Below are positions 1 to 64,000 of a stretch of DNA of 64,000 bases, one piece after another. The DNA lies in contig NW_005434566.1 in the NCBI RefSeq assembly GCF_000315625.1, positions 1 through 64,000 of the forward strand, in the 5' to 3' direction. Position 1 is the stretch's first letter. The number at the start of each line of letters is the position of its first letter. The notes beneath the pieces were generated by a model that worked only from the letters and a program-made list of their open reading frames with translations, was not told the origin of the DNA and did not search any database. The translations under genes were made by a program, and so were the position numbers. The stretch is from Guillardia theta CCMP2712 (Eukaryota; Protista; Cryptophyta).

Positions 1-83
1 ATCCTCATCCTCATCCTCATCGTCATCATCATCATCATCATCATCATCTCCATCATCATCATCATCTCCATCATCATCATCTG

Positions 84-123
<40 letters not shown>

Positions 124-128
124 TCCAT

Positions 129-183
<55 letters not shown>
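1..183. repeat. (CAT)n/(CATCTC)n microsatellite
   Basis: Direct reading of the sequence. Confidence 0.95.
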
Positions 184-184
<1 letters not shown>

Positions 185-239
185 CCTCAACCATTACAAC
201 AAGTTGCTGCCCCTCTGCTTCCTTGCCTGAGCTCTCAAA

Positions 240-3065
240 GTCTGCACGAGCGTCGCCAGCTCGTCTATCCGTGAAGTCTGTGAAGGAACCGAGGAGAGGA
301 AGGAAGTGAGAAGTAGCAGCAGGCGAAGGAAGAGAAGAAGGAGAGGGGATGAGGGAGGAGGAGGAAAGAAAGGACGGGAGAGAGGAAACGAGAAACACAG
401 GTGCGGGGGAAGGAGGGAGAGGCAGGAGCGGGAGGACGGAGCAGGGGAGAGGAGAGAGGCGAGTCATCGGACCTGCTCGTCGCCATTTTCTGTCACGTAC
501 ATGAGCCGCTCCTCCATCGCTCTCCTCTCGTTGCTCTTCTCCTCCGCTTGTAACTCCGCCATCGTCAGCGCAGACCTGCACACCGTCAGCTCGCGTACAA
601 CCTCCCCCTCCTCCTCCTCTTTCATCTCCTCCTCCTCTTTCATCTCCTCCAACTCCTCCTGCCCTTTCCTCACTCCTTACTCTCTCATCTCTCCTCCTCT
701 CCTTCCCTCCTTTTTATCCTCTACCTCAACTCCTGCAGACGTTCATATGCTTCCTCCTTCAGCATCGCCTCTTCGCGAACTCGTTCGTCCAGCAGCTCTG
801 GAGTCCATCATCAGTCCACACCACAGTCCTCCTCCTCCTCCTCCTCCTCATCCTCCTCCTCATCCTCATCCTCCTCCTCCTCTCCTCCTCTCGCTCCTCC
901 TTTCCCTCCTGCTCCCCTTCCTCTCCTCTCCTCCCTCTCCTCCTCTTTTCGTCCTCACCGCATCGCTCCGACAGCTCTCCGATCCTGACCCGCAGACTTG
1001 TGATTTCCTCCTGCAGACCCGAACAGGCAGAACAGGGCAAGGGACTATGATGGTGATGATGAGGAGGAGGAGGAGCTGCAGCAACAGCAGCAGGAACAGC
1101 GGAGGAACATGAGCAGGAGCAGGAGGAGCAGGAAGAGCATTCTTCATCATCGGCGTCCATGTAACGCAAGAAGGCATCTTCCTCCAGCCTGAATCCTTCT
1201 TGCCATGCTCGCCCTCCGGTGCATGAGAACTCCAGCTCCTCTCCTCCTCCTCCTCCGTCCTCGCCAAATCCATCCTCCTCTCTCTCCCTGCTATGGTGTT
1301 GCTCTCATAGTCTGCAGGTGGAGCCTCGTTGCGATCCTTGAGAGAGGCGAGGAGGGAGGCGAGGGAGGCGTTCGTGCTGCCTCCGCTGCCTGGAGGTGCC
1401 ATGGAGCCATCCAAGTTCACAACCATCCTCTTAGCGCTCTTCTTCCTCCTCAACGTGCTCTTCTTCCCTCCCCGCCCTCCCTCGTCCCCTCCCCTTCGCT
1501 CTGGTGCCTCCGCTCTCCCTGCCCTCCTCCTCGCTCTTCCTCGCCTCGCCCGTGCTGCCGTGACAGCGTCTGGTCAAGGAAGGTGGCCAGACTTGCTGTC
1601 TGGTACTCACTGCCCACACCTCCCCCATGGATCTCGTCCTGGTGAGAAGAACCCAATCTCTTGGACTGAGGAGCTGGAGCTGGAGCTGGAGCTGCAGGAT
1701 CCGGAAGAGCTAAGCTTTCTTCCTCGTGCGCGATGCCTGCATGTCCGTCGGGCATGCAATCACTCTGCAGTTGTCTCGTCAAAGATCGTCCCTCCTCCCA
1801 ACCCCACCCTCCTCCTCCTCCAGCACCTGCACCTCCTCCTCCTCCTCCTCCTCCTCCTGCTCTTCCTCCTCCTCCTCTCACCAGCGCTGGGTTCTCGTCC
1901 CCCTCCTGCGGCTGCTGCGAGGCTCCAGGCCTTTGCACCTCTTCCTCCTCCGCACACTTGCCGAGCACGGAGGGAAGAGAGCGTCGCATGAGAGCGGGGG
2001 GAGCGGCAGGCAGACCCTCCTGGCAGAGGAGACCGGGTCTCGAGGGTGTTGGAGGACGGTCAGAGACATACAATGATCCCCTGCCAAGAGCGCGTCCCCG
2101 CTCATGTCGGGCAGGGAGCCATGCTGGATGGACTTGAACACGGACGCCAGGCTCCATGCTCGGAAGCTGCTCGTGCTCTCGCCGTTGATCTTGAGGATGA
2201 TGCTTCCTGCCGTCAGCCCCGCCTCCTCGCTGGCGCTCCCAGGCAACACGCACACGATCCCCCAGTCGCGCGAGTCGATGGCCATGCCGAGGCTGCTGGG
2301 GAGGAAGCTGTCGCGTCCTTGCGGGCTCACCTTCTCCTCCTCCTGCGCCGCATCTTTCCAGGCGAGGCAGAGGCTGTAGGGCTCGTAGGTGACGCTGAGC
2401 CACCCTCCCACCCCTCGCTCGAGCTCCAGCAGCGTTGGGTTCACCTCGTCAATCTCCCGCAAGGCCTCACGCCATGCTCCCTCCACCCTCTCCTTCCACA
2501 GCAGCCTCCTTCCCTCCACGTTCCATGCCTGCGTTCCTCCGGGAGGATCCACTTCCAGCCAGTTGGCAGGAGGTACAAGCTCCCGGTAGTTGCAGGAGAC
2601 AACTCGGTCCCCTCTCCTCGGGGCGAAGATCATGTCCTGTCCGACACCTCCTCCTCGCACTGCCGCTCGAGGCTGGTTGCGCGTGAGGACGTGAACCTCG
2701 TCGCGACCGAGGTGATGGATGAGCGTGTTGGTGTACGTGTCGTAGGCTCCCCGGTGCTGCTTCCCAAGCTCTCCCTCCTCCTCCACCAGCAAGTAGCCTG
2801 TCCGCACATCGAACTCTGCGGTGAGGCCGAGGAGATCGCGCTTGGCACAGTTGGCGACCATGACGGGCTCGCAAAGCGCTAGAAGCTTCTCATGTCCTAC
2901 TAACTGATCAGAACCAGTCACCCACCACCACCTCCTCCCAGACTTCCTCTTGTTCTTCCAGTACTTCCTTCTCGTTGTACTCCTTCCCTCCTCCTCCTCC
3001 ACCTCCTCCTCCTCCTCCTCCCTTTCGCCACTGCTGCGTCTCCTGCTCCCAATGCTGCTTTTCAT
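240..3065 (-). CDS. Multi-exon hypothetical protein with a PDZ-like domain and C-terminal coiled coil (boundaries approximate)
   Basis: ORF 1878..3065 contains SLGMAIDSRDWGIVCVLPGSASEEAGLTAGSIILKINGES (PDZ-like pattern). Downstream minus-strand ORFs (464-673, 759-1169) are E/R-rich heptad-like segments. Exon structure not resolved. Confidence 0.5.
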
Positions 3066-3361
3066 GGAACCTGTCTTATCAACCTTGCCTGGCTGCTAAC
3101 AACTACTTCTCTTCTCACTACTGTCCTGGTCAAACTGACCCTGCGGCATTCGAGAGACAGGACATTGTAACCCTGATCTCTCCCTCCCCTTTCCTCTCCT
3201 CCCCCACCCCTCCCCACCTCAATTCCTTTCCATTCCAAACAGGTTCTCTTCTGTCCTCCTTTCATGACTCTCACCCAATTGATAACTCTACAGTCTGAGA
3301 CTTCTCCCCGTCTCTCCCTCCTCCCCCACCCTAGCCCCTTTCCCTTTCCCTTCCCCCTCAC

Positions 3362-3752
3362 AATCATCATCTCCATCATCTCCATCATCATCATCATCAT
3401 CATCATCTCCATCATCATCATCATCTCCATCATCATCATCATCATCTCCATCATCATCATCATCACCACCACCACCACCACCACCACCACCACCACCATC
3501 ANNNNNNNNNNNNNNNNNNNNNNNNNNNNNNNNNNNNNNNNNNNNNNNNNNNNNNNNNNNNNNNNNNNNNNNNNNNNNNNNNNNNNNNNNNNNNNNNNNN
3601 NTCATCATCATCATCATCATCATCTCCATCATCATCATCATCTCCATCTCCATCATCATCATCTCCATCATCATCATCATCATCATCTCCATCATCATCA
3701 TCTCCATCATCTCCATCTCCATCATCATCATCATCATCATCTCCATCATCAT
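3362..3752. repeat. (CAT)n/(CAC)n microsatellite spanning an assembly gap (N 3502-3601)
   Basis: Direct reading. Confidence 0.9.
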
Positions 3753-3919
3753 CCCTCCTTTCCCCCCCCACCAGTGCATTTTGATAAAATCGACCTGAAA
3801 TAGACAAACTGAACTCAACTCATGATAACTAAAATAAATTACTATATAACTAAAACCTTTGCTCGTAGGTAGGGTAGTCCCAGACTTTACTTAAGTTTGA
3901 TTTCACGGTTATCAGGTGA

Positions 3920-4510
3920 AACCGCCCGGGAGCGCAGTTAGCCGCCAGCGCCACCGTGTATGCGCAATCTGACTCCCGGACGGCCCGCCGAGCCTTCCGA
4001 ACTAAGTTCAGTCACTGGGCCGTACGGTCCCGGCGGCGTGACCGGGGGGGGGACCGTACCTGACTCACTGACTCAGTGACCGACTCTAGTCACGGTCCCG
4101 GATCCCTGGCCGGGCCGCCGGGCCCGGCCGCCGGGCACCGGCGGGACCCCGGCGGCGAATTTACATCCGACGACTGACTGCCATCGCCATGCCCGCCGGG
4201 CCTCCGAGTCCCCACGCTGACGCCGTCACCGTACGTTATCGTTTTGCTGGGAGTCCGGTCATGCCGCACTGCGGCCCCCCGGGCCTCGCCTGAGGCTCGC
4301 CGCCGTCAAGGCTTCGACCGGTCGGCGGCGGCCGCGCACTGCGGCACGCCGGGCCGCGGGCGGCCTTTCAAGGGCATAATCGGACAAGACTCAGTGACTC
4401 GACGAGTCACTGAGTCCCGCCGACTCGGACGTCGGCGGTAGTCACACCCCGTGAGTGCCGTTCGGAAGCCTCGGAACGAACTCGGCCGGGAAGGAGAGCC
4501 TGATGGTAGC
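3920..4510. promoter_or_regulatory. GC/CpG-rich intergenic island with TGACTC/GAGTCA motifs and a 29-bp palindrome (4388-4416)
   Basis: Dense CCGG/GCCGC; GACTCAGTGACTCG-A-CGAGTCACTGAGTC is a perfect inverted repeat. A regulatory role is inferred only. Confidence 0.4.
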
Positions 4511-4638
4511 CGAAGTTTCAGCAGCATTGAAGATCTTTTATGATACACAAGAATTGATAAGATAGAGAAGAGGCCGGAAACATGTCAAGAGAAGCTGGAG
4601 TGAGAAGGAGGGGAAGAAGCAACGCCGAGTGTCAATGG

Positions 4639-7600
4639 CTAGATGTCTCGGAGGGACTCGGCTCGGAGGATACGATACAGTTTGTGCATCTGAAGGAGAA
4701 ACGGTGAGAAGGAGGAGGAGGAGGAGGAGGAGGAGGAGGAGGAGGAGGAAGAGGATCAGGGAGAGCACGAGGAAGAGCAGGAGGAGAAGGAGGAGAATCA
4801 TTATCATCAGTAGCAGCAGCAGCAGGAGGGAGGAGGAGGAGGAGGAGGAATAGGAGCAGAAGGAAGAGGAGGGCCATGGGCAGGGTTGAGTACCTTGAGC
4901 TTAAGCTGGTGGGATCTTTCATGTCATGCACTTGAATCCCCCCCCCCGATTCGCATCCCGCAGCTCGTGGAAGAAAAGAACACAGATGGTCAGGGCACGG
5001 TAGCCATCCTCCGACTCGCTTGACATGAACTTGTTCTTGACACGGAAAACCTGCGCATAAGCCTTTACTCCTCCGCCTATGGTCATAGCCTTTTTAAATA
5101 ACATCCTCCTCCTCCTAGGCCTTTTGCCTGATGGTTAGGAGAAGATTTCCATTCATTGTTGAACTACCCTTTCTTGGTTTTTAGGNNNNNNNNNNNNNNN
5201 NNNNNNNNNNNNNNNNNNNNNNNNNNNNNNNNNNNNNNNNNNNNNNNNNNNNNNNNNNNNNNNNNNNNNNNNNNNNNNNNNNNNNNNNNNNNNCCTCCTC
5301 CTCCTCCTCCTCCTCCTCCTCCTCCTCCTCCTCCTCCTCCTCCTCCTCCTCCTCCCTCTGCATACCGAGATGCCTGAGGAGGCGTCCAGGCTGTCGAACC
5401 ACTTGAAGACCTCGAGGATTTTCTTGGGCCCGTCGACGATCACCGACAGCCGCACCTGCCCCAGTCGTCATGCTCGCAGCCCCCGCAGCTTCAGGTGGCT
5501 CACGGGGTCGAGGATGTAGCCGCTGTAGGGCCAAACGCACTGCAGCTGAGGGTCTGCATACTTGAGGAGCTTCTGACTGATCCTCGCCTTTGACTTGACG
5601 GGAGCGAAGCAGATCTCAACCCTCCTCACCCCGTCCTCGAACTGACAGTCCACCGAGATCTTGCGCTGCAGCAGGTCGTTGCCGTACTCCTCGAAGTCAG
5701 CGCAGAAGGTGCTGTGGTCGGAGGAGGAGGGGATCAGCTCTTCGCTCGCCCCCTGCGACTCCTTGTCCAGGCTCTCCCTCCCCGAGGGCGACTCGTGGGA
5801 CTGCACGACCTGCAGGACCTTCTTCTGGAAGGCGTGATTCATCAGCTTCGCCCGCAAGTGCAGCTGCGCCACAAACACTTCCTCGTTGTGTACGCGGATG
5901 CCTGTGGGGGAGATCTGAATCATCTTGATCTCGTCCTGGTAGGAGGCGTCGCGCGAGTCCTCCTCGTGCAGGCGGATGGCGAGCACCTGCAGCAGTCAGT
6001 CTCCTCTACCCCCCAAGCTCTTCCTCACCTCAGCATCCGATTGCTTGTAGGGAGAGAACCTCCTGGGCGGCTCCTGCGAGTCCCGGAAGGAGGTCAAGAC
6101 GTGGCCTGCTTCCTCCTTCTTCATCTCGTCGAAGCGATCTTGGCAGTCTCGCCCCAGCAGCGCCATGTGCTTGGCGATGGCAACCTTGAGCTTGGCAAAG
6201 AGATTGAGCTCCTCGTCGTTCCACAGGTTGATCCTCGTCGTCTTGTCCAGGAAGTAGCCGAACCTCGCCTCGAACTCGTCGCTCTCCTCAATCGTCGGGT
6301 CACACGCAGAGCTCCCGGGCGACAGCATCGCTTCGCACGTGCTGATCACGAAGTCGCCCAGGCGGTGGTAGCGCTCTTGCTGCGAGGTGGCGAAGCTGCC
6401 GGCGGCTTGGTTGACGTCATGGAAGCTGGAGTGAACCTCTCCGATGAGAACGCGGTGAGACTCGGCAAAGGGGAGGCTGACAGACGCCTGATTCCTCAAC
6501 CAGTTGCAGAAACCGTTGACGTGCTTCGTCTCGAACTCCTTCATCAGCGCGAACCTGGCGGTGTTGACAAGGAAGCGATAGTCGATGACCTTCATGCGGC
6601 CCTTTGACAACCTGTACCTCCTGGTGTTCGCCTCCCTGCTCGTGAGAAACCCGTCCTTGATCGTGATCTTCAACTCCGACCGGATCTTGTTGATCATCTT
6701 GATCACCTCCCCGTCCTCGTCCTCCGTCCGCACTGGTCTGCACAGGTAGCACCAGAGGAGCATGGCGATTGCGAAGACAACAAGGAGGGAGAGGCAGACA
6801 GACAGCAGAACCTTTAGCAGGAGCTGAGAAGACGACTGGTTCGCTGACTTGCACACGGGCATCACGTCCCTTCCGCTAGGCCCCGGCCACGTCACCGCCA
6901 CGTCCAGCCAGTCAGTCGGCTGGTCCAACATGACCAAGTGGGTGATACTCCCGGCCTCCCACCGTGCGATGGAGACGGTCGCGTTGGCCTGCTGGTTGAC
7001 GAGGTCATACCTGCGCGTCAGGGTCAGCAAGGCGGACAAGGAGAGTCAGTCTCCTACTTGGCGTAGCTCGGGTCGAGGTTCTTGTCAAAGCTGACCTTCC
7101 CTGAAGCGCCTTCGAACGTCAGGGCCCCTATGGTCTCGACAACGGCGGAGACGTTGAAGATGGAGACTCCGTTACGGATCATGGCGTCGAACGCGCGGGC
7201 TATGGCAAAGGTGGCGTCGTAGGAGAGGACGAGGTAGGGGTTGGTCAGCAGCTTGTCGACCCCCGGGTACTCGGAGGGGCTCAGGCTCTCCCACAAGGTT
7301 TGCAACCTGTTGAAGTGAGAGTTGGTGTGGTTGAACCCAATCTTCATCCCCAGATAGCCGTAGGGCAGCCCCGAGCTGATGGACGTGACCGACTCGCTCC
7401 CCATCCACACGATGTTGCCGGTAGCCCCGATGGTGTCGGCAGCCTGAAAGATCTCCAGGGCGTCGTGGTCGTGCATGGCCAGCACGAAGAGCCGCGAGTT
7501 GCTGCAGTTCTCGTAGATGGTCTTGATCAGCGCCTGCGTCCCCGAGGGATTGTTGAACTCCCAGAAGTGAACCTGCTCCACCTCGATGTTCAGCTCCTTG

Positions 7601-9558
7601 CTCCGCTGCAGGAACGTCCGTGCCAGCCCCGTGCAGTAGACGTCAACGCAGCCGATCAGCTGACATTTCGTCCACTTGAAATGTGCCAGGACGTCAGCGA
7701 TGGCTCGACCCTGCAGGTCGTCGGGGGGGCAAGTGCGCGCGAAGTTGGGGTAGAGCTGCTTGTTCGAGAGGTCGGCGCTGGTGGCGCTGAAGCTCACCTC
7801 GACCATCCCCAGACTGTTGAGGGAGGGCAAGACGAGGATGGATTCAGAGCTGAAGCCTGGGCCAACAACCGCCGTCACCCCCTTGGAGTGAAGATCCTCG
7901 GCGATGGCAGCGAGAGCCTCCTGCTTCACAATGTTGAACTGAGCCGCCGACAGGAAACCGTTCTGAGAGATCGCGCGAACAGCCGAAGTGTCGCCGATGA
8001 CCATGCTGACGGTGATCCCTGGCAGCAGAGTAGGATCTTGATTGATCATCATGGTCGCTATCCGTGCTGCCGATGCGGCGTCCTCGTCCTTGTACCCGGG
8101 GTTCCAGTTCTCCACGAACATCCCTCCCAGGACGATCCCTTGGCAGACCCCCAGAGCACCATCTCTTGCAAGATTCAAGTTCTCCAACGAGCTGAATCCT
8201 CCTGCGCTGCTCCATTTCCCAACGATGGAGAAGTTTCGGGCAACAGATTGATAGACCACGTCATACCTGCCCACTTTGGGCCCCAAGTTGGAGGCGAAGG
8301 AGACGTAACCCGAAGCGCCTTCGAACTTGACGTCAAGCAGGGCGTTCTCCAGAGCTGAGGTGTTGTAGATCGACTCGTTTCGCTCGATCATGGCCTGGAA
8401 GGCGTAAGCTAGAGCGAACACGGCATCGTAAGCCAGAGGCAGATAAGAGTAGCTCCGCCACATGCTTTGGTCTGGCATGCTCACGTTACCATAGGCTGCG
8501 CTAGAGAACTGGATGGGCTTGCGAGACCACAACGTCTTGAGGTCGCTGATGCTCTGGCTGCTTTCATTCCAAGCCATTCTCAGCCCGATGTAGTTGCCAG
8601 GCAACTCTGAAGGAAGCAAGCTGCTCACTCCCTCGCTTCCTATCCATACCAGTCTATCCAGCAGGTTCAGTTGCTTCGCCGCAGCAAACACAACCTTAGC
8701 TTGCACGTCCGTCATGAGAAGCACAAAGACGTTAGGAGCTACACAGTCAGCAACTATCGCCTGCAAGTTTGCCGCCACAGACGTCTGATCTACATAGCTC
8801 CACACATTTTGAGTGAAGCGAATTCCCTTCGCTTTGGCGTGCTGCACGAAAACGCTGGTGAGGCCGGCGCAATAGACGTCTGCACAGCTCAGGATCTGGC
8901 AAGACTTGAACTTCAACGATTGCATCAGGTCCGCGATCGCCCAGCCCTGGTACGAGTCAGGAGGACAAATCCTGGCGTAGTCCGGGAATCTTGTTCGATT
9001 GGAGAACACAGGACTTGTAGCGCTTACAAGGACACTGAGAAGATCCTGTTGATACAGCCAGGGGCTCAAGCTGACGGCCTCTGAGCTGTAGCCGGGGCCG
9101 ATCAGAGCAGCAAACTTCTGAGCGTGCGTGTAGTCCAGGGCATCCACCATGGAGCCCTCCAGCAGTTGGTTGAAACTGGAAGGCGAGATGAGGACGTTGG
9201 GGCTCATCGACCGCGTGATGGACATGTCGGCGATGTACAGTTTCAGTCGGCTGCCATGCAGGAAGTTCCTCTCGTTGATGATCTCAACGGCTGCTTGCGC
9301 TGCAGCTGCGATGTACCGCTCCCAGTAGGACGAGGACCATTCGACTACGAACAGTCCCCCTATCGATATCTCACTTGGCACGCTGGCACCTTTGACAAGA
9401 GTCAAGAGGCAGAGGAGGCAACAGAATTTCAAGAAATTGTGGAGTCTCCTCGTTGAGCTGCTGTCACGGTCGGGCGTGCGTTGGCTTCTCCCAGATATTT
9501 CGCGTATACCTGCCGTAACAGCACCGGGGAAACGACCACCGAAATGTTCCGATCTCAT
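4639..9558 (-). CDS. Single-pass receptor: signal peptide, two tandem type-1 periplasmic-binding (ANF-receptor/Venus flytrap) domains, TM helix, cytoplasmic region ending in a RelA/SpoT-like nucleotidyltransferase domain. Exons approx. 9558-7058, 7010-6029, 5986-5504, 5455-5366, 5050-4894, 4689-4639.
   Basis: The VFT motif set occurs twice (IGGLF/LGGMF; IGPGYSS/VGPGFSS; SATSPVFSN..RFP.YAR.CPPD/SATSADLSN..LYPNFART.PPD; YDAVFA/YDATFA; FEGASG.VSF). TM: LLLKVLLSVCLSLLVVFAIAMLLWCYLC. GT-AG introns of 47, 42 and 48 nt join the frames. C-terminal motifs: PVKSKARISQK, DPVRLSV, RVKNKF, DGYRAL, IQVHD, MHKLYRILRA-stop. Exon 5 needs homopolymer frameshift corrections and lies near an N-gap. Confidence 0.85.
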
Positions 9559-9849
9559 CCCCCGAGGTGATCTCCAGGATCGATAATACCAGACAGACTC
9601 AGCAAAGCGAAGTGTGACAGGGAGTCACGTGTCTCCTCATTCTATAGCATGTTGACATGGTTTTGCCTGTCAGGGTCGGAGATTCGTCGGGACAGGCCGA
9701 TACACATGCGTTGAACGTTATCACTCATACCTCTCGGCATGTCCTGTGGGTCCAACAACCTTGGCCGCCCTCTGTCGCCCTTCACTTCACTTCACTTCCT
9801 CTCACTTCCCTCCCCTTCGCTTCCCCTCCCGTCAAACCTTGATGCCTGC

Positions 9850-10500
9850 CGCACCGATGTGATCATGACCAACCAGCCACCCACCCTCTATCCACCTATA
9901 TCAACCACCCCCTCTGAGTAACAATAAACCCAGAACCGATCGCCTACCCACCCTTGCGATCTCCACTACCCCTACCCCTCTCACTCGAAATCAGTCCTCC
10001 TACCCGTTGAATCATAATCATATCCACGTTTGGACTACCCCACCCCCTGATGATACAGTTTCACTGCAGGACATCTAGAATCTATCAAAGTACCCCCTTG
10101 TTTATTAATAAACTACCCACCTATCTGTACAAAAAGCTTTGATCCACGACCCATCTAAAACCATGTACCCCCTACCCCCTGAAATACCAACATTCACCCC
10201 TACCCCTTCCCCTTGAGGAACACCCCTCGTTTCTTGATGACACACGAAACCCCCTGATCTTGCAGATAATGTACTCTTACATGTATTTTAAAGGGGGTTC
10301 TAAAACTTTTTAAAGGGGCTAGGCTTTGCGATCCCTTCAAATACGGGGTACTGTGTACTACCCTAACCCCCTCCAGACCTATTGATTGTCCCTACCCTCT
10401 TAAATGGACTACCCCGACCCTCAATTCCCACTTTCCCTTCGGTCTTGAGCGTCATATAAAACATTTTAAAGGAATGGTATGAGGGTGATGATTGGATCAA
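9850..10500 (+). other. TACCC/CACCC-rich non-coding tract
   Basis: Many copies of TACCC(C)/ACCCC on the + strand; no credible ORF. Confidence 0.6.
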
Positions 10501-10550
10501 TGAGGGCGATGACAAATCTTGCAGTGAATTGTTTTGTATGTTTTTTTAAT

Positions 10551-10702
10551 TTGTACCAATAAAGAATATTGTACGGTCAAAGGTTTTTGATCACCGTACA
10601 ATTGTACCAATAAAGAATATTGTACGGTCAAAGGTTTTTGATCACCGTACAATTGTACCAATAAAGAATATTGTACGGTCAAAAGTTTTTGATCCCGGTA
10701 CA
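10551..10702. repeat. 51-bp tandem repeat x3 with internal inverted repeat
   Basis: Unit TTGTACCAATAAAGAATATTGTACGGTCAAAGGTTTTTGATCACCGTACAA; TTGTACGGT...ACCGTACAA forms a stem; no spacers. Confidence 0.9.
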
Positions 10703-11003
10703 ACAAAAAGTACCAAGTTCGGGAGTTCCGGCGCGCGTGACCGTCGGACCGTCTCAGTCACTGCCGGCTCTCCGGACGGGCCCGCCCGGCACGCCGGGAG
10801 CAGTGACGTTGTGGTTTGTAACGGTTTCTAACGGACTTACCCAAGGAAGTGATGGCAACGGCGAGAATGACTGGTGGTTTTGATATGTCTGAAGGGGGTG
10901 GGGGTAATGGCGCTGCATGTGGATCATGTGTGCGGAAGAGGGAACAGAGCGAGGGAGGAAGGAGAGGGAGGAGGGGGGGGGAAGGAAGGACGGAGGGAGG
11001 AGG

Positions 11004-11044
<41 letters not shown>

Positions 11045-11654
11045 AATGGTAAGAAGGACGGAAATCAAGAACAGAACAACAGAGGAACGAGGCGAGCAGA
11101 TACGACGAGCATCAGGAAGTTGGAGTTCATAGTTTGAGCTCTTCGTGGTACTTTGTTACATCTATGGCATGAGATTGCAATCTTTACAGTGACGACATGA
11201 AAGTTCCTAGCGCCTTGCTCAAGAGCCATGCATGGCTCAGCCTCAGAGGATCGCGAGGGGGGCCAGTAGGTTGTGTTAGAAGGGGACCTTGAGCTGATTG
11301 AGGAGGCAGTGCAGAGGAGGGACAGGGGTTTGAGGGAGGCAGAGAGACGTGGGGGCTGCCCATGCCCGTGGAAGGTCTGAGTGTGCAGATGAGGTTGTTC
11401 AACTTGAAGGCGTGTGTGAGATTATTGTCGTGAGCACAGTTGAGGACGAGACTGGCTGTTGTACTGTTGCAACTTCATCAGCCTCCGAGCAGCAGATACT
11501 TGCAGACAGCCTCCACGAGTGACACCTTTGTGCCTCCTCCAGGGCCTGGATTTCCGTCCAAGTTCTCACTGCCGTTGTTCCCTCCTGAACAGACCTCGAA
11601 GGTACCAACGCTGCCAGCTCTGCGAGCCTGTCCCTTACCCATGTCTGTGAAGGG

Positions 11655-13948
11655 ATGATCGCTAGTGCTGCTTCTTGGTTCCTGAAGCTTAATGCCCTCC
11701 TCTTCATCCTCTACATCTCCTACACGATCCGTCTGCATGCTGTCCAAGTGTACGGGAAGGTAATTCATGAGTTCGACCCTTGGTTCAACTACCGAGCTAC
11801 CGACTACCTGGTGAACGAGATCAATGCGCGAGGATTCTGGGAGGGATCTCGGTCCTTCTTCAACTGGTATGACGACAAGGTCTGGTATCCCCTTGGCAGG
11901 CCTGTCGGCACGACCATCTACTGCGGCCTGCAGTTCACCTCCGCCTTCATCTACTTCGTGTTGGAGGCTATCGGTCAGCCAATGTCGCTCAATGACGTCT
12001 GCGTCTACGTCCCTTCCTGGTTCGCGTCCTTCTCCTGCCTGTTTGTCTTCGGCATGGCATGGGAAGTCTCGCGCTCCTACAACTCCGCGCTTGCTGCGGC
12101 CTTCTTCATGGCCATCTCCCCTGCTCACTTGATGCGATCGGTGGCAGGAGGGTACGACAACGAGGGGATTGCTGTGGCTGCGATCTGTGGGACCTTCTAC
12201 TTCTGGGTGCGATCGCTGAGGGACAGCTCGTCGTGGTGGTATGGAGTTGTGACGGGCCTCATGTACATCTACATGGTGGCGGCATGGGGAGGTTACATCT
12301 TCGTGCTCAACATGATCGGAGTCCATGCTGCCGTGCTGATCATGAGCGGTCGCTACTCGCAGAACCTGTGGAAGTCCTACTCCATCTTCTACGTCATGGG
12401 CACCCTCGGAGCCATCCAGTTCCCCGTCGTCGGGTACGCTCCCCTCAAGTCGCTGGAGCAGCTGGGCCCTCTCTTCGTGTTCTTCTGGCTGCAGCTCATG
12501 GAGGTCTGCAAGCGCTACGAGCGGGCGCATCCGGACATGGGCGAGCGTCGCATCCGAGACTACTACATGCTCGTCTTCGGAGGAGCGATGGTGGCCGGGC
12601 TTGTGGGGATCATGATCTTCATGCCCCGTGGCTACCTCGGGCCCATCTCTGCTCGCGTGCGGGGACTCTTTGTGCAGCACACGAGGACGGGAAATCCGCT
12701 GGTCGACTCGGTCGCAGAGCACCAGGCGACCAGGGATGAGATGTACTACCAGTACTTCCACATCGTGTGCTACCTGGCCCCCATCGGCTTCGTGTCCATG
12801 TTCTTCAACTTGACCGACCAGAAGCTGTTCGTCATCACCTACACTGCCATCTCCATGTACTTCTCCCGCAAGATGATCCGCCTCATCCTCATCCTCGCTC
12901 CTGCCTCCTCCGTCGTCGCCGGGGTGGCGCTGGAGCTCGTCATCACCTGGAGCATCTCTCAGCACCTGGAGGACCTGGAGGAGCCGGCGGACCCGGTCAC
13001 GGCCAAGTCAGCGGCAGCCAAGAACGTCAAGAAAGCTCAGGGGAAGAAGGGGAAGAAGGGGGGAGAGCTCACGAGCCATCCCTTCTTCCAGGAGCTGAAC
13101 GAGATCTACAGCGAGAACCTGATGCTCCGCAAGGTGCTGGCGGGGGTCTGGCTCTTCATGACCCTCTCCGGCCTCCTCTACTACTGGGTCCACTGCCACC
13201 GCATGGCCGAGAACCTCTCGAGCCCCTCCATCATGCTCATGGCGAGGTCCAAGACCGGAGAGCCCGTCATCATCGACGACTTCCGCGAGTCCTACTGGTG
13301 GCTGCGAGACAACACGCCCCAAGACTCCCGCGTCCTCTCCTGGTGGGACTACGGCTACCAGATCAACGGCATCGCCAACCGCACCACCATCGCCGACGGC
13401 AATACGTGGAACCATGAGCACATCGCGCTGCTCGGCCGCGCCCTCGTGTCCCCGGTCAAGAAGGCCCACAGGATCGTCCGGCACCTGGCCGACTACGTGC
13501 TGGTGTGGAGCACGAGGTACGGCAATATGTGGGGCGACGACATCGCCAAGTCTCCTCACATGGCGAGGATAGGAGGGTCAGTGTACAAGGACATCAAGCC
13601 TGAGGACTTCTGGCAGGATCAGAGCGGGAAGCCTTCGGACATGATGCGCAAGAGTCTCATCTACCGCACCGTCAACTTCAGGCTCGACCCCTCCATCCCT
13701 CAGTTTCCTCCCGACACCTTCGAAGAAGTCTTCACCTCCAAGAACAACATGGTCCGCATCTACAAGGTCCTCCGCGTCTCCGCCAAGTCCAAGGCCTACT
13801 GCTCGGAGGGCCGCGGCTACAAGGCCTGGTACTCCGGGAAGCCGCTGCTCGAGGCGTATCCCCCCGGCCTCAAGAAGATCCTCTCGCAGAAGCAAGACTT
13901 CAAGCAGCTGGAGGACTTCAACCGCCGTGATGAGGTGGAGGAAGACTG

Positions 13949-13949
<1 letters not shown>
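11655..13949 (+). CDS. STT3: Dolichyl-diphosphooligosaccharide--protein glycosyltransferase catalytic subunit STT3
   Basis: 764-aa uninterrupted ORF with HEFDPWFNYR, RSVAGGYDNE, SVAEH, WWDYG, DGNTWN and DIAK motifs; multi-TM N-terminal half. A short upstream exon is possible. Confidence 0.97.
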
Positions 13950-13985
<36 letters not shown>

Positions 13986-14013
13986 GCGAGCCACACTTGA
14001 ACATCGCTTCTTA

Positions 14014-14608
14014 TCATATACATCCTCCCTGGACTTTGCTCTCCTTGCCCCTGCTCACCCCAGCTCCACCTGTGCTGCTGTGGGAACGTGTCAACCTTCT
14101 CCTCCTCCTCTGCCCCTCCTCCTCAAGCTTCTTCTCACCAGGCTTCACTTGCGCGCATGCTAGCGCCAGGCACATCACTCTGCTGGTGATCGCTTCCCAC
14201 GAGAACCGCTGGTGCCCCAGTGAGCTATCAAGCACCGAGGAGGGAGAGAAACGAGGAAGAGGACCAGGACCAGGACCAGGACCTGGAAGAGGACGAGGAG
14301 AAGTATCGGGGTCTGGGGTCACCTTGGCCATGTCCTGTAGTGGGCGCAGCACTTTCAACAGGAGAGGCTGCTGCGTCAGGAGGCATCCTCCAGCGAGGAC
14401 GGTCACGGCGAGCAGGAGAGCTGAAGGCTTCTTCGGGGCAAGGGGGGTTTTGGCCGGCAGCTTGACTGGCGGGGCTGGACGAGGATGGAAGCGAGGAGGA
14501 GGTTGGCGTCTCTCCATCTCGAGGTACTCGGGTTGAGAAGCAGCGACTGTCAGCCTGCGCGAGGCCTCCTGGTTGCTCGCGTGCCTGATGTAGATCACCA
14601 GAGCTGCG

Positions 14609-14649
<41 letters not shown>

Positions 14650-15901
14650 GGCAGGAAGGAACACGATCTATAGAAGGGAAGATGTAGGAGGAGGCAGATG
14701 CAGATCACCTGACAGAATCCGTTCGCCGTTTGCTTGCTTGTCCACCTGCAAGGCAGTCAATTGAAACAAGAGAAACTCCTTCAAAGCCAACTTCCCCTCC
14801 CCCCCCCCCCCTCCCACCCCCCCAACAATCAGAGCAGCTCCTCCACTCCACTCCTCCTGCCCCCTCCCCTCCTACTGTCAGTCTCGCTGGCTGTCACGTC
14901 GCTGAAGTCAAGGTGCTTCTTCGCTTCTGCTGTATCTATCGAGCTAACGCGTCGCTCTAGCACCAACGTCAGTCTCCTTCCCTTCGTCCTCGTCCTCCCC
15001 GTCCTCGCACCTGCTGCCTCAAGTCGCTTCTTCAAGGTGTCAACCTCAGACGATAGCATGTAGACATATCTGCTGCACACTCAGTGCTTCCTTGATCGCC
15101 TCTCCCTTCCTCTCTACTCAGAGTTTCTGCCGCCATTTTCACCGCAATGTCGATCCTGGTGGACGATCGTCAGCAGCTGCAGCAGCATTATCATCATGTC
15201 AATCGCTTCACCTCTAGAGGCTCATCGGCAGAAGCAAGAACACTCTTCTTGCTAGAGAAGGAGGAGGAGAACCTAGACTCGAGCTCCATCCGCTCCTCCT
15301 GAGCTTTCTTGTACTGCGACAGCAGCTCCTGCCGCTGTATCAGCAGGTCCCTGGCTCGCCACTGTCTGCTGCCTCTACCTGGATCTTGGCGTCTGCTGGA
15401 TTTTCCTCCCTCGCGCGCATCGGAGTCGGCATGGAATGTCTCGCGCTCTTCACATCTACTCGTCCATTGGGACTTGTGTTCTCGTCGTCGAGCAGGAAGC
15501 ACATGCTCTTGGATTTTGACTTGGTCGTGCCTGCCATGTTCTGTCGCAATGAATTTATCAGCATCAGCTCCTCAGCTCTTTGACAACCCACAAGGTCGAA
15601 GATCTCTACCTCTACCTCTACCTCTACCTCTACCTCTACCTCTACCTCTACCTCTACCTCTACCTCTACCTCTACCTCTACCTCTACCTCTACCTCTATC
15701 TCTACCTCTACCTCTACCTCTACCTCTATCTCTATCTCTACCTCTACCTCTATCTCTACCTCTACCTCTACCTCTATCTCTACCTCTACCTCTACCTCTA
15801 CCTCTACCTCTACCTCTACCTCTACCTCTACCTCTACCTCTACCTCTTCCTCTTCCTATACCTCCCCCTCTAACATGCATGTCTCTCCTCGTCTCTGCCA
15901 T
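14014..15901 (-). CDS. Multi-exon hypothetical coiled-coil/Pro-rich protein (approximate)
   Basis: ATG at 15901 followed by GT and a microsatellite-filled intron; coiled-coil-like ORF pieces (RDLLIQRQELLSQYKKAQEERMELE; LSSEVDTLKKRLEAA). Confidence 0.35.
15605..15850. repeat. (TCTACC)n hexamer microsatellite, probably intronic
   Basis: Direct reading. Confidence 0.95.
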
Positions 15902-16039
15902 GTCGTCTTAGCGTTTGGTTCTGTTTCCCTGCTCCCGGCCCCAGCCATTCGTTACACGCCTTTTTGAACGGCATTTTCCGGTGCAGTACTTGAACTTGTA
16001 ACGGTATTGCAATTGGTTGTCGCAACCGTTATTTTCAGA

Positions 16040-16240
16040 CCGTGACGGTGGCCCCGGCCCAGTGGGCCACGCCGGCCGCCCCGGCGGCGGGCCGCGGGGC
16101 CCGGCGGCCGGTGACCGATCCGACCAACTTGATGTTTCCGCCGTCACGCCGGTGCTGGGGCCCGGCCATAAAGCGCCGGCCGCCGGCAGTGAGCCTGAGT
16201 CCCGGTCCGACAAACGCCGGGTCCGACCGGCGTCGACATA
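16040..16240. promoter_or_regulatory. GC/CpG-rich island followed by a GGGTA-rich tract (to ~16600)
   Basis: Same composition as the 3920-4510 island; lies upstream of a minus-strand gene start. Confidence 0.35.
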
Positions 16241-19019
16241 GCGTTGTCGCTCTCAACTGACCCCTCTGGTTTCCAATAGTTTTCTGTGGGGGTATCCTTC
16301 CACACATGTGAATAGCAAATGGCAGTTGGGGTCTGGGGTGGGTCAGACGGCTGGGAGCTGATTCAAATTGGTTGGGACCTGTTTAAGGGGGTAGGGTACT
16401 TCCTGGTAGCAAATAATTGTACCAACAGTACCAATTTAATGGTACATATAGAGTACCATTAGGAAAACTTGTACCAAAATAGTTTATGCGGTACCTCCCC
16501 TGTTCAAACTATGATGCTTTGGACCCACCTGTTTCCCAGTGAAAGTGCCTTCTCCGATGGGGTCAAGTTTTGGACCCTACCCTGCCTCCGACCAACATAG
16601 ACCACCCTTGTAGATCAGAGGGAGCTCTCAAGCCTTGCCCCTTCCCTTCCCTGGTTGCATATCCAAGGTTAGCAAGTGAATGTTACGCAGACGTGACTCA
16701 TCTGCAGCAGGAGAGCTCAGACGAGGACAAGCAGAGGCAATCCCTGCAGAATCTGGTGTGAGCGCAGCAGTCTGAAAACATCTCTGTGATTGCAAACACA
16801 TGTAAAGAGGGTTGATCATCATAGATTTTAGCAGCTTGAATAAGGAGTACTCCGCACGGACCGTCCGCTAGTGGCGCTGTACGATGGATGACATTGACTC
16901 TCATGAGCAATAAGTAGGAAGTCATGAAGCATGTCACGGAGACAGCATGATCTATACTTATTTCATAGGAATCTGCTGCAAAGAGTCGGGCTTGAGGGCG
17001 GTCTGAGCAATATGCAAGAGTATTGCCAAGGCATGTAAAGAGTTTCAAGGAATACCAGTGCATTCATCAAATGGCAGTGATGAGGTACCACATGAAGGCA
17101 TGACTTGCAAATTGATTGCATGTCGTGTTCCATTTGATGACTTACAATCAAGACGCTTTTGAGCGACAAAACGATACCCCGTATAGCATTGTAAATCATA
17201 GTTCATTTCCTTCACCTCGAGTCGAAGCAAGAAATTTTCAAGGTGCTGATATCTTTGTTTTGACTAGACTGACATGGTATCAGGAGCAGTTAATTGATGT
17301 TAGATCCGATTGAATCATGCAGACGAAAATGGACATACCCTTTTGAATAAATCTTTCTTCTCGAGTCTCATACCAGAGCTTTCTTGCCTCTTTCTTTGTA
17401 ACCTAACATGTACAAAGCATTGGCATTTTCTTACACAAAGTAAACTGAGCCTGAACAGCTTCTCTTATTCGCTGCATTCTCGCCCTTCCATCATCCTGAT
17501 CTTTTCCTTGACACCCTTGGGCCAATGCGAGTTGCATGCTGCGATATCATCAATTGTTTGGAACCAAGCGATAAGTGGAACAAAGCGCTCAGGTGCTATG
17601 CAGGCTGCAATGCATCGCCGGCATTCCAACCATATGGATAAGTTTGCCAAACTTTGCGCTGCTCATATTACTTGCAGCGAAAGTCAACCATTCCAGATGA
17701 TAAGGACAATGTATGAGACTTGCGCAGAAGAATGTGCAAACACTTCCACACGACGGTGAGTGTGCACGATTCCACATACACAAGAATGCTGCGCAGAAGC
17801 ATCTACCAATTTCTTGTCTAACCACTCTTTTGATGAATGAGCATCGACTTCTCTAACATGTACATCAGGTCATGCAGGCTCATGGAGAAATGATGATGTT
17901 GTTAGCAACAACTTGGCTTTGTTTTATTGAAGTACGTTGAAAACATCACCTAGGCCGCTACATATTCCCATGTCCGCTTTGCAACAGTTCTAAACCACGT
18001 ATCACCATAAAGTTGTACATCATTCGACTAGTCCGATAACATCTTCATGTAGAGCCTCAGTTTCAAGCACAACGCGGTTTGGAGCGATACTGTGACTTGT
18101 TTGCCTGGTATGATTACATGTGACATGCTCTCTTACACAATTGAAGAGTATTGTAAAAATTTCAGTCAAGCGGTGCACAGTTCAGCCTTTCTTTCTTACT
18201 ATTCATCAAACATAGTGTATCAGACAGATGTCATCGTGTGGATCGACGCAAAATAAAGATGAACTCGAAGTTCTGTCTGAAAAATGACCCTTTGCAAGTA
18301 CTGATGGATCGAGAGCAAGTTCTTGATGCTGTATCATTAAGAAGTAAAATGACAGTCATTTGCCAGTACTATACGACTCGTATCCATCAGCTTAAAATAT
18401 GCACACCTGAGTTTCATTCCATGAATCATCTTTCCTCCCGCATTCAAACTGAGAAACTCAGTGCTAGTCAACTCATGGGCATGGTTTCAGAGTTTGAATT
18501 CCCAGCAAGTTGAGGAAGGACAAGGCAGACAGAAGCGTGAAAGAAAGTTGAGGGTCATCAGGGAAGGTCTGACGAGAGTCTGAGACTCATGGACAGGGAA
18601 GGATAGGGATGCGCAAGTGTGGAGGGCAGGGAGATGGGGAGGGAGACACCCTCTGCTAAATGTATTTTAAAAGGTACCCATTACAGTACCAGACCAAGAC
18701 CTGTACCCCCCACCCCCCTGTCGCGTCCGTTGGGTTCGAATATTTGAAATACTACCACGCCTACCCATCAGGTTCTGGTACAAATCATTACTTCACTATA
18801 CAAGCGCTATGTGACCCTATCCAAAGACAAATAGGAACGATTGTTTACTTATCTAAGCTCTCAATTACCCCCGGTTGCCGTTGAACTTGCAGCGCTGGAA
18901 ATGGATTTTCAAACCTTCCAATCCTTGGATTTTTTACTCACACACAATTTTGTACTGGAAAACGCCTGGATCTGGTACAAATCCCAATTGTCAGCAAGTT
19001 CCTTGACCCGACAACGCAT

Positions 19020-19400
19020 TGACCGCCCGGCCCGCCGGGCCGGTCGCCGTCACGGTCCCGGCCGCGGGCCCGGCCGGGGCGGCCCGCACTGGCGTTGCCA
19101 CCCCGGGTGGGCCGGCGGGGGCGGACAGCGGCCGAGCCGCAGAGCGGCGCGGCCCGCACTCACAGGGCGGTAGCCGGGCCCGCCCGGCACTGCCGGCCGC
19201 ATTCAAGTTCCCGGCTGCCCCGGCAGGCGGCCTGGCACTGACCACTCAGTCAGTGGTAAGTGGCACCGTCCCGCACGGGTGACCGTCAATGTACCGGCTG
19301 GCGCTGCCGGTCCCGGGTCCGAGCCTCGGAGTCCGGCGCGGCCGCGCGACTGAGGTCACGATAACCGTTGAACTTCGGAACGCCGGGCCCGGCCCGGGGC
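19020..19400. promoter_or_regulatory. GC/CpG-rich island preceded by a TACCC-rich tract (~18660-18850)
   Basis: Mirror image of the 16040-16600 arrangement. Confidence 0.35.
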
Positions 19401-19617
19401 TTGCCAGAACTTTCATGTAACCAATATGTAACGATCAATGTAACGGTTCACGTTCGCTAGTTATTAGTTGTCCGAAGACAATGGCGCCCTTGCAGGTGCG
19501 ACAGCGACGACAAAAGACAAACAATGACAACCCCTGCTGCTCCTCTTACCGCTGCTGCTGCTGATACTCCTTCTCCTCCTCCTCCTTCTCCTCCTTCTCC
19601 TCCTCCTCCTCTTACCA

Positions 19618-19648
<31 letters not shown>

Positions 19649-19730
19649 TCCTCCTCCTCCTCCTCCTCCTCCTCTTACCGCCGCTGCTGCTGCTGCTGGT
19701 CCTCCTCCTCCTCCTCCTCCTCCTCTTACC

Positions 19731-19766
<36 letters not shown>

Positions 19767-22239
19767 ATTGCTCCTCCTCTTACCGCTGCTGCTGCTACTG
19801 CTGCTACTGCTCCTCCTCCTCCTCTTACCGCTACTCCATTTCCTCCTTCCCATCTTCATGCTCCTCCTCCTCTCATGCTCCTCCCATCCATATCCTCCTC
19901 CTGTCCTCCCCCTCATGTTCCCCCGCTCTTTCTCCTCCTCCTCCTCCTCCTCCTCCTCCTCCTCCTCCTCCTCCTCCTCCTCCTCCTCCTCCTCCTGTCC
20001 TCCTCCTTCCTTTTGTATTCCTTGCCCTTTCCCCCTTCCCCCTCAATTCTCTCTTCTGCTTATCCACTTCAGCACAGCGGGGTATCACCACCGTCTCTTC
20101 ATCTTTGACATCTCAGCTTTCTGCGTCTGATCTTCGCTTGTCAGGCGATCGCTGCTGCTTGTGTCAGCGGAGCTGTCGGTCTCGGCATCGGGTGATCGCG
20201 TCTTGTCCAGTCTAGCTGCCTCTGAGCTGCCTGTGCTCACAGGTACTCCCTCAAGCTGCGGTCAGCTGGCTGCGACAACAACGCGCTTGTTCCCAGCATG
20301 CTCATCACAGGTGAAGCAAGAGAGCTCAACGAGCCCAGCTCTCAGCTGAGGCAGCGCTTGGCAAGGACATGCTGGTCTGACTTGAACGCCATGCAGGCAC
20401 ACCGTCGCGACCGGCGTCTGATTTTCTCATCACTGGAGCCCCAACCCTCCCAGCCAACCTGCCGACTGCTGTCGCTGCTCTGTGAGGCGGCAGGAGGCAC
20501 CTAGAGACGAGATGCTGAGACAAAAGGCTGCAGGCAGTGGGCGGGATGGCCGGGCTTTGACAACATCAAGTTCCGGCAGGGCTACGTGGTGGGGGCATGA
20601 GAGCTGGGGGTGTCGAAGCCTCACGCACTCTCAGACCTCCTTCAACCGTCAGACTCGAAACCCCAACTGGGTCTGCGAGCATCTCTGCGAGGTCTCGAGG
20701 CTGCCAAGCCGGTCGGGGAGTCTGAAATGTTCGAGCAGGAGACACTCCGAGGCGAGGGGAGCCGAGCTAAGGTGACGCCCGTGCGCGGGTTTATGTCCAG
20801 TGATCCTCCTCCCCGCAGACCGAGAACTTCCAGGAGGATGAGACTGACCCCCCGCACTTGCGCTCTCGTCTCGCGGACTACAAGGGTTCATCCCTCCACC
20901 TCCCTCCTCGCATGACTGCAGCCTGCAGGCAGCGGCTTCGACCGAGGACATCTGGTCGCGGCGGCGGACGTGAAATTCTCGTAACCGTCTCCTCCTCATG
21001 GCTCCTCTGACCCCGCGCACAGACAGAATGCGCTGGATGAAACTTTTCTCCTCTCCAACATCTCCCCACAGGTTTCGCCCTCCTCCTCCTCCTCCTCCTC
21101 CTCCTCCTCTCATGCTCCTCGTCCTCATCCCTTACTCGTGAGGCTGTCAGGTTGGAGCAGGCTTCAACCGGGGTTACTGGGAGCGCATGGAGCGATGGTG
21201 CCGCAACCTTGTGAGAGAGGAGGAAGGGGAGGCTCAGGAGGCTGAGGAGGGAGCAGGTCAAGAAGGGGGAGTTCTCGGATGTCTTTGTTATCAGCGGTCC
21301 TCTCTTTCTCCCCAAGAAGGAAGCGGATGGCAACTACTACATGCAGCATCAGGTCGCCCCCCTCCTCCTCCTCCTCCTCACATTTCTCATCCTCCTGTCA
21401 GGTGCTTGGCAACCCTCCGTCTCTTCAAGTCCCCACGCACTTCTTCAAGGTTTCGCTCCTCCCGCTGTCCCGCGCTGACAGCCGCAGGTCATCATGGCAC
21501 TTCCCACCAGGAGCGCTCAGGCCAGCTTGACCCCAGCAGCTGCTCCGACGAAAACTGGTGCTTGGACATGACTTGACCCTCCGTGACTGACAGATTTCAG
21601 ACCCCAACGCCTCTGCTCTCGTGCCATGTAAGCCATTGCCCTCCCCTCCCCTCCCTCCCCTCATCCCTTCCAGTGGGTCGCACACCTGCCAAGCCCATCG
21701 CTCTCGGAGCCTTCGTGGTCCCTAATGAGGTTCCCTCCCCTCGCTCCCCCATCTCCTCTTTCCCCCTCACTTTCTCCTCCCTTCCCCCAGTCCTCATCCT
21801 TGTAGCTTGCGATGGCTGAGGCTACTCAGGTCATCGACGACAAGGATGATCTATCCAAGTATTCTTATCCCATCGAGATCGTCGAGAGGCTTGCAGGCTT
21901 GCAGGCAAGCTACGGAGCTTTAGAGCATCTCAGCTTCTTCTCATGTTCCTCTCTTGCAGTTTTTCCAGCGGCTGCCCCGTCAGAACACTAAGTTCATCAA
22001 ACCTCTCTGTGAGAGGTACGACCCTCCTCCCCTCCTCTCCTCCTTTGAGTCAACCCTCCAGCACCAAGTGCGTCCTACCAGCCGGCTTCCAGCTACAGGA
22101 CGGCAAGTAAGTGAAGACCCCAGCTGGACTAGACGCTTCGTTGACTTGCTGATCCAGAGACAAGCAGCCCAAGGTCATCACCGTCAAGTGAATGATCTCC
22201 TCCTCCCACTACCAGAGTTACCGCACAGAGGCAGCTGCA

Positions 22240-23530
22240 TCTCAGCATAGAACGATTGAGTAGATCAACGCGACGACGAGATGACGTTGGCAAACCTTTA
22301 CTACAAGTGCTGCACTTGACAAGAACCTCACATGGGAATGCTGGGGGGTAGCGAGAGGGAGAAGGGAACGAAGAAAAACGAGTCAAACGAGGGAAGGAGA
22401 AGGCACAAGTCAAGTACCTCTGAATCACAGAACGAGCGAAGTTCCTGAGGGCATGCGAAGTGATGGACTTGAGGAGAGCTACTCTGTCTTGAACCAGCTC
22501 GACAGCCTCACTGAGTTTCGCTTCCACCTTCCCCTCGTGCTGTCCTCCCGTCACATGCCAGCAGCAGCCTGTCTCTCCTCTCGCTCACCGTCCTCGCCAG
22601 CGGCTTGAGCCACTTGTTGTAGATCTGGGACGTGGTCAGTCACGCCTCGGAGAGCTCCTCTCACCGCTCGAGCGCCCTCGTTGTGCATCCAGACCAGCAG
22701 AACCACCTGCAACGCGCCTCAGCCCCCATCCTTCTCTCTCCTCCCCGCCACGCGCTCCTGCTCTGAGACTCGCCTCTTCTCTCCTCCTCCCCCTCCCCCT
22801 CCTCCTCCTGACCTTCACGGCGTAGTAGTGGGGGATGTTCCATCGCCAGGGCATTACCACCCCCTCCACGAGCTGCAGGCAGCAACATTTTCAGAGGACG
22901 GAGATAGGATGGCGATAGGAAAGAGAATGAAGATGAGAGGAAGGAGATATTTACCTGGAGCAGGGCAAAGCAGGTCCAGTACGTGAGCAGCCGAGCCTGC
23001 AGCAGCTCTCCGCTGCTCCAACATGAGGAGAGAAAGAAACGTAATGGGCTCGCACCCGGGCTGCTTGCTCTGGTTCAAGGCCTTGAGGCTGTAGTAGGTG
23101 GGATACGCGAGCCCGACGATGTTGCCTGGAGCATGCGAGTGAGCTAGGGGGGGCGCAGCTGCAGGAGACGCACCTGCGATGATTGCGAGCTGCCCTGACA
23201 GCAGGCAAAGTCCGGTGATAACTCCAGCGATCACCCAGTAGGCACTGGTTGCGTCAGCAGCACGCTGTGACGAGGAGGAAGCGGCTGGAACATTCGCCTC
23301 TCCTGGCACGCAGTCACTCTCATGAAGCGCATGGTAGCTGATCGCCTACCGGACTGCGCCTTGCTGCCTCCTTCACTGTTTCCCCCCCTCAATGTCATCA
23401 TCTGCCTCCGTTCTAAGACACAGACAGGGGAGGACAAGACCATCAGGCGCCTTCACCTGCTTCTGTCCGATGCTCTTGGGCAGCAGAGGTCTGGGAACCC
23501 TCGCGCTCCCGAGAGCCTCCACAGTCGTCA
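22240..23530 (-). CDS. HVA22/REEP (TB2/DP1) family ER-shaping membrane protein with N-terminal extension (multi-exon, ends approximate)
   Basis: Spliced reading gives IVGLAYPTYYSLKAL / LLTYWTCFALLQ / LVEGVVMPWRWNIPHYYAVK / VVLLVWMHNEGARA / IYNKWLKPL, matching the TB2/DP1 consensus. Confidence 0.75.
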
Positions 23531-24638
23531 TGCAGCCCAGCCCGGCCAAGATTAGCCACCTGAACTTCAGCCCACAGCCTCCTCCTTCCTTATGCAACTC
23601 TGCTCTTCGGGGGAGCCTCAGGTTTTCCAGTCCTCCCCCTCCTCTCCTCTCCTCCTCGCTCCTCTCCTCCCCTCCTCCTCCCTTCCCCTCCCCCTCTGTT
23701 CGCATCCCGTCGCGCCTCATGCTGAGCTCCTGCAACCCATTCGAACTAAAATAATTATAAATATTTCATCCCCCTCATATCTCCGTACCCTCATCCCCTA
23801 CTAGTCCCAACTCCTCGGTGAGTTGGCAGCTGCGGAGCCGGGCGCCGGGTGCCGGAGGGCCCGGCCCTCATCCCTCACATCTATGACCCCTACCACCCCC
23901 TCACATTCCATTCCAGGCCCAGCAGGGGTGGTACCTGACCCCTTAGTTAAGCCCTCTTCCCATTGATAAATGATCACCCCTTATTTTTACCTGATGTACC
24001 CCCATATTTCTATTGGGGGTGGTCGGTCCCCATTGCTACCACCCCTCCTTGGATAGGCTGATGGTGGCGGCCTCCCCTTCCCTACCCCCTATGCAATACT
24101 TGGTACCCCCACCCCTATCATTTATTTTGACACCCCCCTTTTCTATTCATTTCATTTATGCAATGACGGGTAATAAGAAATACCCCACCTCATATTCCGA
24201 CGCCGCACTGACCACCCACCCCCCCTTAGCCTCAACCCCTTGGCATCCCCGCACTCGCTCCAGTCATGCTCTCGTCTGCGCTGAGGTAAGCAAGAGGAGG
24301 AGAGGAGAGGAGAGGAGGAACGGGAAGAGCTCGAGCAGAGGGAGAAGATGCAAAGAGACAGACGTGCATCAGGCTGTACTCAACACGAGAAGAAGATGGC
24401 TGGAGGATGTGAGAGAGGATCAGGTGTTGATGACGGCAGGAGCAAGCGTGGAAAGGATGAAAAGGTTAGTTTGTTTAGAGGTAGTTGTTATCTGTTGTGT
24501 TAGAGTGTTAGTTAGGCATACGTTAGATTGTACACTGGAATATAGCAAGAAGCACACTAGGGGTGAAACAAGGCGAAGAGAACAGGAGGACATCTGACTG
24601 CACATGCTCCTCCTCGTCGCAGGCCGATGCAACCAGCC

Positions 24639-27872
<3,234 letters not shown>

Positions 27873-28039
27873 AGCGACAAGAGGACCTGAACCTCGAGGA
27901 TGAGACTTATCACTCTTAGTTGCCTGCCAACGAGAAGAAGAGAAGAAAGCAGAGGCGGTAGAGGAGGAGGAGGAGGAGGAGGAGGAGGAGGAGGAGGAGG
28001 AGGAGGAGGAGGAGGTTGGTGCCCTCGCTGGATTCTCCC

Positions 28040-29160
28040 ATCAACTTATTTGAAGGCAAAGAAGATCGCAATGAAGAGCCCCAGAACTCCCAGCACGTAG
28101 AGAACCCTGTGACCTGTCACTCCCTCCCTCCCGCCCTCCTTGCCTCCCTCCCTCCCCCTCCCTCCCTCCCTCCCTCCATTCCTTCCCTCCCTCTCGCGCA
28201 GCTCTTCCTCTCATCGTCTCACCCGAACGTCTCCGCTATCCTCTTGTTCACTTCTGACTCGAAGTTTTGCCGGAACGCGAGGAAGCCGAAGCTGAGGCCC
28301 GCGAAGAAACCTCCGCCATGCACCCAGTTGTCGACCTGACCTGCGAGTCACGCGAGAGGAGGAGGATGAAGCTGTCGACCGGAGCGAAGAAACCGATGAT
28401 TATGATGAGGACGAGGAAGAGCAGGAGGGAACGGAACTTGATCGTCATGCCCTTGCCAGGTCTAAGTCAGACCTCACCGAGTACCAAGCAGGGGCAAACG
28501 AGGAGAACAAGATAGAAGCGAAACTTGCTGAGAAGACTGTCATGACCATAGAATGAGGTGATGGGGATGACGAAGATGAGCAGCAGGAGCAGGAGCATCG
28601 GGATAATGAAAATGTTGACGTTGGCGGAGATGATGATAGAGGAGGAGGAGGAGACCCTTGTCGGTCGATATCTTCTTGGGGCACGTAACATCGAGAGCAG
28701 CTGTCAAGTCTCGTCAGTCTTTGACCCGCACAAGTCTTCATCTACCCGACATCAATCTCGACGACTTCGGTTGTTGTGCCCTCCTCCTACACCACCAGAC
28801 CAGCGTCAATCTCACCCTACCCTCCTCTCCTTTCCCAACTCCCTTCCTAACCATCTCCTGCATACCCACGCTCTCGCTTCCTCGTCCCTCTCCTCACCTC
28901 GGCGAGCTCAACTCCCATCGTGTTCTCTGCTTCCTGCAGAGACTTTGAGCGCGAGAGGAGGAGGAGGGGCGAGACCTGCAGGGCAATGGCGATCTGCTGG
29001 TCGTACGAGTCCGGAGAGAAGGCGAGGGCTGCAGGAAAGAATCAAACATGAGCGCGAGCAGGAAGAGAGAGAGCGAGAGCATGAGAGCACGAGAGGAGTG
29101 GAGTCTTTGTTACCTTGCTGCAACGCTCGCGCGACTGCCTCGTCCTCACTTACATGGTTG
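28040..29160 (-). CDS. Putative multi-exon membrane protein
   Basis: Hydrophobic minus-strand segments (FRSLLLFLVLIIIIGFFAP; VLGVLGLFIAIFFAFK-stop); no family recognised. Confidence 0.3.
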
Positions 29161-29878
29161 GTTGCTGGACTCTGATGGCAGGTATGAGACAGGAGGAGCG
29201 AGGAGAGAGGGAAGAGAGAAAACTGACGTGTCGCGCTTCCATGGTGCCTCGTCGTCTACTGGGGAGAGAGCGAACTTGTAGTTGCCATCGGAAAGCTCGA
29301 GAAAGAAACCAAGAGAGTGGGGGGAGACGGAAAGAAAATCGAGATGAGAGGAGAGGGAGAGGAGGGAATGGAATGGAAGGGGAGGGAGGGGAAGGGAAGG
29401 GAAGGGAGGGGAAGGGAAGAGAAGGGAAGAGAAGAGAAGGAAAGGGAAGGGAAGGGAAGGAAAGGGAGGGGAGGGAAGATGTGATGTGCTCGATCACTGC
29501 TGGTCAGAGCTACAGCACTAAATTGAGACTTTCAGTTACATTTTGAAATTAACACTGGATATTTCACACTACAAGTTCACTTCCAGGATCAGTGAGCACT
29601 CAACACTTGCTCTGCTCTTGACTCCCTCAAGCGAGTTTCGATACCATTCCTTGCTTCCCCTGCCTCCCTGCCTCCCTGCCTCCCTGCCTCCCTGCCTCCC
29701 TGCCTCCCTGCCTCCCTGCCTCCCTGCCTCCCTGCCTCCCTGCCTCCCTGCCTCCCTGCCTCCCTGCCTCCCTGCCTCCCTGCCTCCCTCCCTCCTTTCC
29801 TACTTACCTATCTACAACGTATCAGCTCTCCTCTGTTGTCTATCCTCGCTACTAGAGCACGAAGCTGCTCGCATCACT

Positions 29879-31406
29879 TCACGTGACGGTCTCGATCTGG
29901 TCGCTCGGCGGAGGAGAGGAGAGGTTGAACTTGTTGCGAATGAACATGGCGATCCTCTTCAGCTTCTGTCTTCCTTCTTCCGTCTCGTTCAACGTCGCGA
30001 AGTGCTCAGAGAAAAGCTGCAGACGCTCTCAACCTCTCGCCTCCTCCTCCTCCCCGACTACTCACCATGTCCTTCTTGTGCGTCAGCAGCAGCTCGTCAG
30101 CGCTCAGCTCCTCCCCCAGGAAGCTCTTGAGCTGCATGTACGTCATCCTGCCATGCGCAGAGCCGCACGCGTGTCAGCACGAAGCACAAGGAGTCGAGGG
30201 AAGAGAGATGGAAGAAGCAAGAGGGACGAGAGGGGGGAAGTGCTGCCCGGAGACGAGCAGGATGGCTGGTAGGTAGGAGAGGAGGCAGAGAGTCAGGAGC
30301 GAGGGAGCACACTCTCACCAAGCGCTTCTGTCCGCGTGGATCCTGTCCCAGTCGCCGGCGTCGAGGATCTCCATGGTGTGGGACGTGGACCTCAGACGCT
30401 CCTGCTCCAGGTGCTTCACTGACGTCACTCGCACCAGGCTCGACTCCTCCAGCCGCCCGTCGGTGGAGCGCCGGCAGATGCGATGGTAGCGGACAATGCG
30501 GGGAAAGGAGAGGCGGAGGAGGTCGTCGACGATCATGCACAGGAACTCGAGGTCGGAGGAGGGAAGCTCGAACTCGCAGCGGGCCGCGCGTGAGAGGATC
30601 TCCTCCGGATTGCGGTGGAGGAGGCGGCCGAGCCCATGCCCGACCTGCAGGCCCTTGCGGATGAGGTAGTCATCCTCCCAGAAGACCGTCCACGACCCTG
30701 CCGCCTGCCGCCCCTCCACCAGCATCGCGCTCGCTTGCCCTGTACAGTCCGCACCAGAATGTAGGAGGTGATTGATGCTGGAGGGGGAAGGAGAGGGGGA
30801 GGGAGAGGGGGAGGAGGAAGGGGTGGGGGTTGTGGAGGCTAATTTTGCCTGTGCCTGCAGGCTGACGAGGAAGGCCATGACGTCGTTCATGGTCTGAAAG
30901 AGCTCCTTCCCCATGCTGTTGAACATGTACAGGATCGAAGTCCCCGAGTACCCGGCTTGAGACATCCTCATCGCCAGCAGCTGCAGGTGGCCCAGCGAAG
31001 GGTCAGCAACGTGCGATGCTCGGTCTGTCGACAGCCGCACGGAGAGCTGAAGGGGCCAGGGAGTCTCGGGCTCAGCTCGAGGAGACAGCCGAGCTGGGAG
31101 CGGGACTTGAGGCGATGACAGCTCATCGTTGCTGTGACCGGCAGCGTCTTGACAAGCTTCAGCTCGGGCTCGTCGCAAGCAGGTGCCGCATGGTCTCAGC
31201 TTGTCGCACTTGAGCTTCGACTGCCTGCAGGGCTCGCAGGTGGAGATGCCGAAGACAGCGTCGCAGCCGTCTTCGAGCCCGAGTCTCGAGCAGTGATGGC
31301 ATGGCCTTCTCTTGTCGCACCTGACCTTGTGCCTGCGACACCTCGAGCAAGACTTGCCTTGGCTGCCCTGCTGCTCCTTGCGATACCAATTCAAGGGCAC
31401 CGACAT
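29879..31406 (-). CDS. Transcription factor with two tandem Zn(II)2Cys6 binuclear clusters
   Basis: CSRCRRHKVRCDKRRPCHHCSRLGLEDGC and CEPCRQSKLKCDKLRPCGTCLRRARAEAC; short downstream exons end ...QIETVT-TGA at 29879. Confidence 0.85.
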
Positions 31407-32147
31407 CAGCCCTGCTCCTGCCTTGATGCGCGTCAGGCACTAGACGAGGAAGATCGACACACTAGTTGATGTCCATACAGACACGCCAGCCACTCAGCTG
31501 AGCCACTCATCTCATCAACATATCAATCGCATCCTCTGATCTTATCAACCTCTCAGTCGCATCCACTGACTTTCACAAAAGCCTCTTGTTCTTCTTCTTG
31601 AGCTCACGTCCCGTCGCAAAAACAAACAAACATCTTTCATATGCATGCTGCCTCCCGTGCTCCGCTGCTGACCTGCTGCTTTCTCTGGTCCCATCCCATC
31701 CCGTCTCATCTCCCCTACATTGCTCTCGTCGCTGTCTCCCCTCCTTTGTTCTTCTCCCTGTAGTCCCCCTATCTCTGGGTCGCATCGCCTCTTCTCCCCC
31801 CCCCTCTCCTCTCCCCTCCTCCCTCCTCCCCGCCCCTCCTCTCCCCTCCTCTCCCCTCCTCTCCCCTCCTCCCCCTCCTCCCCTCCCTCCCCTCCCCTCC
31901 CCTCCCCTCCTCTCCTCTCCCCTCCCCTCCTCTCCCCTCCTCTCTTCATCGCCCATCTCGTCTCTCCATCCTGCATCCTCCTAGAAAACTGACGAAATCA
32001 TTTTGAATGTTCAAAGTTTATCTCCAATTTTGAAATCTTCACGTAAGTTTTGAAATGTCAGCTGGAAGGATCTGTGGCTATGGCGCCGGTTTCGTCGATG
32101 AGGACACGCCGAACAATGAGCACGAGTGAGTGAAAGAAACAACAGAA

Positions 32148-32182
<35 letters not shown>

Positions 32183-32520
32183 TGGAGCTGGAGCTGGAGC
32201 TGGAGCTGGAGCTGGAGCAGGAGCAGGAGCATGGGGCAGGGGTAGGGGCAAGAGCAGGAGCAGGAGCAGGAGCGGGAGCAGCAGCAGCAGCAGCAGCAGG
32301 AGCGGGAGCAGCAGCATGGGGCAGGGGTAGGGGCAGGAGCAGGGGCAGGAGCAGGAGCAGGAGCAGGGGCAGGAGCAGGGGCAGGGGCAGCACCAGCACA
32401 AGCACCAGCACCAACAGGATCAGCGGGATCAGAAATGGGAAGGAGGAGAGGATTACGAAAAGAGGAAGAGCGGGCGAGATTTCCATCCATTCCTCCCTCC
32501 CTCTCTCCCTCTCTATTTCT

Positions 32521-32622
32521 CTTGTCTGATCTGATATGACAGTCTCGTTCTTTCTCTTGTCTGATCTGATATGACAGTCTCGTTCTTTCTCTTGTCTGAT
32601 CTGATATGACAGTCTCGTTCTT
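32521..32622. repeat. 35-bp tandem repeat x3
   Basis: Unit CTTGTCTGATCTGATATGACAGTCTCGTTCTTTCT. Confidence 0.9.
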
Positions 32623-34891
32623 GTTCTGGTTGTCTTTGGCAGTTATCATCTGGAACTTCTTTCAGGTGCAGCTTGTGTTCCCTTCGTCTCTCCCTCACTC
32701 TGCTTGTCTGTCGCAGGCGTTGTTCGTGAGTGCCTTCCTCCGCATGCTGACCTGGCCCTTCATCTTCATCCACTGGCTCCTCACGTTCCTTCCTCCCTTC
32801 GAGGAGACCCCCGGGCTCTCGTGAGCGTCGGCGAGTTGGCGGGTCGCGTCTGAACCTCAAGCAGTGTGAGGGGAGAGTCGGTCTCAGCCAAGCTCTACAT
32901 GCGATGCTGGGAAGCGATCAAGCTCTTTTCTGATCAAACGTTAGGTACTTGAACTTCCTTCCTCCTCCCCTCTCTTCCTCGTTCCCTACCTCCACTCCCT
33001 CTCTTCCTTCCTCCCCTCCTCTCCCCCCTCCCTCTCTTCCTCTGTCCCTCTCCCCATCCATCCATTTTGCTCACTCTTTCTGGCTTGGCTGCAGGAAAGC
33101 TTCATCACCCGGACTTGGAATTCTTCGTCAACTCCTTGTTCCTCCTCTTTCTCGCCATCGACATCCACGTGAACCTACCTCTCTCCTCTCTCCGTCTCCT
33201 ACCTCTCTCACCTCGCTGAGTCTGCTGGGTTCAGGTTCGAGTGAAAAAAAGGTTTCTTGCTCTTGCTTTGCTCTCCTGTCGTTTCCTCCCCCACCCTTCT
33301 CCTCCTTTCTCGACTGAAAGATCTTCTGGCCACAAGCTTTGGGCTCGCTAGCAGCAGTTCAACCCGACTGTCTCCTCCTCCCTTTCTCTGGTGCGAATGT
33401 CGTTCTACTGGCAGCAAGTAATGGAGAGTAGGAGGAGGTTCGTGCTTGACGGGGCCATCAACTGCGTGCTCTACGTCACTGCATTCTTCTTTGTCTACAG
33501 GTCCTCGTTGACTCCTCCCCATCCCCTCCTCCCCTCCTTCAGTCCGATCCACCTTCTCGACTTCTCTCCTGCCTGTCGCTTCTGACTCACTGCTCTGGCA
33601 GTCGTCTTTCTCGCCCTCCCTCGGGGAACTCCCAGGTAAGTCGCTTCTCCTCCTCTGCTCTCTGCCAGCTGATGGTCGGGCAGGGAGGGCTGGAGGCGTT
33701 TCTCTACATGCTCTCCGAGGCTCTCGAGGGTCTCGCGCTCTCCCTCCATAAGATTCTGGTGAGCGACCAGGGGGTCGAGGGCGCGTGACGCGCGGCAGGT
33801 GCAAACGAGCAGGTTCGAGCTGCGACTCCTCTGGTCCTCTTTCACCAGGACCGTCGCTGACTCAGTCGACATGGTAGTCGCCTGCTCGCCTCCCTCGGCT
33901 GCTCTGACTGCCTCCTAGACCTGGGAACTTTCTCGCCTCGCTGAAATGTGGCCGACCAGGTAGACTTGCCGCCTCCTCTTCCTCGCCTCCCCTCACGCTC
34001 TTTCAGTCTGCTCGCTCCTAGACTAAAGGCTCTCTGCTGGATCAGCGCGAGCTGCAGCATGCTGGACCTGATGCTCTTCTGCTCCTCGGACTCGCGGAGA
34101 CTCGTGGTCAAGCTCGTCTTCCTCTCTCTCCTTCACTCCCTCCGCCCTCTCCTCTCCCACGTCTCTCCTCCTGCTCTTCTCGTTTCCGCCTGGACCATCT
34201 CTGACGGTGCTGCCGCAGGATCTGATGTTGGGGAGCCATGTGCGGAGGAGCAGAGGAGGAGACGAGTGGCAGGTGAGGAGGGAGAGGGAGACAGGCTGCT
34301 CACTGGCACAAGTTTGAAGTTCCGTGGGACTTCACCATGAGGCTGGCAATCGTCTCTTCCCTCTTCCTCAACCGGTTCTGCTCTCCTCCACCTCAGCCTC
34401 TGCCCCCATCCTCCCCTCCCTCATCCACACACATCCATCCTTGCCCTCCCCTCCTCTCATCCTTCCCTTCCTTGTTCTTCGACTCTTCCTTACACGTTTG
34501 CTCGCAGTTGGCCGCAATGGGGAGTGTTGATGAGCATAACTCTGTTTGTCCCTTACTTGCTCTTCTTTCTCTCCTCTCTGCTCACAAGGTGAACCGCTCA
34601 GCCTCCCAGTCGTCTCCTCATTTGTTTTCTTCTTCCCTTCCCTTCCCTTCCCTTCCCTTCCCTTCCCTTCCCTTCCCTTCCCTTCCCTTCCCTTCCCTTC
34701 CCTTCCCTTCCCTTCCCTTCCCTTCTCTTCTTTTCTTTTCTCTTCTCTTCCCTTCTCTTCTCTTCCCTTCTCTTCTTCTCTTTGGGACTCTCCCGCAAGA
34801 ACTTCTCGTGAGGATGATCGTCAGCGAAAAATCCGCCAGGAACAGCAGATGCGCCTTAAGGTGCCTCGTGCTCGTCGTCGTCATCATCATC

Positions 34892-34970
<79 letters not shown>

Positions 34971-35684
34971 CTGCTCCTCATGCTCATACTGTTTCTAGGA
35001 GCTCGCAGCTGAGAAAGCGAAGGAGCCCAAGGAGGCCGGCGCAACTCAATCATTGGGGCTTGCGGCTCGAGCGGTGGAGGTTGGGCAGAGGAGAAGAGGA
35101 GGAGTGAAACGTGTGCAGGAGAAGTACATGCCCTCTCTCTTCAAGACCGCGATGGGACACGATTGGTCTGCGGCAGGAGCAGGAGAAGCCTCGAGCGGAG
35201 AAGGGAGGGGGAGCAGGAGGGGAGGGCTCAAGGTGAGGCAGGAGAGCAGGAGATGAAGCTGACGGGGTCTCAGAGGGAGGGCAACATGTTGAGGATTGAG
35301 ACGGTGTCGGAGTGGAAGCGACTCAAGGGAGGAGAGGAGACCTCTCTCTGCGCGCAAGGGCAGTCCCTCGCCGTCTTCTTCCTCAGTCACCCCGCCAGCG
35401 TCGCCAGTCAGCGCGTGCTCGAGCTTGCTGAGTCCCGTGCGGCCCGCGTGCAAGGGCTAGTGATGTGCAGCATGCGGGTGAGGGAGGGGAGGGGGGGGGG
35501 GGCTGAAGGTGACGAGAGGGAGCAGGTGGACGAGTGTCTGGATGAGCTCGCGCGTGAGGGCGTGAGATTCTCCGGGCAGTTTCCCGTCCTGCACGTGTAC
35601 AAGGACGGGCAGAAGAAACATCAGGTAAGCGAGCCAAAGACCGTGAGGATGCTGAGTGCTGTCAGGTTGTTGGAGGAGATCTGA
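32606..35684 (+). CDS. Putative multi-TM protein with C-terminal thioredoxin-like fold lacking CxxC (approximate; may start further upstream)
   Basis: Hydrophobic exons (LFWLSLAVIIWNFFQ; LRMLTWPFIFIHWLLTFL; GAINCVLYVTAFFFVY); last exons RIETVSEWKRL...LAVFF...QFPVLHVYKDGQK resemble a thioredoxin fold. Confidence 0.35.
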
Positions 35685-35799
35685 AAGCCTACGAGCAGCT
35701 GCTGTCAAGCTACGAGGAGGGGGGGGAGGAGGCGAGGCGAGGCGAGGATGGTCTCCTCCCCCCCCGAGGAAGCATCGGAGAGGTGAAGACGCTCGGAGA

Positions 35800-37330
35800 C
35801 TTTCAGCAGCTGCTCGAGCAGGCGAGGGATCGAGTTGTCGTTGTTGACTTCACCGCTTCCTGGCAGGCCCTGCCTCTACTCGACCTCAGCTGAATCCCTG
35901 ACAGGTGCCAACCCTGCAAGCGGATGAAGCCAACGCTAGAGCGACTGGCAGCAAGACATGAGGAAGGAGTGTTTGTGACGGTGAGAAGAGGGGAAAGGAG
36001 ACGGGAGGAGAGGGGAGACGGAGAAGGATAGAGGAAGGAAGCAAAGAACTGATGCTGATGGGACAGGTGGACGTGGACGAGAACGATGAAACTGCATCCT
36101 TCTGCCACATCGAGTCCATGCCGACATTCCTGGTGAAAGAGGAGGCAGAAAGTGTCTAGCGCTAAAGTTCGCTTCACAGCTGTACAAGGGAGGAGAACAA
36201 GTTGGGTCAGTGCTGGGAGCGAGGGAGGCGGAGCTGAGAGAAGCCGTAGCTCGTCTGTTTTCATGACCTTCTGGATTGGGGTGAAGAAGACTTGGATTGC
36301 CCCTTCTCGTGCTGCTGCTGCTGCTGCTGCTTCTCCTGCTTCTCCTGCCAGCCTTGATCAGCAATGCTCGTCCCTCGGTCCACATCACCTCTCTGGCTCC
36401 CTTGTCCTTGCCTGTCGAATGCGTGCAGGTTTCTCCGGTACATCTGAAATCTCTTGAGCTCGAACGCAACAATGGGAGGGAGGTCGAGGCGAACAATGGG
36501 AGAGGAACGAGGAGGGAGAGGAACGAGGAGGGAGAGGAAGCAGGAGGGAGGGGCTTCACCTCGGCCAGTGATCGGGTTTGTCGCACATGGAGAGGTCTGA
36601 GAGGCCATACTTGCACGCCTTCACCATCACACTCCATGTCTGGCGCTCTCTTCAACTTCTCTTGCTCCCACTCCCTCTCCTCACCTCTTCCGGGATCGCC
36701 CCCCCCGAGTCCGGCAGCACGAGGTCTTTGTTGAGAAGCTCCTTGCTCGAGTCGGATGGCGATGTGATCACGATGCTGTTCTGCTGCCCATCTTTGAGCT
36801 CCAGCCACGACTGGCAAGCATGCAGCATCCCCACACATCTGCCGGGCAGTCGTCATGCAACCCAAGACGCGGCCGGTCATGGCAGGGCGGAAAAGCGAAG
36901 CTTGACTTGCCTGGCTTGTTCCACGGCAGTGAGCTGCGGGCGATCTTGAGAGCTCAGCTGCATCTCGCGAGCCCTATGGCTGCGCAGGAGTGAGAGGAGG
37001 GATGCATCAGGTCCTTCACCTTGCTGGCAGCGAAGTCACTCTGATCGCCACCTTCCTCACGACGTTGACGGGGCCACGTCGAAGCTTCTTCCTAAAGGAC
37101 AATGACCGCAACCATCGGCAGACGCTCCCTTACCTGCTGAGAAGAACCCTAGGCCTCGAGGCAGCCATCTCATCAACTTGTTGCTTCATGCTCCCTGCTC
37201 GAGAAGATCTCTGAGCGATCTAACAAGAAAGTCACTTCGAGCACAGCCATGCCACCTCGTCCCTGACTCACCAAGAGAACCCCGGCGAGCAGTGCCACGG
37301 CCAAGCCAGCAGCAACCACTGCAGCATCTC
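35800..37330 (-). CDS. Multi-exon hypothetical protein (approximate)
   Basis: GC-rich minus-strand ORF segments separated by GT-AG low-complexity introns; no family recognised. Confidence 0.25.
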
Positions 37331-37910
37331 AAGTCATGCCCTCCATCCTCTTCTACTTCTCCTCCTCTCCTTCTCCTCTCCTTCTCCTCTCCTTCTCCTC
37401 TCCTTCTCCTCTCCTTCTCCCTTCCTCCCTCCCTTCGTACCTGCCGACCGCATTTTCAGAACCCCAAGTGTCGTGAAATGAGGGTGATGAGTTATCTGCA
37501 CCGGTCACCATCGGATCCGACAAGGGCCCGGGGAGACTAGTGACCCGGGACCGTACGGTACTTCGCCGCGTACTATCACTCTGGCACCCGGCCCGGGGTG
37601 ATCAGCCCGGCGGGCCCGGGTGACTGAATCTTGAAGTTGCGATCAGAGCTCTGATCAGGAGGACGCGGCTCTGATCAGTGCTCTGAGTCTCCTCTCAGGC
37701 CCTGGCACAGGAGAATCTCACCGTCTCACTCAGAGGCGCACTGAGTCGCCGGTTCCTGTCCGAACTCTTGTCACAAGTCCCAGCTGAGCACTGCGGCATA
37801 AAGATTCTGACATGAGGAGACACATGGATGGTGACGTCGAGGCTGCAAAAGTCCGCCGAGTATGTGATCTTACCCAATGTTGTGCAATGTCTTGCCCAAT
37901 GTTGTGCAGG

Positions 37911-39455
37911 TGACGGAATACAAGTTTGTTAGACTTGTACTAGTCCAAAGTCACGCAGATATCACATCGACCTTAGTTGTAACAAGACAGTTTTTGCTCA
38001 AGACCGAGTTTAATGCACACAAATCCAGAATTGAGGAGCACATGAGAGATAGACTGTATGCTAAGATGTGAAACCCAAGCATCCAGACATGAGAGGACCT
38101 TAGCAAGACGGCTAGGAAAGCCCCCTCTTCGTCCACACACGCTACATTGGCCGCCTTGCAAACACGTAAGTCGTCTTGGTTTACAGGAGAGTTTTTGTTA
38201 ACTCGGCGCTATCTGACTGGCACGGCTGGCATACGTTCCATCCTCCCCCCGAGTTTCTGAAATAGTACGTCACATCGGACGTCAGAAAGTCACACAAACA
38301 AGAATGTCAGCAGATCCAAGTCAAGATACGACGATACAACGTCAAGTTCACAGTCATGCTGAGTGGGCAATAACCATTCAAGGATTGTCCATTCTGAAGA
38401 AGATTTTCATGCAGGGCTATTAGATGTGCAGTGCAGAGATAAGGGAGATGCCTGGCGAGCTGATGCAATGACGAGAGAAGGAGGATAAGATAAGAGAGTC
38501 TGAGGAGAGAACTTCGGAGTTCAGATAACAGAGAGAGAGAGAGAGAGAGAGAGCGTGCCCGCCGGCATTTGAAGACCAAAAGATAAATTTTGAACCGTAA
38601 AGAACTTGTGACCAGAGATTGCTGCCGCGAGATTGGAACATCCGTTTCAAGGCATCTGAAGATTGTTGTGCAGTAGTACCTTGTTCGCCGATCCAGAAGT
38701 AGCTCCAGTTATGCATGCCACAGCCTAGCTCCATGACATGAAAACTTCCGCCAGATCTCCTGGTAGTTCCATTTGATCCTACTCAAAGATCAAGAAGATT
38801 AAAATCGAATCAGCTTCAAGTGCGTTTCCACACGGTTAAGCAGATATTCGACCGACCAATCTGGCTGGGGAAGGCTTGTTTTTCCAATTCGAAGATCAAT
38901 CAAACAAATTGAGGCTGAGATGAGAGGCCTAAACAACTTGCGGCTAGAAAGAGAGCCTGATTGAAGAGAGGAGTCATCCGAATGTGTAAAGCTTGATAGA
39001 ATTTGCATGAATTTTCAACAGCAACGGGAAAACAATACCAAGAAAGAAAAAAACTCCAGTAAACAATTCAACTAACCAAATATAAGATCAACATGATTGA
39101 GCATGTAATCGGGGCCCATAACCGACGGAATACAAGTTTGTTAGACTTGTACTAGTCAAAAGTCACGCAGATATCACATCGACCTTAGTTGTAACAAGAC
39201 AGTTTTTGCTCAAGACCGAGTTTAATGCACACAAATCCAGAATTGAGGAGCACATGAGAGATAGACTGTATGCTAAGATGTGAAACCCAAGCATCCAGAC
39301 ATGAGAGGACCTTAGCAAGACGGCTAGGAAAGCCCCCTCTTCGTCCACACACGCTACATTGGCCGCCTTGCAAACACGTAAGTCGTCTTGGTTTACAGGA
39401 GAGTTTTTGTTAACTCGGCGCTATCTGACTGGCACGGCTGGCATACGTTCCATCA
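37911..39455 (-). mobile_element. Non-autonomous Ty1/copia-type (hemivirus-like) LTR retrotransposon, 1545 bp
   Basis: 331-bp near-identical direct repeats 37912-38242 and 39124-39454; outer ends TG...CA with short inverted termini (TGACGGAA / TTCCATCA); 5-bp TSD GCAGG (37906-37910, 39456-39460); minus-strand PBS GGTTATGGGCCC next to the 5' LTR (39112-39123); minus-strand PPT GGGGGGAG (38243-38250); no gag/pol ORF inside. Confidence 0.88.
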
Positions 39456-39728
39456 GCAGGCCGGGCTTTTCCTGCACCTGCATTACACTTGTCTACAAGC
39501 ACAACGTCGTATCCTCCAAGTTGAAGCCACTTGGCACACTGCACTAAACTGCATGGAATATCCGAGAAACGTTTTGAAAACCAGTCAGGTGGCTCGAACC
39601 CCAGCCCTGCTCCTACTGGCATACTAGAGTTGACTTTGAACGTGGTAAACTTTTACTACCGTTGGCTGAGCGCTAGCAGCCTCCGAAGACGGGAGGAAAG
39701 CCGAAGTTAGGAGGGCACAACACCCTCC

Positions 39729-41521
39729 TCAGCCGAACAAGGTGCCACTGACCAGAAACGCCCGGACCTCCGGCTCGAACTCTTCCAGCTTTGCCATCTC
39801 AGCGTCAAGAAAGACTTGGAAGCATTCCGAATCCTCCTCCTCCCGTGGGGCATCTCCCATCGACCGCACCTCTTGGTTCAGGTCATACTCCTGCACATCC
39901 CCATCCGTAAACGCCACTCGGATCCGCTGCGGGTGAGGGTCTGAACTCACTTTCCCAATGTACCAACTCGCCCGATTTTCTTTCGTATCGACGAATTGGC
40001 ACGCGACGACAGAGGACCTCTGATCCCTGAGGGTATCTATCAATGCTGAAGGAAGCACACTCTGAATCCTCGTCTTCCACACCTCCAACAAGCTCTCCGT
40101 CCATACATGCTCTTTGAAATCATCGCAGCTTATGTGATTTGTCCTTGCCCTCATGTAACACTGTAGCAGTAGGAGCATCAATTCTTTCGCATCAAGCTTC
40201 TTAACCATGGCCTCGTCTAGCGGTTGCCGGCGGGGTCTTGGGGGTGCCCGTTGATAGTGACTTGTAGGCTGAGGAACAAACCGTTCTGTTGGAGTTCTGA
40301 TTCGCTTGCAAGGAGCAGCCCCAGGAGCTTGCGAGGAGGATGAGCTTGATCCTGTCGCTTCTGTCTCCTTCTGAGAGTCGATCTGCCTTTCCCGTTTCCT
40401 CCCAGTGACTCGGCTCCTGAGCGCTTCTCTCTCCCTTTGTGGCGAGCTGCTGCTCACACCAAATCCAGATCCCATCCTGCCCGTCTGTGGCGTGTGGAAT
40501 GCCTGTCCCTGCCGCCCTTCACTCTTTATCGATGCTTTGCTGTCGCCTGCAGCTGCTGGCCCAGCAAGCGACAACCCTTGCGTCCGAGCGTCTGGACTAG
40601 CGGCTGCTGGCCAGACTCTGAGGGCTGACGAGCTTGTGAAAGGATCTGATTGACAGCGGCAAGACGTCAGAGGGAGGCGACTACCAGAAGAAGTTGAACC
40701 TGCTGGGCAGCAACTGCGGGATGTTGTTATACGCTGAGAGTGGTCGTTGGAGCTCCCTGCTTGTTGGTCTTCGTCGTCGCTGACCAGAATAGGTGAACGC
40801 GGTCGTTGGTCACAGCTGGAAGCAGCTCTCTCGCCGAGTTCTTGTTGCTGCTCTGGAGGACGCAGCAGCGGTTTCAGCTGTGGGCTCGTGTCCTGACAGT
40901 TACCAGCATGTACCTCGTCTCCATCGGCAGCAGCCAAGTTGCCCCTCATCCCTGCCTCCTCCTTGCTGTCGAATGGGAAAGTTTGGGAGGAAGGCACGTG
41001 GCTCTCCACCACAGGGGGACGGGCAATCAGCAGATCCAGCTTCGTCATGATATCACGGTTGCTATCTTGCATTTGCTGCACAGTCTGTGCGAGGTCCTGC
41101 ACTCGTTGCTCGTTGGTAAGTAGCTTCGCTGTCACATCTCCGATATCCTTGTTGACGCCTTGGACTCCGGGAGGGCTTGCTCTTGGGATCGGAATGTCTC
41201 TTGCAAAGTTTGCAGTCTTGCATCGGGAGCTCCGACCTGAGACTCTTCTATGAGGCTTCGCACAGCTCTCACGAGCTCTTCGAGGCTGTTGGACATTGTG
41301 AGAACTGACGTGTTGTGCTTTTGGCGCAAATCTTCTACTTGTCGGGTCAGATTCTCCAGTGATGCTTTGAGCTGATCCGGCATCTGGCAGAGAGACAAGC
41401 TAACGCCCGAACTCAGGTTTGGTGCTCGAGAAGACTGAAGCCCCTGATTCAGAGCGTTGTTGACCTGACCTCCTGCTGCTGATCCTTGGCCTTGCCTCTG
41501 ATCGTTCGGTGAGCGCTGCAT
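39729..41521 (-). CDS. Intronless hypothetical protein: N-terminal coiled coil, disordered middle, C-terminal Tudor-like domain; one frameshift near 41168
   Basis: ORFs 41132..41578 and 39729..41135 join by a 1-nt shift (QEQAL / GVQGVNKDIGDVTAKLL); C-terminus WYIGKVSSDPHPQRIRVAFTDGDVQEYDL is Tudor-like. Confidence 0.5.
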
Positions 41522-41852
41522 GGCCAGCCGTTCTGAGAGTGGAGGGACCGGCGACGGGGGTGGGTAAAAGGTGAGCATGATTTCTTTTTTGTCAGAAGGG
41601 GTAGGGTACCACTGGCCATCTGGTATTATGATACGGTAGGGTAGGGGAATGGACTGGGTGGAGCCTTCAAGTCTGAGGGATCAGAGGGGGTATGGGTACT
41701 AGAATCAGCCTGTGTACGGTCCCGGGTCCTGGAGGAGGGGGTGGGGAGGGGTGGTCAGGTAAGAAACTTAGTACTGAGAATTTTACTCACTTTAATGCGA
41801 CGGGGTGGGCGGTCGAGAGACAATAATGAAGTAAACGGCGTTCACCGCAATG

Positions 41853-42155
<303 letters not shown>

Positions 42156-42369
42156 GAGATCACGAAGGTGACGACGCAGCTATGACGCGGAAGCTGAAGA
42201 CTTACACAACGGTTTGCTGCCGGTTTGAAGGTGGGTGGCATGCCGTCTCCTCTGTCTTTAAAGTGTTGGCTGCCAGCTTTGCGGCGCGGATGGAGAAAGA
42301 GCAGCCGCCGACAAGGAGCCGGCGCTGCCCGGGGCAGCGGACAGAGAAGAATTCCGCCTGCGCAGCGCA

Positions 42370-44158
42370 ATGTGCATGCTCGCGCTTCGCTGACCGCCGG
42401 ATCAGCAGCGTGATATCCTCACCTTGCACAGCCGCAGGACATACTCGCTCCAGTCGCAGGATAGGGTCTTGCAGTCTACCATCTTTGAGTCATTTTCCTG
42501 AGCGAGACCTGAGCCACTCTCCGATGCGAGTCTCGAGCTACTACCCCCTCAAGGCCTTCCCGCACCGCTATGCTCAGATGCTCGACTGCTATCTCCATGG
42601 CATGCCGATCTGCCAGTGTCCGACGGAATGTGATGGATGTCAGCGCGAGCTCGATCCCTCCGTTGCTGCACATCATCTCCAGACCTGCAAACGCCGATCC
42701 TCCAAGCTTCCCACGGCGCATGACAACCTTACTCGTACGATTCGGTCGATGCTGAACGAAGCTGGTCTTCAGAGCGTCATCGATACAGTCGGGGATCCTC
42801 GTTCTCGACGGCAGGTACCCTCCCATCCTCATGACCGCAAGATGAAGGGCGATATCCACATCCCTGGAATCCGCGATCGAGGGTCCGAGCAGTACGAGGG
42901 CTTGATGGCGGACGTGACGTTGGTCCACCCTTACATTGGTAGCTCTGCCGACCTGACCAAGTGGGGGGAGGTCAACCTCGACGCCCTCCATGTTGCAGCG
43001 TCTGAGAAGATTCGCAAACATCGCTCTGCATATGCCATGACTACTCCTCCTCGAGCGTTCATCCCTCTTGCCATCTCGACGGACGGTACCCTGCATCCTG
43101 ACACCCTCCGCTTCATCTGGTATCTGGCGGACATCATTGCTCAGCGCTCGATGCCTCTTGAGGATGCGGCGTTTGGTCGGCACTTCGTGCCTGATGACGG
43201 ACCTGCTGCTGAGGTCTTGGCTCGCAAACGCGCCGCCACCTATCAGCGCCTCACTATGCAGCTGACGCTGGAGGCGCTCTTGTCTGGTGCGAGGCGCATG
43301 ACGCCCTTGCGGGCGCAAGCACTTCTCGAGCCAGAGGACAGCTCCTCCTCGGACTTTGTCGAGTCGCCCGAGGAGGAGTCTTCGCCGGAGGTCTCCGACT
43401 CCGATGGGGGAAACACGTCGAGTGGCCCCGACGATCGGCGCGGAGCTGGCCGCAGGCGTCTCCGTCCCTCACAGTGACGTCGGGTGCCTCCGGAGAGCTC
43501 GACACCACTGGGGTGCTTGCTGCTGGTCCGAGCTCGCCTGCTTCCTCCCCGGCATCGGTCGGGTCACGGGCCGGGCATTGCTGCGGCGTCGCCGCCGTCA
43601 CGGGCCACGTCAGCCACGGGCGGTGTTGGTTTCGGCTACCGCTGACTCGGAGGCTAGCGAGGAGGACTACCTCGAGCGGTACCGTGTTCCTGTGTCCAGC
43701 AGTATTAATGGATTTACTGGCAGAAGGTAAAAAGTGCCTCAAGCAAAACAAAGCCTCCCTCCGTCCGCTGCCCCAGGCGGACCCCCGGGCAACGCCGGCT
43801 CCTTGTCGGCGGCTGCCCTTTCTCCGTCCGCGGTCGCCCGCTTTGTGGCGGCAGCGGACGTCTCGACTGACAGTGGTCAGTCGGCTGCCTCCGGGTATCG
43901 CGTCTAAGGGATGTTATTCCTCCTGCATGCTCCTGCTGCTTGTTGCTTGATTGCCTGACCCTTCGGCTGCTTGTCTGCGCGGCTTCGCGCTTGGGCTGGC
44001 GGTGCCGCGTCTGGGTGCCAGCAGTGCTGGTTCTTTTCGGGCTTGTGTTTTGTGTGTGATTGTGCAGCTTCTCGCTGTGCGCTGTGTGCCAGGAGGTTTA
44101 GCTTGTTCCTGCCGCGTTTGTTTTGCTTGAGGCACTTTTTACCTTCTGCCAGTAAATC
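42370..44158 (+). mobile_element. 5'-truncated retrotransposon copy (zinc knuckle, RLE, 3' UTR)
   Basis: CQCPTECDGC...HHLQTC, AHD, GDI, ADVT, EKIRKH, FIPLAISTDG; ends CCAGTAAATC at 44158; contains an antisense tail insert at 43701-43751. Confidence 0.88.
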
Positions 44159-44713
44159 GGACTCCTTCCCGCACCGCTATGCTCAGATGCTCGACTGCTA
44201 TCTCCATGGCATGCCGATCTGCCAGTGTCCGACGGAATGTGATGGATGTCAGCGCGAGCTCGATCCCTCCGTTGCTGCACATCATCTCCAGACCTGCAAA
44301 CGCCGATCCTCCAAGCTTCCCACGGCGCATGACAACCTATCGGCACGGATGGATTTCATGCTAGTCAGCTCCGAGCGAAGGTTTTTACCCTCAACGAACT
44401 AACAATGGATTGACTGGCAGAAGGTAAAAGAGCTCTCGAAGCTCGGGCTCGTCCAGCATGGCTTCATGTTCAAGACGCTGGTGAGGGCGAGCCATCTCCA
44501 GAAGCTGCGCTTCTTCCTCCAGGGGTCGAGCGTCGCGTCATCGATACAGTTAGAATAGGATTTACAGTGGGGGATCCTCGTTCTCGACGGCAGGTACCCT
44601 CCCATCCTCATGACCGCAAGATGAAGGGCGATATCCACATCCCTGGAATCCGCGATCGAGGGTCTGAGCAGTACGAGGGCTTGATGGCGGACGTGACGTT
44701 GGTCCACCCTTAC

Positions 44714-45181
44714 GACTCGGAGGCTAGCGAGGAGGACTACCTCGAGCGGTACCGTGTTCCTGTGTCCAGCCTCCCTCTGTCCGCTGCCCCAGGCGGACCC
44801 CCGGGCAACGCCGGCTCCTTGTCGGCGGCTGCCCTTTCTCCGTCCGCGGTCGCCCGCTTTGTGGCCGGGCAGCCGCTCGTCTCGACTGACAGTGGTCAGT
44901 CGGCTGCCTCCGGGTATCGCGTCTAAGGGATGTTATTCCTCCTGCATGCTCCTGCTGCTTGTTGCTTGATTGCTTGACCCTTAGGCTGCTTGTCTGCGCG
45001 GCTTCGCGCTTGGGCTGGCGGTGCCGCGTCTGGGTGCCAGCAGTGCTGGTTCTTTTCGGGCTTGTGTTTTGTGTGTGATTGTGCAGCTTCTCGCTGTGCG
45101 CTGTGTGCCAGGAGGTTTAGCTTGTTCCTGCTTTGTTTTGCTTGAGGCACTTTTTACCTTCTGCCAGTAAATCCATTAGGA
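44714..45181 (+). mobile_element. 5'-truncated copy nested in another copy, TSD CCTTAC
   Basis: CCTTAC at 44708-44713 and 45182-45187; the host copy reads GGTCCACCCTTAC|ATTGG elsewhere. Confidence 0.9.
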
Positions 45182-45324
45182 CCTTACATTGGCAGCTCTG
45201 CCGACCTGACCAAGTGGGGGGAAGTCAACCTCGACGCCCTCCATGTTGCAGCGTCTGAGAAGATTCGCAAACATCGCGCTGCATATGCTATGACTACTCC
45301 TCCTCGAGCGTTCATCCCTCTTGC

Positions 45325-45627
45325 AGCCGACTGACAGTGGTCAGTCGGCTGCCTCCGGGTATCGCGTCTAAGGGATTTTCTTCCTCCTGCATGCTCCTGC
45401 TGCTTGTTGCTTGATTGCTTGACCCTTAGGCTGCTTGTCTGCGCGGCTTCGCGCTTGGGCTGGCGGTGCCGCGTCTGGGTGCCAGCAGTGCTGGTTCTTT
45501 TCGGGCTTGTGTTTTGTGTGTGATTGTGCAGCTTCTCGCTGTGCGCTGTGTGCCAGGAGGTTTAGCTTGTTCCTGCTTTGTTTTGCTTGAGGCACTTTTT
45601 ACCTTCTGCCAGTAAATCCTATACTAT
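45325..45627 (+). mobile_element. 5'-truncated copy nested in another copy, TSD CTCTTGC
   Basis: CTCTTGC at 45318-45324 and 45628-45634. Confidence 0.9.
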
Positions 45628-46463
45628 CTCTTGCCATCTCGACGGACGGTACCCTGCATCCTGACACCCTCCGCTTCATCTGGTATCTGGCGGACATCAT
45701 TGCTCAGCGCTCGATGCCTCTTGAGGATGCGGCGTTTGGTCGGCACTTCGTGCCTGATGACGGACCTGCTGCTGAGGTCCTGGCTCGCAAACGCGCCGCC
45801 ACCTATCATCCTTATCAGCGCCTCACTATGCAGCTGACGCTGGAGGCGCTCTTGTCTGGTGCGAGGCGCATGACGCCCTTGCGGGCGCAAGCACTTCTCG
45901 AGCCAGAGGACAGCTCCTCCTCGGACTTTGTCGAGTCGCCCGAGGAGGAGTCTTCGCCGGAGGTCTCCGACTCCGATGGGGGAAACAGGCGTCTCCGTCC
46001 CTCACTGTGACATCGATACAGTGGGGGATCCTCGACGGCAGGTACCGTCCTCCCATCCTCATGACCGCAAGATGAAGGGCGATATCCACATCCCTGGAAT
46101 CCGCGATCGAGGGTCCGAGCAGTACGAGGGCTTGATGGCGGACGTGACGTTGGTCCACCCTTACATTGGCAGCTCTGCCGACCTGACCAAGTGGGGGGAG
46201 GTCAACCTCGACGCCCTCCATGTTGCAGCGTCTGAGAAGATTCGCAAACATCGCTCTGCATATGCCATGACTACTCCTCCTCGAGCGTTCATCCCTCTTG
46301 CCATCTCGACGGACGGTACCCTGTCTCACTATGCAGCTGACGCTGGAGGCGCTCTTGTCTGGTGCGAGGCGCATGACGCCCTTGCGGAATGAATGATGGG
46401 GCTCTCTCCCACTCCGTTTTGGCATCATTCTCATAAGGCCGCTGGCCTTTTTTTAAATCTCGT

Positions 46464-47148
46464 GTATGGCCTTATTTTCTCCTGTGTATTTCTCGCAGCA
46501 CCTCGCAAATTCTCTTACCATTCTCATGTGAAATATTTTTCCGCACCATAATGGTGAGGGATATTTTTGAGAGATCGTGAGAACTCGCATGAGAAAAATG
46601 ATGTAATGTTTCAGTGTGTATTTCTGACACTCTCTTAAAATTGTGTTACCATTCTCGTGTGAAATATTTTTCCGCACCAAAATGGTAAAAGAATTTTTAA
46701 GAAGTTCAGAAAAACTTCGCACGAAAAAAAATAGAGATATTGTGAGACAAATGGCGCAGGGGGCATGATACCACTAATATAAGGATATAAGTATGGCTAA
46801 TATAAGTATGGCCTTTTCTAATATAAGTATGGCCTTATTTTCTCCTGTGTATTTCTCGCAGCACCTCGCAAATTCTCTTACCATTCTCATGTGAAATATT
46901 TTTCCGCACCATAATGGTGAGGGATATTTTTGAGAGATTGTGAGAACTCGCATGAGAAAAATGATGTAATGTTTCAGTGTGTATTTCTGACACTCTCTTA
47001 AAATTGTGTTACCATTCTCGTGTGAAATATTTTTCCGCACCAAAATGGTAAAAGAATTTTTAAGAAGTTCAGAAAAACTTCGCACGAAAAAAAATAGAGA
47101 TATTGTGAGACAAATGGCGCAGGGGGCATGATACCACTAATATAAGGA
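46464..47148. repeat. 322-bp direct repeat x2 (46464-46785, 46827-47148) with internal sub-repeats; putative viral terminal/origin region
   Basis: Near-identical copies with a 363-bp period; each contains TTACCATTCTC(A/G)TGTGAAATATTTTTCCGCACCA twice; the spacer is built of TAATATAAGTATGGC repeats. Confidence 0.9.
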
Positions 47149-47228
47149 CAGTCACATGAGATCAAAAATATATAATGTAATTCGATGTGCTGAGGCGGGC
47201 TTACAAATAAAATATGCGTTATTAATAA

Positions 47229-48038
47229 ATGAAAAACCATTTTTTATTCTCATATGCTGGTAACAAACGTGAAGAGGTAGAGCATATATATTCAAAGATT
47301 AATTTTGAAAATATTGACACAATATGCGAGCCTTTTTGTGGTTCTTGTGCTGTGTCCTATTACATATGGAAGCAATTCCCAACAAAAAGATTTAGGTATG
47401 TTCTAAATGATTTAGACAAGAATTTATATGCGCTTCTTAGCTTGATGAAATCAGGAGATGAAAAGAGGATGGAAGAGATAGAGAAAGAGATAAATGATAT
47501 GGTCAGAGATGCGGATGATGAAATAATTATAACAAAAGAAGAATACAATAAATTCATAAGAAATAAGACACTCGCAGGCTTCATAATGGCTAATAAATAT
47601 TTTAACATGCGTGCTGGTATGTTTCCAGTCAGGGATTATAAGTCCCGTTTCAATAAAAAGTTTAAATTTTCAGATTATCCAATATATGACTTCTTAACAA
47701 CAGAAGACATAACTATCTTAAATAAGGATGGGTGTGAAGTTATACAAGAATATGATAAGGATAATGTCTTTATGTTTCTAGACCCTCCATATATAGCATC
47801 AAATAATAACTTTTATTCAGAGCAAAAGCTTAATATGTATCAATATTTAGTGAAAATAGGTTTTAAGAATTTCAAGAGCAAGATGCTAATATGTCACGAG
47901 AACAATTGGCTTTTCAAGATAATATTCAAAGACTACATAAATGATGAAGAAGAGTACAAAAAGCAATATCAAAACTCTTTACGTAGTGAAGGCAACAAGA
48001 AGAAGACAACAACTCACATATGTATTATGAATTACTAA
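47229..48038 (+). CDS. Dam-like (D12 class, alpha-type) N6-adenine DNA methyltransferase 1
   Basis: FSYAGNK, EPFCGS (SAM-binding), LND, FLDPPY (catalytic); 269 aa. Confidence 0.92.
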   Translation: MKNHFLFSYAGNKREEVEHIYSKINFENIDTICEPFCGSCAVSYYIWKQFPTKRFRYVLNDLDKNLYALLSLMKSGDEKRMEEIEKEINDMVRDADDEIIITKEEYNKFIRNKTLAGFIMANKYFNMRAGMFPVRDYKSRFNKKFKFSDYPIYDFLTTEDITILNKDGCEVIQEYDKDNVFMFLDPPYIASNNNFYSEQKLNMYQYLVKIGFKNFKSKMLICHENNWLFKIIFKDYINDEEEYKKQYQNSLRSEGNKKKTTTHICIMNY

Positions 48039-48059
48039 TAAAATATGCGTTATTAGTAA

Positions 48060-48857
48060 ATGAAAAACCATTTCTTCTTTCCTTACGTTGGTAATAAGAG
48101 AGAAGAGGTTGAGCATATATATTCAAAGATAAATTTTGAAAATATTGACACGATATGCGAGCCTTTCTGTGGGTCTTGTGCTATGTCTTATTACATATGG
48201 AGGCAATTCCCAACAAAAAGATTTAAGTATGTGTTGAATGATACTGACAAGAATTTATATGAGCTTCTAACCCTTGTTAGATCTGGAGATGCTGAGAAGA
48301 TGAAAAAGATTGAGAAAGAGATAAATGATATTATCAGAAACGAGGATGATGAGATTGTGATAACAATTGAACAATATAAAGATTTTATAAAGACCAGTGG
48401 ATTATCCGGTTATATAATGGCTAATACATATTTCAACTTAAAAGCAGCCCTTTTTCCTATCAAAGATCGTTATAAGTCTCGTTTTAGTAAGAAGTTCAAA
48501 TTTTCAAACTGTCCAATGTATGACTTTCTTACATCTGAGGATATAACCATCTTTAACAAGGATGGTTCTGACATCATTGAAGAATATGATAAGGATAATG
48601 TGTTTATGTTTTTAGATCCTCCATATTTAGCTTCTTGTAATAGTTTTTATTCAGAGCAAAAGCTCAATATGTATGAGTACATAATAATGAGAGGCTTAAA
48701 AAATTTTAATAGCAAGATGCTAATGTGTCACGAGAATAATTGGATTTTCAAACTATTATTTAGAGACTACATTAATAGTGATGAGGATGAGTACAAAAAG
48801 CTTTATCTGTTTGGAAGAAAGAAGGCAACAACTCACATATGTATTATGAATTACTAA
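48060..48857 (+). CDS. Dam-like N6-adenine DNA methyltransferase 2 (tandem paralogue)
   Basis: FPYVGNK, EPFCGS, LND, FLDPPY; collinear with MTase 1; 265 aa. Confidence 0.92.
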   Translation: MKNHFFFPYVGNKREEVEHIYSKINFENIDTICEPFCGSCAMSYYIWRQFPTKRFKYVLNDTDKNLYELLTLVRSGDAEKMKKIEKEINDIIRNEDDEIVITIEQYKDFIKTSGLSGYIMANTYFNLKAALFPIKDRYKSRFSKKFKFSNCPMYDFLTSEDITIFNKDGSDIIEEYDKDNVFMFLDPPYLASCNSFYSEQKLNMYEYIIMRGLKNFNSKMLMCHENNWIFKLLFRDYINSDEDEYKKLYLFGRKKATTHICIMNY

Positions 48858-48876
48858 TTTTATAAAGTATTAATAA

Positions 48877-49122
48877 ATGGTTTATCAGCTTTTAGAAGAA
48901 GGGAAAATTTATTATTGCGAGGCCTTAGAAAGACCTTGGACTAGATTTAATGTGCTAGACACAATCGGTGTCAAGCTTACCCCTCCAAAAAAAATGTCAT
49001 GGTATAGTAAATTCAAACAATGGCTTCAAACAGCTGGTCAAAGGCCCTTAGAGAGTGGAACGATAAGAACCACGGGAAGAATATGTACTGTATCCCCAAG
49101 AAGAACACAAGACCATACGTAG
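48877..49122 (+). CDS. Small viral hypothetical protein
   Basis: ATG preceded by TATTAATAAATG, as for MTase 1; its 3' part overlaps the next ORF, so the true end is uncertain. Confidence 0.4.
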   Translation: MVYQLLEEGKIYYCEALERPWTRFNVLDTIGVKLTPPKKMSWYSKFKQWLQTAGQRPLESGTIRTTGRICTVSPRRTQDHT

Positions 49123-49214
49123 AGGTGGTCAAGATCCAAAAAAGGATAGAACAAGGAGAAGGCCCCGCACATCGCACTCGCAGTCATAAAGGGGTTTATG
49201 CTACAAGCATCTAA
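49020..49214 (+). CDS. Small basic viral hypothetical protein (64 aa)
   Basis: AAATG start context; compact basic sequence NSWSKALREWN...YCIPKKNT..Y.EV. Confidence 0.55.
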   Translation: MASNSWSKALREWNDKNHGKNMYCIPKKNTRPYVEVVKIQKRIEQGEGPAHRTRSHKGVYATSI

Positions 49215-49230
49215 AAAGCTTTTATCCCCG

Positions 49231-50025
49231 CTAAAGATCTAATCCATACTCATTCTTAATCTTCACCCATTCACTTCTATATTTATTTGCTTTTTCTTCG
49301 TTCTTCTGCTCCCATTCAGAAAATAACTTCCTACCATCTTTTGCCTCTACAACATTCAACACATCGACATCGTCAAAATTTACCTTGTCTTTATCAAAGA
49401 ATATCACACTGTACCATGTGCCTTCGTTATCTTTGTCTATACGATACACCACACCAATATAAAAACGATGCGAGTACTTTCTTTTGATGAAGGTATCCAC
49501 TGTGATATCTTTTGAATTACGCGGTGGGTTCCTTTTTGGTGCTATGTACTCAATAGGTTTGTTTGACTTATCCATGCCCTTCATGACCTCATAAATCTTA
49601 TCTAGATCCTCATGTTTAAACCACTCATTACCATATTGAGCTGTTGTGACCTCTTTCATCTTTCTTTTAACCTCAAGCTCATATTTTTCTTGCGGTGATC
49701 TAGTTTGATTTGTGTTTTTAACATATTTATACCACACTCTAAGATGTAACACATGAAAATCACCATCATAATAGCGTTCATAATCTGATAATCTTCTTAT
49801 AATCTCAGAAGAACCAATAGAAGAAATACCAAGCTTTATCAAATCACCCTTTCCATTGATTGTTTTGGGTGTTCTTATTATATAAAAAGCCGATGTGTCA
49901 AGATACTTCGCATATGTGTCCTTAAATTCTGACCATTTAATGCCATCCTTGGCATTGAAAACAATTTCACCGGCCTTGCTGCCTCTTGGCTTTTCAACTT
50001 CTGAGACTGTTGATGTGCTGATCAT
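49231..50025 (-). CDS. T5orf172/MUG113-like (GIY-YIG superfamily) domain fused to a C-terminal Tudor-like domain
   Basis: FYII...LIKLGIS...RRLSDY...E...GNEWF pattern; C-terminal FYIGVVYRID....TWYSVIFFDKD. Confidence 0.65.
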   Translation of the reverse strand: MISTSTVSEVEKPRGSKAGEIVFNAKDGIKWSEFKDTYAKYLDTSAFYIIRTPKTINGKGDLIKLGISSIGSSEIIRRLSDYERYYDGDFHVLHLRVWYKYVKNTNQTRSPQEKYELEVKRKMKEVTTAQYGNEWFKHEDLDKIYEVMKGMDKSNKPIEYIAPKRNPPRNSKDITVDTFIKRKYSHRFYIGVVYRIDKDNEGTWYSVIFFDKDKVNFDDVDVLNVVEAKDGRKLFSEWEQKNEEKANKYRSEWVKIKNEYGLDL

Positions 50026-50059
50026 TTAATTTATTTTTATATATTAAAATATAGTCACA

Positions 50060-52407
50060 ATGAGTGGAAACAATATATAAATCAAGTAGATGATTATATA
50101 GGTTCTTTGGGTTCTTCTACTCTGCAGCTGACTATTGAAGACATGCAGGAGCAAATTAACAACATTGAAACAACTCTAGGAACAACCACAGATGGTGGCA
50201 CAGTAAATGACAGCAGCCTCATCGGTAGAATTGAAGGGATCGAGACAACAGTCCAAGACAACACACAGAAACACGAGGCCAACACAACAAGCATCAACAA
50301 TATCAATCAGGTCCTCTCAGCATTTGAGAATTTCGCGGATGGCAACTATGAACAGGCAGCACTAGATCTGACAAACTTCTTTACAACGGTAGATAACAAT
50401 TCACAGCAGATCGCACAGCACGTCACAGATATAGCAGGACTAAAAGCCAGCGATAACCAATTCACTCTGACAATACAAGGCCTAGCAGATCAAGTAACAG
50501 GCCATCAAACAGACATATCGGGAATTCTTGATACAAACGCTAGCCAAGACCAACGCTTTACAGATGTAGCAGCGGACCTCCTAGATCTACAAGGCCAGAT
50601 AGACTTTATCAATAACAGCACAGCAGTGCTCTTTGTAGGGCAAGTTCTTTATGAGATTTTAAAATGGAAATTTGGAGCAGCTATCAATGATTTCACTAAG
50701 AGAGTATGGGATCGCATAAATGGCAAATACAAAGGAGAAGGTGAATATGATCCAGTGGCCGAGGGCGATACTTATAATACATTCACAGGTGATAGCATCC
50801 AAGCCATCCTAGATGAGCTCAATGATATGGCCTCTGTGTATAGATACAATAGCTTAAACAACGCTGCGGGCATCAATGCTGACCCTATCTCAACGTATGG
50901 CACAACAATCTATAAATCTTTATTGCTTTATGGCTTGTCTGATGCCAATATTTACCTTACAGGAGATGTCCATTTTGGTTCATTCAGCACCGCCACAGAC
51001 ATATTTACAACAACCAAGAGCCTAAGCAATTATATGGTTTTGAAGGGAGTTAAATCTAATCATTGCTTGAAAATAAATGATGCTGAACAGCTTCTAGCGC
51101 CTGAAATAGGCAATGAGCTATTATTCTTAGATTTTAACACTGATGATTTTGAGGAGGAGGCAACAACGCATAAATTAAAACTCAAACTATCTCTTGGAAG
51201 TATCATAAAAAAGAATGCTACTGGCGACGCAATTGGAATAGGGACAGACCCAATAGCAACATATATATGCGTGATAGATGGCAAGACAAAAATTCAGGGT
51301 ATCTTAGAGATTAAAGATGGGACAACAACAAATTATAAGAATGTTAATGAATACCTATTCTCGAAGGGAGTGGATACAAACGATGTTCTACACATAGATA
51401 GCACTAATGAGCACATACCGCTCAGATATAATACGGATCATTTTGAGAAGGACGCAACGACATTTCAGCTTGAAAGCAAGTTTGAGAATGCCGGCGTAAT
51501 CAAATATGACACAAGCCAAGTTTTGAAGACTGTTGGCATCCATACAGATCCTATTAGCACTTACCCAACAGCACACAAGGGCGATATATTGTTTCTTGGT
51601 GGAAACATAAAAACAAATGGCAGCATCCAGATAGGCACCTTCAATGGCGGGACAAATACATTCTCAATCATAAAAACAGTAAATGATTATTTAGCTATCA
51701 AGGGGGTCAAGGCCGATCATTGTCTTTCAATAGATGAAACAACAGAAAAATTAGAACTCCTATTCAATACCAATGACTTCTATATTGATAACACGGGAGC
51801 GGCTCCAACTTACAAGCTGAATAGTCAATTAAGCAAGGTGATTGAGTTCAACACCACATCAAGAACGGTTGGCATAGGCACGACAACACAAACAGGGGTC
51901 ACCTGTGTCATAGATGGCAAGACAAAGATACAGGGTGTGTTAGAGATAAAAGATGGGGCAACCACTAATTATAAGGATGTCAATTCATATTTATTTGCTC
52001 AGGGTGTGAAGGATGCGCATTGTTTAAAGATAGATGAAACAACAGAGAAGCTAGAACTCTTGTTCAACGCAGAAGACTTCTATATTGACACCACATCAAC
52101 ACCTCCAACAAATAAGCTTAATCTCAAACTGAATGAGATCTTACAGTTTAACTCGGCAACAAATTTGCTTGGCATTGGCACGGCACCTGTCTCTGGTATG
52201 AAGCTAACAATAAATGGCTCAACTAGGGTTCAAGGCTCATTGTTTATAAGAGAAGGGGCAACAACAAATTACAAAGATGTCAATAATTATTTATTTGCTC
52301 AGGGCTTGGATGCCAACGATGTCCTTTATGTAGATAGCACGGATGATCATTTGAAACTACGATACGATACAGCACATTTTACAAAGGATACAACAACATA
52401 CAAATTA
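50060..52407 (+). pseudogene. Viral fibre/tail-fibre-like protein: N-terminal coiled coil plus ~90-aa repeats; 5' frameshift and 3' truncation
   Basis: Repeats of (I/V/L)GIGT..P......IDGKTKIQG.LEIKDG.TTNYK.VN.YLF..G; ATG at 50060 is 1 nt out of frame with the long ORF; the sequence switches to retroelement DNA at ~52408. Confidence 0.7.
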
Positions 52408-53155
52408 GGCGCAAGCACTTCTCGAGCCAGAGGACAGCTCCTCCTCGGACTTTGTCGAGTCGCCCGAGGAGTCTTCGCCGGAGGTCTCCGACTCCGATGG
52501 GGGACACCCTTCGAGTGGCGCCGACGATCGGCGCGGAGCTGGCGAGGCGTCTCCGTCCCTCACTGTGACGTCGGGTGCCTCCGGAGAGCTCGACACCACT
52601 GGGGTGCTTGCTGCTGGTCCGAGCTCGCCTGCTTCCTCCCCGGCATCGGTCGGGTCACGCCGGTCCTTGGGCATTGCCGCGGCGTCGCCGCCGTCACGGG
52701 CGGCTTCCGCTGACTCGGCTACCGCTGACTCGGAGGCTAGCGAGGAGGACTACCTCGAGCGGTACCGTGTTCCTGTGTCCAGCCTCCCTCCGTCCGCTGC
52801 CCCAGGCGGACCCCCCGGCGGGCAGCACCGGCTCCTTGTCGGCGGCTGCCCTTTCTCCGTCCGCGGCCGCCCGCTTTGTGGCGGCAGCGGACGTCTCGAC
52901 TGACAGTGGTCAGTCGGCTGCCTCCGGGTATCGCGTCTAAGGGATGTTATTCCTCCTGCATGCTCCTGCTGCTTGTTGCTTGATTGCTTGACCCTTAGGC
53001 TGCTTGTCTGCGCGGCTTCGCGCTTGGGCTGGCGATCTTGTGTTTTGTGTGTGATTGTGCAGCTTCTCGCTGTGCGCTGTGTGCCAGGAGGTTTAGCATG
53101 TTCCTGCTTTATTTTGCTTGAGGCCCTTTTTACCTTTCAGTGCCAGTAAATCCAT
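52408..53155 (+). mobile_element. 3' half of the retrotransposon copy interrupted by the viral fragment
   Basis: Starts GGCGCAAGCACTTCTCGAG, continuing ...GACGCCCTTGCGG at 46387; ends CCAGTAAATCCATT. Confidence 0.88.
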
Positions 53156-53507
53156 TCCCTAGGCTCGACTGACAGCGGTCAGTCGCCGGATGCATCCGGG
53201 TATCGCGTCTAAGGGAGCTTCATCTCGGACTTCGCCATGCTCCTGCTGCTGGGCGCTGCCGCGTGAGGGTGCCAGCAGTGCTGGTTCTTTTCCGCCCGTG
53301 ACGGCGGCGACGCCGCAGCAATGCCCAAGGACCGGCGTCTACCACTGACTCGGCTACCGCTGACTCGGAGGCTAGCGAGGAGGACTACCTCGAGCGGTAC
53401 CGTGTTCCTGTGTCCAGCCTCCCTCCGTCCGCTGCCCCAGGCGGACCCCCGGGCAACGCCGGCTCCTTGTCGGCGGCTGCCCTTTCTCCGTCCGCGGCCG
53501 CCCGCTT

Positions 53508-53599
53508 CTCGCTGTGGACTGTGTGCCTGCCGGTTCAGCTTGTTCCTGCTTGTTTTGCTTGAGGCACTTTTTACCTTCTGCCAGTAAATCCTATACTCT
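53508..53599 (+). mobile_element. 92-bp 3'-end copy nested in another copy, TSD CCCGCTT
   Basis: CCCGCTT at 53501-53507 and 53600-53606. Confidence 0.9.
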
Positions 53600-54237
53600 C
53601 CCGCTTTGTGGCGGCAGCGGACGTCTCGACAGTGGTCAGTCGGCTGCCTCAGCAGCAGCAGCAGCAGCAGCAGTAACTTCGGCGGTCACCTCGGCACCTG
53701 CAGCCCTCGTCCCTCCCACAGCAGCAGCTGCAGGAGTCGGAGCAGCTGCAACCGCCCCAGCAGCCCTCGCGAGGGCGGCGGCAAAGGCAGAAACAGCCAC
53801 AGCCGCCGCAGCCGCAGCCCACAATGGATCCGCAGCCGCAGCCGCAGCCGCAGCCGCAGCCGCAACACCACCGCCGCTGTCGGCCGCTGCCCTTTCTCCG
53901 TCCGCGGCCGCCCGCTTTGTGGCGGCAGCGGACGTCTCGACTGACAGTGGCCAGTCGGCTGCCTCCGGGTATCGCGTCTAAGGGATGTTATTCCTCCTGC
54001 ATGCTCCTGCTGCTTGTTGTTTGATTGCCTGACCCTTAGGCTGCTTGTCTGCGCGGCTTCGCGCTTGGGCTGGCGCTGCCGCGTCTGGGTGCCAGCAGTG
54101 CTGGTTCTTTTCGGGCTTGTGTTTTGTGTGTGTTTGTGCAGCTTCTCGCTGTGGACTGTGTGCCTGCCGGTTCAGCTTGTTCCTGCTTTGTTTTGCTTGA
54201 GGCACTTTTTATCTTCTGCCAGTAAATCCTATACTCC

Positions 54238-57200
54238 TCCAAGGGGTCCTTCTTGGCCAAATGCCGGATCTTCTTATTCCTGCCCTGTCAGCCATTCGTC
54301 GAGGAGGCAGATTTATTCCCCTCTCCAAGGGAGCTGATAAACCTGGTCTCCGGCCAATTGTCATCGGTTCTGCACACCGTCGACTCGCGACGAAGCTTGC
54401 TTTGGCAGCGATTCGCTCATTTCTTGACCAGCACTTCCTCTCGTCTCACCCTCGAGCGATTCAGTTCGGACTCGATCGAGACGGCTGTCTGAAGTTCTCG
54501 CAAACCGCGTCAGCGCTCCTGCCCCTTCACGCTCGCGGTGATGATGAGGATGTTGCCAACCCCACAGTGCTGGTGAGTTTGGATGCAAAGAACGCCTTCA
54601 ACTCCCTCGACCGCCAGGCTCTCTTCGATGCAATCGAGGGACGTGCGAGTCGCGTCGGACTACTTTGATGGGAGCATCACTGAAGGCGCTCGCTTGCCCT
54701 CTTGCGAGCATCTCCGTTTGTTCGCCTCCTACCTCTCCAGCTACTATGGAGACTCTGCTGACCTTCGACTCTTTCACAAAAGTCAGTCAGCCTCCGTTCA
54801 GTGTACCTCGGGCGTCTGTCAGGGCGATGTCCCCTCCAGCGTATTTTTCTGCCACAGTATCCACCCCCTGCTCCTCCATATCGCAGAGCTTTTTCCCTCT
54901 GTTCGAGTCTTGGCCTATGCTGACAACGTCGTGCTTGTCGGTCCACTCGAGGATGCCGTTGCAGCTACGTCCGCTATGAAGAAGTACATGTTGGCTGATC
55001 TGAAGCTCGAGATTCAACCTCGCGAGTCGAAAGTTTACATCCCCTCCTGGCATCAACACCCTGATCTCTCGCAGCTGAAGAAGAGCCTTAAGCGCCGTCT
55101 CAAGACTCAACTTCTTCACTTCGAGGTCGTCACTGGCGGGATTACACTTGGCGGCCTGCCTATCGGCACGCGCTCGGATGGATTTCATGCCAGGCTAGTC
55201 AGCTCCGAGCGAAGGTTTCTACCCTCAACGAAGAGCTCTCGAAGCTCGGGCTCGTCCAGCATGGCTTCATGTTCAAGACGCTGGTGAGGGCGAGCCATCT
55301 CCAGAAGCTGCGCTTCTTCCTCCAGGGGTCTTCTCCGTTTCTCCCGCCAGTAAATCCTATATACCCGCGGGTCCAATCACAGATTCGTCGCTTTGACCTC
55401 TCTGTCCACCTGGCGCTTGAGAAATACCACCGCTGGCCTTCCTCGCAGTACCTCGCCGAGTCGCCGCGCATCCCGACCTGCTAGAGTTTGCGAGGTTCAA
55501 GCGGGAGCTTCCGCATAGTCGGGGAGGGGACGAGTTCACGCCCTCTGAGGGTCTACACCCCGCTGTTTACTATACGGCTATCGCTCGCTTCCTCGCTTGG
55601 TACTCTGACCAGCCGATGTCCCGGACGCTGCCCTCTCCTCATAGCCTGGACGTTCACTGCTCGAGATCTCTCCGTGCCCAGAAACATCCTCTGGCGACCT
55701 TCTTCGTTGAGGCGCACGACTTCGTTCATAATGCTGGAGCGATCCTCTACCGTCGTGTGAGGGCTCCTGCACCGGCTGCAGATGGCGCGGCGATCGAGTC
55801 CCACCTGCCCCGGCTGCTGTGCCTGATGACGCAGGACGCCCCCCGGCATCTGTGGTACACATCCCTGGTTTGCGCGCTCTCGTCGACTCGTCTCATGAGC
55901 ACTTCATTCCTCCCCCTGCGCAGCGAAATGTGACCCCTCTTGTCATGCGCGTCTTCCCTCGCCATGTGCATGCTCGCGCTGCGCTGACCGATCAGCAGCG
56001 TGATATCCTCACCTTGCACAGCCGCAGGACACACTCGCTCAAGTCGCAGGATAGGGTCTTGCAGTCTACCATCTTCGCTCATTTTCCTGAGCGAGACCTG
56101 AGCCACTCTCCGATGCGAGTCTCGAGCTACTACCCCCTCAAGGCCTTCCCGCACCGCTATGCTCAGATGCTCGACTGCTATCTCCATGGCATGCCGATCT
56201 GCCAGTGTCCGACGAAATGTGATGGATGTCAGCGCGAGCTCGACCCCTCCGTTGCTGCACATCATCTCCAGACCTGCAAACGCCGATCCTCCAAGCTTCC
56301 CACGGCGCATGACAACCTTACTCGTACGATTCGGTCGATGCTGAACGAAGCTGGTCTTCAGAGCGTCATCGATACAGTGGGGGATCCTCGTTCTCGACGG
56401 CAGGTACCCTCCCATCCTCATGGCCGCAAGATGAAGGGCGATATCCACATCCCTGGAATCCGCGATCGAGGGTCCGAGCAGTACGAGGGCTTGATGGCGG
56501 ACGTGACGTTGGTCCACCCTTACATTGGTAGCTCTGCCGACCTGACCAAGTGGGGGGAGGTCAACCTCGACGCCCTCCATGTTGCAGCGTCTGAGAAGAT
56601 TCGCAAACATCGCGCTGCATATGCTATGCCTACTCCTCCTCGAGCGTTCATCCCTCTTGCCATCTCGACGGACGGTACCCTGCATCCTGACACCCTCCGC
56701 TTCATCTGGTATCTGGCGGACATCATTGCTCAGCGCTCGATGCCTCTTGAGGATGCGGCGTTTGGTCGGCACTTCGTGCCTGATGACGGACCTGCTGCTG
56801 AGGTCTTGGCTCGCAAACGCGCCGCCACCTATCAGCGCCTCACCATGCAGCTGACGCTGGAAGCGCTCTTGTCTGGTGCGAGGCGCATGACGCCCTTGCG
56901 GGCGCAAGCACTTCTCGAGCCAGAGGACAGCTCCTCCTCGGACTTTGTCGAGTCGCCCGAGGAGTCTTCGCCGGAGGTCTCCGACTCCGATGGGGGAAAC
57001 CCTTCGAGTGGCCCCGACGATCGGCGCGGAGCTGGCGACTCGGAGGCGTCTCCGTCCCTCACAGTGACGTCGGGTGCCTCCGGAGAGCTCGACACCACTG
57101 GGGTGCTTGCTGCTGGTCCGAGCTCGCCTGCTTCCTCCCCGGCATCGGTCGGGTCACGCCGGTCCTTGGGCATTGCCGCGGCGTCGCCGCCGTCACGGCT

Positions 57201-57687
57201 ACCGCTGACTCGGCTACCGCTGACTCGGAGGCTAGCGAGGAGGACTACCTCGAGCGGTACCGTGTTCCTGTGTCCAGCCTCCCTCCGTCCGCTGCCCCAG
57301 GCGGACCCCCGGGCAACGCCGGCTCCTTGTCGGCGGCTGCCCTTTCTCCGTCCGCGGCCGCCCGCTTTGTGGCGGCAGCGGACGTCTCGACTGACAGTGG
57401 TCAGTCGGCTGCCTCCGGGTATCGCGTCTAAGGGATGTTATTCCTCCTGCATGCTCCTGCTGCTTGTTGCTTGATTGCCTGACCCTTAGGCTGCTTGTCT
57501 GCGCGGCTTCGCGCTTGGGCTGGCGCTGCCGCGTCTGGGTGCCAGCAGTGCTGGTTCTTTTCGGGCTTGTGTTTTGTGTGTGTTTGTGCAGCTTCTCGCT
57601 GTGGACTGTGTGCCTGCCGGTTCAGCTTGTTCCTGCTTTGTTTTGCTTGAGGCACTTTTTACCTTCTGCCAGTAAATCCTATACTAT
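54238..57687 (+). pseudogene. Longest retrotransposon copy: reverse transcriptase, zinc knuckle, RLE, 3' UTR; 5'-truncated and frameshifted
   Basis: RT motifs IPLSK..GLRPIVIG..RRL, QFG, LDAKNAFN, GVCQGD, YADN (54916-54927, expected YADD); RLE motifs in ORF 55819..57474; ends CCAGTAAATCCTATACTAT. Confidence 0.92.
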
Positions 57688-57689
57688 CC

Positions 57690-59311
57690 CCAGACGCGAT
57701 ACCCGTATAGGATGTACTGGCAGAAGGTAACTGAAAAGTGCCTCAAGCAAAACAAAACATCTGTGTACCTGCCGGTTCAGCTTGTTCCTGCTTTGTTTTG
57801 CTTGAGGCACTTTTTATCTTCTGCCAGTAAATCCTATCCTATACCTACCTGTGACTATAGGATTTACTGGCAGAGGGTAAAAAGTGCCTCAAGCAAAACA
57901 AAGCAGGAACAAGCTGAACCGGCAGGCACACAGTCCACAGCGAGAAGCTGCACAATCACACACAAAACACAAGCCCGAAAACAACNNNNNNNNNNNNNNN
58001 NNNNNNNNNNNNNNNNNNNNNNNNNNNNNNNNNNNNNNNNNNNNNNNNNNNNNNNNNNNNNNNNNNNNNNNNNNNNNNNNNNNNNAGTGAAATGTGTGGT
58101 TCTGTACGGTACGTGCGCTTCCCCGGTGGTCCCCCACCCGTTCACAGTCTTCTGCCTGTTGCTTGATTGCTTGACCCTTCGGCTGCTTGTTTGCGCGGNN
58201 NNNNNNNNNNNNNNNNNNNNNNNNNNNNNNNNNNNNNNNNNNNNNNNNNNNNNNNNNNNNNNNNNNNNNNNNNNNNNNNNNNNNNNNNNNNNNNNNNNTT
58301 TGTGTGTGATTGTGCAGCTTCTCGCTGTGAGCTGTGTGCCTGGAGGTTTAGCTTGTTCCTGCCTTGTTTTGCTTGAGGCACTTTTTTACCTTCTGCCAGT
58401 AGATATAGGATTACTTGGCAGAAGATAAAAAGTGCCTCAAGCAAAACAAAGCAGGAACAAGCTGAACCGGCAGGTACACAGTCCACAGCGAGAAGCTGCA
58501 CAAACACACACAAAACACAAGCCCGAAAAGAACCAGCACTGCTGGCACCCAGACGCGGCATCGCCAGCCCAAGCGAGAAGCCGCGCAGACAACCAGTAAA
58601 TCCTATAACTTCCACTGTTTCGATGACGCTCTGCAGACTTATAGGATTTACTGGCAGAAGATAAAAAGTGCCTCAAGCAAAACAAAGCAGGAACAAGCTG
58701 AACCCGCAGGTACACAGTCCACAGCGAGAAGCTGCACAAACACACACAAAACACAAGCCCGAAAAGAACCAGCACTGCTGGCACCCAGACGCGGCATCGC
58801 CAGCCCAAGCGAGAAGCCGCGCAGACAAGCAGCCTAAGGGTCAAGCAATCAAGCAACAAGCAGCAGGAGCATGCAGGAGGAATAAAATCCCTTAGACGCG
58901 ATACCCGGAGGCAGCCGACTGACCACTGTCGCAGACCAGCTTCGTTCAGCATCGACCGAATCGTACGAGTAAGGTGGACGGTAATGGATTTACTGGTTGT
59001 CATGCGCCGTGGGAAGCTTGGAGGATCGGCGTTTGCAGGTCTGGAGATGATGTGCAGCAACGGAGGGGTCGAGCTCGCGCTGACATCCATCACATTCCGT
59101 CGGACACTGGCAGATCGGCATGCCATGGAGATAGCAGTCGAGCATCTGAGCATAGCGATGCGGGAAGGCCTTGAGGGGGTAGTAGCTCGAGACCCGCATC
59201 GGAGAGTGGCTCAGGTCTCGCTCAGGAAAATGAGCGAAGATGGTAGACTGCAAGACCCTATCCTGCGACTTGAGCGAGTGTGTGCAAGGTGAGGATATCA
59301 CGCTGCTGATC
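57690..59311 (-). mobile_element. Cluster of mostly antisense and head-to-head retrotransposon 3' fragments (includes two N-gaps)
   Basis: Repeated TAGGATTTACTGGCAGAAG (reverse complement of the tail); nested insert 58639-58930 with TSD GCAGAC (58633-58638, 58931-58936). Confidence 0.85.
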
Positions 59312-59960
59312 CTAAGTTTCGACAAAAGCGATGTACGGAACACAAACAGAAGCAAAGTAACCAGCACTGCTGGCAACCAGGGCCCTACAGTGACTGCCAG
59401 CCCACGCGCGGAGCCACGTAGACAGCAGAGAGGGGCAAGCGACGAGCATGGGACGCGATACCCGGACGGGCTGCCGCCCGGGCAGGGGGTCCGCCTGGGA
59501 CAGCCGCGCGGTCGCCGGGACATCGGCGTGGAGTCTGGGGGCCTTGCATGCTGATCGGACGGTACCGCTCCAAGTAATGCAAACAGTCCTCCTCACTGTC
59601 CTCAGCGGGCGCAGCGGCCGCCGAGACTCGCCCGAGACCGCCATGGCGGCGACGCTGCAGCTGAGCCTGCGACTCCGCCAGCGGCGCCTTAACCAGGCTC
59701 AGAAAGCAGCAAGGCTCGGACCAGCTCAGTGCGCCGCTGTGAGCACCCTGAGTGGCGTCGAGCTCTTCGGCGGAGGCCCCATCTCGGTCGGACGTCGGAA
59801 CGGTCGAAACGGTCGGACCGTTGAACTTCGGAAGGATCCGGGCCATTCTTGATGCTTCCACCGTCAAAGTCCTAGACCTCCAGCGAAGATTCCTAGGCTC
59901 GGGCGACCCGACAGTGACAAAGTCCTCGAGGAGCGCCGCGTGACTGCCGCTGTCCAGCGT
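59312..59960 (-). mobile_element. Diverged sister-family retroelement 3' region (5' boundary uncertain)
   Basis: Shares only short blocks with the main family on the minus strand: GAGCGGTACCG, TCCGGGTATCGCGTC, GCCAGCAGTGCTGGTT. Confidence 0.6.
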
Positions 59961-60190
59961 CACTGAGCTCCGAGCTCCCGGCCCTTGAAGTGACTCTAGT
60001 ATGACGGTACGGTCGAGTCACGCAGTGGTCCGGGACTCCGGACCGCCGTCACGGCCCGGTGCCGGTGATCCACTGCAGGCCGGCGGGACCGTCCGACCGT
60101 AACGGTAGGCTCCGGGACTCTGCCGGCCCGGGGGACTCCGACGCCGGGACTCTGGCCCGGCGGGTCTGAGTCTTCCGCCCGGGCGGGAAT
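59940..60190. promoter_or_regulatory. GC/CpG-rich island upstream of the LRR gene
   Basis: Same CCGG/GAGTC-rich composition as the other islands. Confidence 0.35.
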
Positions 60191-60419
60191 GAGGGGGATG
60201 AATGAAATGAGGGGGATGATTTGATTATTCCAATCAGTTGAACAAACTATGGGCGGTGAAATGCAAGCAGAGGTAATGCGAGACGAGAAGAGAAGAGAAG
60301 AGAAGAGAGGAGAGGAGAGGAGAGGAGAGGAGAAGAGAGAGGAAGAGAGAGGAGACGAGAGGAGGAGAAGACAGAGGAGGAGGAGAGCAAAAGGATTCGG
60401 AAATGTATTGCATTAATCG

Positions 60420-63400
60420 GATGAATCATCTCAGGTAGTGGAGGACCTCTGCTTGGCTTTCTGCCGTGACACCCGAAGCGACTCCTCCTCCACTGCTGCA
60501 GAAAAGTTCAGGCATGCGCTTATCACGAACGCGAACGGCGAAGGTTGTGAGGAGGGAGAGGAGGAACGAGGGAAGCAGAATTAAGAATACTGCAGAGGTT
60601 CGGCTGAACCAGCTTCGTCTTGGCATACACAGTGGAGTAGCTCTGAGCAAGGCGCTCAAGACCATGATGCTGTCATCTCTCAACCTACATGGCAACGTCC
60701 TAAGAGACGTCGGAGCCATCGCTCTCCTACAGGTCACCTCGCACACCCCCTCCTCCCTTCTGACCCCTTGCAGCTTCTGCGTGGACATGAAACCCTCCGA
60801 CATCTCAACTTGGGCAGGTGAGGACGATACTGAGACCTGCTCCCTCATGTTTCCTACCCTGCCGCTCCCCTCCATGCTCCTCGTCTACTTCTCTCCTGCT
60901 CCTCTCCTGCTTTTTCTCTCCTGCTCCTCGTCTGCTGCGTGTCATCGCATGCCTGACAGCAACGACATCACCCACGATGGCGGAATAGCATTTGCGCGGG
61001 AGCTGAGGTGAGAGGAGGAGGAATCGGCGGGGAGTGACGGCAGTGCAGCACTTTAAGACTTCTCTCCCTGGAGCTCGGGTCTGATTTGAGCTCAATGTAC
61101 ACCAACAGGTACAAGCCCTTTCTCTCGAACAATTTGTTTTTTTTTTTTTGTTGTGTTGTGTTGTGTTGTGTTGTGTTGTGTTGTGTTGTGTTTGCTACTC
61201 TTCTTATTCTCATTCTCTGCAGATTCAACAATAAAGTTGGAGTTGCCTTTGGGGAGCAGCTCAGCGCCAACACAATCCTTCGGTGCCGCTGGCGGGGGAG
61301 AGAGGAGGAGGTGATGGGCTTGAACAGGAAGCTCGGACTGTCGAACACGGGCATTGGTAGGATGGAAGACAAGCAGGAGGACGAGAAGCAGGTTGGAGGA
61401 GGAGCAGATGGAGGAGGAGGAGGAGGAGGAGGAGGTTGACGACGAACCAGGAAGCTGCACAGTCTCTCGGAAGAATGTTGAAGGTCAACACTACTCTAGA
61501 GGTAGCTCTCGCTCACATCTTTCCCTCTCCTGATCCTTCACTTGGTCAACCCGCCTGGCTCCTCTTCTTTCTTCTTGTGCTCGTCTCTTCTTCTTTCTTC
61601 TTGTGCTCGTCTCTGCTTCTTTCTTCTTGTGCTCGTCTCTTCTTCTTTCTTCTTGTGCTCGTCTCTTCTTCTTTCTTCTTGTGCTCGTCTCTTCTTCTTT
61701 CTTCTTGTGCTCGTCTCTTCTTCTTTCTTCTTGTGCTCGTCTCTTCTTCTTTCTTCTTGTGCTCGTCTCTTCTTCTTTCTTCTTGTGCTCGTCTCTTCTT
61801 CTTTCTTCTTGTGCTCGTCTCTTCTTCTTTCTTCTTGTGCTCGTCTCTTCTTCTTTCTTCTTGTGCTCGTCTCTTCTTCTTTCTTCTTGTGCTCGTCTCT
61901 TCTTCTTTCTTCTTGTGCTCGTCTCTTCTTCTTTCTTCTTGTGCTCGTCTCTTCTTCTTTCTTCTTGTGCTCGTCTCAGCCAATGGGTCGTTGCAGGAGC
62001 TCAAGGTCGCCTCCAATAACTTCGGGACAGTTGGATCAGTTCTCATCCTCAAGGTGCTCGTGCCTCTTGCTTCGCCATCCCTTACCTCCTCGTAGGGCCT
62101 CATGGAGAACAGCGCGCTGGTTGAGCTCGACCTCTCAGGAAACAACGCAGGAGCAGGTGATGAGGGAGGGGAGGGAGAGAGGTGAGGGAGGGAGGCTGAG
62201 AGAATCTCAGATGCTGGAGTGATGGCTGGAGAGACACTGACAACCAACTCGACACTGACTTGTGAGTGAGAGAGGACAGAGAGGAAGGAGGAGGGGGAGG
62301 AGGGGGTGCGCTAAGCTTGGCTTCAGGTTTCTCTCTTGCTCGCAATAAGATCGGGTTTCATGGTACCTCTGCCATGGTCTCTCCCCCCTCATCCCCCTCA
62401 TACCTTCCCCCTCATCCCCTCACGCTCCTTCAGGCTGCTGCTCTCGTCTCAAACTCCCGATTGACCGTCCTCGACCTCTCCGACACTCAAATGCAGGTCT
62501 TTCTCCTCCCCCCCTGCTCCCCCCCCCCGCGTCCTGCTCCTCCCCCCCCTGCTCCTGCTCCTGCTCCTGCTCCTCCGCCACCGCCTCCTCCTCTCCCCCC
62601 CTCCTTCCTCCTCTTGCTGCTCCTGCTCCTGCTCCTGCTCTCCCTCCTGCTCTTGCTCTGTTCCCCCTACTCCCCCCCCTCCTCCTGCTCCTCCTGCTCC
62701 TCCTGCTCCTCCGCCTCGTTTTGCCTCTCATCTTAGCCTCCCTCCTCGAATCGTCTTCGTTTATCCTTCTCTTTCTTCACTCCTTCCTTTCTTTTCCTCA
62801 CAGGATCGTGGATGCATTGCAATGGCAAATGCATTGGAGAGCAACTGCTGCCTGACACACTTCAATGGGAGGTGAAAGTGACGATGATGATGCTGTCTTC
62901 GAGCTTGTTTCTTCGGTGATGGTGGTGATGATGAACATCGAGATGCTGGTGCTGGTGCTTCTGCTGCTATAGTTGATGTTGATGTAAACGATGTGCATGA
63001 GCAAGGGGTTGACGATAGTGTCAGTCGGAACGGTATCTCTGAGCAAGGAGGTTTGGCATGGGCTGATACTCTGTGGGCGAATTCCACGCTAAAGGTGAGG
63101 AAGGAGAAATGGAGGAGGGAGGGAGGGAGGGAGAAGAGGAGGAGGACAGAGAAGGGATGGCTTTTGCGCTATTTGAAGGGCAGAGGACGGAGGAAGGTGG
63201 AAGGTGATGTTATGTTTGCTTCAGAGTCTCAACCTTTCAGAAAATCCTCTCGGAGATGAAGTAGCGGTCAACATAGCAGGCAAGAACAGCATGCTGCTGC
63301 TGCTGCTGCTGCTGCTCGCCTTGGTGTCTGACTTGGGCTCATCGCTTGTTTGTTTCCTTGGGAATGGAGCAGGAGTTCTCTCGCAGAACGACTCGCTGAA

Positions 63401-63900
63401 GAAACTAGAGCTCTCCTCCTGCAAGCTGGTGAAGCGCTGGAGAGAAAGAGAGAGAGAGCAGCTGACAGGACACAGGGAGACGAGGGGGCTCTGTCCATCA
63501 TCGATGCCATAGAGGTGTGTGAGGGAGGAGGAAGAGGAGCTAGTGCCTGGTCGGGTGGGAGGAGGCGAGGCGAGGGAAGTGGACGAGGAGCCGTTGACGA
63601 TGGGAGCAGAAGAACACTTCCCTCACCCGCCTGCGACTTGCCAACAACCTCATCTCCGAGACAGGAGGCATGCTTCTCGCTGGTGAGGAGGAGAAGGTGG
63701 AGAAGGAGCAGGAGGGAGGGGAGGGTAGGAGGGAGAGCATAGGAGGAGAAAGCTCAATGGCTGACCAGTCGCAGGTCGCGCATGCTTCTCTTCTTCGCGT
63801 ACAGAAGGAGTGCTCGAGAAAGAAGGTGAGGGGAAGGCGAAGAGAATGAAAGGAAAGGGACTCACTATGCTCAAGCAAGCGACTGAATCAAAAGAACCAA
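60420..63900 (+). CDS. Multi-exon ribonuclease-inhibitor/NLRC3-type leucine-rich repeat protein (boundaries approximate)
   Basis: Exons encode LSSLNLHGNVLRDVGAIAL, ELKVASNNFGTVG, LVELDLSGNNAG, LTVLDLSDT, SLNLSENPLGDE, LKKLELSSC. Confidence 0.85.
61563..61977. repeat. 26-bp intronic minisatellite, about 16 copies
   Basis: Unit TCTTCTTCTTTCTTCTTGTGCTCGTC. Confidence 0.95.
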
Positions 63901-63969
63901 GTGAACTAGCTGCGCAAATTCGAGTGAGCTTCGATGATGAAAATGGAGATGTTGTTGTTGTTGTTGTAG

Positions 63970-64000
<31 letters not shown>

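Follow-up and report, generated by a model that had tools for sequence, protein, structure and literature searches.

The question raised by this locus is whether a cell-surface ectodomain and a RelA/SpoT-type (RSH) synthetase domain are truly joined in one protein of the cryptophyte Guillardia theta, and, if so, what such a protein might do. The sequence analysed, referred to here as the window, is a stretch of 64,000 nt. An original prediction, made from its letters, had placed the gene at positions 4639-9558, with its C-terminal domain split over several short exons.

The transcript and its exons

The same organism has yielded a spliced cDNA contig (JGI; L001, 4647 nt) that maps to window positions 9558-4639 on the minus strand in six blocks, corresponding to six GT-AG exons, and the spliced gene encodes a single open reading frame of 1419 aa. 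The predicted coordinates are borne out, as 4639-9558 runs exactly from stop (TAG, 4641-4639) to start. Introns 1-5 measure 47, 42, 48, 315 and 204 nt, with GT-AG borders in 5/5. The 5' UTR reaches 9841 and carries in-frame stops upstream of the ATG, and the 3' UTR extends to at least 4535. The exons, together with the intron that holds an assembly gap, are as follows:

7058-9558, minus strand: coding exon 1, exact match to the cDNA from position 284, ATG at 9558; 45-aa N-terminal extension, hydrophobic signal or anchor segment, VFT1 and most of VFT2
6029-7010, minus strand: coding exon 2, exact in the cDNA; end of VFT2, stalk, TM helix, helical juxtamembrane N-module and the first four codons of the C-terminal domain
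5504-5986, minus strand: coding exon 3, exact in the cDNA; N-terminal helices of the RSH-like C-terminal domain, a variable insert rich in acidic residues and Ser, motif 1 and the opening part (YILDP) of motif 2
5366-5455, minus strand: coding exon 4 (30 codons), exact in the cDNA; remainder of motif 2 (VRLSVIV), a beta-strand, then a helix
5051-5365, minus strand: intron 4, GT-AG borders; the cDNA is continuous over the exon 4/exon 5 junction
4894-5050, minus strand: coding exon 5, frame-broken in the window, from cDNA alignment and three-frame translation; per the cDNA, motif 3 (CRVKNKF..DGYRDL) and motif 4 (GEIQVHD)
4639-4689, minus strand: coding exon 6, exact in the cDNA; motif 5 (MHKLYRILRAESLRDI) and the stop

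The uninterrupted reading frame on the cDNA (P0001) is 100% identical to the exon-1 reading frame of the window, and exon 3 was also recovered by an hmmsearch with the family profile A3 on the window translated in six frames (E 2.4e-44). A single spliced mRNA carries both the VFT/TM part and the C-terminal exons, which accordingly belong to one gene, as had been proposed; orthologous proteins of full length in Guillardia and Hanusia likewise join the two parts.

Exon 5 requires separate comment. An N gap (5186-5293) sits within intron 4 (5365-5051), which also holds a (GGA)n repeat; it leaves the reading frame untouched, because the cDNA joins exon 4 to exon 5 with nothing missing. Exon 5 itself measures 157 nt in the window against 153 nt in the cDNA and is 91% identical to it, with 9 mismatches and 4 indels (net +4 nt), a G10 run among them. 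As assembled, it has no single open frame: RVKNKF..DGYRAL is read in frame 0, whereas IQVHD needs frame 2, and the codon for the catalytic Glu, GAG in the cDNA, reads GGG. Motifs 3 and 4 had originally been read from this corrupted copy, whereas the correct reading comes from the cDNA (...VCRVKNKF..DGYRDL..GEIQVHDKKIHQLKLKMHKLYRILRAESLRDI). Defects of this kind, adjoining an assembly gap, might suggest a pseudogene or a chimeric assembly in the window, with no genuine gene of this architecture at the locus. However, they are limited to 157 nt beside the gap, and some are homopolymer changes (the G10 run; T runs made longer by T-for-C changes) of the sort that poor base calls would produce. Exons 1-4 and 6 (4107 coding nt) are letter-perfect against an expressed, fully open cDNA, and the full-length architecture is kept in the Guillardia and Hanusia orthologues. 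A pseudogene or chimera is thus very improbable, and the frame break probably reflects low-quality assembly next to the gap.

Ectodomain, membrane helix and a shared cassette

The encoded protein comprises a signal sequence, two tandem VFT domains, one TM helix, a helical juxtamembrane module and the C-terminal domain, with the following positions:

9351-8266, minus strand: VFT1 (aa ~70-431), by Pfam ANF_receptor
8118-7057, minus strand: most of VFT2, the part in exon 1 (aa 481-834), by Pfam ANF_receptor
about 6811-6740, minus strand: TM helix (19-mer, Kyte-Doolittle 3.01)
about 6751-6041, minus strand: helical juxtamembrane N-module of ~235 aa (aa 921-1157), all-helical, AlphaFold2 pLDDT 82

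Pfam ANF_receptor (PF01094) is matched in two stretches at E 9e-87, with 291.8 bits against a gathering cut-off of 25.4, and Peripla_BP_6 is also matched in the exon 1 product. The two VFT domains are tandem duplicates (36% identity, E 5e-77). Beyond the signal sequence there is one segment of TM-level hydrophobicity only, with a weaker stretch (1.7) inside VFT1. The predicted order of signal sequence, two VFT domains and TM helix is thereby upheld. The ~300-aa linker that was thought to follow is instead a conserved, confidently folded helical domain, for which a structure search with the AlphaFold2 model returned no fold relative in the PDB (best match E 0.76). Pfam gave no HD match in this 237-aa module, so the HD domain of the long RSH enzymes was not found ahead of the C-terminal domain; it likewise gave no match to Pkinase or Guanylate_cyc in the 498-aa, presumably cytoplasmic, region, and none to 7tm_3.

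The TM helix, N-module and C-terminal domain form a cassette that recurs in paralogues behind other ectodomains, namely CHASE, Phosphonate-bd and Ephrin_rec_like, and a TM helix directly precedes the N-module in 32/32 homologues. The family is large, and all of its named members are from cryptophytes. Architecture and motifs alike are retained in the orthologues of Guillardia theta and Hanusia phi and in a paralogue with 30% identity; since this is so, and since motif residues are invariant in 47 members, the architecture is not a product of chance. Judged by sequence, a cassette carried behind exchangeable ectodomains has the signature of a signalling output module and supports the earlier suggestion that the C-terminal domain is the receptor's output. 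No earlier description of such a receptor was found in the literature.

Fold and conserved residues of the C-terminal domain

The C-terminal domain (~260 aa) yields an AlphaFold2 model with a pLDDT of 85.5 and a pTM of 0.81. When this model was searched against the PDB with Foldseek, the best 50 matches were all RelA/SpoT-type synthetases: SAS1/RelQ, SAS2/RelP, Rel, RelA, Tas1, FaRel2 and an exported alarmone synthetase. The best E-value was 4.4e-6 (SAS1), and 29 of the 50 had E<=1e-3. The superposition is moderate, with TM-scores of about 0.5 per target over only ~130/262 residues. Non-RSH nucleotidyltransferases (cGAS/OAS, CCA-adding, KNTase, MNT) were absent from these 50 matches. At the sequence level, the 47-sequence family profile found YwaC/RelP (6fgk_A) as its best match among PDB sequences (E 0.0045, 19.7 bits) with every motif colinear, and an hhalign comparison with E. 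coli RelA and SpoT was colinear but weak (probability 2.6%, E 0.017). Pfam RelA_SpoT (PF04607), by contrast, which the original prediction had named for comparison, gave no match even at E<=10 in any of the 47 C-terminal domains (0/47), nor at that threshold in the cytoplasmic regions of P0001, P0003 and P0005. Together, the model and the structure search support the proposed assignment of the domain to the RelA/SpoT synthetase fold, as a very divergent member.

The profile alignment with YwaC/RelP pairs the motifs in the order that had been claimed: PxKxxxRxxxK (APVKSKARISQKLLKY in exon 3) falls on RxKxxxSxxxK, ILDPVR on IHDIAGVR, RVKNKF..GYRD on KVKDYI..GYRS, and EIQxHD on EIQIRT. Conservation was assessed over 47 family members at 31-45% identity, save two close orthologues, which reach 71% and 92%. 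No substitution is seen (47/47) at the motif 1 Lys and Arg, the DPVR Asp and Arg, the KNKF Asn, or the EIQ Glu and Gln. The second Lys of motif 1 and the Gly of GYRD are present in 46/47, and the Tyr of GYRD in 42/47. Among the residues encoded by exon 3, K, R, K and Y show no or almost no variation. The motif-2 Asp and the EIQ align with the D and EIQ of YwaC, and we take the invariant Asp and Glu to be the counterparts of the Mg2+-binding D264 and the catalytic E323 of RelSeq.

The residues themselves agree with the synthetase motifs only in part. The Asp, the Glu-x-Gln and both Lys of the triphosphate-binding motif RxKxxxSxxxK are kept, but the first Arg of that motif is Pro or Ala and its Ser has become an invariant Arg. 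The Gly of DxxGxR is absent, with the Arg two residues earlier (DPVR), and the RT of EIQIRT is replaced by HD. Of the acceptor motif PKxNGYxSxH the Gly-Tyr alone survives; conservation is lost at its PK, Asn and His, and the family-specific RVKNKF and GYRD stand in its place.

Proposed function and its alternatives

On the basis of fold and conserved residues, the protein is proposed to be a type-I plasma-membrane receptor enzyme with a ligand-controlled, RSH-like pyrophosphokinase of putative activity, a reading to which we assign a probability of roughly 55%. A small ligand would close or re-orient the two VFT domains outside the cell, and the TM helix and helical module would relay this change, rather as the kinase-homology domain does in receptor guanylyl cyclases, so that the RSH-like domain alters in activity or oligomeric state. 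The latter would then take the beta,gamma-pyrophosphate from ATP and attach it to an acceptor nucleotide at its 3'-OH, yielding a (p)ppNpp-type messenger in the cytosol.

The missing canonical motif residues, the invisibility of the domain to Pfam and the lack of any known hydrolase partner are each what might be expected if the C-terminal domain were a pseudoenzyme or a nucleotide-binding regulatory domain, with ATP or an alarmone-like molecule as its ligand, or with a role as an oligomerisation or scaffold surface, in which case the receptor would signal through partner proteins. Yet across 47 sequences there is no or almost no variation in the Mg-binding Asp, in the Glu-x-Gln of catalysis or in three basic ligands of phosphate, whereas degenerate RSH domains (SpoT-like, plant RSH1 synthetase halves) typically lose their catalytic residues. 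For the residues of the chemistry to persist at 31-45% identity is as expected of a working active site, and a pseudoenzyme is accordingly regarded as unlikely.

If the domain is active, its remodelled acceptor site raises the question of what it modifies. Replacement of most of PKxNGYxSxH would suit a macromolecular acceptor such as the 3' CCA of tRNA, modelled on the toxSAS enzymes FaRel2 and CapRel, through which the receptor would throttle translation directly; FaRel2 is among the Foldseek matches (8pu4, 8pu1; E about 3e-3), and basic residues that are invariant in, and peculiar to, the family (R and K of RVKNKF, R of GYRD) could bind RNA. However, the Foldseek scores of SAS1 and SAS2 surpass that of FaRel2 about 1000-fold, the stacking Tyr of the GY pair is retained in 42/47, the bulk tRNA pool would be an awkward target for a membrane-tethered enzyme, and interchangeable sensor ectodomains typify second-messenger enzymes, all of which makes such an acceptor improbable. 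The same remodelling, and the membership of the RSH fold in the wider nucleotidyltransferase superfamily, could also accommodate another reaction of a Pol-beta-like core, such as nucleotidylylation of proteins or small molecules, or synthesis of linear or cyclic oligonucleotides. This appears slightly less probable still: 0/50 of the best Foldseek matches are non-RSH nucleotidyltransferases, and the conserved set is the single Asp plus ExQ specific to RSH enzymes rather than the hG[GS]...DxD of classical Pol-beta nucleotidyltransferases.

The paralogues raise the further, more tentative possibility, to which we give somewhat less than even odds, that such 'receptor alarmone synthetases' form an unrecognised eukaryotic class in cryptophytes, in which varied ectodomains (VFT, CHASE, PBP type 2, ephrin-receptor-like) would govern one cytosolic RSH-fold pyrophosphokinase. 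Nucleotides of the (p)ppNpp type would then act as cytosolic second messengers below eukaryotic cell-surface receptors, in parallel to cAMP and cGMP. Pfam-invisible alarmone synthetases would gain a eukaryotic precedent as well, of relevance to ppGpp in animals, the source of which is unidentified (PMC7666150).

The closest structural relatives are the small synthetases RelQ/SAS1 and RelP/SAS2 of Firmicutes (YjbM, YwaC; 5ded, 6fgj, 6ex0 and 6fgk, E 4e-6 to 1e-4). With these the cryptophyte domain shares the five motifs in the same order, a motif 1-to-5 core of similar size (about 115 aa), the Mg-binding Asp, the Glu-x-Gln, the two triphosphate-helix Lys and the acceptor-loop Gly-Tyr. The SASs, however, are soluble bacterial proteins of ~200 aa, whereas the cryptophyte domain is the C-terminus of a eukaryotic receptor, reads RVKNKF..DGYRD where they have KDYI..PKxNGYxSxH, and is extended at its N-terminal side by ~110 residues that include a long helix and an acidic insert. 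Tas1/Apk1, a T6SS (p)ppApp synthetase, the toxSASs FaRel2/CapRel, which pyrophosphorylate tRNA, and the exported alarmone synthetase SaEAS have the same fold (Foldseek matches 6ox6, 8pu4 and 8vx3, the last over about 233 columns). Such toxic or exported enzymes show that the RSH fold can take acceptors beyond GDP/GTP (PMC12691689), but they are bacterial toxins or secreted proteins without sensor domains, whereas the cryptophyte domain lies behind interchangeable, presumably extracellular, sensors.

The long RSHs of plants and algae (RSH1-4/CRSH) and the RSHs of diatoms are likewise eukaryotic proteins with an RSH synthetase-fold domain. They are of bacterial type (HD and SYNTH with TGS/ACT or EF-hand), soluble, plastid-targeted and Pfam-detectable (PMC5633626, PMC6881373, PMC3153485), whereas the cryptophyte protein is without an HD domain, Pfam-invisible and apparently membrane-anchored, with its domain predicted to be cytosolic.

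In overall layout, the nearest parallel is with the receptor guanylyl cyclases NPR-A/B (ANF_receptor ectodomain, TM helix, kinase-homology domain, cyclase). Common to both are an outer type-1 PBP/VFT region, one TM helix, a regulatory module of ~250 aa and an inner C-terminal nucleotide-converting enzyme domain, the last being predicted here. NPR-A/B, however, have one VFT per chain rather than two in tandem, a kinase-like middle module rather than an orphan helical fold, and a class III cyclase as output rather than an RSH-like domain with no Guanylate_cyc match. Class C GPCRs and ionotropic glutamate receptors also share the ANF_receptor/VFT ligand-binding ectodomain, but where these have a 7TM bundle or a pore domain, the cryptophyte receptor has a single TM helix and an enzyme-like tail.

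Structure and transcript of the receptor gene

The original prediction assigned two extracellular flytraps, a membrane helix and a RelA/SpoT-like tail to one spliced gene, and this is confirmed by a JGI cDNA contig, L001 (4647 nt), which carries the gene uninterrupted and is the sole contig of the protein P0001 (1377 aa). By BLASTN, L001 aligns to the window in six colinear blocks, corresponding to the following exons.

Exons of the receptor gene
9558-7058, minus strand: exon 1, exact-match test against L001
7010-6029, minus strand: exon 2, exact-match test against L001
5986-5504, minus strand: exon 3, exact-match test against L001
5455-5366, minus strand: exon 4, exact-match test against L001
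5050-4894, minus strand: exon 5, differs from L001
4689-4639, minus strand: exon 6, exact-match test against L001

The cDNA reproduces exons 1-4 and 6 without a single difference, and all five introns (47, 42, 48, 315 and 204 nt) are bounded by GT and AG. The unspliced minus strand shows open frames of 834 aa (9558-7054), 347 aa (7039-5996) and 172 aa (5986-5468), followed by short pieces. The window's genes have their matches in cryptophyte algae; in a database search the exon-1 frame was 100% identical to the transcript-derived P0001, 60% identical to a Guillardia theta protein and 59% identical to one from Hanusia phi. In-frame stops in the 5' UTR precede the ATG at 9558, and the full protein has 1419 residues, its numbering being that of P0001 plus 42.

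Exon 5 is the one discrepant segment. It measures 157 nt in the window and 153 nt in the cDNA, with 91% identity, 9 mismatches, four indels and a run of ten G, and its genomic version has no single open frame. The codon of the catalytic glutamate is GGG in the window and GAG in the cDNA. The motifs RVKNKF..DGYRAL and IQVHD, which had been read from the window, are indeed present in its exon 5, but they come from two different frames. An assembly gap (5186-5293) lies within intron 4; since the cDNA is continuous over the exon 4/5 junction, the gap does not affect the reading frame. The defects are read as poor assembly, because the damage is confined to 157 nt by the gap while the 4107 surrounding coding nucleotides are perfect, although a defective allele is possible. 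The protein analyses rest on the cDNA-derived sequence of P0001, with exon 5 of the window left unrepaired. Introns 4 and 5 are full of long (GGA)n/(CCT)n triplet repeats (4695-4860 and 5294-5360), and the repeat abutting the gap probably caused it. Features near other gaps of the scaffold may be as unreliable as exon 5.

The predicted order of signal segment, two flytraps and membrane helix also holds. The ANF_receptor model of Pfam matches in two places (E 9e-87), the flytraps form a tandem duplication (36% identical, E 5e-77), and downstream of the N-terminal hydrophobic signal segment there is a single strong transmembrane helix (Kyte-Doolittle 3.0). In the receptor frame (9432-9558) 45 residues precede the signal segment (MRSEHFGG...RRLHNF-LKFCCLLCLL), whereas the signal peptide of the Guillardia orthologue is short and of the usual kind; the extra residues could point to a signal anchor, serve in targeting or reflect an unusual start.

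Fold and active site of the C-terminal domain

RelA/SpoT homologue (RSH) enzymes are a hallmark of bacterial and plastid stress signalling. The part of the receptor proposed to belong to this fold, residues 1158-1419, was modelled with AlphaFold2 on an alignment of 47 C-terminal domains (A3), which are 31-45% identical to the query except for close orthologues at 92% and 71%. The model (pLDDT 85.5, pTM 0.81) bears the fold assignment out: the best 50 Foldseek matches in the PDB are all RSH synthetases, 29 of them at E<=1e-3. The small alarmone synthetase SAS1/RelQ (5ded, E 4.4e-6) leads these 50, which also include SAS2/RelP, RelSeq, the Rel proteins of S. aureus and B. subtilis, ribosome-bound RelA, Tas1, FaRel2 and the exported synthetase 8vx3.

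The relationship in sequence is marginal, and the domain is a very divergent branch. Pfam RelA_SpoT matched none of the 47 domains, and Pfam searches of single exon frames and of spliced cytoplasmic regions returned no RelA_SpoT and only noise (Chordopox_E11, Nrap_D2), so that the ~500 cytoplasmic residues are without any Pfam match. A shallow profile of five sequences retrieved nothing relevant from the PDB sequences; RelP was reached with the 47-sequence profile only, whose top match was 6fgk_A, 'GTP pyrophosphokinase YwaC' (RelP/SAS2, E 0.0045). That match is colinear, as is a statistically weak hhalign alignment of the family with a two-sequence profile of E. coli RelA and SpoT.

Alignment of the A3 profile with 6fgk_A
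Motif 1: ApiKtkeRmreKl on sRVKSFESIVNKL
Motif 2: IlDpvR on IHDIAGVR
Motif 3: RvKNkF..dGYrDl on KVKDYI..NGYRSL
Motif 4: EiQihd on EIQIRT

Seven residues are invariant in A3 (K1250, R1254, D1279, R1282, N1316, E1347 and Q1349, in P0001 numbering), and eleven are nearly so (K1258, Y1262, W1271, R1313, K1315, G1326, Y1327, R1328, D1329, D1352 and K1359). D1279 and E1347/Q1349 align with the metal-binding aspartate and the catalytic Glu-x-Gln positions of YwaC; in RelSeq these roles belong to D264 and E323. Furthermore, K1250 and K1258 align with the two lysines of the triphosphate-binding helix, and the stacking tyrosine of the acceptor loop is kept. The claimed motif set stands as regards its order and catalytic residues, but not throughout: motif 1 does not keep its first Arg or DxxGxR its Gly, the guanine-nucleotide acceptor motif is without PK, Asn and His, and EIQIRT is without RT. 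Judged by these residues, the domain has very probably retained catalysis, and ATP is its likely donor.

The juxtamembrane module and the receptor family

The region between the membrane and the C-terminal domain had been regarded as a linker of ~300 residues. This description does not hold, as residues 921-1157 separate from the C-terminal domain when database matches are mapped and fold confidently as a domain of their own, with an all-helical model at pLDDT 82 on an alignment of 34 sequences (A5). No relative was found in the PDB, either by fold (best E 0.76) or by sequence. A degenerate HD hydrolase, which would give the receptor a tail like that of long RSHs, was considered and rejected, the module being all-helical and having no PDB match of either kind. 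Among the homologues with upstream sequence, 32 of 32 have a hydrophobic segment of transmembrane grade ending ~20 residues upstream of the module; it is therefore predicted to be a juxtamembrane transducer.

Some database proteins seem to possess the module only, but a separate architecture was rejected for them, since most break off just past the conserved RQD(H/D)xxV, the site of intron 2 in the window (5987-6028). About ten, from different 50% clusters (P0093, P0107, P0119, P0125, P0128, P0140, P0144 and P0149-P0151), have their ends between a few and a few dozen residues beyond this motif. Because these proteins stop there, the intron position seems to be conserved across paralogues, and they are probably frame calls running into it. 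Regulated intron retention, yielding tail-less receptors, is a possible alternative.

Among 1.84 billion representative proteins, 910 matched a profile built from five orthologues and paralogues (A1) at E<=1e-3, and 368 did so at the stricter E<=1e-10; the figure of 910 overstates the number of genes, since many matches are short and probably exon-sized frame calls. Paralogues with other ectodomains, which the original prediction had proposed to look for, exist, the cassette of transmembrane helix, juxtamembrane module and C-terminal domain being found behind four kinds of sensor.

Ectodomains preceding the cassette
ANF_receptor: GUITHDRAFT_122367, _110646, _121912
CHASE: GUITHDRAFT_162182
Phosphonate-bd: P0012
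Ephrin_rec_like: P0158, P0220

In addition, a metatranscriptome protein (P0187, L002:3-1748) joins WD40 beta-propeller repeats to the RSH-like domain (E 2.4e-17), which therefore also occurs in a soluble, non-receptor setting. The domain has gone unannotated because UniRef names family members after their ectodomains or as uncharacterised.

All members with a taxon name are cryptophytes (Guillardia theta, Hanusia phi, Cryptomonas curvata and Cryptomonas paramecium), and cluster look-ups trace the others to metagenomes or metatranscriptomes. The pattern II[GA]E[IV]Q[IVL][HQ]D, scanned over 185,579 genomes of bacteria and archaea, gave 13 matches; none of them was a relative by tblastn, and no bacterial donor emerged. 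The window itself holds a single family member, with no further paralogue found.

Proposed signalling role and surroundings of the gene

Fold, active site and architecture support the receptor interpretation. Its likely mode of action is suggested by two analogies: receptor guanylyl cyclases share the ectodomain family and have one transmembrane helix and a regulatory module ahead of their enzyme domain, and small alarmone synthetases are oligomeric and allosterically regulated. We infer that a ligand would rearrange the flytraps and that the helical module would pass the change on to the RSH-like domain, switching it; pyrophosphate would then move from ATP to the 3'-OH of an acceptor. That the sensors are exchanged while the enzyme-like tail stays constant speaks for an output in signalling and against a toxin.

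Four less probable rivals compete with this reading. The acceptor might be tRNA or another RNA, or the chemistry that of another nucleotidyltransferase; the altered guanine-nucleotide acceptor motif would suit either, and the kept stacking tyrosine speaks against an RNA acceptor. A pseudoenzyme would fit the missing motif residues, and the invariant metal-binding and catalytic positions speak against it. A pseudogene would match the broken exon 5 of the window, and the cDNA, with GAG and a continuous frame, speaks against it.

Full-text searches of the literature turned up no description of a receptor-RSH fusion. According to the survey of Atkinson et al., which nowhere uses the word 'transmembrane', the RSHs known from eukaryotes are limited to plastid long RSHs, the hydrolase Mesh1 and a few unplaced soluble small synthetases whose origin is probably bacterial (PMC3153485). 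The RSHs of diatoms and plants belong to the plastid (PMC6881373, PMC5633626), and a 2025 paper states that every RSH enzyme characterised before it acts in the cytoplasm of bacteria, to which it adds exported enzymes (PMC12691689). What is new is the eukaryotic, receptor-coupled architecture in which the divergent RSH-fold domain stands. If the reading is true, alarmone-like nucleotides would be a receptor-coupled second messenger of the eukaryotic cytosol, produced by a family with interchangeable sensors; RSH enzymology would gain a natural on/off-switchable scaffold, and algal biology a candidate system for the sensing of nutrients or chemicals. RSH relatives with intact active-site residues can also escape Pfam, which bears on the source of ppGpp in organisms with Mesh1 and no recognisable synthetase (PMC7666150).

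No operon-like partner, such as a hydrolase, was seen beside the receptor gene, whose neighbours are ordinary eukaryotic genes.

Other features of the window
1878-3065, minus strand: PDZ-domain protein, neighbour of the receptor gene
11655-13949, plus strand: STT3 oligosaccharyltransferase subunit (E 3.7e-60)
30315-31406, minus strand: Zn2Cys6 binuclear-cluster protein, neighbour of the receptor gene
47229-48038 and 48060-48857, plus strand: tandem Dam-like D12-class N6-adenine DNA methyltransferases (Pfam E 1.6e-15 and 2.3e-14; phrog_56)
49231-50025, minus strand: 264-aa frame with no family match
50107-52713, plus strand: 868-aa frame with faint S1-domain matches only

In a small low-GC stretch (24000-26000, GC 0.40), frames of 213-262 aa overlap on the two strands (25013-25801); the longest of them (25013-25801, minus strand) has no Pfam, NCBIfam or PHROG match. 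The last three lines of the list belong to a larger, sharply bounded low-GC island (46400-52400; GC 0.29-0.45 against 0.55-0.70 around it) of tightly packed, intron-less frames; by its looks, DNA of viral or prokaryotic origin has inserted into the algal scaffold, or foreign sequence has been joined to it in error.

What the first reader, a model, noticed from the sequence alone, without database searches (positions are those of the whole stretch)
46380..52420. 6-kb viral DNA fragment captured inside a retrotransposon copy
Seen: the left flank ends ...ATGACGCCCTTGCGG (46387) and the right flank resumes GGCGCAAGCACTTCTCG (52408). The uninterrupted element reads ATGACGCCCTTGCGGGCGCAAGCACTTC (around 56888), so nothing is lost and only one G is shared. 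The insert stops in the middle of the fibre gene and includes non-coding repeats and genes on both strands. Established: integrase-mediated Polinton/virophage insertions are full length with 5-6 bp TSDs, and the known nesting in Cafeteria runs the other way (Ngaro retrotransposons inside virophages). Inference: broken viral DNA was patched into a break within the array, possibly one made by the RLE, so the array acts as a trap for foreign DNA. With the inverted copies nearby, it could be a small-RNA-producing antiviral memory locus.
Basis: partly seen in the sequence, partly recalled or inferred. Interest (0 to 1): 0.8.

Follow-up and report, generated by a model that had tools for sequence, protein, structure and literature searches.

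The report
Virus DNA fragment patched into retrotransposon
A 6-kb piece of a small algal DNA virus (polinton-like type) sits exactly inside one dead retrotransposon copy in the cryptophyte alga Guillardia theta. It looks like broken viral DNA stitched into a chromosome break, which is a tidy but fairly ordinary viral fossil and shows no sign of being an immune memory locus.

Summary
Window 46388-52407 (6020 bp, GC 0.36 against 0.57 outside) interrupts one copy of a multi-copy element. The two flanks meet at the same base of the intact element, with 1 G shared, no target duplication and no terminal repeats. The same 26-mer site is intact 11 times elsewhere.

The host is Guillardia theta CCMP2712. 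The element is a reverse-transcriptase family spread over many scaffolds. The RT hit is just under Pfam's cut-off, and the RLE domain was seen by eye only.

The insert carries a 363-bp repeat, two intact tandem Dam-like (D12) DNA methyltransferase genes, an 81-aa ORF, an intact 264-aa gene of unknown function, and a fibre-like gene with 5 repeat units. The fibre gene runs open into the junction.

Relatives of the methyltransferases lie on ~20-kb marine contigs that carry protein-primed polymerase B and S74 fibres, one of them with terminal inverted repeats. One methyltransferase has a 96%-identical environmental copy. Fibre relatives occur in samples that also hold Guillardia DNA. The insert has no capsid, polymerase or integrase gene.

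Best reading: recent end-joining capture of a sub-genomic fragment of a polinton-like virus. I found no support for the "trap for foreign DNA" and "small-RNA memory" ideas. There is one viral piece, in one orientation, and three other arrays hold none. This is a new member of a known kind, of moderate interest.

The parts
46388..52407 (.). Whole insert: 6020 bp of low-GC viral-type DNA (1 bp of boundary ambiguity, because one G is shared)
   Evidence: flanks collinear with the intact copy at 56901; GC 0.359 against 0.566.
46464..47253 (.). Non-coding 363-bp tandem repeat, about 2 copies (99% over 46464-47148, then diverging). The 76 nt to its left weakly resemble a further unit end.
   Evidence: The short ORFs inside it have no family hit.
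47229..48038 (+). D12-class (Dam-like) N6-adenine DNA methyltransferase 1; 269 aa, intact, DPPY motif present
   Evidence: Pfam PF02086 E=1.6e-15; PHROG 56; 166 metagenome relatives, the best 82% identical; alignment A3.
48060..48857 (+). D12-class DNA methyltransferase 2; 265 aa, intact; paralogue of the first (79% nt)
   Evidence: Pfam E=2.3e-14; 97% aa and 96% nt identical to an environmental gene (P0004/L013); pN/pS 0.09.
48877..49122 (+). 81-aa ORF, no known relatives
   Evidence: no family hit.
49231..50025 (-). 264-aa gene of unknown function, full length against its two metagenome relatives (257 aa, 58% identical)
   Evidence: No Pfam, PHROG or PDB hit. The AF2 model is unusable (pLDDT 40).
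50143..52407 (+). Fibre-like gene: an N-terminal part of about 240 aa plus 5 repeat units of about 100 aa. It is cut by the right junction inside unit 5 and has no internal stop or frameshift. The open frame then runs on into the retroelement to 52713.
   Evidence: Nearest relative P0001 is 76% identical. Only 29 hits among 1.84 billion representatives. Residues 1-251 are annotated as GUITHDRAFT_145676.
46011..46387 (+). Left arm of the interrupted retroelement copy; carries one internal deletion relative to other copies
52408..53034 (+). Right arm of the interrupted retroelement copy (96.7% to 56901-57525)
54231..57688 (+). Longest copy of the retroelement in the window, with the intact insertion site at 56901. 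It is 5'-truncated, and its RT/CCHC/endonuclease-like coding region is broken by four frame changes and no stops relative to an intact 947-aa ORF.
42366..59312 (.). Scrambled array of direct and inverted fragments of the same retroelement. Many fragments end at the element's common 3' end. Two N gaps lie at 57986-58085 and 58199-58298.

Best explanation
A sub-genomic linear fragment of a polinton-like (small, protein-primed, fibre-bearing) dsDNA virus was joined into a chromosomal double-strand break. The break happened to lie in a dead copy of a reverse-transcriptase retroelement, in a transposon-rich stretch of the Guillardia theta nuclear genome. The joining was by end-joining repair (blunt or 1-bp microhomology), not by a viral integrase. 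The result is a dead-end endogenous viral element. It has no capsid, polymerase or integrase gene. It keeps three still-intact genes (two Dam-like methyltransferases and one unknown) and a fibre gene cut at the junction. The intact frames, the unameliorated GC and the 99%-identical internal repeats indicate a recent event. Shown here: the junction anatomy, the gene content, the viral affinity of the genes and the retroelement nature of the flanks. Inferred: the repair pathway, the source of the break and the age.
For: Junction: both flanks map to base 56901 of the intact copy, with a 1-bp overlap and no TSD. The empty site is intact 11 times elsewhere. There are no terminal inverted repeats in the insert. 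Viral origin: GC is 0.36 against 0.57. Methyltransferase relatives at 53-56% identity lie on ~20-kb contigs with protein-primed PolB (PF03175, E=1.3e-40), giant Peptidase_S74 fibres and GIY-YIG; L002 also has 131-nt terminal inverted repeats. The contigs carrying the nearest fibre and methyltransferase relatives share further genes with each other and with those 20-kb contigs. One fibre homologue comes from a Tara <0.22 um fraction. S74 fibres and Dam-like methylases are described in polinton-like viruses, and G. theta is a known host of endogenous ones (PMC12220804, PMC4642659). Flanks: the 551-aa ORF has 49 relatives, nearly all G. theta proteins on different scaffolds, several with RVT_1. 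An intact 947-aa ORF gives RVT_1 at E=1.5e-6. Youth: both methyltransferases and the 264-aa gene are full length. MT2 is 96% nt identical to an environmental copy with pN/pS 0.09.
Against: No reads were available, so the junctions rest on a gapped scaffold assembly. No capsid gene was recognised on any relative contig: Pfam found none, and the AF2 model of the 625-aa neighbour of the fibre relative was unusable (pLDDT 36). 'Polinton-like' therefore rests on polymerase, fibre, size and, for one contig, terminal repeats, not on a capsid. The repair pathway cannot be told from one junction pair; the deletion in the left arm may or may not belong to the same event. Intact frames could also mean the host retains the genes, not only that the insert is young.
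Confidence: 0.72

Rival explanations
1. Assembly artefact: viral or contaminant DNA from the culture was wrongly placed within a repeat during scaffold assembly.
For: The window has five N gaps. The array is a jumble of repeats that assemblers handle badly. Bellas et al. stress that endogenous virus regions are often mis-assembled (PMC10120064).
Against: Both junctions fall on the same base of one element copy, with collinear arms. A false join would not restore this on both sides. There is no gap within 5 kb of the insert on the right, and none on the left back to 25737. The insert is not repeated in the window.
Confidence: 0.07
2. A full-length polinton-like virus integrated by its own integrase and was later whittled down by deletions.
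For: G. theta holds three complete and two partial endogenous polinton-like viruses (PMC12220804). Integrated copies do decay.
Against: Later deletions that removed both viral ends would not leave the two host arms meeting at the same nucleotide with no 5-6 bp duplication. The remaining genes show no decay.
Confidence: 0.05
3. The array is a dedicated trap: breaks made by the retroelement's endonuclease capture foreign DNA, and transcripts across direct and inverted copies yield small RNAs against the virus.
For: The insert lies in a cluster with inverted element copies about 6 kb away. The element has an endonuclease-like motif series after its RT (by eye).
Against: There is only one viral piece in the 17-kb array, present once and in one orientation, so the locus structure gives no viral double-stranded RNA. 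Two other arrays have no foreign insert, and the insert in the third is a host repeat found identically at two loci. The site at 56901 is not a recurrent breakpoint among the fragments mapped. The inverted copies lie beyond two N gaps.
Confidence: 0.05
4. The captured methyltransferases are kept and used by the host (domestication), which is why they are intact.
For: There are two full-length frames with DPPY motifs and pN/pS of 0.09 against an environmental copy.
Against: The low pN/pS is expected if the divergence arose in replicating viruses before capture. GC is unameliorated. The exact proteins are absent from the protein collection and so are not annotated. No transcriptome-derived relatives were seen.
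Confidence: 0.08

Closest known systems
Endogenous polinton-like viruses of Guillardia theta (Yutin et al. 2015, PMC4642659; three complete and two partial according to PMC12220804)
   Same: Same host species. Low-GC viral DNA in the nuclear genome. Fibre and methylase genes of the kinds described for polinton-like viruses.
   Different: Those were found through their capsid genes and are whole or near-whole elements. This piece has no capsid, ATPase, polymerase or integrase gene, no terminal repeats and no target duplication. The nesting is also reversed: the known G. theta case is a Copia retrotransposon inside the virus.
Endogenous viral elements made by illegitimate (end-joining) recombination, e.g. 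endogenous caulimovirids of plants (PMC10377300) and organelle DNA inserts at repaired breaks (established knowledge)
   Same: Sub-genomic fragment with arbitrary ends, 0-1 bp of homology at the junctions, no viral integration machinery involved.
   Different: The source here is a polinton-like virus, a group that normally integrates with its own integrase or recombinase. The host is a cryptophyte.
Virus-derived fragments in piRNA clusters among LTR retrotransposons in Aedes mosquitoes (own knowledge, not checked in a paper here)
   Same: Viral fragment embedded in a retrotransposon-rich cluster.
   Different: Those clusters hold many fragments from several viruses and are shown to produce piRNAs. 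Here there is one fragment and no small-RNA evidence.
R2-type (restriction-like-endonuclease) non-LTR retrotransposons (PMC4838377)
   Same: The flanking element has an RT followed by a Cys/His motif and a series resembling the RH / PD / D / K..K endonuclease motifs. Its copies are 5'-truncated with a common 3' end.
   Different: There is no profile or structural confirmation of the endonuclease. No rDNA or other recognised target is in the window (no Rfam hit), and there is no poly(A) tail. Copies pile into each other in scrambled arrays.

Membership tests
Polinton-like virus (complete element) | Double jelly-roll major capsid and penton genes | tested here: not met
   No insert ORF has a capsid-family hit. 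The insert holds only methylases, two unknown ORFs and a fibre gene. Capsids were also not recognisable on the relative contigs (the AF2 model was unusable).
Polinton-like virus (complete element) | Replication module (protein-primed PolB or primase-helicase) and packaging ATPase | tested here: not met
   Absent from the insert. PolB is present on relatives' contigs L002/L003.
Polinton-like virus (complete element) | Terminal inverted repeats and a 5-6 bp target duplication when integrated | tested here: not met
   No terminal inverted repeat. Only 1 bp is shared at the junctions.
Polinton-like virus (origin of the fragment) | Genes whose relatives lie on genomes with the group's layout | tested here: met
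   Methylase relatives lie on ~20-kb PolB- and S74-fibre-bearing contigs, one with terminal repeats. Gene sharing links the fibre and methylase relatives to them.
Non-LTR retrotransposon with restriction-like endonuclease | Reverse transcriptase domain | tested here: inconclusive
   RVT_1 E=1.5e-6 at 28.5 bits on the intact 947-aa ORF and E=9e-5 on the window fragment; both are under the 29.6-bit cut-off. Relatives carry precomputed PF00078 and the UniRef name 'Reverse transcriptase'.
Non-LTR retrotransposon with restriction-like endonuclease | CCHC motif and PD-(D/E)-type endonuclease downstream of RT | tested here: inconclusive
   The motif order was seen by eye in the 551-aa ORF, compared with the description in PMC4838377. 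No Pfam or PDB hit.
Non-LTR retrotransposon with restriction-like endonuclease | 5'-truncated copies sharing one 3' end | tested here: met
   Fragments end at the same 3' sequence at five places in the window and many in L008 and L015.
End-joining capture of foreign DNA | Precise interruption with 0-few bp homology, no duplication, insert ends arbitrary | tested here: met
   The right end cuts a repeat unit of the fibre gene.
Small-RNA-producing EVE cluster | Several independent viral fragments in the cluster | tested here: not met
   One fragment in this array. None in L008 or L014. The L015 insert is a host repeat.
Small-RNA-producing EVE cluster | Small RNAs mapping to the viral fragment | not testable with these tools
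   No expression data available.

The most novel reading that the evidence does not exclude
Arrays of this self-nesting retroelement in Guillardia are preferred landing sites for broken viral DNA, and they feed a small-RNA pathway that records past polinton-like or giant-virus infections. That would be a protist counterpart of the EVE-bearing piRNA clusters of animals.
Probability: 0.05. Interest if true: 0.8.

Novelty: new member of a known kind. Interest (0 to 1): 0.38.

Why it matters
The insert shows that DNA of polinton-like viruses can enter a protist genome without the viral integrase, as a capsid-less fragment. Capsid-based screens, which are how endogenous copies are usually counted, would miss such pieces, so counts of viral DNA in protist genomes are lower bounds. 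It also flags one G. theta gene model (GUITHDRAFT_145676) as the front end of a viral fibre gene. It links a rare fibre family and a tandem pair of Dam-like methylases to a cryptophyte host. As biology it is one clean, probably recent example of a known process.

Tried and rejected
- IMG/VR scans with the fibre, methylase 1, the 264-aa ORF and the L015 750-aa ORF found no relatives.
- PDB sequence searches found nothing usable. Queries were the RT piece, the 551-aa ORF, the 264-aa ORF alone and as a profile, the whole fibre, a profile of its five repeat units, and the L015 ORF.
- AF2 models of the 625-aa neighbour of the fibre relative (pLDDT 36) and of the 264-aa ORF (pLDDT 40) were too poor, so no fold search was run. 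My by-eye guess that the 264-aa protein is T5orf172/GIY-YIG-like is unconfirmed and dropped.
- P0207, a weak fibre hit, lies on a bacterial-looking contig and was ignored.
- Other low-GC patches of the window (10.3, 17-18.5, 38.8, 41.8 kb) have no long ORFs or similarity to the insert. The apparent GC dip at 25 kb is an N gap.
- No Rfam family or tRNA gene is in the window, so no recognisable target gene for the retroelement was found.
- No paper was found for study PRJEB17505.
- Retrotransposon-mediated capture of viral RNA was rejected, because the insert has genes on both strands, non-coding repeats and no poly(A).
- Possible slip: an earlier count gave the bounds of two overlapping RT ORFs of the retroelement, which brackets one of its frameshifts. 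No change that would undo it was written. The entry is left as it is, and those bounds are not repeated here.
Full report
**1. The observation**

The window averages 0.57 GC outside 46388-52407 and 0.36 inside. The left flank ends at 46387 and the right flank resumes at 52408. In a self-BLAST of the window, both align to base 56901 of an uninterrupted copy of the same repeat. The two arms are therefore collinear halves of one copy, with one G counted twice and nothing missing at the junction.

A 26-mer spanning the empty site is found intact three times in the window, with none expected in 100 shuffles. It is found eight more times in three other loci of the same genome.

The insert has no terminal inverted repeats and is not repeated elsewhere in the window. 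I compared the two arms with the reference copy separately and did not close the element over the insert.

Two qualifications apply:
- The interrupted copy also carries one internal deletion of about 155 bp in its left arm.
- The window is a gapped scaffold with N runs at 3502-3601, 5186-5293, 25177-25737, 57986-58085 and 58199-58298. None touches the insert.

**2. Host and flanking element**

Neighbouring genes are eukaryotic: an ANF-receptor protein, STT3 and a Zn2Cys6 protein.

The 551-aa ORF that contains the insertion site in the intact copy has 49 relatives. Nearly all are hypothetical proteins of Guillardia theta CCMP2712 on many different scaffolds, at 64-99% identity. Several carry RVT_1 or the UniRef name "Reverse transcriptase".

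An intact 947-aa ORF of the family, on contig L009, scores RVT_1 at E=1.5e-6 and 28.5 bits, just under the 29.6-bit cut-off. The window's own RT piece gives E=9e-5.

Downstream of the RT, the ORF shows by eye a Cys/His motif and a series in the order of the RH, PD, D and K..K motifs described for the R2 endonuclease (PMC4838377). No Pfam or PDB search confirmed this.

Copies are 5'-truncated and share one 3' end. They pile into one another in scrambled arrays of direct and inverted pieces, here at 42366-59312 and likewise at three other loci.

Against the intact 947-aa ORF, the longest copy in the window is 5'-truncated and has four frame changes and no in-frame stops. The flanks therefore belong to a dead copy of a reverse-transcriptase retroelement. 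"RLE-type non-LTR" is likely but not proven.

**3. Content of the insert**

From left to right:
- **Non-coding repeat.** A stretch with a 363-bp repeat of about two copies, 99% identical.
- **Two tandem methyltransferase genes.** Both are D12-class N6-adenine DNA methyltransferases (PF02086, E=1e-15 and 2e-14). They are 79% identical in DNA, full length, and keep the DPPY motif.
- **An 81-aa ORF** with no relatives.
- **A 264-aa gene on the other strand.** It is full length against two metagenome relatives at 58% identity and has no recognisable family.
- **A fibre-like gene.** It has an N-terminal part of about 240 residues followed by five units of about 100 residues.

The fibre frame has no internal stop or frameshift in 755 codons. 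It is cut by the junction about 20 residues before the end of unit 5 and then reads on into the retroelement. In its one close relative the protein ends about 20 residues after the last unit, so the missing part may be short. The relative's start codon has no ATG counterpart here, and the first ATG is about 30 codons further in.

Break count for the insert's genes:
- Methylase 1, methylase 2 and the 264-aa gene: none.
- Fibre gene: one truncation at the junction and one possible start-codon loss.

**4. Evidence that it is viral, and of what kind**

- **Methylase 1** has 166 relatives, almost all from aquatic metagenomes. At 53-56% identity they lie on contigs of about 20 kb, and one gene set recurs in at least two dozen contigs. 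These contigs encode a protein-primed family-B polymerase (PF03175, E=1.3e-40) and fibres of 1652 to more than 2100 residues with a Peptidase_S74 domain. L002 and L003 also carry a GIY-YIG gene, and L002 has 131-nt terminal inverted repeats.
- **Methylase 2** is 97% identical in protein and 96% in DNA to a gene on an independent run (L013). The upstream sequence there differs from the window, which fits a mosaic relative. pN/pS is 0.09. Methylase 1's closest relative is 82% identical (L006).
- **The fibre** is a rare family, with 29 hits among 1.84 billion representative proteins. One hit comes from a Tara Oceans <0.22 um fraction. Its closest relative, on L001, is 76% identical in protein and 82% in DNA.
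- **Gene sharing** ties these contigs together. The 625-aa gene beside the fibre relative is 44% identical to the gene beside the closest methylase relative. The 172-aa gene of L001 matches a gene of the 20-kb contigs at about 30% identity.
- **Published context** fits. S74-type fibres are widespread in polinton-like viruses. Dam-like methylases occur in some cryptophyte ones. G. theta already has three complete and two partial endogenous copies on record (PMC12220804; PMC4642659).

I could not recognise a capsid gene on any relative contig. "Polinton-like" therefore rests on polymerase, fibre, genome size and, for one contig, terminal repeats.

**5. A link to the host outside this genome**

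Two samples of ENA study PRJEB17505 hold a contig of the Guillardia retroelement at 97-99% identity (L009). The same two samples also hold three contigs with fibre-gene variants about 80% identical to the insert's:
- L001 and L010, which overlap at 99%.
- L012, whose fibre gene is broken into several ORFs.

Relatives of this virus therefore co-occur with Guillardia DNA elsewhere. Whether they are free or integrated there cannot be told. I did not merge these contigs.

**6. Mechanism**

An integrase-mediated insertion should be whole, bounded by inverted repeats and flanked by a 5-6 bp duplication. None of this is seen.

A deletion-worn full copy would not leave the host arms meeting at one nucleotide. 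Capture of RNA by the retroelement is excluded by genes on both strands, non-coding repeats and the lack of a poly(A) tail.

What remains is end-joining of a broken linear viral fragment into a double-strand break, with blunt ends or 1 bp of microhomology. The nearby deletion in the left arm may be a scar of the same repair or an unrelated event.

The intact frames, the foreign GC and the 99% internal repeat argue for a recent event. The low pN/pS is what is expected if nearly all divergence from the environmental copy arose in replicating viruses.

**7. The trap and memory ideas**

- The 17-kb array holds a single viral piece, once and in one orientation. The inverted pieces nearby are retroelement sequence only and lie beyond two N gaps.
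- Of three other arrays fetched (about 24 kb of element sequence), two have no foreign stretch.
- The third, L015, has a 4.85-kb stretch at about 0.44 GC inside an element copy, with a 750-aa ORF that has no hits. Part of that ORF is annotated identically at two G. theta loci, so the stretch is a host repeat, most likely another transposon.
- Base 56901 is not a recurrent breakpoint among the mapped fragments.

Nothing here supports a dedicated trap. Small RNAs cannot be examined with these tools.

**8. Verdict**

The further ideas are unsupported.

It is a new member of a known kind, an endogenous viral fragment made by illegitimate recombination. Four points of interest remain:
- It comes from a virus group that normally integrates by its own enzyme.
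- It carries no capsid gene, so capsid-based screens would miss it.
- Part of it is annotated as a host gene (GUITHDRAFT_145676).
- It ties a rare fibre family and a tandem methylase pair to a cryptophyte host.

**Rule compliance**

Noticed in passing
window 3502-3601, 5186-5293, 25177-25737, 57986-58085, 58199-58298: Runs of N show that the window is a gapped scaffold. The apparent AT-rich dip at 25-26 kb in a coarse GC profile is only the 561-N gap, which is flanked by CTC/GGA-type simple repeats.
   Followed up: yes
window 50143-50895 (protein P0180): The G. theta annotation has a 280-aa gene model, GUITHDRAFT_145676 / XP_005823489.1, whose first 251 residues are identical to the start of the viral fibre ORF. 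A host 'hypothetical protein' is therefore really the front of a viral gene.
   Followed up: partly
L009, L001, L010, L012 (ENA study PRJEB17505, samples ERZ930071 and ERZ930064): Samples labelled as metagenomes contain the Guillardia retroelement at 97-99% identity together with three contigs carrying variants of the fibre gene, one of them broken into several ORFs. No paper on the study was found.
   Followed up: partly
L015 17009-21861 (G. theta scaffold JH993206.1): Another copy of the retroelement is interrupted by a 4.85-kb stretch at about 0.44 GC. A 73-bp inverted filler of element sequence sits at one junction, and about 70 bp of the element is lost. The stretch encodes a 750-aa ORF with no Pfam, PDB or IMG/VR hit. 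Part of that ORF is annotated identically at two genomic loci, so it is probably an undescribed host transposon.
   Followed up: partly
window 57630-57760: Just past the element's common 3' end, the last 40 bases or so recur as an inverted copy a few dozen bases on, giving a hairpin-like arrangement. Further direct and inverted 3'-end pieces follow up to 59312.
   Followed up: no
window 37912-38242 and 39124-39454: Two 331-bp direct repeats, 99.7% identical and 1212 bp apart, lie beside a 468-aa ORF (39729-41135, minus strand) that has no family hit. This may be a small LTR-like or other repeat-bounded element.
   Followed up: no
window 1-185, 3602-3755, 41850-42156; 15604-15872; 61559-61977: Three kinds of simple tandem arrays: one short-period repeat shared by three sites, a 6-bp-period array, and a 26-bp-period array that lies inside long ORFs in several frames.
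   Followed up: no
window 47179-47228 and 48010-48059: The two methylase genes are preceded by nearly the same 25 nt ending in TAATAAATG or TAGTAAATG. The 81-aa ORF also starts at TTAATAAATG. This may be a shared upstream signal or simply part of the duplication.
   Followed up: no
L013 1-286 against window 47750-48036: The environmental gene that is 96% identical to methylase 2 has an unrelated sequence upstream. The tandem methylase pair is therefore not conserved in that relative, which points to gene-level mosaicism.
   Followed up: partly
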